Assembly: GCA_905203475.1 (NCBI GenBank)
Contig: CAJKWD010000002.1
Coordinates: 1,658-65,657 of the forward strand
Direction of reading: 5' to 3'
Length of the DNA: 64,000 nt
From: an uncultured Acholeplasmataceae bacterium
GTDB taxonomy: Bacteria; Bacillota_I; Bacilli_A; RF39; UBA660
A program made the position numbers and the translations under genes. Numbering within the stretch: the stretch's first letter is position 1; the number at the start of each line of letters is the position of its first letter. This document shows, in pieces, positions 1 to 64,000 of this stretch. A model generated the notes under the pieces. That model saw only the letters and a program-made list of their open reading frames with translations, ran no database searches and was not told the origin of the DNA.

Positions 1-1142
1 ATGCAGCCACTGATGAAGATGGAACAAGTTATTATTACAGAGGAGCAGTAGCCGGAAACTATGTAAAATTAAATAATAAATATTACCGAGTAATTCGAGT
101 AAATGGAGATGGAACCTTAAGAATTATTTATGATGGAACAACCCCACATGAAAATGGAGAATCAAGTAGTAATCGTCAAGTAGGAACCAGTGCATTTAAT
201 CCATATTATTCCGATAATGGATATGTAGGATATATGTATGGAGATATGAGTCAGAATGTGATTACAGAGGGAGAAAATACATGGACTTATACTGGATTAT
301 CTGCAACCGCAAAATATTATTTTGGAACAAGTTATTCATACGATGAGTCAAAGAATGCCTTTACAGTAACAGAAGATATGGTTGCAGCAACAGTAACAGA
401 GTATGGCCAGAAGTATAATGATAAAAAATACTATACATGCTTTAGTACATCAAAGACAGGAACCTGTCAGAGACTTATTCATGTACAAAGTTATAGAAAC
501 GCGACACAAATGAGTGTCAAATCAGTAGAAAATTCATCAACGTCATATAATCAAGCACATCAGAATTTAAATAATAGTACAATGAAGAGTTATTTAGAAA
601 ATTGGTATACGAATAATTTAAGTAGTGTCGATGATAAGATATCAAAGACTACTTATTTCTGTAATAATCGTCAATTAGCAACGAAAGGAGATAATACATA
701 TAAGAATACAGGATATGGAATTACGCCATCATTCTATGGATATACAAGATTCTACGATTGGAATGGAAATGCGACAGGACCGACACTATTGTGTCCACAG
801 GATAATGATAAGTTTACCGTATCAACATCAACGGGAAATGGAAAACAAACAAAACCAATTGGATTAATTACAGCCGATGAAGTAAATATGGCCGGAGGAA
901 AGAGTGGTTCTAGAAACATGTTGTATTACTTGTATACAGGAACAGATTACTGGACCATGTCGCCGTCCTACTTCGTCAACAGTGCGTATGCGCACGAGTT
1001 CCTCGTGACGTCTTCCGGTGAGCTGAACGCTTGGAGCTATGTGACGTATGGTTACGGCGTCCGCCCAGTGATCAATTTAGATACAAAAAATATAAAATTT
1101 ACAGGAACAGGAACGATGCAAGATCCATATGTAATCGAATAA
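1..1142 (+). CDS. Secreted lectin-like protein, 5'-truncated by the window edge (C-terminal YW..SP...GVRPV domain, DUF1566/DUF6273-like)
   Basis: Frame 3 is open from base 3 (AATDEDGTSYYYRGAVAGNYVKLNNKYYRVIRVNGDGTLRIIYDG...), so the ORF-track start at 234 is internal. Paralogous in architecture to 42756-43745 (RVI/RII..DGT, YWTM, VRPV..L, G.G...DPY tail). Confidence 0.8.
   Translation, partial: AATDEDGTSYYYRGAVAGNYVKLNNKYYRVIRVNGDGTLRIIYDGTTPHENGESSSNRQVGTSAFNPYYSDNGYVGYMYGDMSQNVITEGENTWTYTGLSATAKYYFGTSYSYDESKNAFTVTEDMVAATVTEYGQKYNDKKYYTCFSTSKTGTCQRLIHVQSYRNATQMSVKSVENSSTSYNQAHQNLNNSTMKSYLENWYTNNLSSVDDKISKTTYFCNNRQLATKGDNTYKNTGYGITPSFYGYTRFYDWNGNATGPTLLCPQDNDKFTVSTSTGNGKQTKPIGLITADEVNMAGGKSGSRNMLYYLYTGTDYWTMSPSYFVNSAYAHEFLVTSSGELNAWSYVTYGYGVRPVINLDTKNIKFTGTGTMQDPYVIE
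950..1072 (+). other. GC-rich, A-poor codon patch; candidate DGR variable region (VR)
   Basis: Positions 961-1070 are 65/110 G+C with only 17/110 A, against 22/60 and 19/70 G+C in the flanks. 28 of 37 codons end in G/C and 15 are NNC. The patch ends in GGCGTCCGCCC. Confidence 0.45.
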
Positions 1143-1164
1143 AAAGAGTTTGAAAACTCTTTTT
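1143..1164 (+). terminator. Rho-independent terminator
   Basis: aaagagtt-tgaa-aactcttt hairpin directly after the stop codon, followed by a T-rich run. Confidence 0.65.
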
Positions 1165-1227
1165 ATATGTTTTAAAATCATATTGCATTTTCGATATGAA
1201 CTTGATATGATGTTGGAGGAAAGTAGG

Positions 1228-1629
1228 ATGAATATGAAAAAGTTTATTATTTTATTTATATGTTTATTATGCTTTACTACAGGTTGTGAAGATAAAAATG
1301 TAATTGAAAAAACAAATGCTGGATATACACATATTTCTATGGATGTAGCTAAGGAATATATGAAGGAACAAGATACTATTGTAGTTGATGTTAGAACAGA
1401 AGAAGAATATGAAACAGGACATATTAGAGGAGCGATTAATATTCCTCTTCATGCGATAGATGGAACAGTGGTAGGAAAGTTAAAAGACTATAATCAAAAA
1501 ATACTTGTCTATTGTGAAAGTGGAAACCGTAGTATTCAGGCAAGTGCTAAATTAGCATCTCTTGGTTATAAAAATGTATACGAAATGGGTGGTATACAAG
1601 ATTACGATGGAGAATTGAGTCAGTCATGA
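1228..1629 (+). CDS. Rhodanese-domain lipoprotein
   Basis: GGAGGA RBS 7 nt upstream of ATG 1228. Lipobox LLCFTTGC. Rhodanese active-site loop CESGNR and GHIRGAINIP. Confidence 0.85.
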   Translation: MNMKKFIILFICLLCFTTGCEDKNVIEKTNAGYTHISMDVAKEYMKEQDTIVVDVRTEEEYETGHIRGAINIPLHAIDGTVVGKLKDYNQKILVYCESGNRSIQASAKLASLGYKNVYEMGGIQDYDGELSQS

Positions 1630-2249
1630 AAATAGATTCTTTAAAAACAATCAATGAGGAAGAAATGGAAGATACTTTAGAATATATAAAAATGTCTGAG
1701 CAAGAGCAATTTGATTTTTCTGGTATTACGGAATGTAATCATTGCTATTTTGAAAAAGTTCAATTTACTGATTTACACTTTCAAAATATTTCTTGTTATG
1801 ATGTGGTATTTAAAAATTGTGATTTTTCTAATGTTATATGGAATTCCCATTCTGATTTTGCAGGTCCATTTTTGAATCATGTGACTTTTGAAAATTGTAA
1901 AATGGTTGGAACTGATTTTGGGATGACGGCTTTAAAGAAAGTAACGTTTCAAAATTGTGTAGGTCGTTATGTGAATTTTTCTTTCGTAACGATGAGAGAA
2001 GTGAAAATATTATCTTGCTCTTTTCAAAACATGATATTGCAAGATACGACTTGTAAAAAATTATTATTGCAAGAAAATGAATTATTTGGACTAGAATTAT
2101 TACATACATCATTAAAAGATGTCGATATGACTAGTAATCATATGGATGGATTAAAAACAGATTTAGAAAGTATTCAAGGAATGATTGTGAATCCTGAACA
2201 AGCATTACAATTATCTAAATTATTAGGAATTATAGTGAAAAATCTATAA
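1626..2249 (+). CDS. Pentapeptide-repeat protein, Qnr/MfpA-like
   Basis: Tandem A(D/N)LxX-type pentapeptides over ~150 aa. The C-terminal IQGMIVNPEQALQLSKLLGIIV resembles the Qnr C-terminal dimerisation helix. ATGA overlap with the rhodanese stop codon. Confidence 0.75.
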   Translation: MKIDSLKTINEEEMEDTLEYIKMSEQEQFDFSGITECNHCYFEKVQFTDLHFQNISCYDVVFKNCDFSNVIWNSHSDFAGPFLNHVTFENCKMVGTDFGMTALKKVTFQNCVGRYVNFSFVTMREVKILSCSFQNMILQDTTCKKLLLQENELFGLELLHTSLKDVDMTSNHMDGLKTDLESIQGMIVNPEQALQLSKLLGIIVKNL

Positions 2250-2318
2250 TTCTTTTTTTATGACAAAATAGTCATGACAGAATTTGAATTTATAGTATAA
2301 TAATTTTAGGTGATATAC

Positions 2319-2999
2319 ATGCAGAAATTACTGATTGTAGAAGACGATGAAACAATTCGTTTTGGGTTAAAGTATTATTTAGAACAAGAAGGTTTTGATG
2401 TCTACCAAGCATCTACTGTGAAAGAAGCATATGATAAATTTTCTAAAACGAATTTTGATATTGTTTTATTAGATTTAAATTTACCGGACGGGAATGGTTT
2501 TGATTTATATCGTGATATGAAAAAAGTAAAAGAGGTACCAACTATCTTTTTAACAGCCAATGATCAAGAAGTATCTATTGTTATGGGACTAGATATGGGA
2601 GCAGATGATTATATTACAAAACCATTTAAGGTAAGAGAGTTATTATCGCGTATTAAGACAGTATTACGTCGTAGTGGGAAAAAACAGGATAATACCATTC
2701 AAGTTGGAAATGTTGTATTAGATATGCATCAAGCGAAAGTATTTAAAAATGGGGTTGATGTAATGTTAACAGCACTTGAGTATAAAATATTTTTAACATT
2801 GGCATTAAATTATAATCAAGTATTAAAAAGAGAAAGTATTTTAGCAAACATTTGGGATGTCAATGAAGAATATGTCAATGATAATACACTAACAGTATAT
2901 ATTAAGAGAATTCGTGAAAAGATTGAAGATGATCCGAATCATCCTCGTATTATCCAAACAGTTCGCAAATTAGGTTACAAAGTAGGTGACCCATGTTAG
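2319..2999 (+). CDS. OmpR-family response regulator
   Basis: LLIVEDDE...DLNLPDGNG receiver domain plus a winged-helix C-terminus (RKLGYKV). AGGTGA RBS 5 nt upstream of ATG 2319. Confidence 0.9.
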   Translation: MQKLLIVEDDETIRFGLKYYLEQEGFDVYQASTVKEAYDKFSKTNFDIVLLDLNLPDGNGFDLYRDMKKVKEVPTIFLTANDQEVSIVMGLDMGADDYITKPFKVRELLSRIKTVLRRSGKKQDNTIQVGNVVLDMHQAKVFKNGVDVMLTALEYKIFLTLALNYNQVLKRESILANIWDVNEEYVNDNTLTVYIKRIREKIEDDPNHPRIIQTVRKLGYKVGDPC

Positions 3000-4216
3000 G
3001 AAAAAGAAGAAAACAATTTCTTTTATTTGAATTTCTTCTCTTTTGTTTTTGTATTTTATTTGCTTTTATGATGACCAAAGTGACAACGGATATTTATCAA
3101 AAACATATTTATGAGCGAGAAGGAACGTTATTAAAAAGAGTCATAGAAGAACATCCGGAAACAGAAGAAGAAGTTATTCAGCTTTATGAACAAACCGATT
3201 TTCGTAAAATAGATACAAGTATTTTAGAAAAATATGGGTATGTAACGAGTGATGATTTAAGATATTTTCAAGATATAAAACAAGCACATCGTAATTTGTT
3301 AATATCACAAATTATTTTTGTAACTATGTTATTTGTAATACTGAATATTGCTTATATTTGGTATCAATGGAATCAAGATCGTAAATTAAAAGAATTAGAT
3401 CAATATTTATTAGCTGTTTTAGCAGGAAATTATAATCTGGATATTAGAGATTATCAAGATGGTATTTTAAGTTCTTTAAAAAACGATGTATATAAAATGA
3501 GTGTGTTATTAAAAGAAGATAAAGAAAGAGCAATAGAACAACAAAAATATTTAGAAAGTGTTTTATCAGATATTTCTCATCAATTAAGAACACCACTTAC
3601 GAGTATGTATGTTATGAATGATTTGTTGAGTGATGGCAAAGTACGAGGTAAACAAAAGAAAGAGATTTTAAATAAAAATCGTGCACAATTAGAAAGAATA
3701 GAATGGTTAATTACTACTTTATTAAAAATGTCTCGTATTGATGCGGGAACAGTTGTTTTTAAAGAGGAAAAAGTAACAACGAAGGAATTGATTAAAAAAG
3801 CTTTAGAACCGATTAATATACCTATAGAATTAAAAAAACAGACGATATTAATTGTTGGTGATAAAAAGAGTACTGTATTGTTAGATAAAAAGTGGACAGT
3901 GGAAGCATTTGTCAATATTTTAAAGAATGCTCATGAACATACATCTGTAGGGGGAATGATTATTATTAAAATTACTGATAATCCTTTATTTACAGAATTT
4001 TTAATTCAAGATAATGGAACGGGCATTGCCAAAGAAGATTTACCACATATTTTTGAACGTTTTTATAAAGGTAAAAACTCATCGAGTGAATCCATTGGGA
4101 TTGGATTAAATATGTCTAAGACGATTATTCAAAAAGAAAATGGAACGATTATGGTAGAAAGTACAGAAGGGAAGGGAACTACTTTTACAATCCGTTTTTA
4201 TAAAGCAGATATTTAA
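2993..4216 (+). CDS. Sensor histidine kinase
   Basis: Two TM segments flank a ~85-aa loop. H-box SHQLRTPLTS. HATPase N, G1 and G2 boxes (DNGTGI, GIGLNM). Confidence 0.9.
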   Translation: MLGKRRKQFLLFEFLLFCFCILFAFMMTKVTTDIYQKHIYEREGTLLKRVIEEHPETEEEVIQLYEQTDFRKIDTSILEKYGYVTSDDLRYFQDIKQAHRNLLISQIIFVTMLFVILNIAYIWYQWNQDRKLKELDQYLLAVLAGNYNLDIRDYQDGILSSLKNDVYKMSVLLKEDKERAIEQQKYLESVLSDISHQLRTPLTSMYVMNDLLSDGKVRGKQKKEILNKNRAQLERIEWLITTLLKMSRIDAGTVVFKEEKVTTKELIKKALEPINIPIELKKQTILIVGDKKSTVLLDKKWTVEAFVNILKNAHEHTSVGGMIIIKITDNPLFTEFLIQDNGTGIAKEDLPHIFERFYKGKNSSSESIGIGLNMSKTIIQKENGTIMVESTEGKGTTFTIRFYKADI

Positions 4217-4232
4217 GTGACAATTCTGTCAC
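4217..4232. promoter_or_regulatory. Perfect inverted repeat GTGACA-N4-TGTCAC (candidate response-regulator operator; could also act as the HK terminator stem)
   Basis: Lies upstream of an ABC-operon promoter that has a poor -35. TGTCAC..GTCATA half-sites follow at 4239-4256. A related ATGACAaaataGTCATGACA lies upstream of the RR gene (2260-2279). Confidence 0.4.
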
Positions 4233-4289
4233 TCTTTTTGTCACGATAGAGTCATATCTATTTACTATACTGTAGGTGTAGGTGATAAT

Positions 4290-4772
4290 ATGACAAAGTG
4301 TAAATATGAAAGATTGATTATGATTGCAATTATTGTAGGAGTGATTGGTATATTAGGGTTTAGTGAATATTGTATGGCACAAAAAGAAGATAAGATAGAT
4401 AAGCCCACGACAGAAAAAGTAAGCAATCAAGATGATATGGCAACATATCACAATATTATAGTTGCGAAAGAAGTACTCACAGATTTGAAAAAGATGAGTA
4501 AATGTGCTGGTCGTGATCATATCGAATTACTTACCCAAACAGGATATCAGGAAAATGGAACAGAGGAAGAAAAAAGTGGTTTATTAATTCGTTTTGGAAG
4601 TAATGACGCAGAAGAAAATCAGTTCATTCAAGAGTGGTTAGAACAACATGGTTGGCAGTACGGATTTGTCCAATTTCAACAAGAGGATTACTTATTATAT
4701 CGTTATACAGGACGTGATATTGCAAAATCAATTCATGAGGCAAATGTGACATTTTCTGAGTACTTAAAATAG
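4290..4772 (+). CDS. Membrane-anchored protein with a degenerate VanY/M15B-like C-terminal half
   Basis: N-terminal TM segment. WLEQHGWQYGFV...YRYTGRDIAKSI...FSEYL matches the VanY C-terminal pattern, but the SxHxxGxAxD and EPWH metal-ligand motifs are not visible. Confidence 0.5.
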   Translation: MTKCKYERLIMIAIIVGVIGILGFSEYCMAQKEDKIDKPTTEKVSNQDDMATYHNIIVAKEVLTDLKKMSKCAGRDHIELLTQTGYQENGTEEEKSGLLIRFGSNDAEENQFIQEWLEQHGWQYGFVQFQQEDYLLYRYTGRDIAKSIHEANVTFSEYLK

Positions 4773-4785
4773 AGAGGATGAAAGT

Positions 4786-5466
4786 ATGGAAATATTAAAG
4801 GTTGAGCATTTAACAAAAACGTATGGTACTGGCAAGACACAAGTAAAAGCATTAGATGATGTTAGCTTTTCCGTTGAAAAAGGAGAGTTTATTGCGATTG
4901 TTGGAGCGAGTGGAAGCGGGAAAAGTACTTTATTACATTTAATTGGAGCAGTAGATAAACCGACAAGTGGGAAGGTTTATGTAGAGGGAGAAGATATTTT
5001 TAAACTCAATGAAACAAATCTGGCGATTTTCCGTCGCCGTCAAGTAGGTTTAATCTATCAATTTTATAATTTAATTCCAATTTTGGATGTAAAAGAAAAT
5101 ATGACATTACCTGTTTTATTAGATGGTAAGCAAGTAGAAGAAGATTATTTGAATGAGTTAATTCAAATTTTAGGGTTAGGAAAAAGAATGAATCATCTTC
5201 CAAATGAATTATCAGGAGGAGAACAACAGCGTGTATCTATCGGCCGAGCTCTTATGAATCATCCTGTTGTTTTATTAGCAGATGAACCAACAGGAAATTT
5301 GGATAGTAAAGCAAGTGCTGAAATTATGAAATTATTAAGGCTTTCTAATCAGAAATATAAACAGACAATTATTATGATTACTCATGATTATAATCTGGCT
5401 TTAACTGCAGATCGTATTATTGAAATAAAAGATGGAAAAATTATAAAAGATGAGAAGGTGAGATAA
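4786..5466 (+). CDS. ABC transporter ATP-binding protein (MacB/BceA-like)
   Basis: Walker A GASGSGKST, signature LSGGEQQR, Walker B LLADEPT. Confidence 0.95.
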   Translation: MEILKVEHLTKTYGTGKTQVKALDDVSFSVEKGEFIAIVGASGSGKSTLLHLIGAVDKPTSGKVYVEGEDIFKLNETNLAIFRRRQVGLIYQFYNLIPILDVKENMTLPVLLDGKQVEEDYLNELIQILGLGKRMNHLPNELSGGEQQRVSIGRALMNHPVVLLADEPTGNLDSKASAEIMKLLRLSNQKYKQTIIMITHDYNLALTADRIIEIKDGKIIKDEKVR

Positions 5467-5468
5467 CC

Positions 5469-8060
5469 TTGAACATATTAAATAAATTAACGATAAAAGA
5501 ATTAAAAATGAATAAACAGCGTACGATTGTAACATTAATAGGGGTTATTTTATCTTGTGCTTTAATGGTTGGCATTGGACTTATTTTCTCCAGTGCCCAA
5601 AAAAATATGTTAGATTCGATTGTCAGTTATTCAGGAGATTATCATGTCCGTTTTGATAATGTTAAAAAAGAAGATATTTCTATAGTGAAAAATAATGTGA
5701 AAGTAAAAAAATATGCGTATACAAATGATATTAGCTATGCAATCGGAAATAGTGAACAAGAAGATGACTTTTTCTTTTTATTAAGAGGAATGAATGATAC
5801 TTATCATGCGTCATTTCGCAATGTAAAAGGGAAGTATCCTAAAAAAGACAATGAAATATTAGTACCTGATACATTGTTAAAACAATATGATCCTTATTTA
5901 AAGATTGGAGATTCTATTACTCTTAATCTTGGTAAAAGATATTTAAATGGAGAAGAAACAACAGAGTCAGTCAGAAGTACAGAAGAAACATTTGAAGTAT
6001 CGGATACGAAGACTTATAAAATTGTTGGAACATATGAATATGATGCATATCCACAAATGTATTATAGCGAATTATATATTTTATATACTGGAGAGAAACT
6101 GAATACTTCTACAGCCAGATTATTTATCACATATAAAAATATGAATGATACTTATCGGGAATCAGAACATATCGCATCATTATTAGGGTTTGAAGAAAGT
6201 GGAACTGGATTATATCAAAATATGACATATCACCAAGAGTATTTATCAGTATCAGGACATAGTCGTTATGGGAACTATAATACGACAATGGTAATTATAT
6301 TAGGTATTGTACTCAGTTTAATCTCGATTGCTTGTATTATAGTAATTTATAATTCTTTTCATATTTCTGTTATGGAAAGAAAGAAACAATTTGGTATTTT
6401 TGCAAGTATTGGTGCAACGAAAAATCAGTTAATGAAAACAGTATTCTTAGAAGCATTGATTGTTGCACTCCTTGGTATTCCAATTGGTCTTTTATCAGGT
6501 ATGTTAGGTATTAAAATAACATTAGATATCATCGCAAAATTAGCACCTGATTTATTTAGTATTCCACTTACATTTTATGTTTATCCAATTTTTATTATTG
6601 TACCAGTTATATTTATGCTAATTGTCATCTTCATTTCTGCTTATTTACCAGCACGTAAAGCAGGAAAAATGCAACCGTTGGAAGCAATTCGCCAAAATGA
6701 TGATATAAAGATTGAAAAGAAAAAGATGAAAACATCAAAGATGATTCGTAAAATATTTGGAATTGAAGGAGAGATTGCTCTAAAAAATATTAAGAGAAAC
6801 CGTAAGAAATATCGTGTGACTGTTGTATCTTTATTTATTAGTATTGTTTTATTTGTTACATTTTCTGGGTTATTGAGATATGGGTTATATGGAACAGATA
6901 CTGCCTTTCAGAATGCAGAATACGATGCGATGGTATCTGTGACTGCTCCAACTTATGATGATATAAAGCCCGTTATGGAACGATTAAAAAAAGTAAAAGG
7001 TCCAGAACAGGCTAAAGAAATTCATTGGACTTATGCGACAACTAAAATAGATTCTTCTACTTTTTATGAAGAATACCAAAAACAAATGAGTGATAATATA
7101 GATTATGATAGTAAAACAACTGATATGGGAGTTATAATTGCTACGATTGATCAAAAAGATTATGAAAAATTACTAGAGGAATATAAACAAGAAGAGGGTA
7201 CTACTTTCTTAATCAATCAAATTAATTTTTCAAGTGTTAATGGTAAAACAAGAAAAACATATTATAATCGTATATTTAAACCAGATTCCATTTCCAGCAT
7301 AATCCCTTATTGTGAGAAATATGATGGAAATGATAATTATCATGTGGAACAATGCTACGAAGCAATCGAACATATTACTATGATTGAAACAGTTCCATAT
7401 GGCTTGAAAAATGTCATTTCTGATCCTGGTTCATTTGTTATTGTTGTACCAGAATCTATGTATCGTCAATTTGTCACAACAGCGTTAGAAAAAGATTATT
7501 TAATTGGTACAAATGATTTTCTTTATATGAATGGAACAAATTTTAAAAATATAGAGAAAGAAATAAAAAACATCGGAGATGAAGGCATTGTTGGTGATGT
7601 CTATTATGAGAATGTCGAAGAAAGCGTTGCTAGAACAAATCGTATTATTTTAGCAATCAAAATATTATTATATGGATTTATTGCTTTAGTGACATTTATT
7701 GGTATTACAAGTGTATTTAATACAATTGTAACTTCATTAGCACTTCGTAAAAGAGAATTCGCAATGTTAAGAAGTGTAGGATTAAGTCCCAAAGGCTTTC
7801 ATAAGATATTGTTTTTAGAGAGTTTCTTCTTCGTTGCAAAAGCATATTTAGTTGCACTCCCTGTATCTTTACTTTTAATTGCACTCATTCATTATGCATT
7901 TAATTTTTCGATGTATATTGAATCGGTATTAATTCCGTGGGATGCTGTATTGATTGCTCTGTTATTCTCATATGCTATTGTCTTAATTACAACGTTCTAT
8001 GCGACAAAAAAAATGAGAACTGCTAATATTTTAGAATCAATACGAGAGGAGAATATTTAA
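5469..8060 (+). CDS. FtsX-family ABC permease with two MacB-type repeats (863 aa)
   Basis: TTG start 2 nt after the ATPase stop codon. Two large extracytoplasmic domains, each followed by a 3-TM FtsX bundle. Confidence 0.85.
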   Translation: MNILNKLTIKELKMNKQRTIVTLIGVILSCALMVGIGLIFSSAQKNMLDSIVSYSGDYHVRFDNVKKEDISIVKNNVKVKKYAYTNDISYAIGNSEQEDDFFFLLRGMNDTYHASFRNVKGKYPKKDNEILVPDTLLKQYDPYLKIGDSITLNLGKRYLNGEETTESVRSTEETFEVSDTKTYKIVGTYEYDAYPQMYYSELYILYTGEKLNTSTARLFITYKNMNDTYRESEHIASLLGFEESGTGLYQNMTYHQEYLSVSGHSRYGNYNTTMVIILGIVLSLISIACIIVIYNSFHISVMERKKQFGIFASIGATKNQLMKTVFLEALIVALLGIPIGLLSGMLGIKITLDIIAKLAPDLFSIPLTFYVYPIFIIVPVIFMLIVIFISAYLPARKAGKMQPLEAIRQNDDIKIEKKKMKTSKMIRKIFGIEGEIALKNIKRNRKKYRVTVVSLFISIVLFVTFSGLLRYGLYGTDTAFQNAEYDAMVSVTAPTYDDIKPVMERLKKVKGPEQAKEIHWTYATTKIDSSTFYEEYQKQMSDNIDYDSKTTDMGVIIATIDQKDYEKLLEEYKQEEGTTFLINQINFSSVNGKTRKTYYNRIFKPDSISSIIPYCEKYDGNDNYHVEQCYEAIEHITMIETVPYGLKNVISDPGSFVIVVPESMYRQFVTTALEKDYLIGTNDFLYMNGTNFKNIEKEIKNIGDEGIVGDVYYENVEESVARTNRIILAIKILLYGFIALVTFIGITSVFNTIVTSLALRKREFAMLRSVGLSPKGFHKILFLESFFFVAKAYLVALPVSLLLIALIHYAFNFSMYIESVLIPWDAVLIALLFSYAIVLITTFYATKKMRTANILESIREENI

Positions 8061-8073
8061 TATTCTCTTTTTT
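8049..8073 (+). terminator. Rho-independent terminator
   Basis: gagaatat-tta-atattctc hairpin overlapping the stop codon, followed by T6. Confidence 0.7.
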
Positions 8074-8149
8074 ATGTAAATCAGAAAACAGTCTTTTCTT
8101 TTCTGAAAAATAGGGTATAATAATGATGAATTTAGATGTAGGTGATAAG

Positions 8150-9469
8150 ATGAAAGAAAAATGGAACATATGGTGTCAAAAACAGCAGAAATATATAAAA
8201 TGGGCAATGATTGGTGTTCTTATCGTTATTTTTCTTATGCTTGTCACAACAGCTTTAGGAAGTAAAGGAAAATTATTAAAAGATCAGAATGGACATTATT
8301 ACCGAGAAATAAAACAGGAAAATAGGACAATTCATGTTCCTGTATTTCAAGATAAAAAGCTAAATGATGAAACAAAAAAGTTTCAAAAACGTATTTTAAA
8401 AAACGAGAAAATTAAAAGTTTGGACTATGAAATAAAAGCAACAGGTGATTTGACACAAGTTATTTGGACCAAAAAAGAAACTAAAAAAGAACAAAAAGAA
8501 ACATGGGTATATCACCAAAAAAATCATCAGGCAATCACCTTAAAACAAGTTTTCCATAATTGGAATCGTGAGATGGAGGAAGAGGTAATTACTTTTTTAA
8601 ATTTGGAATGGAATCGTATGATTCGTACGATGACACCACCGCTTCCAAATGATTATCAAATTCAGGAAGAAGCAAAAAGAGCGATTGCTGACGAGAATTG
8701 GTATATTCAAAATAGTAAAAATGATTATCATTTATATTTTGAGATAGAGAAAGAAAATAAAAATTATGAAGTGGGAATTCCTTTTTATATTTTAAAAGAT
8801 AAAATTAATTGGAAAACATTGGGAATTGAAAAAAAGACCGATTCATGGTTTCAAAATTATATAAAAGATCGTAAAGCGGTGGCGTTTACTTTTGATGATG
8901 GACCGAATCCGAATACGACTCCTACTTTAATTACAGAGTTTGGTAAAAGAGGGATGAATGCTAGTTTTTTCATGTTAGGGAAAAATGCTGAGAAGTATCC
9001 TGAAGTTGTAAAAATGGTAGATCAAAATGGATTTGAAATTGGCAGTCATACTTATCAGCATCGCAATTTAAAGAGAATTTCAAATGAAGAACAAAGTTAT
9101 GAAATCAATCAAACAAAGCAAGTTATTTATAATACGATTGGTAAAAATCCGACAAGTATTCGTCCTCCATATGGGAATTATAATGATGTAACACTTTCTT
9201 ATATAGATACTCCCATTGTTCTTTGGAATGTCGATACATGGGATTGGAAATATCGTGATGCGAATACGACTTATCAAAATTCCATTGATAAAATAGAAGA
9301 TGGAGCGATTGTGTTATTTCATGATATTTATTATGCAAGTGTGGATGCTGCAATTCGTATGGCCGATGAATTATATATGCGCGGTTATCTTTTATTAAGT
9401 GTGCAAGAATTGGCAAATGCGAAACATATCACTCTTACACCTAAAACTCGTTATTATCATATTCCGTGA
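8150..9469 (+). CDS. Polysaccharide (peptidoglycan) deacetylase, NodB family, membrane-anchored
   Basis: FTFDDGP, HTYQHRN, RPPYG and LFHD NodB motifs. AGGTGA RBS upstream of ATG 8150. Confidence 0.9.
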   Translation: MKEKWNIWCQKQQKYIKWAMIGVLIVIFLMLVTTALGSKGKLLKDQNGHYYREIKQENRTIHVPVFQDKKLNDETKKFQKRILKNEKIKSLDYEIKATGDLTQVIWTKKETKKEQKETWVYHQKNHQAITLKQVFHNWNREMEEEVITFLNLEWNRMIRTMTPPLPNDYQIQEEAKRAIADENWYIQNSKNDYHLYFEIEKENKNYEVGIPFYILKDKINWKTLGIEKKTDSWFQNYIKDRKAVAFTFDDGPNPNTTPTLITEFGKRGMNASFFMLGKNAEKYPEVVKMVDQNGFEIGSHTYQHRNLKRISNEEQSYEINQTKQVIYNTIGKNPTSIRPPYGNYNDVTLSYIDTPIVLWNVDTWDWKYRDANTTYQNSIDKIEDGAIVLFHDIYYASVDAAIRMADELYMRGYLLLSVQELANAKHITLTPKTRYYHIP

Positions 9470-9523
9470 TATCTTGTTTGAAAGTTTCATATAATTTGAT
9501 ATAATATAGTAGGATGTGATGGT

Positions 9524-10630
9524 ATGAAAGTCATAGTGAGTGCTGGGGGAACAGGAGGACATATTTATCCTGCTTTAGCAATTATTAATAAGTTAAAAGA
9601 AGTAGATTCTAAATTAGAAGTATTATATATAGGAACTCATAATCGTATGGAAAAAGACATTGTACCGGAAAAAGGAATTCCATTTGAAACACTGGAAATA
9701 TACGGATTATATCGTAAAAAAATATATAAGAATGTAAAAACACTCGCATGTTTTTATAAAAGTTATCGTAAGTGTCTTCGTATTATGAGAAAATTTCAGC
9801 CCGATTTAGTAATTGGAGTAGGTGGGTATGTTACGGCACCTGTTATTTTAGCAGCCCATAAATTGAAAATTAAAACAGCGATTCATGAACAGAATAGTGT
9901 TCCTGGAGCAAGTAATCACTTTTTAAGTAAATATGTTGATAAAATTATGGTTTCTTTTCCTGCTAGTAAAAAAGAGTTTCCTGAAGAAAAAACTGTTTAT
10001 ACTGGAAACCCTTGTAGTGAGGATGCTTTAAAAGCAACCCCAATTCAAAAATCAGAATATGGATTAAGTGATAAAAAACAACTTGTTACCATTGTCATGG
10101 GATCTTTAGGAGCAAGTCACGTGAATCAATTTTTAATGGATAGTATGTCTTATTTTGAAAACAAAGATTATGAGGTGGCTTTTGTAACTGGAAAACAAGA
10201 TTACGAAGAAGTAATGCGTCATACATTTCCTAAAAATATTCATGTTTATCCATATGTTCCACTTACATCTTTTATGAAAAAAACAGATCTTTTAGTATCA
10301 CGTGCTGGAGCATCAACTTTAAGTGAAATTATGGCCTTACATGTGCCTTGTATTTTGATTCCTAGTCCATATGTTCCAAACAATCATCAGTGGAAGAATG
10401 CAATGGGGTTAGTGCAAGAGAAGGCAGCTATTTTATTAGAAGAAAAAGATTTAAAAGAAGATGTTTTAGTGAAGACAATTGATCAATTATTAAAAAATCC
10501 AATTCAGTTAGAAGCGATGAAGAAACAGTTAAGCAGACTTGCTGTTTCAGATAGTGCTACAAGAATTGTAAAAGAATTATATCAGTTAGTAGATGGAGAT
10601 ACATATGGAAAAGATAAAAACGTTAGATAA
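9524..10630 (+). CDS. murG: UDP-GlcNAc:lipid I GlcNAc transferase MurG
   Basis: GGTGGHIYPALA N-terminus, SRAGASTLSE, and dcw context. Confidence 0.95.
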   Translation: MKVIVSAGGTGGHIYPALAIINKLKEVDSKLEVLYIGTHNRMEKDIVPEKGIPFETLEIYGLYRKKIYKNVKTLACFYKSYRKCLRIMRKFQPDLVIGVGGYVTAPVILAAHKLKIKTAIHEQNSVPGASNHFLSKYVDKIMVSFPASKKEFPEEKTVYTGNPCSEDALKATPIQKSEYGLSDKKQLVTIVMGSLGASHVNQFLMDSMSYFENKDYEVAFVTGKQDYEEVMRHTFPKNIHVYPYVPLTSFMKKTDLLVSRAGASTLSEIMALHVPCILIPSPYVPNNHQWKNAMGLVQEKAAILLEEKDLKEDVLVKTIDQLLKNPIQLEAMKKQLSRLAVSDSATRIVKELYQLVDGDTYGKDKNVR

Positions 10631-11516
10631 ATTAAATGTCGGAAGGGTTATTTATCATGTCCCTTTAAATGAATATACAACATACCGTGTTGGCGGAATT
10701 GGAAGAGCATTGGTAATTGTCGATAATCAGGAATGTTTAATAAAATTAGTTCATTTTTTAGAGGAAAAAAATATTCGTTGGAAAATATTGGGAAATGGTT
10801 CTAATTTAATTTTTCAAGATGGCTTTTACGATGGTGTATTAATTAGTTTAAGTAATTTAAATCAAATGGAGATTGATGGTACGGAGATTATGGTCGAAGC
10901 AGGGTATCCACTTCCTAAATTAGCGATGAAAGCAGCGAAAGCTTCTTTAACTGGATTAGAGTTTGCAGCAGGTATTCCTGGTACTGTTGGGGGAGCTCTT
11001 TTTATGAATGCTGGTGCTTATAAAAGCGATATGGGATATATTGTAAAAGAAGTTACGTTTTTAGATGAAAATTTAGAAAAGAGAATATTTACAAATCGTG
11101 AATGTGATTTTCACTATCGTACTTCTTATTTTAAAAAGCATCCTAAATGCATTTGTTTAAGTACTAAGATTGTTTTAAAAAGAGGAATGAAAGAAGCAAT
11201 TTTGGCAGTTATGGAAGATCGTCGTAAGAGAAGAGTGGAGTCACAACCATTAGAATATCCAAGTGCTGGAAGTGTTTTTCGTAATCCGGAAGGAGATTAT
11301 GCAGGACGTTTGATTGAAAGCTTAGGTTATAAAGGAAAAATGTATGGAGGAGCAATGGTATCAGAAAAGCATGCTAATTTTATTATTAATAAAAATCATG
11401 CGACAGCAAATGATATCATTGGTTTAATTCGTGATATTCAAAAACGAGTAAAAAAAGAATATGGTATTGATTTAAAATTAGAACAGGAAATTGTCGAAGC
11501 AAAAAGTTCCAACTAG
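10605..11516 (+). CDS. murB: UDP-N-acetylenolpyruvoylglucosamine reductase MurB
   Basis: YTTYRVGG, GNGSNL, AGIPGTVGGA, PSAGSVFRNP. The start overlaps the murG end. Confidence 0.95.
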   Translation: MEKIKTLDKLNVGRVIYHVPLNEYTTYRVGGIGRALVIVDNQECLIKLVHFLEEKNIRWKILGNGSNLIFQDGFYDGVLISLSNLNQMEIDGTEIMVEAGYPLPKLAMKAAKASLTGLEFAAGIPGTVGGALFMNAGAYKSDMGYIVKEVTFLDENLEKRIFTNRECDFHYRTSYFKKHPKCICLSTKIVLKRGMKEAILAVMEDRRKRRVESQPLEYPSAGSVFRNPEGDYAGRLIESLGYKGKMYGGAMVSEKHANFIINKNHATANDIIGLIRDIQKRVKKEYGIDLKLEQEIVEAKSSN

Positions 11517-12127
11517 TGGGTTGGAACTTTTTTATGAATATCTGTTTTCAGATCATTCTTTAAGGGGCGTATTTGTAAGCCAATATAGATGACTTGTGTT
11601 TGAATAATCGTAAATAAAATACCATATACAACAGACCAAATACCAAAAGTAGCTACACCTATGATTAAAATAATCATTCCTATGATGCGTAAAATAATTG
11701 CTGGATTCCATTTGGGGTGAATTTTATGTAGATAAAGAGCTATGACATCATAACCGACAGTAGAGGAATCTTGACTTAGACAAAGATAATGACCTAATCC
11801 AACTAATACTCCAGCGATGACTACACATACAAATGCTGGAAGAGGGAAAGTAATTCCTGTCCAGTGAAAGAAGTTAAAGAAAATAACATAACAAATACTA
11901 CTGTAAAGAGATCTGATAAAAAATTCTTTACCGAGAAAAACTCTTCCAAATATTAATAAGATAATGGTAAGAGGAGTGCTAATATAACTTATATCAACAT
12001 GGAGGTAATGAGAAATTAAAAGAGAGGTACTTGTTACACCACCATTTATAATTTGATTTGGCACTGTTAAAAAAGCATATGCAGCTGTTAATAGTAAATT
12101 TCCAATCGTAATTATAACATAACTCAT
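11513..12127 (-). CDS. YitT/YczE-like integral membrane protein
   Basis: Polytopic protein with N-terminal LTVPNQIINGGVTSTSLL, characteristic of the YitT family. AGGAG RBS. Confidence 0.6.
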   Translation of the reverse strand: MSYVIITIGNLLLTAAYAFLTVPNQIINGGVTSTSLLISHYLHVDISYISTPLTIILLIFGRVFLGKEFFIRSLYSSICYVIFFNFFHWTGITFPLPAFVCVVIAGVLVGLGHYLCLSQDSSTVGYDVIALYLHKIHPKWNPAIILRIIGMIILIIGVATFGIWSVVYGILFTIIQTQVIYIGLQIRPLKNDLKTDIHKKVPTH

Positions 12128-12311
12128 ATTATCTACTCCTATCGTAATATTATTATTTTATCACATATCGTTCATGAAGTTCTTTTTTTGTTTAGATGAT
12201 TTTGATAAAAAGTGTAAAGGAAACGGAATATTCATATCGATAACCATCGTCTTATCATTTACGAAATGTATAGGTACGTGATATAATAAAAAAAGAATAG
12301 GAGCGTTTGTT

Positions 12312-13019
12312 ATGGCAAAGAAGAAAAAGAAACAAAGAAAAAAGCAAACACCGGCCAAGAAAAAACGAAAGATTTTATATGGTCGTATTTTTCTAGCACT
12401 TGTTATTCTTTTTGTTATAATTTATATGTTCATTATGTTAATTCCACAAAAAATACAAACGATACATATATCAGGAAATGAATTTTTAACAGATCAAGAA
12501 GTATTAGAACTTGCAGAGTTGGAAGATTATCCTTCTACTTTTGCTCATTATAGTTATAAGATAGAAAAAGATTTAGAAAGCTCTAATTTAATTACTAAAG
12601 CGACTGTGAAAAAGAAGTGGCTTTATGAGGTATCTATTCATATTGAGGAAAATCGCCCGTTATTTTATGATTCTACGAAGAAAAAGACAGTATTAGAAAG
12701 TGGTGAAACGACGAATCGTTCCTTTGATGTTCCAGTATTAATTAACTATACACCTGACAAGATTTACAAGAAGTTAATTACTAAGATGCATGATTTAGAT
12801 ACTGATATTATTCGTAGAATTTCTGAAATGCAATATGATCCAAATGATGTAGATCCAAATCGTTTCCTTTTTACAATGAATGATGGTAATTATGTTTATT
12901 TAACGGCAAATCAATTAAATAATTTAAATAGTTATGTTACAATCATTTCTAAGTTTGAAGGAAAGAAAGGAATTTTATATCTCGATAGTGGAGAATATTT
13001 CCAAGTGATGGAAGGTTAA
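12312..13019 (+). CDS. divIB: Cell division protein DivIB/FtsQ
   Basis: Lys-rich N-terminus, a single TM, a POTRA-like region (IHISGNEFLTDQEV), and a position upstream of ftsA. Confidence 0.85.
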   Translation: MAKKKKKQRKKQTPAKKKRKILYGRIFLALVILFVIIYMFIMLIPQKIQTIHISGNEFLTDQEVLELAELEDYPSTFAHYSYKIEKDLESSNLITKATVKKKWLYEVSIHIEENRPLFYDSTKKKTVLESGETTNRSFDVPVLINYTPDKIYKKLITKMHDLDTDIIRRISEMQYDPNDVDPNRFLFTMNDGNYVYLTANQLNNLNSYVTIISKFEGKKGILYLDSGEYFQVMEG

Positions 13020-13043
13020 AGTAAAAAAAGTATAATTTTCAAA

Positions 13044-13073
13044 GGGGAAAAGCGAATTTTTTTCTCCTTTTTT
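13044..13073 (+). terminator. Rho-independent terminator
   Basis: ggggaaaa / ttttctcc stem (one G:U pair) followed by T6. Confidence 0.55.
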
Positions 13074-13139
13074 CTTGATTTTCTTTTCTTTTTTGAAAAA
13101 CTATAGTATAATGAATACTAGATTGTAGGAGATGATTTT

Positions 13140-14405
13140 GTGAAGCACATTTATACAAGCATTGATTTAGGTACAGATTCAATCAAAGTTGTTGTTTGTG
13201 AACTTTACAAGAACAAGTTGAACTTACTTGCTGCATCTTCCGAAAAATCAGAGGGAATAAAAAAAGGGTTAATTACAGATGTTGAGAAGGCAAAAACATC
13301 TTTAAAAAAAGCAATTTCTAATGTCGAATCCATGTTAGGAATTACTTTAAAACAAGCGATTGTAAGCGTTCCGAGTTACTTTTTAGAATGTTCTATGGTT
13401 AAGGGAAGTGTTGATATTCCTATGAATATCAATGAAGATGATGAAGCTTACGATGGAATTATTGATGGAAATGATGTTTCTCGTGTTATCTCTGAAGCAA
13501 TGAGAAGTTATGATTTTCGCGATCGTGAGATGGTTGCGGTTTTGCCGATTGATTTTTTAGTGAATCAAAAAGACTATGTAAGAGATCCAAAGGGGTTACC
13601 AGGAAAGACATTGGGTACGAGAGCAATGATGGTAGCAACGCCAAAAAAGAATATCTATTCTGTTGTTCAATTACTTTCTAGTATTGGAATTGAAGTAGTA
13701 GATATTTCAATTAATGCGATTGGAGATGCATATGCTTTTAAAAATCGTGAGATGGATGCTACAGTGGGAGCAATTGTCAATATTGGTTCTGAGACAACTT
13801 CTGTGTCACTTTACAACAAAGGAATCATTGTGAAACACGCAATGTTACAATTAGGTGGTAAAAATATAGAAAATGATATTGCCTATATTTATAAATTAAA
13901 AAGTGATGATGCTAGAAAATTAAAGGAAAAGTTTGCTTTTGCTCATAAGAACCATGCAAGTCAGTATGAAGTAAAAGAAGTTGCAAATGTGTATGGGGAA
14001 ACGGTAAAAGTAAATCAGTTTGAGATTTCTGAAATTGCTCAGTCGCGATTAGAGGAAATTTTAACGCTTGCCAAGAAAGAGATTCGTTCCCTTACGAGTC
14101 GTAATATTGATTATGTAATTATTACAGGTGGAACGAGTAATATGGCAAATTTTAATTACATTGCAAAAGAAGTATTTGGTAATATCGCAAAGTTAGGAAA
14201 TGTGAAATTAATCGGAATTCGAAATAATAAGTACTCTTCTGCAGTAGGAAATATCGCATATTTTGTAAGTAAATTGAAGTTAAAGGGAAAAGAATATACG
14301 ATGGTTAGTTCAGATATGGAGGAAGCTTTAGTATCTGTAGAAAATGAAGCAGGATCTTATGATTCTATGCTTGGGAAAGTATTTGGATTCTTTTTCAGCG
14401 AATAA
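13140..14405 (+). CDS. ftsA: Cell division protein FtsA
   Basis: GTG start with an AGGAG RBS. IDLGTDSIKVVV and GGTSNM actin-fold motifs. Confidence 0.95.
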   Translation: MKHIYTSIDLGTDSIKVVVCELYKNKLNLLAASSEKSEGIKKGLITDVEKAKTSLKKAISNVESMLGITLKQAIVSVPSYFLECSMVKGSVDIPMNINEDDEAYDGIIDGNDVSRVISEAMRSYDFRDREMVAVLPIDFLVNQKDYVRDPKGLPGKTLGTRAMMVATPKKNIYSVVQLLSSIGIEVVDISINAIGDAYAFKNREMDATVGAIVNIGSETTSVSLYNKGIIVKHAMLQLGGKNIENDIAYIYKLKSDDARKLKEKFAFAHKNHASQYEVKEVANVYGETVKVNQFEISEIAQSRLEEILTLAKKEIRSLTSRNIDYVIITGGTSNMANFNYIAKEVFGNIAKLGNVKLIGIRNNKYSSAVGNIAYFVSKLKLKGKEYTMVSSDMEEALVSVENEAGSYDSMLGKVFGFFFSE

Positions 14406-14420
14406 GGAGGAAGAAAGTTT

Positions 14421-15536
14421 ATGTTAAATGGATTAGAAATGGATCAATTAGCAAAAATAAAGGTAATTGGTGTCGGTGGAGGTGGAAATAACGCCGTAAA
14501 CCGTATGATTGAGTCAGGAGTACAAGGGGTAGACTTTATTGTTGCAAATACAGATTTACAAGTTTTAAATAATTCAAAGTCACCAGTTAAGATTCAAATT
14601 GGTGCAGAACTTACAAATGGACTTGGAGCAGGAGCAAACCCTCAAGTAGGAAAAGAGGCTGCATTAGAGACAAAGGCAGAAATTGAAGCTGCTTTAGAAG
14701 GTGCTGATATGGTTTTCATCACTTGTGGTATGGGTGGTGGAACTGGTACAGGAGCAGCACCAGTTATCGCTGAAATTGCTCAAAATTTAGGAGCATTAAC
14801 AGTAGGTATTGTTACAAAGCCATTTTCATTTGAAGGAAAGAAAAGAATGAGCCAAGCATTAGCTGGGTTAGAAGAATTAAAGAAAAATGTAGATACATTA
14901 ATTGTAATACCAAATGATCGTTTAAGAGAAATTATCGATAAACAAACACCATTATTAGATTCATTTAAAGAAGTTGATAATGTATTAAGACGTGGAGTAC
15001 AATCAATTTCAGATTTAATTGCGGTTGCAGGGTTAATTAATCTAGATTTTGCTGACGTCAAAGCAGTTATGCAAAATCGTGGTAATGCTTTAATTGGTAT
15101 TGGTATGGGTGTTGGAGAAGATCGTGCTGCAGAAGCTGCTAGACAAGCAGTATCTAGTCCGCTTTTAGAGACAAGTATTGATGGAGCAACAGATGCTATT
15201 ATCAATGTAACAGGTGGCTCTAATTTAACATTATTTGAAGTAGAAGAAGCAGCTGATGTGATTCGTAAAAGTGCTAATACAGATATTAATACAATCTTTG
15301 GTGCTGTTATTAATGAAAACTTAAACGATGAAATTATTGTAACTGTTATTGCAACAGGATTTGAAGATGATGATAAAGTAAAAGATGCACAACATACATC
15401 TACAGAACAACAACCAAAAAGAGAAGATATTGCATTTACACGTAGTGAATTAAATCGTGATTTAGACACAGATGATGATTCGTCATCTAGCCCTGATATC
15501 GATATTCCTCCATTTTTAAGAAGAAGAGAATTTTAA
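14421..15536 (+). CDS. ftsZ: Cell division GTPase FtsZ
   Basis: [13 protein letters not shown], the GGGTGTG tubulin signature, and a C-terminal DIPPFLRRR peptide. Confidence 0.98.
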
Positions 15537-15557
15537 AAGGACATGTGTCCTTTTTTT
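15535..15557 (+). terminator. ftsZ terminator
   Basis: aaaaggac-atgt-gtcctttt hairpin followed by a T-run. Confidence 0.7.
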
Positions 15558-15630
15558 CTGTCAAATAGAGTAAAGTATAGTTGCAAATAGTAAATAAATT
15601 ATCCTTTTTGGAATATTTTGTCAAAAAAGC

Positions 15631-15659
15631 TTGTATTCTTTTTGGAAACATGATATATT
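15631..15659 (+). promoter_or_regulatory. Sigma-A-type promoter (TTGTAT-17-TATATT with TG extension)
   Basis: -35 at 15631-15636 and -10 at 15654-15659, with TG at 15651-15652. Confidence 0.45.
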
Positions 15660-15665
15660 TTAGTT

Positions 15666-15760
15666 GTAGGAAGAAATTCCTACGGGGATTCTACCCTGAA
15701 AAGGGTGGAGTAGTTTTAATTTCTACGACGGGTGGGAAGCGTATCTTCCCATCTTTTTTT
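15666..15760 (+). ncRNA. Candidate ~95-nt small RNA or leader of unknown class
   Basis: Sits between its own promoter and the terminator GGGAAG-cgtat-CTTCCC + T7 (15734-15760). Two hairpins (15675-15690 and 15691-15708). GGGTGG is duplicated (15703 and 15730), which allows alternative pairing with CTACCC. Confidence 0.35.
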
Positions 15761-15770
15761 GTTTAAATAA

Positions 15771-15777
15771 TTCGACA
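15771..15777 (-). promoter_or_regulatory. Spo0A box (TGTCGAA on the minus strand) overlapping the -35 region of the spoIIGA promoter
   Basis: TTCGACA is an exact reverse complement of the 0A-box core. TGaTATTTT extended -10 at 15796-15804. Confidence 0.45.
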
Positions 15778-15819
15778 TGATTTCAACAAGATACATGATA
15801 TTTTATTCATGGTGATGCT

Positions 15820-16602
15820 ATGAAAGTATATCTTGATCTTGTTTTTTTTATTAACTTTGGGTTTGATTTTATTCTTTTATTAAGTGTTTCTTATCTTTTA
15901 AAAAGAGGAAGTACAATTTTTTCTTGTATCAAAGGCGCTTTGGTAGGAGCACTATCCATTTTCTTTTTGTTTTTACCCTTAAACTCTTTTTCTTTATTTC
16001 TATTAAAAGGATTGGTTAGTGTTGTGATGATACTTGTAACATTTCATTATCAAAATAAACGCTATTTTATCAAAAATATGGTTTACTTATATTTAAATAG
16101 TATTGTCTTAGGTGGAGGGCTTTATTTTCTAAATGTACAATTTGCTATGAAGCAAAAGGGACTTATATTTTTTCACAATGGTGTTTCTTTGAATGTATGG
16201 TTGCTATTCATCTTATCGCCTATGATTCTTTATTTGTACTTAAAACAATTAAAGCAATTAAAAGTAAATTACGCATCGTATTATCAAGTATCATTTGTAT
16301 GGAAGAAAAAGAAATATCAAATGACTGCTTTTTTAGATACAGGAAATCAGATACAAGATCCGTATTTTAAGCGTCCAGTATTACTCATTAGTCCCAATGT
16401 TTTAAAAAACAAGATACAGTCACCAATTTATATTCCATACCATGCAGTCGGAAAAGATGGTATGCTTTCCTGTTTTTTATTAGATAGTATTCATATTGAA
16501 GGGGTAGGTGATCGTAAGAAAGTATTAGTAGGAATATTAGACGATAAAATAAGAATGGATGGAATAGAGATGATATTAGGAACAAAAGTATTGGAGGGTT
16601 AA
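15820..16602 (+). CDS. spoIIGA: Sigma-E processing aspartic peptidase SpoIIGA
   Basis: Five N-terminal TM segments, the FLDTGNQ active-site motif, and a position immediately upstream of sigE. Confidence 0.92.
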   Translation: MKVYLDLVFFINFGFDFILLLSVSYLLKRGSTIFSCIKGALVGALSIFFLFLPLNSFSLFLLKGLVSVVMILVTFHYQNKRYFIKNMVYLYLNSIVLGGGLYFLNVQFAMKQKGLIFFHNGVSLNVWLLFILSPMILYLYLKQLKQLKVNYASYYQVSFVWKKKKYQMTAFLDTGNQIQDPYFKRPVLLISPNVLKNKIQSPIYIPYHAVGKDGMLSCFLLDSIHIEGVGDRKKVLVGILDDKIRMDGIEMILGTKVLEG

Positions 16603-17295
16603 ATGTTAAAGAGAATATGGAATTTTTTAAAACAATTATTATGGGATGAGTATAATTTATTTTTTGTTGGAAGTAGTGATAAATTACCAGAACCATTATC
16701 TAGGGAAGAAGAAACAAAATACGTAGAACTTTCTATGCAAGGAGATGAAAAAGCACGGGCAAAATTAATTGAACATAATTTAAGATTGGTTGTATTCTTA
16801 TCAAAAAAATATGAAAATACAGGAATCGATTTAGAAGATTTAGTAAGTATTGGGACTATTGGATTAATTAAAGGAGTCAATACTTATAAACTAGATAAGA
16901 ATATTAAATTAGCAACCTATGCTTCTAGATGTATTGATAATGAAATTTTAATGTATTTAAGAAAAAATAAAAAGAGAAGGACAGAAATTAGTTTTGAAGA
17001 CAGTTTAAGTTATGATGGAGAAGGAAATGAGTTACATTTAGAAGATGTTTTAGGAACAGATGCGGACATTGTTACGAAAGGATTAGAAGAAGAAACAGAG
17101 AAGAAATTGTTATATCAAGAAATTGCTAAATTAAAGGGTAGAGATAAAGAAATTATGATATTAAGATATGGGTTATTTGGACAAAAAGAAAAGACTCAAA
17201 AAGAAGTAGCTACTATGTTAAATATTAGTCAATCATATATTTCTCGTATTGAAAAGAAAGTAATCAAACACTTAAAAGGAACGGTACAATCATAG
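16603..17295 (+). CDS. sigE: Sporulation sigma factor E (pro-sigma-E)
   Basis: Pro-sequence followed by LPEPLSREEE, NLRLVVFLSKKY, IGTIGLIKGVNTY and ISQSYISRIEKK. Confidence 0.95.
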   Translation: MLKRIWNFLKQLLWDEYNLFFVGSSDKLPEPLSREEETKYVELSMQGDEKARAKLIEHNLRLVVFLSKKYENTGIDLEDLVSIGTIGLIKGVNTYKLDKNIKLATYASRCIDNEILMYLRKNKKRRTEISFEDSLSYDGEGNELHLEDVLGTDADIVTKGLEEETEKKLLYQEIAKLKGRDKEIMILRYGLFGQKEKTQKEVATMLNISQSYISRIEKKVIKHLKGTVQS

Positions 17296-17315
17296 TTGCC
17301 GTTTTTTTTGAAAAT

Positions 17316-17324
17316 TGATATAAT
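17316..17324 (+). promoter_or_regulatory. Extended -10 promoter element (TGaTATAAT)
   Basis: Lies 27 nt upstream of the GT39 start codon, after the sigE stop codon. Confidence 0.4.
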
Positions 17325-17350
17325 GAAACATAGTAAAAGTAGGTGTCAGT

Positions 17351-19198
17351 ATGAGACGTAAAAAGAAGAAAACAGTTGAGAAATTTACTTATGAGAAAAC
17401 CAAAAAAAGAGAAAAATTTACAAAAGTAGATTGGGTTTGTCTAAGTATTATTGTGATTATTTTTGCTATTTTCGCATTTTCTCATTTAGGAACGACGAAG
17501 ATGGCTAATACGTATTGGAAGCCAGATATGAGTGGTGATTCTGTTATATTAGATATTGGTGATGCAGAAATAGACGCTATTTATTATTTAGTAGGAGTTG
17601 GAAATGATCCTTATGGAAATGTAGCTGATTTAAAAGATGTTAACTTTGAAATAGAAGCATCTGCTGATCAAATCAATTGGAAACCAGTCTCTTTAATTAA
17701 TGATATATCAATGTATAGTTGGACAGAAATACCTGTTTCTATTATTGGAAATCGCTATATACGAATACGAGGCTATCATACCGCAGTGGTAATGAATGAA
17801 ATTGGATTTAAAATAGCTGGTAAACAAAAACTGGCACAAGTAAAATACGTCGATGGAACAAGTTATTCCTATACAGGGAAAGAATTAATTGATGAACAAG
17901 ATAAAATATCATTGAATCCATCTTATTATGATTCCACTTATTTTGATGAGATATATCATGCGAGAACTGCTTATGAACAATTAAAAGGGTATCCAATTTA
18001 TGAGAATACACACCCAGTCTTAGGAAAAGAAATAATATCAATTGGGATTGCTATATTTGGTATGAATCCATTTGGATGGAGAGTAGCAGGTGTTGTCTTT
18101 GGTATTCTCATGTTACCAATCTTATATGAATTTTTAAAACAAATATTTAAAAAACCAATTATTTGTTTTATTGGCACTTTTCTCTTTGCCTTTGATTTTA
18201 TGCATTTTACTCAATCTAGAATTGCTACCATTGATACTTATGCCGTTATATTTACAATACTGATTTACTATTTCATGTATCGTTATTATCGGACGAGTTT
18301 TTACGATACTGATTTAAAGAAAACGTATAAACCATTGTTATGGTGTGGAATCTTTGTTGGAATTGGGTTTGCTAGTAAATGGAATGTTGCCTATGGCTTT
18401 ATTGGAATTGCTGTCTTGTTCTTTATGAATATCTATCGTCGTTATAAAGAATATATACATGCCAAAGAAATGGTCACAGTAAAGCATTCAACAGATGAAA
18501 TGGATCAACACGTATATGAAAGTTTTATTCCTAACTTAAAAAAGACAATTCTTCGTTGTATTTTATACTTTGTAATTATTCCATTATTGATTTATTATCT
18601 TTCTTTTATATTTATTTATGATATAACAAATATTGTCCAGTATACAAAAGATGTCATTGATTACAATGTTCATATGTTTCAATATCATAATGATTTAGTT
18701 GCTTCACATCCATATCAGTCTGCTTGGTATGAGTGGCCATTGATCATACGTCCAATTTGGTATGCATGGAATGAATCAACTGTTCAAATGGGAGCGGTAA
18801 GTAGTATTTCTGCCTTTGGAAATCCATTTGTATGGTGGGGTGGATTGATTGCTATGATAATTACTTTGATATTTGCCATCAAAAAGAAAGATAAAATTGC
18901 TTGGTTTATCGTTATCGGTTATCTCTCTGTTTATCTACCGTGGGTTTATATCACCAGAATTACATTTATTTATCACTATTATCCAGCTGTTATTTTCTTA
19001 GTTCTAGCACTTGCATATATTGCAAATAAAATAGTAGAAAAATGGAAATGGGGTAAACAATGTATTCTAATTTATGCGTCATTATCATTTATTTGTTTTA
19101 TATACTTTTATCCAATTTTATCAGGAAGTTGGACGACGAGAGAATATTTAAAACAATTACAGTGGTTTCCAACATGGACTTTTATGACAGGTGATTGA
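17351..19198 (+). CDS. GT-C fold, PMT/GT39-like polyprenol-phosphate-sugar protein glycosyltransferase with a discoidin-like loop insertion
   Basis: YFDEIYHARTAYE...YENTHPVLGKE..GI..FGMNPFGWR (the loop-1 DE motif of the PMT family). More than 10 TM segments. C-terminal HPYQSAWYEWPL. Residues ~55-160 resemble an F5/8 type C domain (FEIEASADQINWKPV...NRYIRIRG). Confidence 0.75.
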   Translation: MRRKKKKTVEKFTYEKTKKREKFTKVDWVCLSIIVIIFAIFAFSHLGTTKMANTYWKPDMSGDSVILDIGDAEIDAIYYLVGVGNDPYGNVADLKDVNFEIEASADQINWKPVSLINDISMYSWTEIPVSIIGNRYIRIRGYHTAVVMNEIGFKIAGKQKLAQVKYVDGTSYSYTGKELIDEQDKISLNPSYYDSTYFDEIYHARTAYEQLKGYPIYENTHPVLGKEIISIGIAIFGMNPFGWRVAGVVFGILMLPILYEFLKQIFKKPIICFIGTFLFAFDFMHFTQSRIATIDTYAVIFTILIYYFMYRYYRTSFYDTDLKKTYKPLLWCGIFVGIGFASKWNVAYGFIGIAVLFFMNIYRRYKEYIHAKEMVTVKHSTDEMDQHVYESFIPNLKKTILRCILYFVIIPLLIYYLSFIFIYDITNIVQYTKDVIDYNVHMFQYHNDLVASHPYQSAWYEWPLIIRPIWYAWNESTVQMGAVSSISAFGNPFVWWGGLIAMIITLIFAIKKKDKIAWFIVIGYLSVYLPWVYITRITFIYHYYPAVIFLVLALAYIANKIVEKWKWGKQCILIYASLSFICFIYFYPILSGSWTTREYLKQLQWFPTWTFMTGD

Positions 19199-19214
19199 TT
19201 CACCTGTTTTTATT
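19187..19214 (+). terminator. Rho-independent terminator
   Basis: acaggtga-ttgat-tcacctgt perfect 8-bp stem followed by TTTTaTT. Confidence 0.8.
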
Positions 19215-19241
19215 GCGATAAATGTGTAAAGATGATACAAT
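19213..19241 (+). promoter_or_regulatory. Sigma-A promoter of pilin-like gene 1 (TTGCGA-17-TACAAT, TG-extended)
   Basis: -35 at 19213-19218 and -10 at 19236-19241. Confidence 0.5.
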
Positions 19242-19266
19242 AAAAGTATCATAGGGAGTGGTTAAG

Positions 19267-20997
19267 GTGAAGATGTCAAAGAAAGCATTTACTTTAATTG
19301 AGTTAATTGGAGTAATTGCTGTTCTAGCGGTTATTTTACTTGTGGCATTACCTTCATTGACGAGAACATTACGTAATAATGCAAATCAGCAATATGAAAG
19401 TGTATTGAGTGATATTTTTTTAGCAGCAGAACAGTATACTTTAATAAATAAAGCGCAATTTCCTCAACTGGAAACACCAGGAGGAAGAGCTACTGTTACA
19501 ATTAAAGAATTAAAAGAAGCAGGTTATTTAAGTCAGAATTTAGAAAATCCAAAAACAGGAGAGAAGTTTCTAGACACAGATTATGTATTAATTGAAATAA
19601 ATAATGATTATACTAGAAATTACAAATTTAATGAAGGAGAAGCAACTGCAAGTCCTGATGCTACCGCACCTACTTATGCAGTAAATCCAGGAGCAGCAGT
19701 ATGGACCAATCAAGGCAAAACAGTAACTATTCATTATCCTGATGTTAGTAAAAACAGATATATATTTGAATATTCTCTAGATGGCGGAATCCATTGGACA
19801 ATAACACAAGAATTAAATACCGAAATATGGTTTTCTGAAAATGGTTCTATTATCGCACGAGTAAGAGATTCATATAATGAACGAGATAATTTAAATGGAG
19901 GAGTATTTAATGTAACAAGAATTGATAAGATACCCCCAACTTGTGTATCATCAGGAGGAAGTACTGAATGGACAAATGGTACAAGAAAGATTATTGGAGT
20001 ATGTAGTGATACAGGTGGATCCGGATGCAAAGGTAATATTTCATATACATATAATGCTGCAGAAAATACCAATTGGAATATTAATAACGCAGGACCAGCA
20101 GGAGCAGGACAGGCAGGGACTGTTTATGATAATGCTGGAAATAGTGCTCCATGTCAGGCCAATCAATCGATTCGTTTAGATCGAAAAAAACCAACATGTA
20201 CAAGTAGTGGTGGTAACTCTAATTGGGTAATAGGAGGATCTGTTAAATTAACTGGTACATGTAATGATGATGGCTCAGGATGTAAGGGAAATGTTACTAA
20301 GACGTTTTATCCAGAAACAGATACATCAACTGCATCTCCAGGAACTGTATATGATAAAGCTGGAAACAGTACAGTTTGCCCAGCCAACCAACATGTTCAT
20401 GTTACGAATAAATTAGATGCCCCAATTATTACGAATCCGACTGGAGGAAATTGGGTAAACTACAGTTATGCATTAACAGTAAAAACACCAAATAATAAAG
20501 TGAATGTCGCCTACTGGCAATGGCGATATGCAAACACGAGTTGGGCGACATATTCAAATTCCGCTAAAAACACATTTACAACTACTCAATACACAACAGA
20601 ACGTAATGAAGCAACATATATTCGTTATTGTATATCAAGTGGCCAATGTTCTTCTGAAGCGTCTACAATGATTCGTATTGATAAAACACCACCATATTGG
20701 AGAGTTGCAATGCATGCGGGAGGATACCATTATTCAGATGGATCTTATCAACCTTTTACCTGCTATGCGAAAATTGATATATATGATTCTGCTTCAGGAT
20801 TAGAAGGTATATATAATTTAGTTGGAAATTCTGGATCAATTATGATGGAACATGGTCCATTATATGGTGCTGCGGCAACAGGACCAGATGGATTTGTTAT
20901 GGGAAGCTTTGGTGCTTATTATGCATATTATGGATTCTCAGTTTGTGATATGGTAGGAAATTGTGCGAATCAACCAAGAGTTGCTGGATATTGTTAG
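19267..20997 (+). CDS. Large modular type IV pilin-like protein 1 (prepilin N-terminal cleavage/methylation domain plus 4-Cys modules)
   Basis: KKA|FTLIELIGVIAVLAVILL class III signal with Glu+5. A small pilin head is followed by two D..(P)PTC...GSGCKG...D(N/K)AGNS..C modules. The start is ambiguous (GTG 19258, GTG 19267 or ATG 19273); GGGAG RBS at 19254-19258. Confidence 0.85.
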   Translation: MKMSKKAFTLIELIGVIAVLAVILLVALPSLTRTLRNNANQQYESVLSDIFLAAEQYTLINKAQFPQLETPGGRATVTIKELKEAGYLSQNLENPKTGEKFLDTDYVLIEINNDYTRNYKFNEGEATASPDATAPTYAVNPGAAVWTNQGKTVTIHYPDVSKNRYIFEYSLDGGIHWTITQELNTEIWFSENGSIIARVRDSYNERDNLNGGVFNVTRIDKIPPTCVSSGGSTEWTNGTRKIIGVCSDTGGSGCKGNISYTYNAAENTNWNINNAGPAGAGQAGTVYDNAGNSAPCQANQSIRLDRKKPTCTSSGGNSNWVIGGSVKLTGTCNDDGSGCKGNVTKTFYPETDTSTASPGTVYDKAGNSTVCPANQHVHVTNKLDAPIITNPTGGNWVNYSYALTVKTPNNKVNVAYWQWRYANTSWATYSNSAKNTFTTTQYTTERNEATYIRYCISSGQCSSEASTMIRIDKTPPYWRVAMHAGGYHYSDGSYQPFTCYAKIDIYDSASGLEGIYNLVGNSGSIMMEHGPLYGAAATGPDGFVMGSFGAYYAYYGFSVCDMVGNCANQPRVAGYC

Positions 20998-20999
20998 AA

Positions 21000-21027
21000 A
21001 GGGAGAAATTTCTCGCCTTTTAATTAG
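21000..21027 (+). terminator. Imperfect hairpin followed by TTTT
   Basis: aaaggGAGAaattTCTCgccttt. Confidence 0.45.
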
Positions 21028-21061
21028 CATATAGTAAATTTCATGCATTGTATTTTCCTGC

Positions 21062-21090
21062 TTGAAAACATGTGAAAAGTATTGTAAAAT
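21062..21090 (+). promoter_or_regulatory. Sigma-A promoter of pilin-like gene 2 (TTGAAA-17-TAAAAT)
   Basis: -35 at 21062-21067 and -10 at 21085-21090. Confidence 0.5.
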
Positions 21091-21130
21091 TGTTATATGA
21101 ACATAAGAGATTATATACAGGAGGTTATAT

Positions 21131-22918
21131 ATGAGCAGTGAGATGCGATTGAAAAAGGGTTTTACATTAATTGAATTAATTGGAGTAATTGCTGTTTTAG
21201 CAGTTATTTTATTGATAGCACTTCCAACGATTACAAGCTCTGTTCGTCGTAATAATGAGCAAAAATACGCAAATACATTACAAGACATTTATTTAGCTGC
21301 AGAACAGTATACCCTAACTTATAAGGAAAAATTTCCTCAGTTAGATGAATCGGGTGGACGTGTAAAAGTTACGATAGCCGATTTGAAAGAAGCAGGTTAT
21401 TTAGATCAGCATTTAGAAAATCCTAAAACGGGGAAAGAATTTCTAGATACAGATTATGTATTAGTAGAAGTAGATAAAGATTATACAAGAAAATATAAAT
21501 TTAATGAAGGAGAAGAAACAAAAACCCCAGATACTACAGCACCTACTTATACTGTAAATCCAGGTGCAACTGTATGGACGAACAAAGGGAAGACAGTAAC
21601 GATTCATTACCCTAATGTCAGTAAAAATAGATATGTATTTGAATATTCTTTAGATGGTGGTGTCCACTGGATTGTAACCCAAGAATTAAATACAAATGTA
21701 TGGTTTGCCGATAATGGCAATATTATCGCAAGAGTTAGGGATACATACAACGAGCGCGAAAGCCTCAATGGAGGAGTATTTAATGTAACAAAAATTGATA
21801 AAATTCCACCAACATGTAAGAGTTCTGGAGGAAGTAATGATTGGACTGGGGGCTCAAGAACAATTACAGGAATATGTAGCGATACTGGTGGTTCTGGTTG
21901 CAAAGGGAACATCTCTTATACATATAATGGAACTACAGGAGAAAATTACAGTATTACCAATGCCGGACCAGCTGGAGTTGGAAAAGCGGGTGTTGTTTAT
22001 GATAATGCTGGAAATAGTGCTACTTGTCAGGCCAATCAAACAGTAAAGATTGATAAGAAAGCACCGACTTGTACGACAAGTAAGAAAGTAAATACAAGTT
22101 CTGTAACAATTACTGGAACTTGTAGTGATACAGGTGGCTCTGGATGTAAAGGAAATGCCACTAAAACCGTAACTGCTAATGGAAGTTATTCACCAGGTAG
22201 TGTTTCTGATAATGTTGGTCATACTACTACTTGTCCATCGACAAATGTAACGGAAGTAGATAAAACACCGCCAAATTGTCCAACTGTTACAGCAGACCAT
22301 ACAGCCAATAAATGGACAAAAGATAATGTGGTATTAACAATTACCCCAACAAGTGATACGAAAAGTTGGGATTGGTATAGAGGAGAAGGAAACGGAACAT
22401 ATACCTATGTTGATAACAATACTGGAAAGAAAACCAAAACATTATCTAATTCCGGAAAAATATCTGGACAAATCGTCGTTCGTGATGCTGCAGGAAATAG
22501 CCGTACATGTTTTACATCTAGTTATTGGATTGATAAAGTAAAACCATTATCACCAAAATATTCTAGTATTGAGATATCTGGAGGAACCGTGACATCAAAT
22601 GATTGTGGAGGAAAAGGTGGAACAGCGTCTGATGTAAGTTGTACCATTAATATTAGAGGAAGAAGATATAGTGCAGTTAGTTTTGAATTTAATACAGTTG
22701 AAAAAGATCAACATTCAGGAGTAAGTTATTCACAATATAAATGGAATCACAATGGAAGTGGAACAAAATGTCCAAACTGGTTTACAGGAGATTGTGGAGA
22801 TTGGAAGGCTGGAGTTGGAGGAACATTTACATATACGGATTTCGCATGGCGAAGTGTAGATAACGTTGGAAATGCAGGATATGCATTAAATATTAGAGTT
22901 AATTTTACATGGTATTAA
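21131..22918 (+). CDS. Large modular type IV pilin-like protein 2
   Basis: MSSEMRLKKG|FTLIELIGVIAVLA. The N-terminal ~330 aa are homologous to protein 1. The C-terminal ~322 aa are identical to protein 3. Confidence 0.9.
   Translation: MSSEMRLKKGFTLIELIGVIAVLAVILLIALPTITSSVRRNNEQKYANTLQDIYLAAEQYTLTYKEKFPQLDESGGRVKVTIADLKEAGYLDQHLENPKTGKEFLDTDYVLVEVDKDYTRKYKFNEGEETKTPDTTAPTYTVNPGATVWTNKGKTVTIHYPNVSKNRYVFEYSLDGGVHWIVTQELNTNVWFADNGNIIARVRDTYNERESLNGGVFNVTKIDKIPPTCKSSGGSNDWTGGSRTITGICSDTGGSGCKGNISYTYNGTTGENYSITNAGPAGVGKAGVVYDNAGNSATCQANQTVKIDKKAPTCTTSKKVNTSSVTITGTCSDTGGSGCKGNATKTVTANGSYSPGSVSDNVGHTTTCPSTNVTEVDKTPPNCPTVTADHTANKWTKDNVVLTITPTSDTKSWDWYRGEGNGTYTYVDNNTGKKTKTLSNSGKISGQIVVRDAAGNSRTCFTSSYWIDKVKPLSPKYSSIEISGGTVTSNDCGGKGGTASDVSCTINIRGRRYSAVSFEFNTVEKDQHSGVSYSQYKWNHNGSGTKCPNWFTGDCGDWKAGVGGTFTYTDFAWRSVDNVGNAGYALNIRVNFTWY
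21950..22917 (+). repeat. 968-bp direct repeat, copy A (3' end of pilin-like gene 2)
   Basis: Reading both copies side by side, I found no mismatch to 25637-26604 (offset 3687). Identity ends at the third base of the stop codon (TAA versus TAG). Confidence 0.9.
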
Positions 22919-22965
22919 AATCATCAATCGTAAATACTAAGAAAAATGCCAACTTACAATTGCAA

Positions 22966-22990
22966 CCGCACCAAAATGGTGCGGCTTTTT
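22966..22990 (+). terminator. Rho-independent terminator between gene 2 and convergent sigG
   Basis: ccgcacca-aaa-tggtgcgg followed by cTTTTT. Confidence 0.8.
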
Positions 22991-23003
22991 ATATATCTCA
23001 ATT

Positions 23004-23780
23004 TTATTGAATCATTTTTTTGATATGATCAATCCCAGATTTTTCTAATCGTGAGATTTGAGCTTGACTAATACCAATTTCTTCTGCCAATTCCATTTGT
23101 GTTTTACCAATAAAATATCTAGAAGTAAGAACATAGCGTTCTTTTTCTTTTAATTTTTGTAACGCATCATGTAAAGCAATTTTAGTTTCTAAAGAATAGT
23201 TCTTATTCTTTTTATCTTCTAATTGATCCTCTAAATAAATCGTATCTCCACCATCATTATAGATAGGTTCAAACATGGAAATCGCCTCTTTTAATGAATC
23301 TAAAGCGTTACTTACTTCATATTCTGATAGATTCAGTTCCTTCGCTACTTCTCTAATTGTAGGTTCTTTTCCTTGGATAGCAGTTAATTCTTCTTTTTTC
23401 TTTAATGCTTTATATGCAGTATCTTTGATACTTCTAGCAATCCTAACACTATTATTATCTCTCAGGTATCTTTTTACTTCACCTAGAATCATGGGTACAC
23501 TGTAGGTGGAAAATTTTACTTCATATGATAAATCAAAATGATCAATGGCTTTAATTAAACCAATACAACCAACTTGAAACAGATCATCCATGTTATCGAC
23601 ACGGTGATTAAATTTTTTTAAAACGCTTAACACGAGTTTTAAATTTCCTTGTATTAACTGATCCTTGGCAGATAAGTCACCTTGTTTTAATTTTTGAAAT
23701 AATTGAATCATTTCTTCATTAGTTAAAACTTTAATATTCGCAGTATTCACGCCACAAATTTCTACTTTGTGTCGTGCCAT
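23004..23780 (-). CDS. sigG: Sporulation sigma factor G
   Basis: MARHKVEICGVNT..., DLFQVGCIGLIKAIDHFD, KFSTYSVPMILGEVKRYLRDN, ISQAQISRLEK. AAGGAG RBS upstream of ATG 23780. The gene is on the opposite strand to spoIIGA-sigE. Confidence 0.93.
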   Translation of the reverse strand: MARHKVEICGVNTANIKVLTNEEMIQLFQKLKQGDLSAKDQLIQGNLKLVLSVLKKFNHRVDNMDDLFQVGCIGLIKAIDHFDLSYEVKFSTYSVPMILGEVKRYLRDNNSVRIARSIKDTAYKALKKKEELTAIQGKEPTIREVAKELNLSEYEVSNALDSLKEAISMFEPIYNDGGDTIYLEDQLEDKKNKNYSLETKIALHDALQKLKEKERYVLTSRYFIGKTQMELAEEIGISQAQISRLEKSGIDHIKKMIQ

Positions 23781-23847
23781 AAATAGCTCCTTTCTGTCTA
23801 TTAGAATATTGTACAAAAAAAGAGGGATTATACATCTATCTTGATAC

Positions 23848-23876
23848 TTGCAATATGTAGTGAAATATTATAAAAT
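23848..23876 (+). promoter_or_regulatory. Sigma-A promoter of pilin-like gene 3 (TTGCAA-17-TAAAAT)
   Basis: -35 at 23848-23853 and -10 at 23871-23876. Confidence 0.5.
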
Positions 23877-23902
23877 AAAAGATAGATAATAGGAGGCTAT
23901 GT

Positions 23903-26605
23903 ATGAGCAGTGGGATACGAATAAAAAAAGGATTTACATTAATTGAATTATTAGCTGTGATTGTAATTATTGCCGTGATTGCGTTGATCACATATCCAAC
24001 GGTTAATCGCGTAATTACCAATTCCAGGATGACAGCACTAAAAAATAGTGCTGAAGCATTATTGAAAGAAACAAATTTGCAAACAGCGATGGATAAAGTG
24101 GAAGGAAATACGCAAATTTTAATTACCGATGAAAGATTAAAATTAAAAAATAATCAATTTATTGGTGGTTTTATTTTTAAGAATGCAAATGGAAAATTAG
24201 AATTAAAAAATGTGACAAATGGATCATTTTGTATCAATGGAACAAGTGGAAATTTAAAAATTGAAAAAGGAAACTGTAGCTATTCAGATACTTCTGCCCC
24301 AACATTGACACTACAAACTGGATATATTGGTGCGACAGAAGCAATGGTACTTGCTAACGGATCTGATAATGAATCTGGCATTCGTGGATATGAATATAAA
24401 ATAGGGGATGGAAGTTATACTAAAGTATTAGGTAGTAATTTTTATCAATTTGAAGGATTAAAGAGAAATACAAGTTATAAAGTAACAGTCAGAGTCACAA
24501 ATGGAGCTGGTCTTACAACTGAAAAAAGCATTACATTTAAAACGAAAAGTATATCAGCAGCTACATTTATAGTGAGTGGTGCTTCAAAGTGGACAAATAA
24601 AAAAGATGTAACGATTAATTATCCAACCAGAGTAAGTGGCGTTACATATCGTTATAAAATAGGCAGTGGTAATTGGCAAGTACTTACGAGTGGTAAGAAA
24701 AAAGAGTTAGAAGTAAAAGAGAATACAACAATTTATGCAGAAGTGATATTAAATGGAGAAACAGTGAGTTCAAATGTTAGTATTACAAAAATAGATAATA
24801 CACCACCTGTTATTACAAGCATTAAACCAAATACAACATCTTGGGCACGTCAAGTAACGATTCAAGTCATTGCCACAGATACTCCATCTGGAATTGCTGG
24901 ATATTCATTTGACGATGGAGCAACATGGACAAGTGCCCCAACATATACTACAACTAAAAATGGAACTTATAAAATTAAAGTAAAAGATTATGCGAATAAC
25001 ATCGCAAGTGGGAAAATCACTATTAAAAATATCGATAGAACAGGACCTAAATGTGTTAGTAGTGGTGGAAGTAAGACGTGGACAAATCAATCGAGAACGA
25101 TTGTTGGTACTTGTATCGATGATGGAGAAGGTGCAGGATGTGTTTCCAAAACAGTTTCTAAGACAATTAGTACTGACGCTAATGCAACTATGTCACCAGG
25201 TGTTGTAAAAGATGAAGCAGGAAATGAAACAACATGTCCAGCTACTGAAGTTGTTAGAGTAGATAAAACAAAACCAACATGTACTGTATCCTTGAGTAAT
25301 ACAAATTGGACAAATAAAGCAGTTACTGCATATGGTAAGTGTCAAGATTCACTAAGTGGTTGTATAACAAATAATCTTAAGAAAGAATATACAACACAGA
25401 TGAATGATAAAGTAACTTTAGGTACAGTAAAAGATAAAGCTGGAAATGAGACAAATTGTACTTCTAGCCAAAATATCAAAATAGATACAACTCCTCCTAC
25501 TTGTACATCTTCTGGAGGAAGTACTGTTTGGACTAGTGGAACAAGAACAATTACCGGAGTATGTAATGATACTGGTGGTTCTGGATGTAAGGGTAATATT
25601 TCATATACATATAATGGAACTTCCGGTCAAAACTATAGTATTACCAATGCCGGACCAGCTGGAGTTGGAAAAGCGGGTGTTGTTTATGATAATGCTGGAA
25701 ATAGTGCTACTTGTCAGGCCAATCAAACAGTAAAGATTGATAAGAAAGCACCGACTTGTACGACAAGTAAGAAAGTAAATACAAGTTCTGTAACAATTAC
25801 TGGAACTTGTAGTGATACAGGTGGCTCTGGATGTAAAGGAAATGCCACTAAAACCGTAACTGCTAATGGAAGTTATTCACCAGGTAGTGTTTCTGATAAT
25901 GTTGGTCATACTACTACTTGTCCATCGACAAATGTAACGGAAGTAGATAAAACACCGCCAAATTGTCCAACTGTTACAGCAGACCATACAGCCAATAAAT
26001 GGACAAAAGATAATGTGGTATTAACAATTACCCCAACAAGTGATACGAAAAGTTGGGATTGGTATAGAGGAGAAGGAAACGGAACATATACCTATGTTGA
26101 TAACAATACTGGAAAGAAAACCAAAACATTATCTAATTCCGGAAAAATATCTGGACAAATCGTCGTTCGTGATGCTGCAGGAAATAGCCGTACATGTTTT
26201 ACATCTAGTTATTGGATTGATAAAGTAAAACCATTATCACCAAAATATTCTAGTATTGAGATATCTGGAGGAACCGTGACATCAAATGATTGTGGAGGAA
26301 AAGGTGGAACAGCGTCTGATGTAAGTTGTACCATTAATATTAGAGGAAGAAGATATAGTGCAGTTAGTTTTGAATTTAATACAGTTGAAAAAGATCAACA
26401 TTCAGGAGTAAGTTATTCACAATATAAATGGAATCACAATGGAAGTGGAACAAAATGTCCAAACTGGTTTACAGGAGATTGTGGAGATTGGAAGGCTGGA
26501 GTTGGAGGAACATTTACATATACGGATTTCGCATGGCGAAGTGTAGATAACGTTGGAAATGCAGGATATGCATTAAATATTAGAGTTAATTTTACATGGT
26601 ATTAG
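23903..26605 (+). CDS. Large modular type IV pilin-like protein 3 (900 aa)
   Basis: MSSGIRIKKG|FTLIELLAVIVIIAVIAL. Pilin head, then FN3/Ig-like modules (SGIRGYEYKIGDG.., SGIAGYSFDDGATW), four 4-Cys modules, and a C-terminus shared with protein 2. Confidence 0.9.
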   Translation: MSSGIRIKKGFTLIELLAVIVIIAVIALITYPTVNRVITNSRMTALKNSAEALLKETNLQTAMDKVEGNTQILITDERLKLKNNQFIGGFIFKNANGKLELKNVTNGSFCINGTSGNLKIEKGNCSYSDTSAPTLTLQTGYIGATEAMVLANGSDNESGIRGYEYKIGDGSYTKVLGSNFYQFEGLKRNTSYKVTVRVTNGAGLTTEKSITFKTKSISAATFIVSGASKWTNKKDVTINYPTRVSGVTYRYKIGSGNWQVLTSGKKKELEVKENTTIYAEVILNGETVSSNVSITKIDNTPPVITSIKPNTTSWARQVTIQVIATDTPSGIAGYSFDDGATWTSAPTYTTTKNGTYKIKVKDYANNIASGKITIKNIDRTGPKCVSSGGSKTWTNQSRTIVGTCIDDGEGAGCVSKTVSKTISTDANATMSPGVVKDEAGNETTCPATEVVRVDKTKPTCTVSLSNTNWTNKAVTAYGKCQDSLSGCITNNLKKEYTTQMNDKVTLGTVKDKAGNETNCTSSQNIKIDTTPPTCTSSGGSTVWTSGTRTITGVCNDTGGSGCKGNISYTYNGTSGQNYSITNAGPAGVGKAGVVYDNAGNSATCQANQTVKIDKKAPTCTTSKKVNTSSVTITGTCSDTGGSGCKGNATKTVTANGSYSPGSVSDNVGHTTTCPSTNVTEVDKTPPNCPTVTADHTANKWTKDNVVLTITPTSDTKSWDWYRGEGNGTYTYVDNNTGKKTKTLSNSGKISGQIVVRDAAGNSRTCFTSSYWIDKVKPLSPKYSSIEISGGTVTSNDCGGKGGTASDVSCTINIRGRRYSAVSFEFNTVEKDQHSGVSYSQYKWNHNGSGTKCPNWFTGDCGDWKAGVGGTFTYTDFAWRSVDNVGNAGYALNIRVNFTWY
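25034..26218 (+). repeat. Tandem ~70-90-aa 4-Cys modules within gene 3
   Basis: Module starts are at 25034, 25262, 25484, 25739 and 25946. Each reads D..(P)P.C ... G.C.D..(S)GC ... D.AGN...C. Confidence 0.7.
25637..26604 (+). repeat. 968-bp direct repeat, copy B (3' end of pilin-like gene 3)
   Basis: See copy A. Confidence 0.9.
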
Positions 26606-26628
26606 AAAGTGATATAGTGAGGTGAGGT

Positions 26629-27009
26629 ATGAACAAGAAAAAAATAATATATTTGCTAATTGGCGCTGTTGTTGTACTGATAGTGCTTGTCATTATGATT
26701 ATATTTATGTTTAACAAAAATGAATCATCAAAAGAAAAAGAACCTAAAACAACGACTCCAAAAACACAATATACGGATACGGGTAAAGATTCAGAAGAGC
26801 CAAAGAGTACAGAAGAACAACTACAAATATTAGTAGGTGAAAATCAGTCAATAGAACGATATGAACAACAAGCAGATGGAACATATTATGTATATGTGAA
26901 GCCAAAAAAAGAAAGTAATATTCAAACAGGGTATTATGTAGTAAACTTGGATACAGAAGAAGTAGAATATCATTCGTCAGTTCAAATGACAGTAGGAAGT
27001 GAGTCTTAG
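26629..27009 (+). CDS. Single-pass membrane protein, unknown function
   Basis: GAGGTGAGG RBS. N-terminal TM segment, a Lys/Glu/Thr-rich linker and a small C-terminal domain. Probably cotranscribed with gene 3. Confidence 0.65.
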   Translation: MNKKKIIYLLIGAVVVLIVLVIMIIFMFNKNESSKEKEPKTTTPKTQYTDTGKDSEEPKSTEEQLQILVGENQSIERYEQQADGTYYVYVKPKKESNIQTGYYVVNLDTEEVEYHSSVQMTVGSES

Positions 27010-27020
27010 ACTCACTTTTT
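26998..27020 (+). terminator. Rho-independent terminator
   Basis: agtgagtc-tta-gactcact followed by TTTT. Confidence 0.8.
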
Positions 27021-27067
27021 AAATGCATAAAAAATATTAATTTACATATATTTGGTTAGGTGGTATC

Positions 27068-27301
27068 ATGCGATTATCTGATTTACAACATAAAGATGTT
27101 GTTAATATGATCGATGGAAAATTAGTTGGTAATATTATTGATGTGTCGATTAATGCCTTGAATGGGAATATGGAGAAATTAATTGTAGAGAAAAGTAAAT
27201 TTTTTGTCTCTTTATTTTCTAATAAAAATGAAATAGAGATAAAATGGGAACAAATCGAAAAAATTGGAGAAGATGTGATATTAGTTCGAATTGATTTGTG
27301 A
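27068..27301 (+). CDS. ylmC: YlmC/YmxH-family (PRC-barrel) sporulation protein
   Basis: MRLSDLQHKDVVNMIDGKLVGNIIDV....EKIGEDVILV. ylmC lies in the ylm gene cluster just downstream of sigG in Bacillus subtilis. Confidence 0.85.
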   Translation: MRLSDLQHKDVVNMIDGKLVGNIIDVSINALNGNMEKLIVEKSKFFVSLFSNKNEIEIKWEQIEKIGEDVILVRIDL

Positions 27302-27325
27302 TATAATGAAATAGGTGACTATATT

Positions 27326-27460
27326 ATGGCAATAAAAACACAGATTAAAAATGATGATGTATTAGATGAATTATTAAAGAAATATAATTTAGAATTAGTA
27401 TTAGATCCGAAAGAGCAAAAGAAGGATCAGAAAAAAGAAAAATCAAGTAAAAAACAATAG
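27326..27460 (+). CDS. Candidate 44-aa Lys-rich small protein
   Basis: AGGTGA RBS 7 nt upstream of the ATG. Below the ORF-track length cut-off. No homology recognised. Confidence 0.3.
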   Translation: MAIKTQIKNDDVLDELLKKYNLELVLDPKEQKKDQKKEKSSKKQ

Positions 27461-27474
27461 AAAGTGGTGTGGCA

Positions 27475-28494
27475 ATGAAGATATTATTACATTCAGATAA
27501 AATGAAAGAAGTAGAAAAAAGTGGTGTAGGACGTGCAATTATTCATCAACAGGAAGCTTTGAGATTAAATCATGTACCATATACATTAAATCCGAAAGAT
27601 GATTATGATATTGTTCATATTAATACTATTTTTCCAGAATCGTATTTGATGGGCAAAAGAGCGAAAAAAGCAGGTAAGAAAGTAATTTTTCATGCTCATT
27701 CGACAGAAGAAGATTTTCGCAATTCGTTTATTCTTTCAAATCAAGTGGCACCACTTTTTAAAACATGGTTGAAGAAATTATATTCTTCTGCTGATTATAT
27801 TATTACACCAACGCCTTATTCTAAAAAATTATTAGAAGGATATGATTTAGGAAAGCCAATTGTAGCAATTTCCAATGGAATTGATTTAAAATTTTATCAA
27901 AAAGGTCCTCATGATCGTGAAGATTTTAGAAAAAAATTTGGTTTTAAAGAAACAGATAAAGTGATTATGAGTGTTGGATTATATTTAGAAAGAAAAGGAA
28001 TTACAGAGTTTGTAGAACTAGCAAAACGTATGCCTGAATATCAATTTATTTGGTTTGGTTATACGAATTTAAATACAGTTCCTAGTTCTGTTAGAGAAGC
28101 TGTAACGACAAAATTAGATAATTTACACTTTCCAGGTTATTTACCTCGTGAAGAGTTAAAAAAAGCATATTTTGGCGCTGATTTATTTTTATTTATGACA
28201 CATGAAGAAACAGAAGGAATTGTATTATTAGAGGCATTAGCTTGTAAAATACCGACATTAATCCGAGACATTCCAATTTATGAAGGTTGGTTTGAAGATG
28301 GTAAAAATATTTATAAAGCGAAAACTTTAGAAGAATTTCAAGATAAAATTAAGAAGATTGTAGAACATCAATTACCAGATGTTACAGAACAAGGGTATTT
28401 AGAAGCTCAAAAGCGTGATATTAAAGAAATTGGAAAAGAATTAAAACAAGTGTATGAAAAAGTAATGGACTTAGATACAGTAGAGAATAAATAA
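27475..28494 (+). CDS. GT4-family (GT-B) glycosyltransferase
   Basis: The motif region THEETEGIVLLEALACKIP is typical of GT4. Confidence 0.85.
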   Translation: MKILLHSDKMKEVEKSGVGRAIIHQQEALRLNHVPYTLNPKDDYDIVHINTIFPESYLMGKRAKKAGKKVIFHAHSTEEDFRNSFILSNQVAPLFKTWLKKLYSSADYIITPTPYSKKLLEGYDLGKPIVAISNGIDLKFYQKGPHDREDFRKKFGFKETDKVIMSVGLYLERKGITEFVELAKRMPEYQFIWFGYTNLNTVPSSVREAVTTKLDNLHFPGYLPREELKKAYFGADLFLFMTHEETEGIVLLEALACKIPTLIRDIPIYEGWFEDGKNIYKAKTLEEFQDKIKKIVEHQLPDVTEQGYLEAQKRDIKEIGKELKQVYEKVMDLDTVENK

Positions 28495-28540
28495 TCTACT
28501 GTTTTTCTTTTGGTCATGATATAATAGAGATGGTGATTCT

Positions 28541-29068
28541 GTGATAGAAGATTTATTTCAAAAAGATGGAAGTTATAGTAGACTTGGTTTTTTATTATCA
28601 AATGAAGGTGTATTAATTCCCTTTGGTTATAGAGATGTGTATGATGTAGTTTTGAATGTAGGATATGAAAATGTTGATTATCTTTATCACAATACTTCTT
28701 TATTAGAAGAATTGAAACATAATCCTCATTTAGAAGTATTAAAAACACAAATGCAATGTGATTATGGACCAGAGTTAATTTATTCTCCTTTTTTTCCGCA
28801 AAATAATCTTTTAACCATACTTGCTCATGATTATCAAATGACGGCTTTTAAAATGGTTAATACACCTGATACAGGAGAAAAGAGAGACTTTTTAGTAATT
28901 GCACCCCATCTTAGTAGTGAAGCTTATGAGATTTTATTTACATTAAATCAAACAAAAATTTTTAAAAGGTTACAATTATGTCGATGGATACAAAGCAATG
29001 AGACATATGTTGACTATGAAACTATGGATGACTTTTTAAGTGATTATCAAACAAAGAAAAGAAAGTAG
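28541..29068 (+). CDS. Hypothetical cytoplasmic protein
   Basis: GTG start with a GGTGA RBS. No recognised motif. Confidence 0.55.
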   Translation: MIEDLFQKDGSYSRLGFLLSNEGVLIPFGYRDVYDVVLNVGYENVDYLYHNTSLLEELKHNPHLEVLKTQMQCDYGPELIYSPFFPQNNLLTILAHDYQMTAFKMVNTPDTGEKRDFLVIAPHLSSEAYEILFTLNQTKIFKRLQLCRWIQSNETYVDYETMDDFLSDYQTKKRK

Positions 29069-29075
29069 GTATTAT

Positions 29076-30086
29076 ATGCATAAGAAATTAAATATTGTAA
29101 TATGGTTTATAGCACTCTTATTAGCACTTATTTTAATTTTTATTCTTTTCTTTTCTAATAAAGTAAAATTATATGAAAAGAAATTCCGTTATTTTGATAC
29201 GGATATTACGATTCGATTCTATGAAGATGACCCAGAAAAAGTAAAAAAAGCTTGGAATAAAATACAATCTATTTATGAACAATATCATCAACTAGTCAAT
29301 GCTCATAAAGCATATGATAATATAGTAAATATTCATACAATTCGCTATAATAAAGAAGATAGTGATGTGCTTACATTACCTCCTAAGCTATATGAAATGT
29401 TAGAATATAGTCATAATTGGGTTCAAAAGAGTGGAGGTGCTTTTCAAATCAATCAAGGAGCTGTGATTGATGGTTGGAGCCGTTATTTAAAGACAGAAAA
29501 GAAAGTTCCATCCCCTGAACAAATTGATCAGTGGAAGCAAGAAGACCAACAGTCACTCGTGTTGTTAGGAGATGATCAAATTCAAAATACTCACCCAATG
29601 ATAGAGCTTGGCAAAATTCCTCTTGGATTTGCAAATGATGAAATTATAAAGTATTTGAAAAAAGAGGGAATAACTCAATATTTAATTCAAGAAGGTGGCA
29701 ATGCCACAGCAGGATTTTCTCTTGATAATAAACCGTATAAAGTAGCTTTAGAAATATTAAATAGAAATGATGTAGCGACAATAGTACGTTTAAAGAATCG
29801 TACTATTGTTACAAATGTAAGCGATATAGATAGGTATGAATATGACGGAAAAAGCTATCACCTTCTTATCGACCCAAGTACTTCATATCCAGCTGATAAA
29901 ATTGATAAGGTAACAGTAATTACGAAAGATTCTAAAACAGCTTATACGCTGAGTACAGTATTATATATGATGGATGTAGAACAGGGTAAAAAGATGATTG
30001 AAAATGTATCAGATGTTGATGTATTATGGTTAGATTCTAATGGAAAGAGAAGCTTTACAAAAGGTTTTTCCCAATATGAATCTTAA
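29076..30086 (+). CDS. apbE: FAD:protein FMN transferase (ApbE family), membrane-anchored
   Basis: FQINQGAVIDGWS, GKIPLGFANDEI, EGGNATAG and HLLIDPSTSYP match ApbE conserved blocks. Confidence 0.75.
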   Translation: MHKKLNIVIWFIALLLALILIFILFFSNKVKLYEKKFRYFDTDITIRFYEDDPEKVKKAWNKIQSIYEQYHQLVNAHKAYDNIVNIHTIRYNKEDSDVLTLPPKLYEMLEYSHNWVQKSGGAFQINQGAVIDGWSRYLKTEKKVPSPEQIDQWKQEDQQSLVLLGDDQIQNTHPMIELGKIPLGFANDEIIKYLKKEGITQYLIQEGGNATAGFSLDNKPYKVALEILNRNDVATIVRLKNRTIVTNVSDIDRYEYDGKSYHLLIDPSTSYPADKIDKVTVITKDSKTAYTLSTVLYMMDVEQGKKMIENVSDVDVLWLDSNGKRSFTKGFSQYES

Positions 30087-30137
30087 AATTATATAGTAAA
30101 GAAGAAAAAAGTTTGTTATAATAATACAGGTGGTAAT

Positions 30138-30626
30138 ATGAAAAAAATTATTGGAATTAGTTTCGCTTGTTTTTTTCTTGATCAACTGATAAAATACGTG
30201 ATTAATGAAGTAATATCACTGGAAAAAAGTGTTGCTGTGATTGGAGACTTTTTTCACCTTACTTATGTAAGAAATTATGGGGCTGCATTTAATATTTTAA
30301 ATGGAAACCGTTTCTTTTTAATTATCATTGCTTGTATTACTTTATTTATTATATATTATTTTTTAATGAGAGATCGTGTGAATAGTACATTAGAGCAGGT
30401 CGGATATGGATTATTTATTGGAGGAATTCTCGGTAATTTATGGGATCGTTTGATTCATGGTTACGTGATTGATTATTTAGATTTTGAACTCTTTCAAATT
30501 CATATGCCAATTTTTAACTATGCAGATATTTGTATTTGTATTGGTGTCTTCTTATGTGTTATTGCACTACTAAAGGAGGAGATAGGATGGAAGAATTCAC
30601 AGTCGAAGAAAAAGCTGGACGATTAG
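30138..30626 (+). CDS. lspA: Lipoprotein signal peptidase II
   Basis: YVRNYGAAFNIL, GNLWDRL..GYVIDYLDF, FNYADICI. Confidence 0.93.
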   Translation: MKKIIGISFACFFLDQLIKYVINEVISLEKSVAVIGDFFHLTYVRNYGAAFNILNGNRFFLIIIACITLFIIYYFLMRDRVNSTLEQVGYGLFIGGILGNLWDRLIHGYVIDYLDFELFQIHMPIFNYADICICIGVFLCVIALLKEEIGWKNSQSKKKLDD

Positions 30627-31480
30627 ATCAGTATGTTATGAATCTAACTGGTTTTAGTCGTACTAAGGTGCAAAAGATGATAAAAGGAAATACAATCTTA
30701 GTAAATGGAAAGCCTAGTAAGAATAGTTATCAAGTAGAAGTAGGAGATAAAATTGAAGTACAATCATTTACTGAGGAGGAAATGAGCCATGAAGCTGAAA
30801 ATATTCCTCTAGATATTGTCTACGAAGATGATGATTTATTAGTTGTTAATAAACCGAACGGAATGGTTGTTCATCCTGCAGTAGGAAATCCTCATGGAAC
30901 TTTAGTCAACGCCTTATTGTATCATTCTAAAAATTTAAGTGATATAAACGGCAATTTTCGTCCTGGAATTGTTCATAGAATTGATGCTGATACGACAGGA
31001 TTATTAGTTGTCGCAAAAAACAATGAGACACATATTGCACTTGCTGAACAATTAAAAAATAAAACAACCCATCGTAAATATATCGCACTTTGTTGGGGTG
31101 TAATAGAAGAAGATAGTGGAGATATTATTGCTCCTATTGGACGCGATTTAAAAGATCGTAAAAAAATGGCAGTTACTGATAAAAATAGTAAAGATGCAGT
31201 GACTCATTTTCGTGTTTTAGAACGATATAAGAATGCGACAAAAGTAGAATTAGAACTAGAAACTGGTAGAACCCATCAAATCCGCGTTCATATGAATTAT
31301 ATAGGTCATCCAATTATCAATGATAAAGTATATGGAAATCGCAAATTATTTGATGAAACAGGACAATGTTTACATGCTAAAACGTTAGGATTTATTCATC
31401 CTCGTACAAAGCAATATATGGAATTTGATAGTCCATTACCAGAGTGTTTCTTAAATATTGAAAAGCAATTAGAAAGATAG
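30587..31480 (+). CDS. rluD: 23S rRNA pseudouridine synthase RluD family
   Basis: S4 domain, the HRIDADTTGLLVVAK catalytic motif, and GRTHQIRVH. AGGAGG RBS. The start overlaps the lspA end by 40 nt. Confidence 0.92.
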   Translation: MEEFTVEEKAGRLDQYVMNLTGFSRTKVQKMIKGNTILVNGKPSKNSYQVEVGDKIEVQSFTEEEMSHEAENIPLDIVYEDDDLLVVNKPNGMVVHPAVGNPHGTLVNALLYHSKNLSDINGNFRPGIVHRIDADTTGLLVVAKNNETHIALAEQLKNKTTHRKYIALCWGVIEEDSGDIIAPIGRDLKDRKKMAVTDKNSKDAVTHFRVLERYKNATKVELELETGRTHQIRVHMNYIGHPIINDKVYGNRKLFDETGQCLHAKTLGFIHPRTKQYMEFDSPLPECFLNIEKQLER

Positions 31481-31488
31481 GTGATACT

Positions 31489-32676
31489 ATGGAAGAACAA
31501 GGAATGATCATCGAAACGAAAAATGATGAATTAGTGATGAAATTATTACATTATTTTATTACTGATAAAGATTATAATCCCATTGTTTTACATGGGGCCA
31601 AAAATGAAATCTGGTTAGAAAATTTGGACAGTGATTATCCCATTGTCAGAATTGTGACAGATTATATTCATAACGATGAACAATTTCAATTTGATCTATT
31701 AAAAACACGTAGTATTTTGAAAAAGATTAAAAAGAAGACAGTTTCTATGAATATGGAAATGATTTCCTTTTATTTGAACTTAGGAGATAATGTTAATTTA
31801 ATCAAAGAAAAACAAAAATTTGAACATATTTCATGTATTCCAGTGTTTGATAATTCTACATCGCAATTACAAAAGAATAAAGTTGTTTGTGAAGCATTTC
31901 CAGATTTAGTAAAACAAACGACATTTAAAGAAAAAGGTGTTGAGTTATTTATGCGTTTAACACAGGATATTACAAAGAAATCAGAAGAGGATGCAAAAGC
32001 AGCAGAAGATGTTTTCCGTATGAAAAAACCAGTTGTGACGACTGCTCTTATCTTAATTAATATTCTTGTTTTTATTTTCATGTATTTATTTGGAAATGGA
32101 TCAAATGATGTAGCAACTTTATTAAAGTTTGGGGCTAATTTGGGAGAACTTGTTAGAGCAGGGGAATTATATCGTTTAGTTACAAGTGCTTTTATTCACA
32201 TCGGTATTATTCATTTACTTGTGAATTGTTATTCTCTTTATGTAATTGGTCCGCAATTAGAAAGTTTTTTAGGAAAGTGGAAGTTTTTAGCAATTTATTT
32301 ACTGAGTGCAATTGCAGGCAATTTACTATCTATTTCATTTGGTAGCAGTTTAAAAATTAGTGCCGGAGCGAGTGGAGCAATTTTTGGTTTACTGGGTTCT
32401 TTAGTGTATTTCGGATATCACTATCGTGTTTATTTAGGAACAGTACTCCGTTCACAAATTATTCCGATTATTATTTTGAACTTGCTAGTTGGCTTTTTAA
32501 GCCCAGGTATTGATAATGCAGCACATGTTGGTGGATTAATTTCTGGTGTATTTACAACTATGGCATTAGGTATAAAAAATAAAACAACGAGAATGGATCG
32601 TATCAATGGTTGGATTGTGAGCGTTATCTTCTTTGCTTTCTTAATTTATTTAGGATTTTTTGGAGCAGTTTCTTAA
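31489..32676 (+). CDS. Rhomboid-family intramembrane serine protease with an N-terminal cytoplasmic domain
   Basis: GASGAIFGLLG (catalytic Ser), AHVGGLISG (catalytic His), and HIGIIHLLVN. Confidence 0.9.
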   Translation: MEEQGMIIETKNDELVMKLLHYFITDKDYNPIVLHGAKNEIWLENLDSDYPIVRIVTDYIHNDEQFQFDLLKTRSILKKIKKKTVSMNMEMISFYLNLGDNVNLIKEKQKFEHISCIPVFDNSTSQLQKNKVVCEAFPDLVKQTTFKEKGVELFMRLTQDITKKSEEDAKAAEDVFRMKKPVVTTALILINILVFIFMYLFGNGSNDVATLLKFGANLGELVRAGELYRLVTSAFIHIGIIHLLVNCYSLYVIGPQLESFLGKWKFLAIYLLSAIAGNLLSISFGSSLKISAGASGAIFGLLGSLVYFGYHYRVYLGTVLRSQIIPIIILNLLVGFLSPGIDNAAHVGGLISGVFTTMALGIKNKTTRMDRINGWIVSVIFFAFLIYLGFFGAVS

Positions 32677-32688
32677 AACTGCTTTTTA
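32664..32688 (+). terminator. Rho-independent terminator
   Basis: agcagttt-ctta-aaactgct followed by TTTT. Confidence 0.8.
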
Positions 32689-32714
32689 TTTACAAAAAAA
32701 CCATAGTGACTAGA

Positions 32715-33188
32715 CTATGATTCATATTCACGATATACAATATGTTCTAATGTATCATCTTTTATATTATTTTCAGCAACTTTATTTTGAATTGGGGTTT
32801 CTAGTATAGGATATGTTTGAAGATGATTGATTGCTACCCATTCAAATACGGTATCTCCATCATAAGACTGTGTATCATTTTTAAACTTATTTTCATCCAT
32901 TTGACAGAGATAATAAAAACCAATCTCGTGATATTTTGTATTGGGTGAGGCGACAAACATCTCCAATATATATTTTAATTTGTAATCTAATTTGATATGT
33001 AATTCTTCTAATAGTTCTCTTTCAATGGCATGTTTGCTATCTTCGTGGATGTCAATTCTTCCTCCTGGAAATCGATAGAGATTTTCTCTTTTTTTTTCAA
33101 TTAAAACTTTGCTGTAAGTTTCATTATAGATGATGGCTCCGACACGTACACCAAAACGTGTTCCTGGTTCTTTCATGGTAATAATCAT
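32715..33188 (-). CDS. NUDIX hydrolase
   Basis: Nudix box GGRIDIHEDSKHAIERELLEELHI. AGGAGG RBS. Confidence 0.88.
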   Translation of the reverse strand: MIITMKEPGTRFGVRVGAIIYNETYSKVLIEKKRENLYRFPGGRIDIHEDSKHAIERELLEELHIKLDYKLKYILEMFVASPNTKYHEIGFYYLCQMDENKFKNDTQSYDGDTVFEWVAINHLQTYPILETPIQNKVAENNIKDDTLEHIVYREYES

Positions 33189-33212
33189 ATATTTCCTCCT
33201 AATAAAATTGGA

Positions 33213-33830
33213 CTATAATTTACGATATAGTCCAATAGCAATTCCTAAAATAGATACTTGATCCAAGATGATTGGATCCATTGTATCATTTTCTGGTTGT
33301 AATCTAAAATAGTTTGATTCTTTATAAAATGTTTTTAAAGTTACTTCGTTTTCTTCTGTCATAGCTACTACAATTTGTCCATTACGGGCTGTATTTTGTC
33401 TTTCGACAATGACGATATCACCATCTAATATTCCTGCATTAATCATACTTTCTCCGCTAACTTTCAAAGTAAATACTTCCTTGTTTTTAGGAATTAAGTA
33501 AGCGGGTAGGGAAAAGTATTCTCCAGGATTTTGAATTGCCTCAATTGGACTTCCAGCGGTAATTTTTCCCAGTAATGGAACTTCTACTACTTCCTCTTCC
33601 TTTTTGGCATATTCATTATCGACAAGTAGTTCGATAGCACGATTTTTTGTTTCTTTTCTACGAATAACACCTTTTTCTTCTAAGTTTTCTAAATGTGCAT
33701 GAATTGTTGCTGGACTAGATACCCCTAATGATGCGCCAATTTCTCTTACAGTTGGGGGATATCCATATTTAACAATATATGATTTAATGAAGTTTAAGAT
33801 TTCATTTTGACGTTTCGTCAATTCTTTCAT
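33213..33830 (-). CDS. lexA: SOS repressor LexA
   Basis: YPPTVREIG..., the SGESM catalytic Ser and VVAMT..EVTLK Lys region, 205 aa. Confidence 0.96.
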   Translation of the reverse strand: MKELTKRQNEILNFIKSYIVKYGYPPTVREIGASLGVSSPATIHAHLENLEEKGVIRRKETKNRAIELLVDNEYAKKEEEVVEVPLLGKITAGSPIEAIQNPGEYFSLPAYLIPKNKEVFTLKVSGESMINAGILDGDIVIVERQNTARNGQIVVAMTEENEVTLKTFYKESNYFRLQPENDTMDPIILDQVSILGIAIGLYRKL

Positions 33831-33857
33831 AGGCCCCTCCTTTTACATCCTGTATAC

Positions 33858-33886
33858 AGTATAGCATGTAAAATGTAAAAAGTCAA
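33858..33886 (-). promoter_or_regulatory. lexA promoter (TTGACT-17-TATACT on the minus strand)
   Basis: -35 at 33881-33886 and -10 at 33858-33863. The degenerate LexA box overlaps the -35. Confidence 0.6.
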
Positions 33887-33897
33887 ACATTTGTTTG
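33884..33897. promoter_or_regulatory. Degenerate LexA (Cheo) box CAAACATTTGTTTG
   Basis: 8 of 10 defined positions match CGAAC-N4-GTTCG, and the two mismatches are symmetric. Confidence 0.5.
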
Positions 33898-33906
33898 TGT
33901 TTGCTA

Positions 33907-33935
33907 TTGACACGAACAAGTGTTCGTAGTAAGAT
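33907..33935 (+). promoter_or_regulatory. Promoter TTGACA-17-TAAGAT whose spacer contains the perfect LexA box
   Basis: -35 at 33907-33912 and -10 at 33930-33935. Confidence 0.6.
33913..33926. promoter_or_regulatory. Perfect LexA (Cheo) box CGAACAAGTGTTCG
   Basis: Exact match to the Gram-positive SOS-box consensus CGAAC-N4-GTTCG, located in the lexA divergent intergenic region. Confidence 0.85.
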
Positions 33936-33960
33936 AAAAACAGAAAGAGGAGGTTGTTGT

Positions 33961-34107
33961 ATGAAAGAATTATTAAAAAACAAATTTGTGATTGGATTTT
34001 TAGCTTTTATTGTAACATTTACTTATATGAGTTCAATGAGCCAACAAAAAATGGAAGAGGATGTGATGAAGTCGGAACGAGAATATGTTGCGATGAATGT
34101 AAAATAA
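33961..34107 (+). CDS. 48-aa single-TM peptide, candidate SOS-induced cell-division inhibitor (yneA/sosA position)
   Basis: GAGGAGG RBS upstream of ATG 33961. MKELLKNKFVIGFLAFIVTFTYM(TM)SSMSQQKMEEDVMKSEREYVAMNVK. Transcribed from the LexA-box promoter. Confidence 0.6.
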   Translation: MKELLKNKFVIGFLAFIVTFTYMSSMSQQKMEEDVMKSEREYVAMNVK

Positions 34108-34178
34108 TTTCTGTAGAAATCAATTTACTAATATAATCGATACATGTTATAATAAATTTAAGAATAGAGGGGATTTCT

Positions 34179-36179
34179 ATGACAATGGAAGAATTAATTA
34201 TTCGCAATATAAAAACTTTAGGAATTGATATGATAAAACAGGCAGGAAGTGGACATCCAGGAATTGTATTGGATGCTGCTCCGATGATGTATACTTTGTT
34301 CTCGAAGCATCTACTGTTTAATGTCAATGATCCACACTGGTTGAATCGTGATCGTTTTGTGTTATCTTCTGGTCATGGTTCTGCACTTTTGTATGCGACG
34401 ATGTATTTATGTGGGTATCATTTATCATTAGATGATTTAAAGCAATTTCGTAAGTATGGTTCTAAAACACCAGGGCATCCAGAATATGGGGTGACTGAAG
34501 GTGTAGAGGTTTCAACTGGACCTTTAGGACAAGGAATTGCTACAGCAGTAGGGTTGGCCTTAGGAGAAAAAATATTAGAGAATCGTTTTTTAATACATCG
34601 TACAGATAAAAAGAACAAAATGGAAAAGATGTTTGATTATCATGTTTATTGTCTATGTGGAGATGGCGATTTGATGGAGGGAATTGCACAGGAGGCAATT
34701 TCTTTAGCTGGTTCTTGGAAATTAAATAATTTAATTGTATTATACGATTGCAATTCTATTAGCTTAGATGGTGATACGAAACACACATTAGATGAAGATA
34801 TTTTAAAACGTTTTGAAGCTTGTGGTTGGGAAACGCTTTCTGTATCAAATGGGAATGATGTTAAAGATATTGATCGTGCTTTGGATAAGGCAAAACGTTC
34901 TTCAATGCCAACGATTATTCGCGTAAAAACGAAAATCGGAGAAGGTTCTCTTTTAGAAGGAACAAATGCAGTCCATGGAAAAGTATTAGATGACCAGGAT
35001 ATGGCACAGTTAAAGCAAAAATTAGGTATGCCAGATACTCCATTTTATGTCCATGATGGAGCAAAAAATACATTTACAGCAGCTTTAGCACAGCATACAA
35101 GTGCGAAATATCAAGAGTGGGCGAATGAATATCGTCAGTATCAACAAGAAACGGGAGAAGAATTACCAAAAGAATTAAAATTTCTATTGAATCGTGAAGA
35201 TGAGATTGATTTAAGCAAGAAGGAATGGGTGCTTCCTGATCCTGAGGATAAGATTGCTTCTCGTGATTTAAACCATATGGTATTAGAAGAATTAGCAAAG
35301 TCTTACGACTATTTAATTGGAGGAAGTGCTGATTTAGCATCTTCTACTAAAACGTATTTAAAAGATTATCCTGACATTTTAAATGAAACTCATTATCTTG
35401 GAAAAAATATATGGTTTGGAGTACGTGAACATGCTATGGGGGCTATTTTAAATGGTTTAGCACTTACAGGATTTCATCCATATGGCTCTACATTCTTATC
35501 TTTTTCTGACTATTTAAAACCGGCTTTGCGTATGTCTGCTTTGATGAGTTTACCAGTTACTTATATCTTTACACATGATGATATTACGATAGGCAGTGAT
35601 GGCCCAACTCATCAACCAATTGAGCAACTAGCCACTTTACGAGCAACACCAAATCTCGATGTCTATCGTCCTTGCGATATGAAAGAAATCATTGGTTGTT
35701 GGAATGAAATACTGAAGCAAAATAAACCAAGTGCATTAATTTTATCGAAAAATCCAGTGACGACTGTGATTTCATCAGATATTGAAAAAGTACATTTTGG
35801 TGCCTATATAATCGCTCCGGAGAGAAGTGTATTACATGCAATTTTAATAGCCACTGGTCCAGAAGTACAAACTGCACTACGATTAAAAGAAAAATTATAT
35901 CATGAGCAAGGAATCGACATTCGTGTTGTTAGTATGGTATGCATGGAGAAATTTTTAGAACAACCAAAAGAATATCAAGATGAGATTTTAACACCATATA
36001 TCAAAACATTTGTGTTAGAATATTCTTCTTCTTTAAGCTGGTATCGTTTTGTTTACAATGATAAATTCTTATTTACAATTGATACGTTTGGTGCAAGCGG
36101 TTCGAAAGATGATATTTTAAAAGCGCATCGATTAGATTTTGATTCAGTATTACAGAGAATGATTGAATTAATTAAGTAG
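34179..36179 (+). CDS. tkt: Transketolase
   Basis: SGHPG, a GDGDLMEG-type TPP motif (CGDGDLMEGI), and GSDGPTHQPIEQL. Confidence 0.97.
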   Translation: MTMEELIIRNIKTLGIDMIKQAGSGHPGIVLDAAPMMYTLFSKHLLFNVNDPHWLNRDRFVLSSGHGSALLYATMYLCGYHLSLDDLKQFRKYGSKTPGHPEYGVTEGVEVSTGPLGQGIATAVGLALGEKILENRFLIHRTDKKNKMEKMFDYHVYCLCGDGDLMEGIAQEAISLAGSWKLNNLIVLYDCNSISLDGDTKHTLDEDILKRFEACGWETLSVSNGNDVKDIDRALDKAKRSSMPTIIRVKTKIGEGSLLEGTNAVHGKVLDDQDMAQLKQKLGMPDTPFYVHDGAKNTFTAALAQHTSAKYQEWANEYRQYQQETGEELPKELKFLLNREDEIDLSKKEWVLPDPEDKIASRDLNHMVLEELAKSYDYLIGGSADLASSTKTYLKDYPDILNETHYLGKNIWFGVREHAMGAILNGLALTGFHPYGSTFLSFSDYLKPALRMSALMSLPVTYIFTHDDITIGSDGPTHQPIEQLATLRATPNLDVYRPCDMKEIIGCWNEILKQNKPSALILSKNPVTTVISSDIEKVHFGAYIIAPERSVLHAILIATGPEVQTALRLKEKLYHEQGIDIRVVSMVCMEKFLEQPKEYQDEILTPYIKTFVLEYSSSLSWYRFVYNDKFLFTIDTFGASGSKDDILKAHRLDFDSVLQRMIELIK

Positions 36180-36197
36180 GAGTTTCCTACTTTTTTT
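36175..36197 (+). terminator. Rho-independent terminator
   Basis: agtagga-gtt-tcctact followed by T6. Confidence 0.75.
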
Positions 36198-36243
36198 GTA
36201 TGATTTCGACACTCCTATATGTTTAAATAAGAATGGTGATGGG

Positions 36244-36651
36244 ATGAGAACATATTATTTATTTTTAATTCAAGGTGAGATTGCAAATACATTAGAAGAA
36301 AAAGAATTCGAACTATATTATATGTTAAAACGAATCATAGAAGGAAAAGAGGAAACAATTTCATACCGTATTCCTTGTTATTTACAACTTTGTAAATCAT
36401 GGCCTAAAGAGGTCTTAAATCACTATTTTACGACGAAATATCCACATTCGAAAAAGAAATATGATTATGAAATTGCAGGAGATTCTTATCTCATTCGCTC
36501 TAGTTATTTAAAGATTGTAACCTCTAAAACAATTCCTGGTATCTTTCGTTTATTAAATTATATGGACCCCTATATTTTTGTGTGTGATTTTGAAAATGGA
36601 GATTATTTTTATTTGAAAGCATTTATGAATCATATAAAAATAAAATCATAA
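36244..36651 (+). CDS. SirA (YneE)-like sporulation inhibitor of replication
   Basis: 135 aa. The N-terminal YYLFLIQGEIAN resembles B. subtilis SirA YYTYLIKEEFAN. The tkt-sirA-yneF synteny matches Bacillus. Confidence 0.5.
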   Translation: MRTYYLFLIQGEIANTLEEKEFELYYMLKRIIEGKEETISYRIPCYLQLCKSWPKEVLNHYFTTKYPHSKKKYDYEIAGDSYLIRSSYLKIVTSKTIPGIFRLLNYMDPYIFVCDFENGDYFYLKAFMNHIKIKS

Positions 36652-36713
36652 ATTGTAGTAAGCCTTGAAAGTTTCATGATTTTTTAGTAGAATACTATTT
36701 AGGAGGTTATAGC

Positions 36714-36941
36714 ATGGATTGGATTGCATTTCTAATGGATTTATTAAAAGTGCTAGGAGGTTTTATTGCAGGAGCAGTAGTAGGATTCTTCTTGGCTCGT
36801 AGATATATGAAAAAATATATGAAAAAGAACCCACCGATCAACGAACAAATGATTAAAGGGATGATGATGCAGATGGGTAGAAAGCCGAGTCAAAAGCAAA
36901 TTAATCAGATGATGAAATCAATGACGAAGTATATGGATTAG
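36714..36941 (+). CDS. yneF: UPF0154 membrane protein YneF
   Basis: [46 protein letters not shown] is nearly diagnostic for this family. Confidence 0.9.
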
Positions 36942-36973
36942 TCCAATACTTTTTTATTTTATAAAGGAGGCAT

Positions 36974-37660
36974 ATGAAACCATTTATCGGAATTATGGAA
37001 AGGCCTGAAAAGACAAGAGGGCATAATGACGTAACTGTGATGTATGATGATGTTCGTATGGTGGTAGTAGCTTGTGGAGGTATTCCTATCGGGATTGTAC
37101 CTCCTAGTACAACTTGTTATGTAGATCAAAAAGCTTCTGATGTACCAGCATTAACAGAAGAAGAAAAGAACGATCTAACTCGTCTTTTAGATCTGTGTTC
37201 TGGTGTTATTTTCCCTGGTGGAGATGAAGTCATGGATTATGATTTATATGCACTTGATTATTGTTATAAGCACCAACTTCCAACATTAGGTATATGTATG
37301 GGAATGCAAGCGATGGGCGTTTATTTTCACGGCAATTTAAAAGAAATTCACTCATCTTGTAATCATCGCCAAAAGAAACGAGATTATGCTCATGAAGTCA
37401 TATTAGATAAAAGCTCAAAATTATATCAAATCATGCAGAGAGAAATTGTTAAGGTAAATAGTTTTCACAAATATATGGTGACAGATATAGAGAGAATAGA
37501 TGTTGTTGCAACTGCACCTGATGGTGTCATTGAAGCTATAGAAGATAAAAAGCATCCCTTTTTTATAGGAGTGCAATGGCACCCAGAAACACTTTTCTCA
37601 TATGATATTATGAGTCAAAAATTATTTCAAAGATTTTTTGAAATCATAAAGAAAAGGTGA
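36974..37660 (+). CDS. Class I glutamine amidotransferase-like peptidase C26 (gamma-glutamyl hydrolase family)
   Basis: GICMGMQ nucleophile elbow and GVQWHPE. Confidence 0.85.
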   Translation: MKPFIGIMERPEKTRGHNDVTVMYDDVRMVVVACGGIPIGIVPPSTTCYVDQKASDVPALTEEEKNDLTRLLDLCSGVIFPGGDEVMDYDLYALDYCYKHQLPTLGICMGMQAMGVYFHGNLKEIHSSCNHRQKKRDYAHEVILDKSSKLYQIMQREIVKVNSFHKYMVTDIERIDVVATAPDGVIEAIEDKKHPFFIGVQWHPETLFSYDIMSQKLFQRFFEIIKKR

Positions 37661-37665
37661 GAAAG

Positions 37666-38991
37666 ATGAAAGTAGAAGAAATTCAATCACTTCTACGAGG
37701 TATATTAATCCAAGGAACAATAAACGATAAAAACATACTTAACATCTCCATCGATACCCGTACTATGAAAAAAGGGGATGTTTTTATATGTTTAATTGGT
37801 AAACGTTTAGATGGTCATCAATATATAAAAGAAGCAATTAAAAAGAAAGCGAGTGCGATTATTGTATCGAAAATGGTTTCTATTGAAACTGAGATTCCGA
37901 TTCTGTTAGTAGATAATACGGATGAAGCGCTTCAAACACTTGCCCGTTATCATAAAGAACAAATTGAGCCGAGTGTGATTGCAATTACTGGAAGTGTAGG
38001 AAAGACAACTACGAAAGAATTAATTGCTCGTTTTCTATCAAAGAAATATTCTGTATTAAAAAGTGAAGGAAATTTTAATAATCATATTGGTGTTCCTATG
38101 ACAATGTTACAATTAAAAGCCAATCACGAAATCTTAGTATTAGAAATGGGAATGAATCACCAAGGAGAAATTGCTCGTTTATCTATGTTAGCACATCCTA
38201 ATGTTGCGATTATTACAAACATAGGAACGAGTCACATTGGGTATTTAAAATCACGAAAAAATATTTTTAAAGCAAAGATGGAAATTACAGAAGGAATGAA
38301 TCATGGTAGTCTTATCGTTAATGGTAATGATCGCTATTTAAAAAAAGTAAAAGCAACAAAACAATACGATGTTACTTTGGTAAATCAAAATACATTTCAC
38401 GCTCAAATAAAACATAGAAAAGATGGTATTGTTCTGGTATTAAGAGTACAGAAACAAGTCTATCACGTAGATCTTCCATACTGTGCCCTTCATCTATTGG
38501 ATAATATCTTTTTGGCGCTTCAAACAGGTATCATGTATCATGTTCGAATGGAAGATATGATCGAAGTATTAAATCATACATCTTTTCAATTAAAAGGAAG
38601 GTTAGAACATATCGACATCAATTCACATCAAACATTGATCAATGATACATATAATGCTTCTTTGGAATCTAGTTGTGCTGCACTGAAGTATTTAAAAACA
38701 TTGCCAGGAAAAAAATGCATGATATTTGGTGATATCTTAGAACTTGGCAAAAAAAGTAAAAAAATACATCGTCAACTTGCTTGTATGTTCCAAAAAGAAA
38801 AGACAATTGATTTTGTATTCATTGGAAATGAAGTAAAAGTAATGAAAAGAAAATTAAAACATAGTTTGTATTTTTGTTCTGTAGAAGAATATATGAACTA
38901 TATAGAAAAACATCCATTAAAATACGATTATATTTTATTAAAAGCTAGTCATAATATGCACTTTGAAAAAATCATCGATCAATTAAAATAA
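37666..38991 (+). CDS. murF: UDP-MurNAc-tripeptide:D-Ala-D-Ala ligase MurF
   Basis: ITGSVGKTTTKE P-loop, LEMGMNHQGEI, NDTYNAS. Confidence 0.92.
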   Translation: MKVEEIQSLLRGILIQGTINDKNILNISIDTRTMKKGDVFICLIGKRLDGHQYIKEAIKKKASAIIVSKMVSIETEIPILLVDNTDEALQTLARYHKEQIEPSVIAITGSVGKTTTKELIARFLSKKYSVLKSEGNFNNHIGVPMTMLQLKANHEILVLEMGMNHQGEIARLSMLAHPNVAIITNIGTSHIGYLKSRKNIFKAKMEITEGMNHGSLIVNGNDRYLKKVKATKQYDVTLVNQNTFHAQIKHRKDGIVLVLRVQKQVYHVDLPYCALHLLDNIFLALQTGIMYHVRMEDMIEVLNHTSFQLKGRLEHIDINSHQTLINDTYNASLESSCAALKYLKTLPGKKCMIFGDILELGKKSKKIHRQLACMFQKEKTIDFVFIGNEVKVMKRKLKHSLYFCSVEEYMNYIEKHPLKYDYILLKASHNMHFEKIIDQLK

Positions 38992-39011
38992 AGCACATTG
39001 TGCTTTATTTT
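38990..39011. terminator. Bidirectional terminator hairpin
   Basis: aagcac-att-gtgctt flanked by A- and T-runs, between convergent genes. Confidence 0.6.
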
Positions 39012-39385
39012 TCATGTAATGTAAAGTGAATTCCAATCATACCACCAAAAATAGACGTTAGAAATAAGACTAAGTAAAAAATTAAATCTTTGATATGGAA
39101 GCTTTTATCAATCCCTAATACTTGGAATAAAAGAAGGAATATACTTACTACAAAAGCAAACTTCAAACCTTCTAACCATCCTTTTTTAGTTGCTGAGACA
39201 CTCATAAAAAATCCTCCACCAAAGAAACTAACCAATAAGATAATGAATTTGATCACCGCTACCACTTGATATGATAAAACATCAAAATAGTGAAAAATAG
39301 AAAGGAAAAAAGTAAATATAAAAATAATTCCTAAAAAGATTAAGAATGCAATACTATATTTTTTAAAACTCTTTAAATAGTTCAT
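39005..39385 (-). CDS. Small polytopic membrane protein (YrzE/TIGR04086-like)
   Basis: Four predicted TM segments with GG pairs. AGGTGA RBS. Confidence 0.6.
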   Translation of the reverse strand: MNYLKSFKKYSIAFLIFLGIIFIFTFFLSIFHYFDVLSYQVVAVIKFIILLVSFFGGGFFMSVSATKKGWLEGLKFAFVVSIFLLLFQVLGIDKSFHIKDLIFYLVLFLTSIFGGMIGIHFTLHEK

Positions 39386-39457
39386 ATGATCACCTAATTT
39401 ACTATATGTGATGTATAAAAAAATTAGAACAGGTACAAAATGAAATAAGGTGATAAG

Positions 39458-40093
39458 ATGATTGAAATATTTTGGAAATTAAGTTTAGTCTATTTATTTC
39501 TATTAGTCGTATTTCGTTTTCAACCACATAAAGAAGTAAATTCCATGTCTTGCTTTGAATTAGGAAATTTCATATTGCTAATTTTATTTTCTATTGAAAC
39601 GATTCGTAAGACTGGTATTACATTCTATTTTTATAGCCTTGCTTTGGTATTATTGTGGGGGTTACAAATGTTATTACAGTGGTTGATGAAACGAGAAGAG
39701 CGTTTAAAAAAGGCTTTTGGGAAAAGCCCAATTCTACTAATTGAGAATGGAAAATTAAATTTTAAGAATATTAGTCAATTGAACTATAGTCTAGATTATC
39801 TATTTGTAAAATTAAAAGAAGAGGGGATTCATCAAATAGAGGATGTGAATTACGCGGTTTTAGAAGAAGATGGGAGTTTAGCTGTATTTGCCAAAGAAGG
39901 CAGTGATTATCCATTTCCACTTGTTTTAGATGGTGTGATTAACATGAGTGGTTTACATGAAATTGGCAAAGATACGAAATGGCTTCACAAAGTATTAAAA
40001 GGAAAAGGGGTATCATTGAATGAAGTATTTTATGCGTTTCAAAAAAATCATCATACTTTTGTAATAAAAAAACAAGATTTACTTTCTTCATAA
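39458..40093 (+). CDS. DUF421 (YetF-like) membrane protein
   Basis: GKSPILLIENGKLNFKNI...LFVKLKEEGIHQIEDVNYAVLEEDGSLAVF matches the DUF421 pattern. Confidence 0.75.
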   Translation: MIEIFWKLSLVYLFLLVVFRFQPHKEVNSMSCFELGNFILLILFSIETIRKTGITFYFYSLALVLLWGLQMLLQWLMKREERLKKAFGKSPILLIENGKLNFKNISQLNYSLDYLFVKLKEEGIHQIEDVNYAVLEEDGSLAVFAKEGSDYPFPLVLDGVINMSGLHEIGKDTKWLHKVLKGKGVSLNEVFYAFQKNHHTFVIKKQDLLSS

Positions 40094-40121
40094 AAAAAGA
40101 CAGGTAACTGTCTTTTATTTT
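40094..40121. terminator. Bidirectional terminator
   Basis: aaagacag-gtaa-ctgtcttt flanked by A7 and a T-run. Confidence 0.75.
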
Positions 40122-41152
40122 TCAACATAATGATAACTAACAGAACGAATCAGGCGATTCATGATAGCAATACCAAGGCCTTCCTTTTTTACTCCTTCGA
40201 TGATAATAAAGTCAGGTTTTTGACGATCGACTTGACGTAATAGAGTAAAGATATTATGCATTACTTCCTCTAGATGACCGATGTGACCATAGGAATAATA
40301 TGTTTGATCAGGAAAGAATTTTTTGTGTTCCTGAAAACCGATAATTGCAGTATTTTCTTTTAAGTTTTCTCTGATCAATTCCATCATCGTATTTTCATCT
40401 TCTGAATATACCATTAAAGCTTCGGCTTTTGGAGCATAGTGTTTATATTTCATACCCGGGCTTTCTACTTTTCCTGTTGCTTTTTGAAATAAGTGAGAAT
40501 CTAAACGACAGACTCCAACGACTGCTTCAATATCTTGTGGTGTAATTTTACCTGGTCTTAAAATTGTTGGAATACCATCGATTACTTTACAAACAGTTGA
40601 TTCAACACCAATTGTTGTCATACCTCCATCGATCATAAAAGCAACTTTGCCATCAAATTCATCTTTGATATCTTCTAATTTTGTTCCACTAGGGCGACTT
40701 GATAAGTTAGCACTTGGTGCACAAATTGGACGATTAGCATATGTAATTAATTTACGTGCAATTTCATTTTCTGGCATACGAATACCAACAGTATCTAATC
40801 CCGCTGTAACGACATTAGGGACTTTTTCTTTACGTTTTAAAATTAAAGTAAATGGTCCGGGAAAAAAGGCATCGATTAGTTTTTGTTCCATTTCATTTGG
40901 TGTTTCTACTAATTCCTCTAACATATCAAAATCAGCAATATGAACAATAAGTGGGTTATCATTTGCTCTTCCTTTGGCTTTAAATATATTCATAGCCGCA
41001 GTTTCGTTGAGAGCATCTGCTCCAACTCCATATACAGTTTCCGTTGGAAAGATTCCAATTTCTCCTTTTCTTAATAGTTCACCACATTCTTTTAATTTAT
41101 TTTCATCTATTTCCTTTGTACAATCAATGATTCTTGTTTTCATTTTCATCAC
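40115..41152 (-). CDS. tsaC: L-threonylcarbamoyladenylate synthase (Sua5/YwlC/TsaC, long form)
   Basis: GEIGIFPTETVYGVGADA, SANLSSRPS, and a Sua5 C-terminal domain. The start is uncertain (41152, 41149 or 41143). Confidence 0.9.
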   Translation of the reverse strand: MMKMKTRIIDCTKEIDENKLKECGELLRKGEIGIFPTETVYGVGADALNETAAMNIFKAKGRANDNPLIVHIADFDMLEELVETPNEMEQKLIDAFFPGPFTLILKRKEKVPNVVTAGLDTVGIRMPENEIARKLITYANRPICAPSANLSSRPSGTKLEDIKDEFDGKVAFMIDGGMTTIGVESTVCKVIDGIPTILRPGKITPQDIEAVVGVCRLDSHLFQKATGKVESPGMKYKHYAPKAEALMVYSEDENTMMELIRENLKENTAIIGFQEHKKFFPDQTYYSYGHIGHLEEVMHNIFTLLRQVDRQKPDFIIIEGVKKEGLGIAIMNRLIRSVSYHYVEK

Positions 41153-41198
41153 CGCAGTGTATTATACTACAAAGTACTTTATGTTGGCAATTTCCTTT

Positions 41199-42494
41199 CT
41201 AAATAACATTTAATTTTTTTCTAACATGTTTTGCTTGATGTAAAGTAACAAAGATAATATTGGATGAAAGCGCAATGACAAGCGCCCAGAGACCAATTCG
41301 AAAGTAACAGCATACAAATAAAATAACAGTTCTTAAAATCATTCCTAGTAAAGTACCTTTCATCGCCGTTTTAGCCTGTTCCATAGCCTGTAAAGCAGCA
41401 GTTAGAGGTGCTTGAATATAATGGAGGAGAAAAATAGGAGCTAGAACTCTCAAATAGGGGATTCCTTCATGGGTTTGATATATAATTTGGAGAGGAAACT
41501 CAGGAAAGAATACAAAAATAGCTGTAATAGGAATCCCAATTAAAAAAGATATAAGTATAGCAAGACTCAGTTTTTTCTTTGTTCCACGATAGTCTTTCTT
41601 TCCATAGCTTTTACTGATGACAGGAATAAGGGCTTGACTAATTGCCATTGTAAAAAAACTTGGCATTGTTAACATAGGTAGTACATATCCATTTAAAATC
41701 CCATACTCATTGACGATAAAATGATTAGAGTAACCAACTTGTAATAAGACATGTGTCATGATAATTGGTTCTAAGAAGTATCCAATACTTCCAATAAAAC
41801 GTGATCCTGTAGCTGGTAGTGAAATATTTAATATCTTTTTCATAATATTCCATTTCGGAAATAAGTCATACTTTTTAATTTTTATATGTTTCGGTAGAAA
41901 ACAAAATAAAATGATAATGGATGTCATTTCGCTGACAATATTGGAAAGAATGATAAAAGCAACTGCATATTCAATTCCTTTCATTAAAAAATAAGGAATC
42001 CCAATAATCAATGTAAATAACCATACAACATCTTCGACAATACAAGAAAATACATGAGGGAACATCTGTTCCTTTCCAAAAAAATATCCTCTTAAAATAC
42101 TTGTAACACTGATAAAAGGTAAGACAAATCCCATACAGAGAAAGGCGTAATAGCATCTTGGTTCATGCACTAATGAAAAAGCTAGAAATTTTGAGAAACA
42201 AGTTAAAATAATCATTAATAGAATATTTACAAATAATACAATGGGAATGCAAGAGAAAATAATTTCTTTTTCACCATGTTCTTCTTTGGCAATTAAAGTA
42301 GATATCGCAACAGGTAGTCCTAATTGTGCCAAAGAAACAAGTAACATAAAAGTAGGGGATAGTAACATATAAATTCCCATTCCCGTACTTCCGATATTTC
42401 TTGTCATGACAATTTTTATAATCATACCAAGTAATTTTGTGATTGCACCACCGATTAGTAAAATCATTGTGGAACGGATAAATTTATTTTTCAT
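41199..42494 (-). CDS. spoVB: MOP-superfamily flippase, SpoVB/MurJ-like
   Basis: About 12 TM segments. N-terminal STMILLIGGAITKLLGMIIKIVMTRNIG.TGMGIY is typical of SpoVB. At 431 aa it is shorter than B. subtilis SpoVB. Confidence 0.65.
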   Translation of the reverse strand: MKNKFIRSTMILLIGGAITKLLGMIIKIVMTRNIGSTGMGIYMLLSPTFMLLVSLAQLGLPVAISTLIAKEEHGEKEIIFSCIPIVLFVNILLMIILTCFSKFLAFSLVHEPRCYYAFLCMGFVLPFISVTSILRGYFFGKEQMFPHVFSCIVEDVVWLFTLIIGIPYFLMKGIEYAVAFIILSNIVSEMTSIIILFCFLPKHIKIKKYDLFPKWNIMKKILNISLPATGSRFIGSIGYFLEPIIMTHVLLQVGYSNHFIVNEYGILNGYVLPMLTMPSFFTMAISQALIPVISKSYGKKDYRGTKKKLSLAILISFLIGIPITAIFVFFPEFPLQIIYQTHEGIPYLRVLAPIFLLHYIQAPLTAALQAMEQAKTAMKGTLLGMILRTVILFVCCYFRIGLWALVIALSSNIIFVTLHQAKHVRKKLNVI

Positions 42495-42553
42495 GAGTCC
42501 CCCTTATCTAACATATTTTATGTATCTTCTCATTTTGATAGAAGTAAATTTCA

Positions 42554-42582
42554 TTGCACAAATAGAAAAAATGTGTTAAACT
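42554..42582 (+). promoter_or_regulatory. Sigma-A promoter TTGCAC-17-TAAACT (TG-extended)
   Basis: -35 at 42554-42559 and -10 at 42577-42582. Confidence 0.5.
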
Positions 42583-42611
42583 AAAGTTGCTATTAGAAGA
42601 TAGGTGAGTTT

Positions 42612-42668
42612 ATGAAAACAAAGATAAACGTTAACAAAAAGTTACCATGGGGGGGGGTATTTAGCTAA
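42612..42668 (+). CDS. 18-codon upstream ORF (MKTKINVNKKLPWGGVFS) containing the G9 tract
   Basis: AGGTGA RBS 5 nt upstream of the ATG. Too short to score as a gene; annotated as a leader-peptide candidate. Confidence 0.3.
   Translation: MKTKINVNKKLPWGGVFS
42649..42657 (+). repeat. Homopolymeric G9 tract
   Basis: Nine consecutive G in a genome of ~30% G+C. Lies inside the uORF, 99 nt upstream of the 42756 start codon. Confidence 0.95.
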
Positions 42669-42698
42669 CAATACCTTTGTTTTTCAATGTTTTACAGG

Positions 42699-42733
42699 AA
42701 AAAAGTTGTTTTCGTAGTGGAAACAACTTTTTT
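42699..42733 (+). terminator. Terminator-like hairpin in the leader (weak, AU-rich)
   Basis: aaaaaagttgttt-tcgtagtgg-aaacaactttttt. The core is a 7-bp stem with 2 G:C pairs followed by T6. Confidence 0.4.
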
Positions 42734-42755
42734 GTGTGCTAGAAGGAGTAGTTAG

Positions 42756-43745
42756 ATGAGAAAAATTCGTAGAAGAAAAAATAGTGTGAGATCTATTATT
42801 ATCTTAAGTATGTTATGTTTTGTAACAATGGGGATTGGGTATAGTTATTTACAAGAAACTTTAAATGTACATGTTCAAGTCACAAAGAAAGATCAACGGA
42901 TAGATATTACCGAGGATGTTGTCACATCTGGAAGTGGATTATATCAAGATTCATACGAATATGGCAGATATGTTTATAGGGGAAATGAACCTAATAATTA
43001 TATTCAGTTTAATGATGAATTATGGAGAATTATAGCAAAAGAAACAGATGGAACTTACAAAATTGTTCACAATAGTTTGTCAGAGGAACGCGTATATGAT
43101 GAAACAGGCTATAGAGCGACAACTAATAACACATATTGTGATAAGCCTCAATATGGATGTAATATTTTTGGAAAAGTAAATGGTATTTTTACATCTGCTA
43201 ATAAAAGTGGTACTATTACACAAGATTCTAGTCTTGCCAGTTATTTAAATAGTACATATTATACAAAGCTAAGTAGTACTGCTCAAAATCTAATTCAAGT
43301 ACATAATTTTAATATTGGAAATGTGATTCATATGCCAAAGGCAGATAACGATAGTATTGCAAAAAATATTGAAGATGAGAAGGCGTACCAGTGGGAAGGC
43401 AAAGTAGGGCTCATAAATGTAACAGATTATTTGAGAGCGACTATAAATAATGAATGTAAGTCAGCGTCATATGATAATTCAACAAATGATGCGTGTACAT
43501 CTTATTTAGTGGAAGACTTAGATGTGAATCAACATTATTGGACTATGAATGGTTATTCTGGTGAAACAAGTGCTTCTTCTAATGCCGTTTGGTATGTCAG
43601 TCATTTTAGTTCCGGATTTCGTTTAAGAAATATCGTTGCTAATTCTGCTTCACGTTATGTTCGTCCAGTAGTTTATTTAAAAGCAGATATTCAATTTATA
43701 GATGGAAAGGGAACAGAAAGTGATCCATATATCATCACTTTATAA
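42756..43745 (+). CDS. Secreted lectin-like protein, paralog of the 1-1142 gene (non-diversified copy)
   Basis: N-terminal signal-anchor. ELWRIIAKETDGTYKIV, HYWTMNGYS, RYVRPVVYLK, GKGTESDPYIITL. AAGGAG RBS. Confidence 0.85.
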   Translation: MRKIRRRKNSVRSIIILSMLCFVTMGIGYSYLQETLNVHVQVTKKDQRIDITEDVVTSGSGLYQDSYEYGRYVYRGNEPNNYIQFNDELWRIIAKETDGTYKIVHNSLSEERVYDETGYRATTNNTYCDKPQYGCNIFGKVNGIFTSANKSGTITQDSSLASYLNSTYYTKLSSTAQNLIQVHNFNIGNVIHMPKADNDSIAKNIEDEKAYQWEGKVGLINVTDYLRATINNECKSASYDNSTNDACTSYLVEDLDVNQHYWTMNGYSGETSASSNAVWYVSHFSSGFRLRNIVANSASRYVRPVVYLKADIQFIDGKGTESDPYIITL

Positions 43746-43852
43746 ATATGGTTGTAAAGAGATAGAATATTTATCTCTTTTTTATGGCTATTTTTGTCTT
43801 TTTCATAAGTTTTTATATATTTGACTTTAAAATTTCTAAAAAAATAGGTATA

Positions 43853-44149
43853 ATGATTATGTATGAGAAAAGAGGCGATAAGGTGGAAGCTACATTTCAA
43901 TCAGAACAAGAATTGTATCGACATGTTATGCCTGCTCTTCATGCGAAACGGATGGATTTAAAACGTCATCAATTACCATATATCAAGGAGGAAGATATAT
44001 GGAATTATTTAAAAGAAAAAGAGTGGGTGCAGAAAAAAGATTTAGAATTATATCACATTGTAAGTGATATTATGAATTGTGATGAAGTAAAATTAGATGA
44101 TTATTTTAAAACCGTGTTAGAGAGAAAAAGAAGGAGACCAATTTTGTAA
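43853..44149 (+). CDS. ComN/YrzD-like post-transcriptional regulator
   Basis: LYRHVMPALHAKR...EDIWNYLKEKEW.....LYHIVSDIM matches the ComN family. Sits immediately upstream of secDF, as in Bacillus. The start is ambiguous (43853, 43859 or GTG 43883). Confidence 0.65.
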   Translation: MIMYEKRGDKVEATFQSEQELYRHVMPALHAKRMDLKRHQLPYIKEEDIWNYLKEKEWVQKKDLELYHIVSDIMNCDEVKLDDYFKTVLERKRRRPIL

Positions 44150-44169
44150 GATTTTAGGAGGAAGAACAT

Positions 44170-46452
44170 ATGAAGAAGAAGAAAAACAGCAAAAAAGTCA
44201 TTTTGTATACCGTGATTATGGTATTACTATCTATTGGATTAGGATTATCAATTAAACCAATATTTGGACAATTAAATTTTGGATTGGATTTACAAGGTGG
44301 TTTTGAAATTCTATATCAAGTAAAAAGTGTAGATGGAGAAAAAGTAACGAAAGATATGGTTACTAATACGTATAAAACAGTCGAGAGAAGAATTGATAGT
44401 TTAGGTGTTACTGAACCAAGTATTGTGGTAGAAGGTGACGATAAAATACGTATTCAAATTGCCGGTGTTACAGATCCTGATGAAGCACGTAGTATGTTGA
44501 AGCAAGCAGCGAATTTAACATTCCGTGATACAAGTGATAATCTACTTATGACTGCTTCAGTATTACGTAGTGGAGGAGCTAAAATATCAACTGACACAAG
44601 TGGTAGACCTGCTGTTGCACTTAGTGTTAAAGATAAAGATAAATTTTATGATGTAACGAAAAAGATTAGTACCATGAAAGATAACCGCATCGTTATTTGG
44701 CTAGACTATGAAGATGGTGATTCTTTCCAAACTGAACAGTATATGTGTGGAACAGAAAATTCTAACTGTCTTAGTGTAGCATCAGTATCACAAGGATTTG
44801 CCAGTGATGTAATTATCCAAGGTAACTTTACAGAAGATGAAGTTAGTAATCTTGTTGATTTAATTAATTCTGGTAGTTTGCCAACGAAATTAGAAGAAAT
44901 TTCATCTAAAACTGTAGGTGCTCAATTTGGTGATCAATCATTAAATATGACATTTACTGCAGGAGTGATTGCCGTTATCTTAATTATGGCACTTATGATT
45001 TACTTATATCGTTTTGCAGGACTTGTATCTAGTTTTGGATTATTAATATATACAGTTTTAACATTTGGTACTTACTGGTTGATTGGTGGTGTGTTAACAC
45101 TTCCGGGTATTGCCGCTGTCGTGATCGGAATTGGTATGGCTGTAGATGCCAATGTTATTACATATTCTAGAATTCGTGATGAATTATATAAAGGAACTGA
45201 TCTCGATATGGCCTTTAAATTAGGAAATAAAGAGTCGTTCTGGACAATTTTTGATTCAAACTTTACAACATTGATTGTAGCTGTTATTTTATTTATCTTT
45301 GGAGAGAGTAGTGTAAAAGGATTTGCTACATTATTGATTATTAGTATTTTTGTGACAATGTTTATCATGGTATTCATTTTAAGACATATCTTAAAATTAT
45401 TTGTCAATACTGGTTGGTTCCAAGATAAACCAAGGTTGTTTGTAGGAGCAAAAAGAAAATGGATTCCAGATCGCAAGAAGAATGAAAAACCTACTTATAA
45501 GCCATTTTCAAAAATTGATTTTGCAAATAAACGTAAAGTATTCTATACCATTTCTATTGTCTTAGTAATTGCTGGAGTTATATCTCTTGCAACGCAAGGA
45601 TTACAATTAGGAATTGATTTTAAAGGTGGTAGCAGTATTACAGTAACTGGAGAAAAAGAAATCCCTAAGAAAGAATTCCGCAATGATTTAAAAGAATTAG
45701 GTTACGAAATTGAAAATATCGATGAATTAACTGGTGGAGCAATGAGCGCTCGTATTGAAAATACTTTATCGCAAAAAGAAATTAAAGAAACAGAAAATTA
45801 CTTTAATGATAAATATGAGGCAACGACTGAAATTGGAGTTGTATCTGATATTGTTAAAAAAGAATTGATTAAAAATGCCGTTATTTCCTTATTGTTAGCT
45901 GGCCTTGCCATTGGACTTTATATTTCAATGTGTTTTACATTTACATATGCGGTTGGTGCGATTGTTGCACTATTACACGATGTATTTATGATGATTGGTT
46001 TGTTTAGTATCTTTAGATTGGAAGTCAATAGTATGTTTATAGCTGCAATGCTTTCTATTGTTGGTTACTCTATCAATGATACCATTGTTACATTCGATCG
46101 TATTCGTGAAAATATTGAGAAAAAATATCATGGTAAGTTAAAGAAGAAAGAACAATATATGGAAGTTGTCAATGCAAGTTTAAGAGAAACATTCGGACGT
46201 AGTTTAGTAACGACATTTACAACATTAATTCCAGTTGTAATATTAATTTTCTTAGGAAGTCATGAAATTTTGAACTTTAATATTGCACTGATGTTTGGTT
46301 TAGTTTCAGGAGTATACAGTTCTTTATTTATCGCCAGTCAATTATGGTTAGATTTAGATTATAGACGTAATTTTAAAAATCAAAAGAGACCAAAGAAAAA
46401 GGTACCGAAAAAAGAAGATGAAGAAATTTTAATTAAAGGAATTAATGCATAG
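44170..46452 (+). CDS. secDF: Protein translocase subunit SecDF (fused)
   Basis: 760 aa. SecD (LGLDLQGG) and SecF halves, each with a 6-TM bundle. Confidence 0.95.
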   Translation: MKKKKNSKKVILYTVIMVLLSIGLGLSIKPIFGQLNFGLDLQGGFEILYQVKSVDGEKVTKDMVTNTYKTVERRIDSLGVTEPSIVVEGDDKIRIQIAGVTDPDEARSMLKQAANLTFRDTSDNLLMTASVLRSGGAKISTDTSGRPAVALSVKDKDKFYDVTKKISTMKDNRIVIWLDYEDGDSFQTEQYMCGTENSNCLSVASVSQGFASDVIIQGNFTEDEVSNLVDLINSGSLPTKLEEISSKTVGAQFGDQSLNMTFTAGVIAVILIMALMIYLYRFAGLVSSFGLLIYTVLTFGTYWLIGGVLTLPGIAAVVIGIGMAVDANVITYSRIRDELYKGTDLDMAFKLGNKESFWTIFDSNFTTLIVAVILFIFGESSVKGFATLLIISIFVTMFIMVFILRHILKLFVNTGWFQDKPRLFVGAKRKWIPDRKKNEKPTYKPFSKIDFANKRKVFYTISIVLVIAGVISLATQGLQLGIDFKGGSSITVTGEKEIPKKEFRNDLKELGYEIENIDELTGGAMSARIENTLSQKEIKETENYFNDKYEATTEIGVVSDIVKKELIKNAVISLLLAGLAIGLYISMCFTFTYAVGAIVALLHDVFMMIGLFSIFRLEVNSMFIAAMLSIVGYSINDTIVTFDRIRENIEKKYHGKLKKKEQYMEVVNASLRETFGRSLVTTFTTLIPVVILIFLGSHEILNFNIALMFGLVSGVYSSLFIASQLWLDLDYRRNFKNQKRPKKKVPKKEDEEILIKGINA

Positions 46453-46464
46453 GAAAGTGATAAA

Positions 46465-48636
46465 ATGACAAAAGTAAACCAAAATATACGTTTTGAAAAT
46501 GTATTAAATCTTTTAAAAACGTATATCAAAAAAGAAGACGAATTGAGTTTGATTCACGATGCATATTTATATGCAAAAGAAAAGCATCAGGGTGAAGTAC
46601 GCTTAACAGGGGATGATTATATTAATCATCCTTTGAATGTTGCTTACATCCTTGCTAATATGCAAGCAGATTATCAGACTATCTGTGCTGGACTTCTTCA
46701 CGATATTTTAGAAAATCCCGAAAATTCGAAAGACGAATTGAAAGAAAAGTTTGGAGAAGATATCTACGCGCTAGTTGAGGGAATCACGACGATTAATCGC
46801 CTTAGTTTTAATGGCGATAACGATTCGAAATTAGCAAGTCAAAGAAAAATATTAGTAGGACTCACAGAAGATGTTCGTGTTATTTTTATTAAACTAGCTG
46901 ATCGTCTTCATAATATGCGTACATTGTGGGCGATTGATTCAAAAGCACAAAAAGAAAAAGCAAGGGAAACGTTAGATATTTTAGTTCCAATTGCTGCCCG
47001 CTTGGGAATGAACCAAATCAAGGGTGAATTAGAAGATCTATGTCTTCGTTATTTGAAGCCTGATGTTTACTTTTCAATTGTAGAAGCATTAAATGAGACA
47101 AAATTAGAACGTGATCAAACCGTTGAAAAGATGATTGCCGAAGTTGAAAAAGTATTAGAGGTAAATCATATTCCTCATAAAATTAAAGGGCGTAGTAAAA
47201 GCATTTATAGTATTTATAAAAAAATGGACAAAGGAAAAAGTTTCCGCACAATCTATGATTTATTTGCCATGAGAATCTATGTCAATACAGAGAGTGAATG
47301 TTATCAAGTACTAGGTTTAATTCATGCAAAATTTAAACCAATGCCAAAACGTTTTAAAGATTATGTTGCTAACCCAAAACCGAATATGTATCAATCTTTA
47401 CATACAACTGTATTTGGTATTGATGGTAAATTATTTGAAATACAAATTAGAACTTATGAGATGGATGCAATTGCTGAAAATGGAATTGCTTCGCACTGGT
47501 CTTATAAAGAAAATGGAAGTAATGTAAAAGCAAATATTCAAAATGCAATGGAACAAAAATTACAATTCTTTAAAACTATGATGGAACTACGTAAAGAAGA
47601 AACGAGTGATGAGGCATTTGTCGATTCTGTTAAGTCAGATATTTTAAAGGAAAGTATTTATGTATTTACTCCAAAAGGGGATGCAATTGAACTTCCTAAC
47701 GGATCAACACCAATTGATTTTGCTTATCGTGTTCATAGTAAAGTAGGAGATAGTATGGTTGGGGCTATTGTCAATAATCAGATTGTTCCACTAGACTATG
47801 TTTTAAAAGATGGCGATATTGTTAATATTAAGACGAATAAGAGTGCTATTCCATCTAAGGAATGGATGAATATTGCTTATACACAACAAGCTAAAAATAA
47901 AATTAAAGCATTTTTTAATAAAATAGATAAAGAAGAGTATTTGAAAAAAGGCGAAGAAGAAGTTAAAGCGGAGTTACGCAAGAGAAAAGTTTCTTTTAAT
48001 GAATTTTTTACTCCAGAAAATACAGAGAAAATGTTATCTGAGATGAAATGTGCTAATATGGAAGAGTTGTATACTAATATTGGTAACGGTAAAACAACTG
48101 CTACTTTAGCACTTAATACCATTCAAAATAATAATGATACAAAAGAAGAATTGATTTTAAAGAAAGTTACAGATCGTGAAATTAAACCAGTTGTCATTAA
48201 AGATGATATTATTGTCGAGGGAATTGATTCTATTAAAGTCAATGTGGCTAATTGTTGTCAACCGATTCCAGGAGATCATATTGTTGGATATATTACCAAA
48301 GGAAATGGAATTAGTGTACACCGTATGAGTTGTCCGAATATGGAAAACGTAGATGAACGTGTGATTGCTGTTCATTGGAATGATACAGTATCTAAAAAAT
48401 ATCATACAAGTTTATTAATCGAAGCAGAAAATACTAAGAATGTATTATTAGATATTATTTCTAAGACATCGAGTGGAGATATTATTGTCGATAGTATTAA
48501 TACTTTAAAGAGAAGTGGAGATACTTCTTTGATTGAAGTGACAATTCGTGTTTCGAATCTCGAAAAATTAAAAAAATTTATGCATGACTTAGAGAGTTTA
48601 AAACATATCATATCAGTAGAAAGGTTAATTAAATAA
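46465..48636 (+). CDS. relA: Bifunctional (p)ppGpp synthetase/hydrolase RelA/SpoT homolog
   Basis: HD domain (HPLNVA..LHD), synthetase domain (KSIYSIYKKM, RIYV, YQSLHTTV, EIQIRT), and TGS and ACT domains. Confidence 0.96.
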   Translation: MTKVNQNIRFENVLNLLKTYIKKEDELSLIHDAYLYAKEKHQGEVRLTGDDYINHPLNVAYILANMQADYQTICAGLLHDILENPENSKDELKEKFGEDIYALVEGITTINRLSFNGDNDSKLASQRKILVGLTEDVRVIFIKLADRLHNMRTLWAIDSKAQKEKARETLDILVPIAARLGMNQIKGELEDLCLRYLKPDVYFSIVEALNETKLERDQTVEKMIAEVEKVLEVNHIPHKIKGRSKSIYSIYKKMDKGKSFRTIYDLFAMRIYVNTESECYQVLGLIHAKFKPMPKRFKDYVANPKPNMYQSLHTTVFGIDGKLFEIQIRTYEMDAIAENGIASHWSYKENGSNVKANIQNAMEQKLQFFKTMMELRKEETSDEAFVDSVKSDILKESIYVFTPKGDAIELPNGSTPIDFAYRVHSKVGDSMVGAIVNNQIVPLDYVLKDGDIVNIKTNKSAIPSKEWMNIAYTQQAKNKIKAFFNKIDKEEYLKKGEEEVKAELRKRKVSFNEFFTPENTEKMLSEMKCANMEELYTNIGNGKTTATLALNTIQNNNDTKEELILKKVTDREIKPVVIKDDIIVEGIDSIKVNVANCCQPIPGDHIVGYITKGNGISVHRMSCPNMENVDERVIAVHWNDTVSKKYHTSLLIEAENTKNVLLDIISKTSSGDIIVDSINTLKRSGDTSLIEVTIRVSNLEKLKKFMHDLESLKHIISVERLIK

Positions 48637-49079
48637 TGAGAGTAATTTTACAAAGAGTTACTTCTGCTTCTGTTGTAATAGATCATAAATGTGTGGGACA
48701 AATTGATCAAGGATATTTAGTTTTAGTTGGTTTTACACATGATGATACAGAAGCAGATATTGACTATATGGTAGAGAAAGTAAAAAACTTACGTGTATTT
48801 TCTGATGAAGATGGGAATATGAACCGTTCTTTATGTGATATTCAAGGTAAAATCTTAAGCGTTTCACAATTTACTTTATATGCTGACGCAAGAAAAGGAC
48901 GTCGACCTAGTTTTATAAATGCAATGAAACCTGAATTAGCAACGAAAATGTATGATTTATGGAATGAAAAATTGAGACAAGCTGGGATTGAGGTACAAAC
49001 AGGTATTTTTGGAGCAGATATGAAAGTAACACTGACTAATGATGGACCAGTTACTATTTGTCTAGAAAGTAGGAAATAA
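48636..49079 (+). CDS. dtd: D-aminoacyl-tRNA deacylase
   Basis: MRVILQRV...SQFTLYAD...GRRPSF...NDGPVT. Confidence 0.95.
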   Translation: MRVILQRVTSASVVIDHKCVGQIDQGYLVLVGFTHDDTEADIDYMVEKVKNLRVFSDEDGNMNRSLCDIQGKILSVSQFTLYADARKGRRPSFINAMKPELATKMYDLWNEKLRQAGIEVQTGIFGADMKVTLTNDGPVTICLESRK

Positions 49080-49081
49080 TT

Positions 49082-50161
49082 ATGATAAAGAATAAAATGG
49101 ATTATCGTTTAGTGAATATTGCGCTTGTGGTACTAACAATTTTTTTACTATACCAAACGGGACATTTATGGATGGGAGTTACAGATAAAATTATTGCAAT
49201 TATTACTCCTTTCTTTATTGGATTTATTGTTGCTTATGCATTATATCCAGCTTGTAAATGGCTCCAAGATCATCGTGTACCAAAAGGGCTTAGTATTTTT
49301 TTAGTCATTGCTTTGGTACTTGCAATTTTCGCAATTATATTGATTTTAGTTGTTCCATTATTATTTGATCAATTATCTAGTCTATTTAATAATATTATTG
49401 CCTTTTTGAAAGAATTAAGTATTGGTCATGATTTAAATATTGGATCATTACAAAAATCTCTTTCATCTAGTTTTAATGATATTATCAAAGATTTAGGCAA
49501 ATATGTATCAGATGGAGCAATCAATGTGATTGGTGTATCATTAGGTGTTATTTCAACAGCTGTTATTTCTTTTTCAGCAAGTATATATTTACTATCAGAT
49601 ATGGAACGTATTCGTTCTAGTTTCAAATCTTATTTGATGAGAAAATCAAAAAAGGCATATCGTTATTTTTCTATTTTGGATAAAGAAATGAAAGCATATT
49701 TAACAGGATTTTTAAAAATCGTAGTTATTACATTATTTGAATATACTTTGACATTCTATTTTATTGGCCATCCAAATGCACTGTTATTGGGTTGCCTAGC
49801 AGCAGTAGCTAATTTAATTCCTTATTTTGGTGGTATTATTACAAACTGTATCGCATGTATTACGGCATTTGTAACCAGTCCATGGCTATTCTTTAAAACA
49901 TTAATTGCTTTCTTTATTCTATCTAGTATAGACGGTTATGTAGTAAATCCACTTGTCTATGGTAAGACGAATGAAGTCCATCCAATTTTTGTTATCTTTA
50001 GTGTTTTTGCTGGAGGAATTTTAATGGGGGTTCCAGGAATTATTTTATCATTGCCAGTTGCTATTTTAATTCAGGCAACGATTAAATTCTTTAAACCAGA
50101 AATTAAAGATAAATTGGATGATATGAAAGAGATATCATTACTTGAAAAAGAAAATAGTTAG
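49082..50161 (+). CDS. AI-2E family transporter (PerM/UPF0118)
   Basis: Eight TM segments and the conserved IPYFGG and VNPLVYGK blocks. Confidence 0.85.
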   Translation: MIKNKMDYRLVNIALVVLTIFLLYQTGHLWMGVTDKIIAIITPFFIGFIVAYALYPACKWLQDHRVPKGLSIFLVIALVLAIFAIILILVVPLLFDQLSSLFNNIIAFLKELSIGHDLNIGSLQKSLSSSFNDIIKDLGKYVSDGAINVIGVSLGVISTAVISFSASIYLLSDMERIRSSFKSYLMRKSKKAYRYFSILDKEMKAYLTGFLKIVVITLFEYTLTFYFIGHPNALLLGCLAAVANLIPYFGGIITNCIACITAFVTSPWLFFKTLIAFFILSSIDGYVVNPLVYGKTNEVHPIFVIFSVFAGGILMGVPGIILSLPVAILIQATIKFFKPEIKDKLDDMKEISLLEKENS

Positions 50162-50183
50162 GAGTAAATTCTAACTATTTTTA
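50151..50183 (+). terminator. Rho-independent terminator
   Basis: aaaatagttag-gagtaaatt-ctaactatttt. Confidence 0.6.
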
Positions 50184-50222
50184 AATATTGCAAAAAGTAT
50201 GTTAAATCGTAAAAAATATACA

Positions 50223-50251
50223 TTGACCAATAATATAAAATAAGTTATACT
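50223..50251 (+). promoter_or_regulatory. Sigma-A promoter TTGACC-17-TATACT
   Basis: -35 at 50223-50228 and -10 at 50246-50251. Confidence 0.65.
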
Positions 50252-50270
50252 ATAAATATATTAAATGTCT

Positions 50271-50461
50271 GTGTGAAGGAGTACATGATTTATTTTAATA
50301 AAGAGACTATGTGGTTGGTGGAAACATAGATAAAAGAATCGTGGAAGACATCATACGTTAAGAACATACGTGTGCTCGCGTTAAGAGATGAGAGTATAGA
50401 CTAGTCTATGAATTAAGGTGGCACCGCGGGGTAACTCGTCCTTAAGTCATGGGCTTTTTTA
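50271..50461 (+). promoter_or_regulatory. T-box riboswitch leader, tRNA-Asp specific (specifier GAC at 50347-50349)
   Basis: Stem I was folded by hand: guguga/ucauac lower helix, AGGAGUA 5' loop, caugauuu/gaaucgug upper helix, and 3' loop GAA-GAC-A. AGAGA bulge and distal loop are present. T-box sequence AAUUAAGGUGGCACCGCG at 50411-50428, with UGGC pairing to a G73 discriminator. U-run at 50455-50460. Confidence 0.85.
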
Positions 50462-50482
50462 TGTTTAGAAAGGTGGATATTT

Positions 50483-51022
50483 GTGCAGATACAAGATGTA
50501 ATAGAAAAAAGAAGAAGTATTAGACATTATTTAGATACGAGTTTGCGTGAAGAAGATATTGCCCGTATTTTAAAAGCTGGGACTTTAGCACCTTCTGCTC
50601 ACAATAAACAACCATGGTTTATACATGTAGTGGAAAATGAAGATTTAAAAAATAAAATAGCAGATATATTGATGCAAAAAGAAGATGCAAGCATTCAAAA
50701 TACGGCTCGTATTATAAAAGAAGCTCCTGTTTTATTTGTTGTTTTCGAAGAGAAAACAGATTTGAGTGTAAAGATGCAACAACAATCGCTTGGTGCTTTT
50801 ATGGAAAACATGTGTTTAGAAGCAACTGCACTAGGAATTGGAAGTTTATGGATAGGTCATATTTTAGAAGTAGAAAAAGAAGTAAAGCAATTATTTCACG
50901 AGAAAAGAAAAGTGGCTTGTGCTATGACACTCGGTTATACAGATGCTAATCCAAGTCCAAGACCACGTAAGAGTTTAAAAGATATGATACAGATTCATGA
51001 TGAAGAGGAGGAAGTAGAATGA
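50483..51022 (+). CDS. Nitroreductase-family protein
   Basis: GTG start with an AAAGGTGG RBS. IEKRRSIRHY, APSAHNKQPW. Confidence 0.85.
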   Translation: MQIQDVIEKRRSIRHYLDTSLREEDIARILKAGTLAPSAHNKQPWFIHVVENEDLKNKIADILMQKEDASIQNTARIIKEAPVLFVVFEEKTDLSVKMQQQSLGAFMENMCLEATALGIGSLWIGHILEVEKEVKQLFHEKRKVACAMTLGYTDANPSPRPRKSLKDMIQIHDEEEEVE

Positions 51023-52371
51023 TACAGAAACCAAAAGGAACATATGATGTATATGGTGAATATGGAGAAAAAATTCAATATTTAGAAAAGTTATTAAGTG
51101 CATTAATGGAAAAATATCACTATGAATTTGTTCGTACTCCTATTTTTGAAGCAAGTTCATTATTTCATAGAGGTGTAGGTGAAACGACAGATATTGTTAG
51201 TAAAGAGACATATGATTTTAAGGATCGTGGAAATCGTGATATGACTTTACGCCCAGAGGGAACTGCAGGAGTAGTACGTTCTTTTATTGAGAATAAAATG
51301 TATACACGTGCTAGTATGCCTGTCAAAGCATGGTATTATGGACCAATGTTTCGCTACGAAAGACCACAAGCAGGACGTTTTCGCGAATTCTATCAATTTG
51401 GTGTAGAAGTTTTTGGTAGTACTAGTCCTATGTTAGATGCTGAAGTGATCAGTATTCCTGTTACATTATTCCGTTTATTAGGGCTAAAAGGAGTAAAAGT
51501 AAAGATTAATAGTTTAGGAGACAGAGAATCAAGAACAGCATATCGTGAAGCATTATTAAAGCATTTTAAACCACATTTAAACGAACTATGTCACGATTGT
51601 CAAGAACGATATCTGAAGAATCCACTTCGTATTTTAGATTGCAAAGTAGATCGTGAATTAGAATGCATGCAAAAAGCTCCGAAATTAAGTGATTACTTAT
51701 CAGAACAATCAAAACAACATTTTGAAGCATTAAAACAATATTTAGATGCCTTAAACATTGATTATACAGTTGATGAACATTTAGTTAGAGGATTAGATTA
51801 CTATACAGAAACAGTATTTGAAGTAGAGGCAGATATTAAAGATTTTGGAAGTAATAATGTCCTTTGTGCCGGGGGACGATATAATCATTTAGTAGAAAAC
51901 TTAGATGGCCCTTCTACACCTGGAGTAGGTTTTGCTCTTGGCTATGAAAGAATCTTAAATGCAATTGAAGCAGAGGGAATCGAGTTAGAGAATGAAAATC
52001 AAGTCGATGTATATATGATTCCAATGAGTGATAAAACAAAGACGGAAGCATTTTGTTTAACACAAACATTACGTATGAATGGTTTTACGGCGGAAACAGA
52101 TTATTTAAATCGTACTTTAAAAGGAAACTTTAAACAAGCAGACCGTCTAAGAGCAAAATTTATTGTATTATTAGGTGAAGATGAGCAAAAAGAACATATT
52201 TATACAATTAAGAACAATCAGACGAAAGAAGAATATAAAATTGATCAAGATTATATTGTTATGTTTTTAGATGAAAAATTAGAAGAAATAGAAGTAGGAA
52301 GTAGTGAACATACATGTCAACATAATCATGAATGTCATTGCCATGAAGGAGGTTGTCAACATCATGAGTAG
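51019..52371 (+). CDS. hisS: Histidyl-tRNA synthetase with a C-terminal His/Cys-rich tail
   Basis: RPEGTAGVVR, YYGPMFRYERPQAGRFREF, GGRYN, GFALGYER. The tail is SEHTCQHNHECHCHEGGCQHHE. Confidence 0.95.
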   Translation: MIQKPKGTYDVYGEYGEKIQYLEKLLSALMEKYHYEFVRTPIFEASSLFHRGVGETTDIVSKETYDFKDRGNRDMTLRPEGTAGVVRSFIENKMYTRASMPVKAWYYGPMFRYERPQAGRFREFYQFGVEVFGSTSPMLDAEVISIPVTLFRLLGLKGVKVKINSLGDRESRTAYREALLKHFKPHLNELCHDCQERYLKNPLRILDCKVDRELECMQKAPKLSDYLSEQSKQHFEALKQYLDALNIDYTVDEHLVRGLDYYTETVFEVEADIKDFGSNNVLCAGGRYNHLVENLDGPSTPGVGFALGYERILNAIEAEGIELENENQVDVYMIPMSDKTKTEAFCLTQTLRMNGFTAETDYLNRTLKGNFKQADRLRAKFIVLLGEDEQKEHIYTIKNNQTKEEYKIDQDYIVMFLDEKLEEIEVGSSEHTCQHNHECHCHEGGCQHHE

Positions 52372-53680
52372 AATTACCATCAAAGAATTAGAAAATCATA
52401 TTGGAGAAACAGTAGAAGTACAAGCTTTTATAGCTAATATTAGAGATTTACAATACGTTCAATTTGTCATTTTAAGAGATGGAACTGGAACAATTCAAAT
52501 GACAATTGAAAAAAGTGAAGAAAAAAATAAAGAGTTTGTTGAACTCATTAGTAATACCACTTTAGAAAGTACAATCAAAGCAAAAGTACTTGTTTCTAAA
52601 AATGAGAAAGTAAAATTACGTGGTATGGAATTGATACCAGAAACGATTGAAATTACAAGTAAATCTTTACCAGAACTTCCAATTGATATCAAAGATAAGG
52701 ATAAAACATTGCGAGAAACCAGATTAGATTATCGTTTTTTAGATTTACGTCGTGATGATAATCATTTGCTTTTTCAAGCTGAAACCATTTTTGAACACGC
52801 AGCAAGAGAGTTTTTCTTAAAAAATAATTTTATAGAAATACATAGTCCAAAAATTAGTGCAAAAGCAGCTGAAAGTGGAGCAGAAGTATTTCATTTGGAT
52901 TATTTTGGACAAGAAGCATGTCTATCTCAATCACCACAGTTTTATAAACAAATGGCTATGGCCAGTGGTTTTGATCAAGTATTTGAGATTGGTCCTGCTT
53001 TTCGTGCTGAAAATTCTCATACTTCTTATCATGCAACAGAAATTAATATGTTGGATGTAGAAGCAAGTTGGTTATCAGATGAAAATGAAGTGATGAATAT
53101 TGAAGAAAATTTATTAAAATATATGTTTACACGTTTAAAAGAAACTTATGGCAAGGAAATTGAAGAGACCTTCCATGTGACTTTAAGTGATGTCAGTGTT
53201 AAATTCCCTCGTATTACGTTTCAGGAAGCAAAAAGAATTTTAAAAGAGGAAATGAATTTTGTAGGGGAGAGAACAGATGATTTTGAAAGACACGAAGAAG
53301 AATTGTTATGTCAGTATGCAAAGGAAAAGTATGGCAGTGATTTTATCTTTGTAACAAAATTCCCATTTGCTGCTCGTCCTTTCTATCATATGTTGGATGA
53401 AAATGGTCTTACAAAAAGTTATGACTTGTTATTTAAGGGAGTTGAAATTACGACTGGAGCAATTCGTGAACATCGTATTGATCAATTGACAAAACAAATT
53501 ATTGAGAAAGAAATTGATCCAAAATCATTAGAATTTTATTTAGAATTTTTCAAATACGGATGTCCACCACACGGTGGGTTTGCAATTGGAATTGCTCGTA
53601 TGATGATGGAAATTTTTGAAATCGATAATATTCGTGAAGCAACATTTATTTATCGTGGACCAACGAGGTTAAACCCATAA
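52364..53680 (+). CDS. aspS: Aspartyl-tRNA synthetase, short archaeal/eukaryal type (type 2, 438 aa)
   Basis: OB-fold N-terminus, LSQSPQFYKQ (the Asp-specific QSPQ), FRAENSHTSYHATE and GGFAIGIARMMM. No GAD insertion. The start overlaps the hisS stop codon (ATGAGTAG). Confidence 0.85.
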   Translation: MSRITIKELENHIGETVEVQAFIANIRDLQYVQFVILRDGTGTIQMTIEKSEEKNKEFVELISNTTLESTIKAKVLVSKNEKVKLRGMELIPETIEITSKSLPELPIDIKDKDKTLRETRLDYRFLDLRRDDNHLLFQAETIFEHAAREFFLKNNFIEIHSPKISAKAAESGAEVFHLDYFGQEACLSQSPQFYKQMAMASGFDQVFEIGPAFRAENSHTSYHATEINMLDVEASWLSDENEVMNIEENLLKYMFTRLKETYGKEIEETFHVTLSDVSVKFPRITFQEAKRILKEEMNFVGERTDDFERHEEELLCQYAKEKYGSDFIFVTKFPFAARPFYHMLDENGLTKSYDLLFKGVEITTGAIREHRIDQLTKQIIEKEIDPKSLEFYLEFFKYGCPPHGGFAIGIARMMMEIFEIDNIREATFIYRGPTRLNP

Positions 53681-54096
53681 TGGATACAATCGTTGAAATT
53701 GATGGAAAAGTATACGATTTTACACCATATCATGAGGCAGAAGATATCCAAAATTATTATGGTTTTATAGGTCCTGATGGTAGCTTTTATCGCGTTAGAA
53801 GTAAAGATGTGGAAGATATCGATGGACCACATGATAGTTGGGCTAAGGAATATATGAGATATTATCATTTAGACAATGACTTTGAAAACTTAACTTCTTC
53901 TAGAACCTTAGTAAAGCAATATGGATATATTTTATGTACTTATGCGAATCGCTATGATGATATCGTAGATCTATTTATTATTCCCGAAAGAGATGGCATT
54001 TTTACGATTGATCGATTAAAAAATACGCCAATTACCGAAGAACAATATCGTACTGCTCAGATAGTTGCAACAGATATTCACGCTCATAAAAGATAA
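53680..54096 (+). CDS. Hypothetical protein, translationally coupled to aspS
   Basis: TAATG overlap with the aspS stop codon. 138 aa. No recognised motif. Confidence 0.6.
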   Translation: MDTIVEIDGKVYDFTPYHEAEDIQNYYGFIGPDGSFYRVRSKDVEDIDGPHDSWAKEYMRYYHLDNDFENLTSSRTLVKQYGYILCTYANRYDDIVDLFIIPERDGIFTIDRLKNTPITEEQYRTAQIVATDIHAHKR

Positions 54097-54122
54097 AAAG
54101 AGAAATTTTTTCTCTTTTTTGT
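54096..54122 (+). terminator. Rho-independent terminator
   Basis: aaaagagaa-attt-ttctctttt followed by a T-run. Confidence 0.75.
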
Positions 54123-54161
54123 TTACTTTGTGTTATAATGCTATCAATAAGAGGTGGTCAT

Positions 54162-54854
54162 GTGATAAAGACAAAAAAACAGGGATTATTAATTGTACTG
54201 TCTGGTCCAAGTGGTTGTGGTAAAAATACAGTATGTAATGATTTAAAGAAACAGAATGCGAATGTATGGGAGTCAATTTCTATGACAAGTCGTGCAATTC
54301 GTCCGAATGAAGTAGACAAAAAAGATTATTATTTTGTTTCAAAAGAACAGTTTGAACAATATATTCAAGAAGGAAAAATGCTAGAATATGCATCTTTTGC
54401 TGGAAATTATTATGGAACTCCTAAAGAAGCTGTCCAAAAACAATTAGATCAAGGAAAAGATGTAATTTTAGTGATAGAAATACAGGGAGCATTACAAATT
54501 AAAGAAAAGGTTCCACAGGCATTATTTATTTTCTTACTTCCACCTAGTATGGGCGAATTACGCAAACGTTTAGAAAAAAGGAAAACAGAAAGTAAAGAAA
54601 AAATGATGGAACGCTTTCAGATTGCATATCAAGAAATTAACGAATTACCAAAATATAATTATGTCATTATCAATGATGATTATCACATTGCAGCAAATAA
54701 ATTAAATGCAATTATTACAGCTGAAAAGTGTCGTGTAGATCGTATTGAAGAGGTATATTTAAATACAGAAGAAGAAAAAATTCATGAAACGTTAGTACAG
54801 AAAGATTTAGAAAATATACCAATTGATATTATAAAAGAAGCTCCTAAAAAATAA
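54162..54854 (+). CDS. gmk: Guanylate kinase
   Basis: GPSGCGKNT P-loop, SMTSRAIRPNE, YYGT. GTG start after AGAGGTGG; the ATG at 54138 lies inside the TGtTATAAT -10 element. Confidence 0.9.
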   Translation: MIKTKKQGLLIVLSGPSGCGKNTVCNDLKKQNANVWESISMTSRAIRPNEVDKKDYYFVSKEQFEQYIQEGKMLEYASFAGNYYGTPKEAVQKQLDQGKDVILVIEIQGALQIKEKVPQALFIFLLPPSMGELRKRLEKRKTESKEKMMERFQIAYQEINELPKYNYVIINDDYHIAANKLNAIITAEKCRVDRIEEVYLNTEEEKIHETLVQKDLENIPIDIIKEAPKK

Positions 54855-54911
54855 CAACTACAAAATAGAAATTCTATGGTATAATAGGGATAGTTTTGGT
54901 GGGTGAGAGAC

Positions 54912-55937
54912 ATGTTTAAGAAGACAAAAAACATTTCAGAACGTGAGAGTGCGCTTGCAATCTTGCAAAATTATGCAACATTGGTTAGTCGCAAAAATCA
55001 TAAAAATCGTCTTTTCATTATCAAAGATATGATGAAATGTAAAAAAATATATGGTTGTAATTACGAAGAATATTACTATTATCGTTTTGATACATTAAAT
55101 GAGGCAGAAAGAAATACATATATTACTACTGAAAAAAATCAATTATTGGAAGAAGTATGGAATGAACATGCAGATCCTACTTTTTGGGAAAGAAAAACAA
55201 TGTTATACCAACAGTTTAAAAATGACATAAAAAGAGAATATTTATTATTAACTGGAGATAATTTAAAAGAATTTACTAAATTTTCAAAAAAAAATCCAGT
55301 ATTTATTGCTAAAACAGATATGAGAAATGAACCACATCAAATCAGAAGAGTAGTTTTAAATGAACATATGAAACCAGAAAAAGTTTATGAGAGCTTATTA
55401 GAAAAAAATTTAAATTTATTGGAGACAGAATTAACACAAAATGTAAAATTAAAAGAACTTTACCCTAAGAGTTTAAATACAATTCAATTTATTACTGTAA
55501 AAAATAAAGGGAAAGTACATATTACCAATGCAGTTCTTAAGATTGGGAATGGTAGTATTGTTAATAATTTGTACTATGGTGGAATGGTAGCTAAAATTGA
55601 TTTAAAAACGGGAATTGTTACAACTCCAGGTTTAGACTATCGTGACCATTGTTATGAAAAACACCCTTCCACAAAAACAAAAATTGTTGATTTTGAAATT
55701 CCTGATTTTGGAAAGTTGAAACAGTATGCATTGAATTTAGCACTCAAAATGAAAAATACAAACTATGTAGCTTGGGATATTGCTGTAACAGAAGAAGGGC
55801 CAGTATTAATGGATGCTTCGATCAAACCGACATGGTATCAATTTCCTGAGTTTATGGAACAGAAACAAGGAAAATTACCACAGATGGAATTATTACTTGG
55901 ACACAAGGTAGAAATTGCTGAAAAAAGATCGTCTTGA
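54912..55937 (+). CDS. ATP-grasp-like protein (sugar-transfer-associated ATP-grasp type)
   Basis: The C-terminal pattern NNLYYGGMVAKIDLKTGIV...HPSTKTKIVDFEIPDF...YVAWDIAVTEEGPVLMD resembles the ATPgrasp_ST family. GGTGA RBS. Confidence 0.5.
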   Translation: MFKKTKNISERESALAILQNYATLVSRKNHKNRLFIIKDMMKCKKIYGCNYEEYYYYRFDTLNEAERNTYITTEKNQLLEEVWNEHADPTFWERKTMLYQQFKNDIKREYLLLTGDNLKEFTKFSKKNPVFIAKTDMRNEPHQIRRVVLNEHMKPEKVYESLLEKNLNLLETELTQNVKLKELYPKSLNTIQFITVKNKGKVHITNAVLKIGNGSIVNNLYYGGMVAKIDLKTGIVTTPGLDYRDHCYEKHPSTKTKIVDFEIPDFGKLKQYALNLALKMKNTNYVAWDIAVTEEGPVLMDASIKPTWYQFPEFMEQKQGKLPQMELLLGHKVEIAEKRSS

Positions 55938-55946
55938 TCTTTTTTT
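55922..55946 (+). terminator. Rho-independent terminator
   Basis: aaaagatc-gtctt-gatctttt followed by a T-run, overlapping the stop codon. Confidence 0.65.
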
Positions 55947-56113
55947 GTGTGAAAATAGCTGTTTTGTGCATGAAATATAAAAAGTCGCATAAAATGAATG
56001 CGAAATTACTCATTCAAACAGCTTGCAATGTCTTTCATACAGTATCGATTTGACAAATAATTTATATGTGGTAAGATATTAAGGCTTTTCCAAAAAAGAA
56101 AGGGGTTAATATT

Positions 56114-57400
56114 ATGGAAGAAGGGTTAACATTGAATTATCAAGAATTAAATCATAGAAAAGAAAGATTACAAGAATTATTAGAATTAAACTATATTTAT
56201 CCAATTCATGATCGTCGTTTAATTCGTTTTTTATCATTATTGGATTGTCAGTTAAATCAAAAACAAGGTAGTCAACAAGAAGCATATCAAGCATACTATC
56301 AATTAAAGAATATCATGAAAAAATATGCATTAACAGGAAATCAAATAATCAGTGAAACGCAAATGTTGAAATCGAAATTTGCTAAAGAAAATAATATAAA
56401 ATTGACAGAATTAGAGCAATTATTTCAACAAGAAATGCACGTTTCAATTGATGATTTTATCGAAAATTATATGAAACGTTCTAACGATTTATATGAACGT
56501 TGGGGACTTACAAATATTCCAGTTCGTGAAGAAATTAAGAATCGTTATTCACTTACAAACACATCAGAGGTTCGTGACACATATTATTTCAAGAAAGATG
56601 ATGAATCTGAATATCGTGAAATTTATCACCCAATAGTGATGTCTTTTATTTCATATTTAGAGGATAAAAATGTAAAAAGACAAACACATGAAGATTATCA
56701 AAAAGTTCAGAAAATAAGTCAGGAATATCATATGAAGCCAACACCAAAGTTTGATGAAATTGATTTTTTAAGTCGTTATGTTGGATTTGAAAATCGTGAT
56801 GAATTAAATGCTTATTTTATGGCGGAAACAGATATTTCAATTGATTGTTTTATGAAGGAATATGTTGAAACAGGACAATTTGATTACGTAAGTATTTGGG
56901 GATTAGTGCAAAAGAAAAATCATCAAGTTGAAAATACTTACAAATTTATCCCTGCCGGAAATCAATCAAATACGATGAGTGCAAAAACACCATTATTCGA
57001 TTTTGTAGAACAAAAGAGAAATGAAAAAGAAGAAATCAAACCACATGTTACAAAAATTCAAGATTTTGAAATTACAACATATCCAGAGAACATTACAAAA
57101 CACTTTATAAATATTCCAACATTTGAACATCATGTAAATGAATTGTTAGAATTACAAGCATATGGTTTAAGCTACGATGAAATGAAGTTATATATTTATC
57201 AAAAGTTTTTAGCAAATGATGCTTTCTTATTAAAAACAAATAATTATTTAGAATTAGCACAAAAAGATATCTGGGCTTTAATATTCTTATATCAATGGCA
57301 ACAACAACATCTATTAGAACAACAAGAATTTAATGCTGAAAAGGCAACTTCATATAAAAAAGAAAATGAGAAAAGAAAAAGTTTTTACTTGCATAATTAA
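56114..57400 (+). CDS. Hypothetical 428-aa Gln/Glu-rich cytoplasmic protein with an internal duplication
   Basis: Own TTGACA promoter (56053-56058) and an AAAGGGG RBS. Repeats HVSIDDFIENYMKRSNDLYERWGL and DISIDCFMKEYVETGQFDYVSIWGL. Confidence 0.65.
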   Translation: MEEGLTLNYQELNHRKERLQELLELNYIYPIHDRRLIRFLSLLDCQLNQKQGSQQEAYQAYYQLKNIMKKYALTGNQIISETQMLKSKFAKENNIKLTELEQLFQQEMHVSIDDFIENYMKRSNDLYERWGLTNIPVREEIKNRYSLTNTSEVRDTYYFKKDDESEYREIYHPIVMSFISYLEDKNVKRQTHEDYQKVQKISQEYHMKPTPKFDEIDFLSRYVGFENRDELNAYFMAETDISIDCFMKEYVETGQFDYVSIWGLVQKKNHQVENTYKFIPAGNQSNTMSAKTPLFDFVEQKRNEKEEIKPHVTKIQDFEITTYPENITKHFINIPTFEHHVNELLELQAYGLSYDEMKLYIYQKFLANDAFLLKTNNYLELAQKDIWALIFLYQWQQQHLLEQQEFNAEKATSYKKENEKRKSFYLHN

Positions 57401-57499
57401 TGAATATTTCGTATAATATATATGTACTTATGACTTGGAAGAAAGAGTCTCCGACTTTTGTCTAGGTATAAGCGTATGATTTAGAAAGGAGAAAAGAAA

Positions 57500-57769
57500 A
57501 TGGCATTAACAAAAGAAAAGAAAGCAGAAATCGTAAGTAAATTTGCACAAAGTGAAAAAGATACTGGTTCTGCTGAAGTTCAAATTGCAATTTTAACAGA
57601 AGAAATCAAAGATTTAACAGAACATTTTAAAGTACATCCACATGATTATCATTCTAAAAGAGGACTTCTAAAAAAGGTTGGACAAAGACGTAGTTTATTA
57701 AATTATTTATTTAAAAACGATGTTACACGTTACCGTAAAATTGTAAAAGAACTAGGACTTAGAAAATAA
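57500..57769 (+). CDS. rpsO: 30S ribosomal protein S15
   Basis: [42 protein letters not shown]. Confidence 0.97.
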
Positions 57770-57779
57770 TGATAACAGT

Positions 57780-57807
57780 AGGCACTATTTTTTAGTGTCT
57801 TTTTATT
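57780..57807 (+). terminator. rpsO-pnp intergenic hairpin (terminator/attenuator)
   Basis: aggcact-atttttt-agtgtct (one G:U pair) followed by TTTTaTT. Confidence 0.6.
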
Positions 57808-57821
57808 GTAATGGAGGATTT

Positions 57822-60002
57822 ATGAAGAGAGTATTTGAAAAAGAATTTTATGGAAAGAAAATTGTTGTAGAAAGTGGAGAACTTGCAAAACAAGCAAATG
57901 GTGCAGTATTAGTACGTTTTAATGATACAGCGATTCTAACAGCGGCAGTTATGAGTAAGAATGCATCTACAGCTGACTTTTTCCCACTAACTGTTTTATA
58001 TCAAGAAAAATTATATTCTGTAGGAAAAATTCCTGGAGGATTTATCAAAAGAGAGGGTAGACCTACAGAAAATGCAACATTGACAGCACGTTTAATCGAC
58101 CGCCCAATTAGACCATTATTTGACGATGGTTTTCGTAATGAAGTGCAAGTTGTCAATACTGTATTAAGTGTAGATCAAGATGCTTCTCCAGAAATGAGTG
58201 CATTGCTTGGTTCCTCTCTAGCACTATTAATTAGCGATATTCCATTTACAACACCTGTAGCTGGTGTGGTTGTTGGTAGAATAGATGGAAAGTTTGTAAT
58301 TAATCCTACACCAGAGGAATTAGAACATAGTGATATTCATTTAACAGTAGCAGGAACAAAAGAAGCTATTAATATGGTGGAATCTGGTAGTAAAGAAGTA
58401 AGTGAAGAAGCAATGGTAGATGCTATGATGTTTGGACATGCAGCAATCAAAGAATTAATTGCTTTTGAAGAAGAAATTGTCAAAGAAATTGGAAAAGAAA
58501 AAATTGAAGTAGAATTAAAGACTGTGGATGTAGAACTAGAAAAAGAAGTGAATGAATATGCTTATGAAGATATGAAAAAAGCAATTCAAGTAGTAGAAAA
58601 ATTAGCTCGTGCTGAAGCAGTAGAGGCAGTAAAAGAAAAGACAATAGCTCATTTCGAAGAATTGTATAAAGATAATGAAGAATTAGAAAGCCTTTTAAAA
58701 GATGTTTCTAGTACGCTAGATCACATGGAAGCAACGGAAGTAAGAAGATTGATTATCGAAGATAAAGTACGTCCAGATGGCCGTAAAATTGATGAGATAA
58801 GACCTCTATCTGCTAGTATTGATCTACTTGCCAGAACACATGGTTCTGCATTATTCACACGCGGACAAACGCAAGCTCTAGCTGTTACTACATTAGGAGC
58901 TTTAGGAGAACATCAAATACTAGATGGATTAGAATTAGAAGATGAAAAAAGATTTATGTTACACTATAACTTTCCACAATTTAGTGTTGGAGAAACGGGT
59001 AGATATGGTTCTCCTGGAAGACGTGAAATTGGACATGGGGCACTTGGAGAAAGAGCGCTTTCACAGGTAATTCCATCAGAAGAAGAATTCCCATATACCA
59101 TTCGTGTTGTATCAGAAATCTTAGAAAGTAATGGTTCTTCTAGTCAGGCAAGTATTTGTGCTGGATGTTTATCACTCATGGCAGCAGGAGTACCAATTAA
59201 AGCCCCAGTTGCTGGAATTGCTATGGGTTTAATCACTGATAAAGACGAGAAAAATTATACTATTTTAACTGATATTCAAGGTTTAGAAGATCATATGGGA
59301 GATATGGATTTCAAAGTAGCTGGTACAAGAAATGGTATCTGTGCATTACAAATGGATATTAAAATTAAAGGAGTTACCAAGGAAATCTTATCGGAAGCTT
59401 TAGCTCAAGCGAAAAAAGCAAGAATGCAAATACTAGATTTAATGGAATCAGTTATTCCAGAACCTAGAAAAGAAGTTAGTAAATATGCGCCTAAGATTTG
59501 TGATTTCTATATTTTACCAGAACAAATTAAAGATGTAATCGGGCGCGGTGGAGATGTTATTACAAAAATTATTCAAGATGCCAGCCATGTGGTCAGTGTC
59601 AATGATAGAAACGCAGTTAAAATCGATTTAGAAGATGATGGACATGTTTTAATTTATCACCATGATCAGGAAATTATCGATAAAGCGAAAGAAATGATTT
59701 TAAATATTACAAGAGTTCCGGAAGAAAATAAAATTTATACTGCTAAAGTTGTAAAAGTAGAAGATTTTGGATGTTTTGTAGAATTATGGCCAGGCTGTGA
59801 AGGTATGGTTCACGTATCAAAACTAGATAGAAAACACATTGATAAAGCAGGAGATGTCGTAAAAGTCGGAGATGAAATTATGGTGAAATATATCGGTAAA
59901 GATAAAAAAGGAAGACATAATTTCTCTAGAAGAGATGCAATGAAGGAACTATCAAAAGAAGAAAAAAAAGATAAGAAAAAAGAAGAAAAGAGTGAAGATT
60001 AA
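57822..60002 (+). CDS. pnp: Polyribonucleotide nucleotidyltransferase (PNPase)
   Basis: Two RNase PH domains ([27 protein letters not shown]), KH and S1 domains, and a Lys/Glu tail. GGAGG RBS. Confidence 0.97.
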
Positions 60003-60064
60003 TCTTGGCTCTTTTCTTTTATTCATGATATACTAAACATAAATAATAATAGAAAGGAAAAAAT

Positions 60065-60529
60065 ATGGCAAAACTATTAGATAACGTATTTCGCGCCAAT
60101 ACGGGAGCAATTATCATCAATGAACAGAAACAAGTATTAGTATTTGAAAGAAAACATATTTCTGGTGCTTGGCAATTTCCTCAAGGAGGAATAAATGAAC
60201 ACGAATTACCAATTAATACAATTTATCGTGAATTACAAGAAGAAACAGGAATTCAAAAAGAACAATTACAACTATTAGAAGAATATCCAGAATGGCTAAC
60301 ATATGAACTACCGAGCGAATATAGAAATGAAAAAACAGGAAGAGGCCAAACACAAAAATGGTTTTTATTTAGATGGAAGGGTGTTAATATTCCTTTTGAA
60401 CAAGCTACTGATAAAGAATTCAGACAATGGAAATGGATATATATGAAAGAATTATTAGAACTGATTCCAGAGTTTAGAAAGCCTGTATACCAGGCACTAT
60501 ATAATAAATGGAATTATTATATTTTATAA
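60065..60529 (+). CDS. NUDIX hydrolase, RppH/NudH-like
   Basis: WQFPQGGINEHELPINTIYRELQEETGI Nudix box with the RppH-like QFPQGG. Confidence 0.8.
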   Translation: MAKLLDNVFRANTGAIIINEQKQVLVFERKHISGAWQFPQGGINEHELPINTIYRELQEETGIQKEQLQLLEEYPEWLTYELPSEYRNEKTGRGQTQKWFLFRWKGVNIPFEQATDKEFRQWKWIYMKELLELIPEFRKPVYQALYNKWNYYIL

Positions 60530-60581
60530 ATTATACTAGTTATTTCTATTTATTTCAGTTATAATAAAATAGGTGACGTTT

Positions 60582-61526
60582 ATGATGTACTTACTTTATG
60601 GGAAAGAAGAACTTTTAATTCAAAAAAAAATAGAGCAAATAAAAAAAGAAAATCACTTACAAGATCTAGATATCAATGAATATCAAATGGATACAGTTTC
60701 TTTAAAAGAAGCCATTGACGATGCCGAAACAGTTTCTTTTTTTAACGATAAAAAAGCAGTTATATTAAACCAATGTTATTTCTTGACCACTGCTAATAAA
60801 AAAAGCACTTTAGAGCAACCAATTGAATTATTAGAAGCATATATTCAACATCCAAATCCAAGTACAATCTTTATCTGTATTGTCAATAGTGAAAAATTAG
60901 ATGAACGTAAAAAGGTTGTAAAAACATTAAAAAAAGAAGCAACAGTAGTAGAATGTAATCAAGTATCTAATATGAATCATTTTATTCGAGAATTATTTAA
61001 AAATTACTCTATATCCCAAGAAAATTTAAATTTATTTCAAAAGAGAGTAGGAAACCATTTAGAATTATTAGAACAGGAAGCAGAAAAATTAAAAATAGCA
61101 GCATTGGATGATAAGACAATTACTACTGAATTAATTGATGATTTAACAATTCAAACGATTGATTTAGATATTTTCTCATTAATAGAAGCAATTGTTAGTA
61201 AACGAAAAGAAAAAGCGATGACGATGTTAGATGAAATGATTAAAAGGGGAGAAGAGCCTATTATGATTTTAATTATGTTAGCTAATCAATTTCGTATTAT
61301 TTATCAAGCAAAAGAGTTGTATCAAAAAGGGTATACAGAAAAAAATATTGCTAGTATGTTAAATATTCATCCATATCGTATCAAAAAAGCATTAGAAAAA
61401 GGACGAATGTTTTCTAGTGATGTTCTTCTTACTTATTTAAAACAATTAGCAGAATTAGATTATCAAATAAAAAATGGAGAAATGAATAAACGATTAGGAT
61501 TAGAATTATTTCTTTTAGGACTATAA
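60582..61526 (+). CDS. holA: DNA polymerase III delta subunit
   Basis: N-terminal YLLYGKEELLI, its length, and C-terminal helical-domain features. AGGTGA RBS. Confidence 0.8.
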   Translation: MMYLLYGKEELLIQKKIEQIKKENHLQDLDINEYQMDTVSLKEAIDDAETVSFFNDKKAVILNQCYFLTTANKKSTLEQPIELLEAYIQHPNPSTIFICIVNSEKLDERKKVVKTLKKEATVVECNQVSNMNHFIRELFKNYSISQENLNLFQKRVGNHLELLEQEAEKLKIAALDDKTITTELIDDLTIQTIDLDIFSLIEAIVSKRKEKAMTMLDEMIKRGEEPIMILIMLANQFRIIYQAKELYQKGYTEKNIASMLNIHPYRIKKALEKGRMFSSDVLLTYLKQLAELDYQIKNGEMNKRLGLELFLLGL

Positions 61527-62447
61527 GAGATGAGATATTTCACTATTACCACAGTAAAAAGTATCAGTAAAGAGGGTTTTTCCCTCTTTTTTTAATACTA
61601 CATGAAATATATCCATACTACCTTCATGAATCGTATCTGTCATTTTACCTTCTTTAGGTGCATTTAAATGGTGTAATTGATTTTGTTTCCATATAATTGT
61701 TAATTCTTTGGTCCTCTTTTTGATATGAATCTGATATTGCTCGTTTTTGTATTTAAAGCTTGTTTTAGCTCCATTCCAAGTTGCAAAGACCTCTTGGTCT
61801 TTTTTTATCCTAAGTACGCAAATAAGACCATAAAAAGAAAAAATAGGGAAAGGTATATGAGCATAGGAACAAAAAATAGTACAATCTTTATGTTTCTTAG
61901 CGTGATGAGATTCTAACCATAAATACTCTTTTGGAAAACTACGACCATAATCTTTTTCAATATAACAAGTAGCTCCATCCATATCTATTTTTATATCATC
62001 AACAAATAACGTTCCTGTAACTTGACTACATAGTGAGATAATACCATGATTACACTGCATATTCTTAAAATAAGAAAAAGGCCCCATAATTGTAGGAGCA
62101 TACATACTTGTTTTTAACAAAGTAGGGGAATAGAGTTTTAAATTACCAATATAATGATGTTGAATCGTCTTCAAGTTCAATATAATTTGATTTTCTTTAA
62201 AACAATTATCTCCTATTTGAATAAAAGATTGAGATGGAAAACATACATGAGAGATAGAAAATTCAACGGTATCTGTAATTGACTCATTACTATCTAACAC
62301 TTGAATATACCCCTTTTTTTCTTCCGTAAAAGAAACACTTGCTATCCATACAAATATTCTCTTCTCATTTGGGGTTACTACTTTAAAATACCATCCTTCA
62401 AAATAAGGTTGTAAATCAAATGATCCTTGAAAATATTTTTGTTCCAT
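61521..62447 (-). CDS. Tocopherol-cyclase-like family protein
   Basis: The N-terminal YFEGWYFKV motif is typical of this family. GGTGA RBS upstream of ATG 62447; the longer ORF from 62513 would overlap gpsA. Confidence 0.5.
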   Translation of the reverse strand: MEQKYFQGSFDLQPYFEGWYFKVVTPNEKRIFVWIASVSFTEEKKGYIQVLDSNESITDTVEFSISHVCFPSQSFIQIGDNCFKENQIILNLKTIQHHYIGNLKLYSPTLLKTSMYAPTIMGPFSYFKNMQCNHGIISLCSQVTGTLFVDDIKIDMDGATCYIEKDYGRSFPKEYLWLESHHAKKHKDCTIFCSYAHIPFPIFSFYGLICVLRIKKDQEVFATWNGAKTSFKYKNEQYQIHIKKRTKELTIIWKQNQLHHLNAPKEGKMTDTIHEGSMDIFHVVLKKEGKTLFTDTFYCGNSEISHLL

Positions 62448-62499
62448 GTCTATCACCATCATTAGTATGAACAAAAAGAAAAAGAATAAAGTAAAAACC

Positions 62500-63468
62500 T
62501 TATTCTTTTTCAATTAAGAAATCTAATAATGCATCAGGTTCTTTTCTCTGATGTATAATGTCAGAAATTAAAGATACTACTGGCATTTCAACCTTATTTT
62601 GTTTCATAACTTGATTCATTCCATAAATTGTTGTTAATCCTTCTATTGTATGAGTATCCATATATTTTTTGATTTCCTCTTGATTCCCAATTCCAACCAT
62701 TCTTCCAAAGGAATAATTTCTACTTTTTTCACTCGTACAAGTAAGTAATAAATCGCCAAATCCAGCAAAAGAAAGAATTGTTTTCTTATCTCCCCCTAGA
62801 GAATAAATCATACTTTTAATATCGTGTAATGATTCAGTAATTAGCATAGCTTTGGTAGAAATCGGATATCCCATTCCATCTAACATTCCGCTTGCAATAG
62901 CAATCACATTTTTAATTGCTCCACAAATTTCTACTCCTAAGACATCTTTCGTTTTTCTTAATTTTAATCGCTTTCCTGCTAAAGCAGATTCAACAACATC
63001 CATTGTATGATAAGAAGTTGAAGCTAGAGATAAACCAACTGGAACATGGCTTGACAAGTCAATAGCAAAACTTGGTCCTGAAATTACAGCAATCTGTTCT
63101 GCTTTAACAAATTCTTTTATCTTATCACGGATAAATAAGCCATCTTCAGATATTCCTTTTGATGCAATTAAAACAATTTGATGGTCATAATATGTTTGAA
63201 ATTCATTTAAAATTCCATCTATATATTCTGTTGGAATTGCAATTACAATTATATCCTTATCGTCTATGGCTTCTTTCATATTTAATGTAAAACGAATATT
63301 ATTGGGAATGATTACTCCTGGTAATACTCTGGCATTCTCCCGTTTATTCATTAATTCTTCGTATTCTTTTTCTAACTTAGTCCACATGGTTATATCACTT
63401 GTATTTTCTAAAAAAGAAAGGGCAAGTGCTAAACCATATGCACCAGTACCTAATATTCCTACTTTCAT
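62500..63468 (-). CDS. gpsA: NAD(P)H-dependent glycerol-3-phosphate dehydrogenase
   Basis: MKVGILGTGAYGLALA Rossmann fold, SGPSFA, GAIKNVIAIASG. GGAGG RBS upstream of ATG 63468. Confidence 0.93.
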   Translation of the reverse strand: MKVGILGTGAYGLALALSFLENTSDITMWTKLEKEYEELMNKRENARVLPGVIIPNNIRFTLNMKEAIDDKDIIVIAIPTEYIDGILNEFQTYYDHQIVLIASKGISEDGLFIRDKIKEFVKAEQIAVISGPSFAIDLSSHVPVGLSLASTSYHTMDVVESALAGKRLKLRKTKDVLGVEICGAIKNVIAIASGMLDGMGYPISTKAMLITESLHDIKSMIYSLGGDKKTILSFAGFGDLLLTCTSEKSRNYSFGRMVGIGNQEEIKKYMDTHTIEGLTTIYGMNQVMKQNKVEMPVVSLISDIIHQRKEPDALLDFLIEKE

Positions 63469-63476
63469 AATACCTC

Positions 63477-64000
63477 CTAATTTATCTTTTGTTTTAATTT
63501 CCAAATTCTTTCATCTATATCTTTTAACATTTTCTCATATTTTGAGCTGTCTTTTGGATGATAATATTTTTTGTTTTTAATTTTATCAGGTAAATATTGT
63601 TGAACCACATATGCGTTTGGATAGTCATGCGGGTATTTATAATCTGGTGAATTGGTTTTAATATGACTAGGAACATTTCCCGTATCACCAGAACGAATAT
63701 CTTTTAAAGCTTCATCGAGCGCTAAATGACCTGTATTTGATTTAGGTGAAAGTGCTAATTCAATTACGACATCTCCTAAAGGAATTCTTGCTTCGGGTAG
63801 ACCAACTAATTCGGCAGCTTCTATTGCCGCCATTACTTTAGGTCCCATACTAGGATTCGCAAGACCAATATCTTCATAAGCAATTACACTCATTCTTCTG
63901 TAAATGCTATCTAAATCTTCAGCTTCAATTAAACGCGCTAAATAATGGAGAGCGGCATCGACATCACTACCACGAATCGATTTTTGAAAAGCACTTAGAA
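63477..64000 (-). CDS. rarA: Replication-associated recombination protein RarA/MgsA (C-terminal part; 5' end lies beyond the window)
   Basis: The frame is open to the window edge: SAFQKSIRGSDVDAALHYLARLIEAEDLDSIYRRMSVIAYEDIGLANP...YKYPHDY...QQYLP. Confidence 0.9.
   Translation of the reverse strand, partial: LSAFQKSIRGSDVDAALHYLARLIEAEDLDSIYRRMSVIAYEDIGLANPSMGPKVMAAIEAAELVGLPEARIPLGDVVIELALSPKSNTGHLALDEALKDIRSGDTGNVPSHIKTNSPDYKYPHDYPNAYVVQQYLPDKIKNKKYYHPKDSSKYEKMLKDIDERIWKLKQKIN

Follow-up and report, generated by a model that had tools for sequence, protein, structure and literature searches.

Perfect direct repeat around sigG as the probable footprint of recent recombination between modular pilin-like genes in an uncultured human-gut lineage

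In Neisseria, antigenic variation by gene conversion at pilE/pilS diversifies the expressed pilin from silent cassettes, and concerted evolution and unequal crossing-over occur in families of modular surface proteins such as the streptococcal M-like and alpha-C/Rib proteins and the MgPa repeats of Mycoplasma. Skin-type elements, known from sigK, interrupt a gene whose function returns on excision; they encode a site-specific recombinase and act through short att sites. Loss of sporulation is frequent in host-adapted Firmicutes, and spoIIGA-sigE-sigG is among the most conserved gene orders of spore-formers. Modular type IV pilins, in which a class III signal peptide and helix are combined with grafted domains, have been described as PilB and PilC of Streptococcus sanguinis (Raynaud et al. 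2021, PMC8179133), along with more than 1,200 modular pilins of 264 architectures, some with many repeated domains (PMC8179133).

The window, the whole stretch of 64,000 nt analysed here, belongs to an uncultured human-gut Bacilli lineage with Candidatus Fimihabitans as the nearest named relative. Within its ftsA-ftsZ-spoIIGA-sigE-sigG division and sporulation cluster, the locus has the following features:

15820..17295, + strand: spoIIGA and sigE, the conserved sporulation genes that precede the insertion
17351..19198, + strand: membrane glycosyltransferase of the PMT family (GT-C; Pfam PMT_4TMC, PMT and PMT_2)
19258..20997, + strand: pilin-like gene 1, 579 aa from GTG, Pfam N_methyl PF07963 (P0188)
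21131..22918, + strand: pilin-like gene 2, 595 aa, PF07963 and TIGR02532 above cut-offs (P0148)
22966..22984, + strand: GC-rich hairpin and subsequent T run where gene 2 and sigG converge, likely a terminator
23004..23780, − strand: sigG, 258 aa, between the repeat copies, NCBIfam NF006071
23903..26605, + strand: pilin-like gene 3, 900 aa, with profile matches (P0146)
26629..27009, + strand: gene of a 126-aa protein with one membrane span, found 3' of every Y-tail gene at the downstream end of the locus

The PMT-like and pilin-like genes are inserted in spoIIGA-sigE-sigG and sigG lies on the strand opposite to spoIIGA-sigE, an inversion overlooked in an earlier note on this DNA, which together make an unusual break of a conserved order. 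The place of the PMT-family gene between sigE and the pilin-like genes is conserved in a related species (synteny with L001), which was assembled from long reads and has the same locus layout. SigG scores 379.8 bits with NF006071 (cut-off 372) and possesses the Pfam regions r2, r3 and r4, the older model TIGR02850 giving 365.5 bits, under its cut-off of 457; an identical SigG protein is encoded on 12 gut-metagenome contigs.

All three pilin-like genes are complete, with their own start codons, leaders and promoter-like sites (in other assemblies gene 1 starts at 19273, giving 574 aa). In all three, arrays of beta-sandwich domains and cysteine modules of ~85 residues follow the prepilin-type N-terminus, and their common plan is a prepilin-type leader and helix, a head of type A (short) or B (long), at least two cysteine modules and a tail of type X or Y. 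Genes 1 and 2 each have two Cys modules behind an A head, which is short in gene 1, and end in an X tail (gene 1) or a Y tail (gene 2); gene 3 combines a long B head (pilin helix, FnIII/Ig-like domains and DUF7743) with Cys modules and a Y tail. The class III signal peptide, KK(G/A)FTLIEL (leader sequence KKGFTLIEL) followed by a hydrophobic run, is present in 3/3 genes, which match PF07963 with 21.6-28.7 bits (cut-off 21.2), while genes 2 and 3 match TIGR02532 with 24-33 bits (cut-off 16.3). The pilin character lies in this N-terminal signal and helix only: PDB sequence matches (Geopilin, PilE1, MshA) cover just the helix, and Pfam matches in the grafted part are faint (DUF7743, Big_3_3). The AlphaFold model of gene 3 displays a helix at residues 13-54 followed by an array of beta-sandwiches, the domains having pLDDT 80-93 and residues 32-127 pLDDT <50, too low for the model to show a globular pilin domain. 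As no pilus assembly genes (ATPase and platform protein included) or prepilin peptidase are found within the 64-kb window, the pilin function is putative; judged from domain architecture, a type IV filament or the cell surface is the probable site of display, and the proteins are probably under diversifying pressure. Genes 1 and 2 had been proposed to share a diverged 5' half at 80-85% identity; the homology is there, at a slightly lower 77% nucleotide identity over 890 nt (19288-20166 versus 21161-22039) and 63% amino acid identity over 418 residues.

The sequence common to genes 2 and 3 is of a different kind, and its parts are:

21791..21949, + strand: gene 2 flank with diverged homology to gene 3, 159 nt with 33 mismatches, 79% identity (alignment A2)
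21950..22917, + strand: repeat copy 1, last 968 nt of gene 2, exactly identical to copy 2
22059..22073, + strand: module-loss junction in gene 2, one 255-nt Cys module lost (alignment A2)
25637..26604, + strand: repeat copy 2, last 968 nt of gene 3, exactly identical to copy 1

By direct comparison, 968/968 bases of 21950-22917 and 25637-26604 match at an offset of 3687, and the bases that adjoin the exact run differ on both sides. Identity at this offset is 80% in 21800-21899, 100% in the repeat and ~0.2-0.4 as background elsewhere. Self-BLAST of the whole window gives a single 1131-nt match (21791-22920 versus 25478-26608, 97.0%) and no third repeat copy; its 33 mismatches are all confined to the 159 nt upstream of the exact run, with none scattered in the repeat. 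This 79% identical flank, with its gene 3 counterpart at 25478-25636, covers the first half of a Cys module, with the stretch that codes for the conserved CSDTGGSGCKGN motif, and homology ceases beyond it. Copy 1 itself contains the second half of the module (C2b), the module-deletion junction and the Y tail. On the right, identity ends with base 2 of the stop codon, which reads TAA in gene 2 (22916-22918) and TAG in gene 3 (26603-26605). The earlier description of a perfect repeat with abrupt boundaries is confirmed. At a flank identity of 79%, 968 matches in a row have a chance of 0.79^968, ~1e-99.

Such identity could be produced by an assembler that duplicated or homogenised a collapsed repeat node where the genome has one true Y tail or two diverged ones, a worry already expressed in the earlier note. 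In a collection of 15 billion proteins, full-length genes 2 and 3 derive from one 66,693-nt contig only, the 322-residue repeat product has no separate contig, and every short-read assembly other than the window's contig breaks at the repeat. These breaks are nevertheless informative, since in independent human-gut assemblies of the same strain, at 100% identity, contigs end exactly k bases inside the repeat ends. At k = 127, L098 ends at 22076, L090 covers 22791-25763 and L104 begins at 26478; at k = 109, L099 ends at 22058, 109 nt into copy 1; at k = 41, L093 covers 22877-25677 and L106 begins at 26564; and at k = 31, L102 begins at 26575, 30 nt before the end of copy 2. L090 and L093 start 127 and 41 nt before the end of copy 1 and end 127 and 41 nt inside copy 2, and L104 and L106 start 127 and 41 nt before the end of copy 2. 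Contig ends that follow boundary plus k at four different k values therefore require two contexts per side and identity over no fewer than 127 bases at either end. All four junctions (gene 2 head/repeat, repeat/sigG side, gene 3 head/repeat and repeat/126-aa gene) recur in these independent assemblies, and strain L006 has the same two-copy topology with another spacing (7200 nt). The worry is thus largely answered: the two-copy repeat is real, and an artefact is very unlikely. The repeat interior, ~22077-22790, is known from the window's own contig alone, and because this contig is probably of the metagenome type, identity there could be partly by construction, as one graph node walked twice could hide a few real differences between the copies. 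In a short-read graph, furthermore, the linear arrangement looks the same as a deleted chromosome plus an excised circle.

The proposal that the family is mosaic is borne out beyond its original extent, as heads A and B and tails X, Y and Z are present in all combinations across strains. Crossovers adjoin the conserved GGSGCKGN motif, gene 2 possesses 2, 3 or at least 4 modules depending on the strain, and patches of 20-30% divergence occur between strains otherwise 99.5-100% identical. In gene 3 of the window, a head shared with the L006 pilin 890, at 0-1 mismatch per 100 nt as far as ~25550, is joined to the pilin 900 tail; the crossover in L005 is a different one, and repeat boundaries differ among strains. 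The two Y copies of L006 agree at all of 965 nt but depart from the window copies (968 nt) at 34 sites, while sigG and its flanks differ by <0.5% between the two. Concerted evolution is visible in 0 differences within either genome against 34/968 between them, figures that share one caveat on identity, as L006 is a short-read scaffold and the window probably short-read, too. In the long-read assemblies L001-L004 of the related species, the pilin genes flanking sigG are ~98.5% identical over ~1.1 kb.

Comparison with other strains also provides the direction of transfer. Over its first ~124 nt, the repeat is 99.8% identical to the gene 2 sequence of other strains, as opposed to ~27 differences per 100 nt from the equivalent part of their gene 3/900, and the C2b-type half-module, restricted to gene 2 in other strains, is present in both gene 2 and gene 3 of the window. 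Before the junction at 22059..22073 the sequence is that of the other strains' gene 2, after it that of the end of their next module plus the Y tail; L100, L109, L110, L112 and L113 all part from the window at 22073/22074, and the same junction is found in gene 3 at ~25746-25760. As gene 3 holds a half-module and a junction otherwise specific for gene 2, gene 2, which retains these markers, is the donor and gene 3 the recipient. With a tract of 968/968 identical bases and sharp edges next to 79% identity in the adjacent 159 nt, recent gene conversion, as had been suggested, is the best explanation, now with an inferable polarity from gene 2 to gene 3. That both copies are coding and the repeat terminates exactly at the stop codon might instead recall an old segmental duplication with identity held by purifying selection. 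Selection at the protein level would, though, not keep every synonymous site across 322 codons, strains with flanks <0.5% apart diverge by 1.3-3.5% in this tail, and gene 3 carries the gene 2-specific markers, which renders such a duplication extremely improbable.

The repeat is thus most probably the footprint of recent intrachromosomal recombination between paralogous modular pilin-like genes. DNA coding for the conserved module motif CSDTGGSGCKGNISYTYN would provide sufficient homology for RecA-type recombination between paralogues as well as between adjacent modules. In-register unequal recombination would first have removed one module from gene 2; subsequently, a non-reciprocal tract would have carried the gene 2-specific half-module and the new junction into gene 3, beginning just past the conserved motif and running into the Y tail already common to genes 2 and 3. 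Identity stops at the stop codon as downstream homology ends there. We infer a RecA-dependent mechanism and, as the most parsimonious reading, module loss before conversion; LexA encoded in the window fits an organism proficient in SOS/RecA functions.

As pointed out before, recombination of one copy with the other would excise 3687 bp, among them sigG, the hairpin at 22966..22984 and 1734 nt from the start of gene 3, while gene 2 would persist with 595 residues. The geometry of this excision is valid, but no assembly convincingly contains the product. Scaffold L100 resembles it, but the same sample has a sigG contig overlapping the repeat end. In Logan contig L087, the head of gene 1 is joined to an 890-type tail with only 10 nt common at the junction; the gene of a 245-aa protein and pilin 900 come immediately behind it, and gene 2 and sigG are absent. 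This suggests an analogous sigG-less form via the paralogue pair of genes 1 and 890, although a single contig could also represent a path collapsed through a converted X tail. That recombination of pilin paralogues around sigG recurrently yields natural sigG-less, non-sporulating lineages, with L087 as a real example, is on the whole unlikely; if true, a locus of surface-protein diversification would at once be a hotspot at which sporulation is heritably lost and provide a concrete mechanism for this loss in host-adapted Firmicutes.

Similar direct repeats flank sigG in two species and, together with L087, might be taken for a programmed or selected device that would excise sigG, on the model of intervening elements in sporulation genes, and so switch cells to a non-sporulating state developmentally or by phase variation. 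This is highly unlikely. The 3687-bp segment contains no recombinase gene, with sigG and the gene 3 head as the only ORFs of at least 80 aa in 22918-25636; the inverted repeats that would flank an invertible switch are absent (0 pairs in 15000-30000), and no short att-like site supports a programmed event. Moreover, the repeats are coding paralogue sequence with edges that vary between strains, sigG is kept in all long-read assemblies of the related species, and L087 is a lone, possibly collapsed contig. Excision would not restore an interrupted gene either, as gene 2, sigG and gene 3 are each whole beforehand; it would delete sigG.

The very large pilin-like proteins of this uncultured lineage from the human gut form a hypervariable, uncharacterised family, with heads, tails and module number reshuffled among strains otherwise 99.5-100% identical, as is expected of surface structures under host or phage pressure. 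As short-read assemblies break at the repeat or silently omit sigG (scaffold L100), the call of a metagenome-assembled genome as 'sigG absent, so non-sporulating' could be an artefact. Removal of sigG by paralogue recombination is possible and testable in existing reads.

Among known systems, skin/sigK shares with this locus a segment tied to a sporulation sigma-factor gene between direct repeats whose recombination would remove it; here, however, sigG is intact, the repeats are 968-bp coding sequences, a recombinase is absent and excision would destroy function. As in PilB/PilC, extra domains are attached behind a class III signal peptide and pilin helix at the N-terminus, but the window genes graft a long array of beta-sandwich and four-cysteine modules and form a recombining three-gene family, with no pilus machinery nearby and filament assembly putative. 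With Neisseria pilE/pilS the locus has in common non-reciprocal tract transfer between paralogues, conserved homology anchors and mosaic pilins. The transfer from gene 2 to gene 3 and the segmental mosaicism between nearly identical strains could thus speak for classical antigenic-variation cassettes, one expressed pilin with silent donors; this is highly improbable, though, as all three copies are full-length and, to judge from start codon, leader and promoter-like sites in each, apparently expressible, and the window contains no truncated, promoterless cassettes. Strain-variable module number, hybrids of paralogues and identical tracts within diverged sequence are also characteristic of the M-like, alpha-C/Rib and MgPa families. 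The process is thus of a known kind, ordinary shuffling of a gene family, but the protein family is new and the host lineage another one, and the family encloses an essential sporulation regulator.

Direct comparison of positions 21950-22917 and 25637-26604 gave identity at all 968 positions, with an exact run that cannot be extended by a single base on either side, which confirms the perfect direct repeat around sigG described in an earlier note. BLASTN self-comparison of the window, as proposed there, recovers the repeat joined to a 159-nt upstream flank of 79% identity (33 mismatches), and detects neither homology beyond this flank nor a third copy or other long repeat within the 64 kb. Given flanks of 79%, 968 nt would agree by chance with a probability of about 1e-99. 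On the right, identity reaches as far as the second base of the stop codon (TAA, 22916-22918; TAG, 26603-26605), in agreement with the stop-codon boundary reported earlier. The two copies form the ends of pilin-like genes 2 and 3 in the following locus:

13140-14405, ftsA
14421-15536, ftsZ
15820-16602, spoIIGA
16603-17295, sigE
17351-19198, PMT-family GT-C glycosyltransferase, 615 aa
19258-20997, pilin-like gene 1, 579 aa
21131-22918, pilin-like gene 2, 595 aa
23004-23780, minus strand, sigG (NF006071, 379.8 bits, cut-off 372)
23903-26605, pilin-like gene 3, 900 aa
26629-27009, membrane protein gene, 126 aa
27068-27301, PRC-barrel gene, 77 aa
27469-28494, GT4 glycosyltransferase

The remainder of the window is ordinary chromosomal core, with murG, murB, lspA, lexA, tkt, secDF, relA, hisS/aspS and pnp among others. 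A T-box leader (Rfam RF00230, 110.5 bits) lies at 50265-50446 upstream of the hisS-aspS pair, whose listed ORFs (51019-52371 and 52304-53680) have 68 nt in common. The nearest named FtsZ is that of Candidatus Fimihabitans intestinipullorum (84% identity), a genus placed by NCBI under Mycoplasmatota incertae sedis, and the close relatives are all uncultured gut 'Bacilli/Firmicutes' MAGs. A mobile element was rejected, as neither a transposase nor an integrase is encoded in the window and GC content differs little between the locus (0.34) and the window (0.31); a plasmid search gave no match.

Exact-protein look-ups with sigG, the PMT-like protein, the 126-aa protein and gene 1 led to contigs from many independent human-gut assemblies, and contigs 100% identical to the window stop exactly k bases inside the repeat, k being the k-mer size of the short-read assembler:

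Ends of independent contigs at the repeat, in window coordinates
L098 (MEGAHIT k127, ERR321581), ends at 22076, 127 nt into copy 1
L090 (MEGAHIT k127, ERR321581), spans 22791-25763, 127 nt into both copies
L104 (MEGAHIT k127, ERR321581), starts at 26478, 127 nt before the end of copy 2
L099 (k109), ends at 22058
L093 (about k41), spans 22877-25677
L106 (about k41), starts at 26564
L102 (Logan collection of assembled sequencing runs, k31), starts at 26575

Such ends, displaced from the boundary by exactly k at four different k-mer sizes, are a mark of true branch points at 21950/25637 and 22917/26604, and all four junctions are thus present in independent data. The suspicion of an assembly artefact voiced in the earlier note is thereby answered for the repeat ends, to which this support is limited and at each of which independent assemblies support at least 127 nt of inter-copy identity. 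The assembly graph is equally compatible with the linear form and with a deleted chromosome plus circle. Full-length genes 2 and 3 (proteins P0148 and P0146) are found in the whole protein collection on a single contig of 66,693 nt, and this contig is probably the window's own source. Exact look-ups with these two proteins and with the 322-residue product of the repeat yielded no contig, in a position index that does not include the 66,693-nt one.

Protein alignment, from which the part boundaries were defined, resolves the pilin-like proteins into heads, modules and tails. The short head A belongs to genes 1 and 2 and the long head B, with DUF7743, to gene 3; a four-cysteine module of about 85 residues (PxC..SGG..WT..G.C.D.GGSGCKGN..YDNAGN..C..D...P) is present in two to four copies; tail X (gene 1) ends in ..GYC, tail Y (genes 2 and 3) in ..FTWY, and a third type, Z, is found in a related species. 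Among database homologues B-X is the commonest head-tail combination, and Y tails are restricted to the species of the window. Small single-span membrane proteins, none with a Pfam match, are encoded just downstream of the pilin genes, and their type goes with that of the tail, namely a 126-aa protein after Y (26629-27009), a 242-245-aa protein after X and a 252-aa paralogue (25% identical) after Z; elsewhere, such partner genes lie at 4636-5373 of contig L006 and at 12743-13501 and 15299-16027 of contig L001. Since partner type tracks tail type, this suggests cassettes made up of tail and partner.

Comparison among strains bears out the mosaic family that the earlier note had proposed, as heads, tails, crossovers and module numbers all vary. 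The flanks of the compared strains are 99.5-99.9% identical to the window, and the variable blocks differ by 20-30%. Contig L006, from another sample, has the order Y tail, sigG (minus strand), pilin 890 (B-X), 245-aa gene, pilin 900 (B'-Y) and 126-aa gene, with two Y copies identical over 965 nt and 7200 nt apart. Gene 3 of the window agrees with pilin 890 in the head, at 0-1 mismatch per 100 nt as far as about 25550, and with pilin 900 in the tail, from about 25760; a hybrid that crosses over elsewhere, within the shared block 24464-24964, is found on contig L005 and on four short sigG contigs. Gene 2 has two modules in the window, three (680 aa) in L100 (identical to L108; gene at 7935-9977), L109 (11859-13898) and L112, and four or more in L110 and L113; all five depart from the window at 22073/22074, a module boundary. 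Strains that differ in the number of these 255-nt modules are otherwise 99.8% identical. In a related species (L001-L004, long-read assemblies, about 86% nucleotide identity) synteny is the same, inverted sigG included, and the two pilin genes flanking sigG, of 582 and 583 aa and 6213 nt from one another, share about 98.5% identity in a stretch of about 1.1 kb that covers head and modules; in their tails, identity is 50-70%. A scan of JGI metagenomes with the junction pattern gave no match, and one with the Y-tail protein returned L005 again and nothing else.

The origin of the identical tract can be read from alignment A2, in which gene 2 of the window tracks gene 2 of other strains through the second half of module 2 and, at about 22059-22073, jumps to the closing part of the following module, with the Y tail after it; the loss thus amounts to precisely one 255-nt module, in register. 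Gene 3 of the window shares both this gene-2-type half-module and this junction; in other strains the half-module is confined to gene 2, and their gene 3/900 version is about 27% different. These markers in gene 3 identify gene 2 as donor and gene 3 as recipient, and the segment is, on this alignment, a gene 2 to gene 3 conversion tract of at least 124 nt; of the very recent gene conversion or duplication proposed earlier, conversion is thus supported and given a direction. The tract would start immediately downstream of the best-conserved coding stretch (…GGSGCKGNISYTYN) and would run into the Y tail, which strain L006 shows to have been common to genes 2 and 3 before conversion. Beyond the stop codon there is no homology over which identity could extend, since a terminator and sigG lie after gene 2 and the 126-aa gene lies after gene 3. 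Y tails differ by 1.3-3.5% between strains and not at all within each of two strains (short-read assemblies), a pattern of concerted evolution, subject to the short-read caveat.

Recombination between the repeat copies would delete 22918-26604, and with it the terminator, sigG, the divergent promoter region and the 5' 1734 nt of gene 3; what remained would be a gene 2 of 595 aa with TAG as its stop codon. This prediction follows purely from the geometry of the repeat; as geometry the 3687-bp excision with sigG foreseen in the earlier note holds, but its product was not convincingly seen in any assembly, with no sound example among those examined. The 57-kb scaffold L100 (sample NIEL14-1), in which gene 2 as the 680-aa allele is directly followed by the 126-aa gene and sigG is skipped, was rejected as such a deletion: sigG contig L092 of the same sample overlaps the end of that gene by its first 50 nt, the contig of a sister sample that carries an identical allele (L109) terminates at the stop codon, and a length of 680 aa is simply what the three-module allele of gene 2 encodes. 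Given the overlap with L092 and the break in L109, L100 most likely represents an assembly path that collapsed at the repeat, sigG of this sample being left on L092 as an orphan contig of 2.9 kb. Short-read MAGs of the lineage can drop sigG by repeat collapse, with possible false calls of non-sporulation, of which L100 is an example.

A different arrangement is found in L087 (Logan, ERR13612664; 1381-1760), where the head of gene 1 is joined to an 890-type X tail, with no mismatch to gene 1 as far as …GATTATT and none to the 890-type tail from GGAGTATGTAATG… onwards. The parents share 10 nt only at this join, which is therefore not a k=31 graph chimera at that point, and the contig then runs on through the 245-aa gene and pilin 900, unbroken at the X-tail and Y-tail ends and without gene 2 or sigG. 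L087 is a single contig and could stem from X tails made identical by conversion in that strain; it is a candidate natural sigG-less haplotype, short of proof. As the 22918-26604 segment holds no recombinase, the region no inverted repeats, and sigG is kept in all long-read assemblies of the sister species, there is no sign of a programmed event; an invertible switch was rejected on the same lack of inverted repeats.

The spoIIGA-sigE-sigG unit is usually contiguous and co-directional. Here (16603-23816) it is split by about 5.7 kb comprising the PMT-like gene and two pilin-like genes, with sigG inverted, an arrangement also present in the long-read assembled related species (L001, 4655-9884). 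In the more distant MAG L009 (8079-11236) sigE, sigG and a pilin-like gene are colinear, which suggests that the pilin genes were originally located downstream of sigG. In Bacillus, the gene of a YlmC/YmxH-like sporulation protein follows sigG, and the PRC-barrel gene of the window (27068-27301) occupies the equivalent position downstream of the locus; by this analogy, its position fits the idea that an ancestral sigE-sigG-ymxH block received the pilin genes by insertion. A strong GC-rich hairpin at 22966-22984 (8 pairs, 6 of them GC, then a T run), located between gene 2 and sigG, which are convergent, could serve as terminator of both; it alone was convincing in a promoter and terminator scan whose site count did not exceed that of shuffled sequence, and inspection by eye upstream of sigG and the pilin genes gave no defensible SigF-, SigG- or SigE-type promoter. 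Another hairpin (19186-19208) follows the PMT/GT-C gene, which lies directly upstream of the pilin-like genes, a position kept in the sister species. TfpW of Pseudomonas is a GT-C pilin glycosyltransferase, and by analogy the pilin-like proteins might be glycosylated by the PMT/GT-C enzyme.

The N-termini of genes 1-3 read KK(G/A)FTLIEL followed by a hydrophobic run, with PF07963 and, in genes 2 and 3, TIGR02532 above their cut-offs; among window ORFs the prepilin motif is confined to these three genes, and pilus assembly genes are absent from the 64 kb. Searching with the prepilin-leader pattern gave distant relatives of at most 41% identity among the matches listed. The AlphaFold model of gene 3 (19-sequence alignment, mean pLDDT 68.6, the C-terminal 125 residues lying outside the model) has a helix at 13-54, is poorly resolved to about residue 127 and continues as a string of beta-sandwich domains, with pLDDT 80-93 for residues 300-770; Foldseek against the PDB returned generic Ig/FnIII arrays only (GhpA, Sevenless, gp130; TM at most 0.2) and no functional lead. 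Gene conversion and unequal crossing-over in a tandem family of modular surface proteins are ordinary processes; new are the family and its location, very large pilin-like proteins inside spoIIGA-sigE-sigG of an uncultured gut lineage with an inverted sigG between them. These putative pilins agree in architecture with the class of 'modular pilins' (Raynaud et al., 2021; PMC8179133).

Follow-up and report, generated by a model that had tools for sequence, protein, structure and literature searches.

A putative LexA-controlled gene divergent from lexA in uncultured gut Bacillota encodes a 48-residue membrane peptide, a candidate miniature counterpart of YneA and SosA

Small membrane proteins that are induced in the SOS response and inhibit cell division are thought to be widespread, and a handful of them has been characterised (YneA, SosA, ChiZ, DivS and SidA). 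Such inhibitors are nearly invisible to annotation because they have little sequence in common. In Gram-positive bacteria, small SOS-induced division inhibitors encoded beside lexA have been defined as a class (PMC6851548). The 64-kb stretch of DNA studied here, called the window in the following, comes from an uncultured, spore-forming gut Bacillota bacterium and has a G+C content of 31%. Divergent from its lexA gene lies an open reading frame (ORF) for a peptide of 48 aa, which a preliminary description of this DNA had put forward as a candidate new SOS cell division inhibitor. This raises the question of whether the ORF is a real gene, whether LexA controls it and what its product might do in the cell.

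The intergenic region between lexA and the peptide gene comprises 130 bp and holds two divergent promoters of the sigma-A type. The features of the locus are:

33213..33830, minus strand: lexA, 205 aa (Pfam LexA_DNA_bind 1.1e-25, Peptidase_S24 6e-34)
33886-33881 (TTGACT) and 33863-33858 (TG-extended TATACT), minus strand: lexA promoter with a 17-nt spacer, from a promoter scan (10/12 matches, TG before the -10)
33884-33897, no strand: putative LexA box 1, CAAACATTTGTTTG, with 2 symmetric mismatches; overlaps the -35 of the minus-strand lexA promoter, predicted autoregulatory operator
33907-33912 (-35, TTGACA) and 33930-33935 (-10, TAAGAT), plus strand: peptide promoter with a 17-nt spacer, from the promoter scan
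33913-33926, no strand: putative LexA box 2, CGAACAAGTGTTCG, a perfect CGAAC-N4-GTTCG that fills the spacer of the peptide promoter
33947-33953, plus strand: ribosome-binding site GAGGAGG, 7 nt 5' of the ATG (33961)
33961..34107, plus strand: gene of the 48-aa peptide, product MKELLKNKFVIGFLAFIVTFTYMSSMSQQKMEEDVMKSEREYVAMNVK, from ORF and translation
34124..34153, plus strand: separate promoter-like site before tkt, TTTACT-18-TATAAT, from the promoter scan
34179-36179: tkt, 3' of the peptide gene
after tkt: weak SirA-like ORF (23.4 bits, Pfam cut-off 26)
after the SirA-like ORF: UPF0154/yneF gene, from a family search

The preliminary description had already reported the perfect SOS box in the 17-nt spacer between TTGACA and TAAGAT, the second symmetric box over the -35 of lexA (TTGACT-17-TATACT) and the strong ribosome-binding site ahead of the ORF; all of these were recovered at the same positions, and the translation agrees exactly with the one quoted there. 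The neighbourhood of tkt, sirA and yneF was found as well, with the SirA-like ORF staying under the Pfam cut-off. The LexA translation shows the Ala-Gly site of cleavage (ITAG) as well as both Ser/Lys motifs (GESM, TLKTF). Counted from the lexA start, box 1 lies at +53 and box 2 at +82, the two operators being 29 bp apart. No paralogues of the peptide were found in the 64-kb window. Among the divisome and wall-synthesis genes, the window contains murG, murB, divIB, ftsA and ftsZ (9.5-15.5 kb) as well as murF (37.7 kb); a classical divisome and wall synthesis, the target machinery for a division inhibitor, are present in this genome.

Box 2 is the sole match to the SOS box in the 64-kb window, even if one mismatch is allowed. 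Count alone does not make one such box in the window significant, as 0.29 boxes are expected in a sequence of this length if one mismatch is allowed, and 27 of 100 shuffled sequences gave at least one. Nine further sites with two mismatches to the LexA box occur in the window and look like chance matches, among them a palindrome at 42059 inside a MurJ/SpoVB-like gene. The significance of box 2 comes from its position and its conservation and not from its count.

Conservation was followed by a LexA-based scan with one genome per species, which gave 80 loci (79 informative) from uncultured gut bacteria labelled Bacilli, 'Tenericutes' or Erysipelotrichaceae, with LexA identities of 64-83%. Homologues beside lexA in relatives, for which the preliminary description had suggested a search, do exist: an ORF of 42-57 aa divergent from lexA is found in 67 of the 79 informative loci, and the arrangement was also seen in independent contigs. 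The distance between the start codons of lexA and the peptide gene is nearly constant (median 134.5 nt), a Shine-Dalgarno match of at least 4 nt stands at the same place in 68/68 loci, and in the encoded peptides a basic N-terminus is followed by one hydrophobic helix and then by a polar tail. In all 26 comparable pairs dN/dS is between 0.09 and 0.41, with changes mostly at third codon positions. By these comparisons the ORF is a real protein-coding gene under purifying selection. What follows on the 3' side differs: some loci have tkt, others a yneF-type UPF0154 gene or one of several other ORF types. The peptide gene thus goes with lexA and not with tkt. It has been lost in 12 of the 79 relatives and is thus dispensable. 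Four chromosomal loci (L044, L048, L053, L054) carry an additional ORF of 62-68 aa between box 2 and the peptide gene, which overlaps the peptide start and has weak excisionase-like or PHROG matches at most.

The predicted operators are conserved together with the gene. An equivalent of box 1 (at most two mismatches, mostly CAAACATTTGTT[CT]G) lies 46-66 nt 5' of the lexA start in most of the 80 related loci. In 64 of 68 loci, the first ORF of the peptide operon is preceded at 43-58 nt by an equivalent of box 2, again with at most two mismatches. Such boxes have a background frequency of 0.085 per kb in these loci, so that about 0.14 would be expected in the 68 search windows together. The promoter layout is kept as well, since TTGACA adjoins box 2 in 64/68 loci, TAnnnT follows 3 nt past the box in 65/68, and the TG of an extended -10 was found in 51/68. 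Among the 12 loci without the peptide, 11 are also without box 2 (Fisher p 1.5e-9) and at most the lexA-proximal box is retained. Judged by this pattern, the operator is under selection jointly with the peptide gene. It is the conservation, the operator layout and the dN/dS values on which we conclude that the gene is real and co-selected with its operator.

Residues 1-8 of the peptide form its basic N-terminus; they are followed by a membrane helix (about 9-26, with the hydrophobic core at residues 9-25) and an acidic to polar tail (about 27-48). The mean net charge is +2.65 on the N-side and -2.15 on the C-side of the helix, and the N-side is the more positive one in 67 of 68 peptides. Given the family alignment, AlphaFold2 modelled one continuous helix from residue 8 to 46, with a pLDDT of 95 in the membrane part and about 60 in the tail. 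Charge bias and model thus bear out the single membrane helix with a short charged tail that had been proposed earlier, and a single-pass topology with the N-terminus inside and the C-terminus outside is predicted, like that of YneA and SosA. Conservation is highest in the membrane helix and lowest in the tail.

A protein search with the single sequence returned five near-identical peptides and no more. With a profile built from 35 peptides, 112 clusters at 90% identity were obtained, which are 42-70 aa long, have no Pfam domains and are unnamed or 'hypothetical'. An exhaustive HMMER search of 1.84 billion representatives then gave 243 clusters at 50% identity with E <= 1e-3. Among the 150 matches listed of these 243, all but one are 29-76 aa long and none has an added domain. 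The exception, P0221 (98 aa), was considered as a version with an extra domain and rejected, as it looks like a frameshift or a chimera. Searches of the peptide against Pfam, NCBIfam and PHROG gave nothing over noise.

The known systems were compared with the help of lexA regions from Staphylococcus, Macrococcus, Jeotgalicoccus/Salinicoccus, many Bacillaceae, Planococcaceae and Listeria. The divergent genes extracted there encode SosA proteins of 70-77 aa, LysM-less proteins of 67-104 aa and YneA proteins of about 100-110 aa with LysM. In the loci listed (16 Staphylococcus sosA, 9 Macrococcus and the Bacillus yneA loci), the lexA start is 53-70 nt away from box 1 and 82-100 nt away from box 2, which adjoins TTGAC in the Staphylococcus, Macrococcus and Bacillus loci alike. 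This two-box layout matches the one in the window. The regulatory region is thus homologous, and within it the peptide gene takes the place of yneA or sosA, as the preliminary description had assumed from its divergence from lexA. However, the sosA and yneA loci have a third operator about 28 nt before the ATG, which is absent from the window family. On the grounds of its location and its operators, the peptide gene is a predicted LexA-controlled SOS gene and the positional counterpart of yneA and sosA.

On the protein level the relation is much less clear. Profile comparison by hhalign of the subfamily that contains the window peptide (mini1) gave a probability of 5.1% against 93 YneA sequences and 5.8% against SosA; no reliable similarity of mini1 to YneA, SosA or the Macrococcus and Jeotgalicoccus proteins was found (probability <= 6%). 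For calibration, SosA against YneA reached 60%, and controls with reversed profiles reached E-values of 2.2e-4. A distant subgroup of the family (mini2, with the pattern MKKxWxKYgG...LNxRFxYLN) matched the N-terminus and membrane helix of YneA with a probability of 93% (E 2.7e-7). This match stands above the reversed-profile controls and covers the cytoplasmic MKKxWxKY motif besides mere hydrophobicity. The link between mini1 and mini2 (probability 53%, E 1.4e-4) was not counted, since the reversed-profile controls reach E 2.2e-4. It is plausible from these profiles that mini2 descended from YneA via loss of LysM, and the mini-peptides as a whole may likewise stem from YneA, with LysM lost and the sequence diverged, instead of having arisen independently. 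The earlier proposal of a distinct family without LysM and without visible likeness to YneA or SosA holds for mini1, which has no Pfam LysM match and no hhalign probability above 6%; its wording as a separate family has to be softened in view of mini2.

Among the known systems closest to the window peptide is SosA of Staphylococcus aureus (77 aa), which is also encoded divergently from lexA, with box 1 over the lexA promoter and box 2 adjoining the -35. SosA has a single N-terminal membrane helix and an extracellular C-terminus and is without LysM (PMC6851548); the single helix, a C-terminus predicted to be outside and the lack of LysM are common to both. For SosA an 'extended helix' that reaches out of the membrane has been described (PMC13396833), which the long helix predicted for the window peptide resembles. 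SosA is longer than the 48-aa peptide and has a membrane-proximal EQTYEMTDH motif that is absent here. The last few residues are alike (...PVMASVK in SosA, ...YVAMNVK in the window peptide), and the YneA of a locus labelled Rossellomorea or Lysinibacillus ends in ...QLAMNNK. A hydrophobic-[AG] pair near the C-terminus is found in 92% of YneA and 100% of SosA sequences (shuffled tails 18-30%) and in 31% of the mini family versus 15% of shuffled tails (p 0.0015). This pair may be a common protease tag; we treat it as a lead and do not count it as evidence.

YneA of Bacillus subtilis and Listeria (about 103-110 aa) occupies the same slot by lexA, followed by tkt, a sirA-like gene and yneF as in the window, and it has in common with the window peptide the topology and the LexA control, both predicted for the latter. 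In contrast to YneA, the window peptide has no LysM, for which its tail of about 22 aa would be too short, and its gene has no operon partner yneB-ynzC. YneA needs its LysM for inhibition, and its membrane domain alone localises without blocking division (PMC13396833). The missing LysM is the main weakness of the division-inhibitor reading, and another inhibitory mechanism must be assumed for the peptide, more like that of SosA or SidA. SidA of Caulobacter crescentus (29 aa) is likewise an SOS-induced membrane peptide without a further domain, in this case from a Gram-negative host unlike that of the window, and it acts on late divisome proteins and not on FtsZ (PMC6851548). The membrane helix of YneA binds TM7 of FtsW, and the same has been predicted for SosA, ChiZ and SidA (PMC13396833). 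Also against a division inhibitor are the missing reliable similarity to YneA and SosA, the absent third operator and the loss of the gene in 12/79 relatives.

The lowest-scoring profile matches (P0098-P0112, 48-51 aa) turned out to be prophage genes. They are located in the early operon after the integrase and the cI-like and cro-like repressors, overlap a small ORF on their 5' side and precede genes for replication and recombination. The membrane core of the prophage peptides, ALVVMMLGVSYITALDN, is identical in 17/17 aa to that of the chromosomal, lexA-adjacent P0063 from the same sample series, whereas N-terminus and tail are unrelated. On the DNA level, the two cores differ in 9 of 51 nt, all of these differences being synonymous. 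The identity of the core despite synonymous changes implies that the sequence of the membrane helix itself matters, and such a sequence-specific helix fits docking onto a protein partner, as for YneA with FtsW. No prophage copies were found in IMG/VR, neither by protein nor by a degenerate DNA pattern. In the early lytic operon, the prophage homologues directly follow the cro-like gene; in phage lambda, the early operon likewise contains kil, whose product acts on FtsZ through ZipA. Kil, which is unrelated in sequence to the prophage homologues, is reported to block host cytokinesis (PMC3961180). The early-operon position would thus support the reading as a division inhibitor.

Taken as a whole, the peptide is most likely a miniature, unannotated version of a division brake of the YneA/SosA type. 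We infer division inhibition from the position, the regulation and the architecture; the same applies to induction by damage, to the topology and target of the peptide, to the division block and to its turnover. In undamaged cells, LexA dimers would sit on both operators. On box 1 over the -35 of lexA, LexA would autoregulate its own gene, and on box 2 in the spacer of a near-consensus promoter it would keep the peptide gene off. Upon DNA damage, RecA-stimulated self-cleavage of LexA would set the peptide promoter free, and an mRNA with a short leader and a strong ribosome-binding site would deliver a burst of the 48-aa peptide. The peptide would insert into the membrane in the N-in/C-out orientation, and its helix would dock in a sequence-specific manner on a late component of the divisome; the best precedent for such a target is FtsW, the septal peptidoglycan polymerase. 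The extracellular helical tail of about 22 residues might then disturb septal wall synthesis, as has been proposed for the LysM-less SosA. Division would be held back until LexA levels have recovered and the peptide has been broken down, for which a CtpA-type protease is a possibility. We put the probability of this reading at roughly 60%: a checkpoint peptide under LexA repression that stops septation at a late step, probably via FtsW, and is afterwards removed.

A different role would be that of an SOS-induced membrane toxin of the TisB/DinQ type, which brings cells into dormancy by depolarisation or loss of ATP and does not act on the divisome. In E. coli, TisB and DinQ go along with antisense or sRNA antitoxins and have long processed leaders. 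With the window peptide they have in common the control by a LexA box and a single membrane helix; tiny size and the lack of a recognisable domain fit a toxin as well, as does a gene that 12 of 79 relatives can do without. TisB and DinQ are reported to be LexA-regulated membrane peptides (PMC2577331, PMC3567139) and are precedents for such a toxin. However, they are not known to be linked to lexA, whereas the window peptide gene adjoins lexA and is fixed in the yneA/sosA slot with the matching operator layout. Neither an antisense or sRNA antitoxin nor a long processed leader is seen at the window locus: the leader differs from that of type I toxin mRNAs in being short and unstructured, with its strong ribosome-binding site exposed, and no Rfam family matched in the peptide region, although an sRNA may yet be made there. 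An antisense promoter in the ORF (34036..34009) was considered as a type I antitoxin promoter and rejected, as it is not conserved in relatives. More generally, no conserved antisense promoter was found in or after the ORF, candidates being scattered and present in 9/68 loci versus 18/68 on the sense strand. In addition, the conserved polar tail of about 22 aa and the strict conservation of helix residues argue for a protein partner and not for generic membrane damage. We therefore regard a toxin as unlikely.

Still less probable is a secreted peptide, in which the N-terminus would be a signal peptide and the C-terminal part of about 20 aa would be released as a damage-induced signal or an antimicrobial peptide. 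The basic n-region, the hydrophobic core and the small residues (SSMS) right after it resemble a signal sequence, and the best NCBIfam match is the NprX pheromone precursor (NF033800, 17.6 bits). This match is weak, far under the cut-off of 75 bits, and confined to the hydrophobic stretch; a second entry, NF033801, scored 13.3 bits against a cut-off of 33, and an NprX-type secreted pheromone precursor was rejected with both scores below the cut-offs. Moreover, the hydrophobic segment of 17-20 residues has the length of a membrane helix, the residues after it are not kept as a cleavage site across the family, and the tail is the least and the helix the most conserved part, the reverse of what a released bioactive peptide would show. 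Finally, it is very improbable that the LexA promoter serves mainly the downstream genes (tkt here), with the small ORF as a leader or accessory without division activity of its own: read-through would be possible, as folding of 34085-34185 showed no convincing terminator between the peptide gene and tkt (z = -0.82), but the downstream gene varies in relatives while peptide and box stay, tkt has its own promoter-like site, the low dN/dS places selection on the amino-acid sequence itself, and the prophage copies stand in an unrelated context.

If we return to the peptide as a division brake, a bolder picture can be drawn, which we consider possible but rather doubtful. The peptides of 42-57 aa would be the smallest SOS checkpoint effectors of Gram-positive bacteria, derived from YneA by loss of LysM, and a sequence-specific membrane helix together with a short extracellular helix would suffice to shut down the septal wall synthase. 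The membrane-helix module would have been taken up by temperate phages that infect these hosts, and its expression from the early operon would freeze host division on induction, so that one interchangeable mini-inhibitor would serve host and phage.

The new element in our results is an unannotated family of at least 243 clusters at 50% identity, none of which goes beyond 'hypothetical' among the matches listed, in abundant uncultured Bacillota (class Bacilli) of animal guts. What sets it apart is how small its members are and how widely they occur in uncultured gut Bacillota, together with a possible origin from YneA and the copies carried by phages. For the detection of further members, the operator layout (lexA, box 1, 29 bp, -35 with box 2, small membrane-protein gene) is a better search key than protein similarity. 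If the proposed function is true, a peptide of about 45 residues would become a minimal tool for studying how FtsW-type synthases get switched off, and the phage-borne copies would tie the DNA-damage checkpoint of the host to the control of host division by the phage.

Homologues of the lexA-adjacent peptide, 49 aa long, were also found in the early operons of prophages (L083:3789-4150; L249:3574-3989; L250:1650-2065; L251:821-1236). There, the gene order comprises an integrase, cI-like and cro-like repressors and then ERF/SSB replication genes, and the peptide gene overlaps an upstream ORF of 72-90 aa (phrog_6058). The membrane core of the prophage homologue is identical in 17 of 17 residues to that of P0063, a chromosomal homologue located next to lexA, and all differences at the DNA level are synonymous.

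In the lexA loci of four related species (L044, at about 845-1031, L048, L053 and L054) a small additional ORF lies between LexA box 2, the operator in the peptide promoter, and the peptide gene, whose start it overlaps. This ORF encodes 62 aa in three of the loci and 68 aa in L053, begins with MEYYTINDIQILTGY and has a weak excisionase-like/HTH flavour. Together with the peptide gene it forms a putative two-gene SOS operon with the layout of the prophage version.

The peptide gene was lost in 12 related species (L026, L029, L030, L040, L045, L046, L058, L064, L067, L072, L077, L080). Box 2 is missing as well in 11 of these loci, where at most the autoregulatory box 1 upstream of lexA is left. 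In L058 the slot upstream of lexA is occupied by a tRNA-like sequence. More distant relatives (L047, L049, L052, L055-L079) carry a different-looking mini-peptide divergent from lexA, MKKxWxKYgG...LNxRFxYLN. This peptide is similar to YneA in its N-terminus and membrane helix (hhalign 93%, E 2.7e-7), a likeness which hints at descent of the mini-peptides from YneA by loss of the LysM domain.

Both YneA and SosA are reported to be degraded by a CtpA-type protease. Close to the C-terminus, at a distance of 3-9 residues, 92% of the YneA and 100% of the SosA/Macrococcus proteins (L087-L246) have a hydrophobic-[AG] pair, with 18-30% in shuffled tails as control. This pair may represent a common tag for such a protease.

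Further features of the window are:

9524-17295: division/cell-wall and sporulation cluster (murG, murB, divIB with POTRA, ftsA, ftsZ, spoIIGA, sigma factor)
19258-20997, 21131-22918 and 23903-26605: three large paralogous ORFs (region 19258-26605)
34009-34036, minus strand: promoter-like site TTGAAC-16-TACAAT with TG, antisense within the peptide ORF
36196-36651: ORF after tkt, Pfam SirA match sub-threshold (23.4 bits vs 26)
50265-50446: T-box leader (110.5 bits) upstream of aminoacyl-tRNA synthetase genes

The antisense site is not conserved in relatives and therefore probably arose by coincidence in AT-rich sequence. An ORF similar to the one after tkt directly follows lexA in L045, where peptide and tkt are missing. 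The synthetase genes downstream of the T-box leader are a hisS-aspS-like pair (51019-53680). The three paralogous ORFs have repeat blocks of 134-300 nt with 61-89% identity in common; the largest contains a DUF7743 domain and an N-terminal pilin-type methylation motif, and the other two gave no Pfam match.

The gene order of the division and sporulation cluster is that of B. subtilis, with the sigma factor at the sigE position. Accordingly, although related MAGs are labelled 'Tenericutes', the uncultured bacterium is a walled and probably spore-forming member of the Bacillota.
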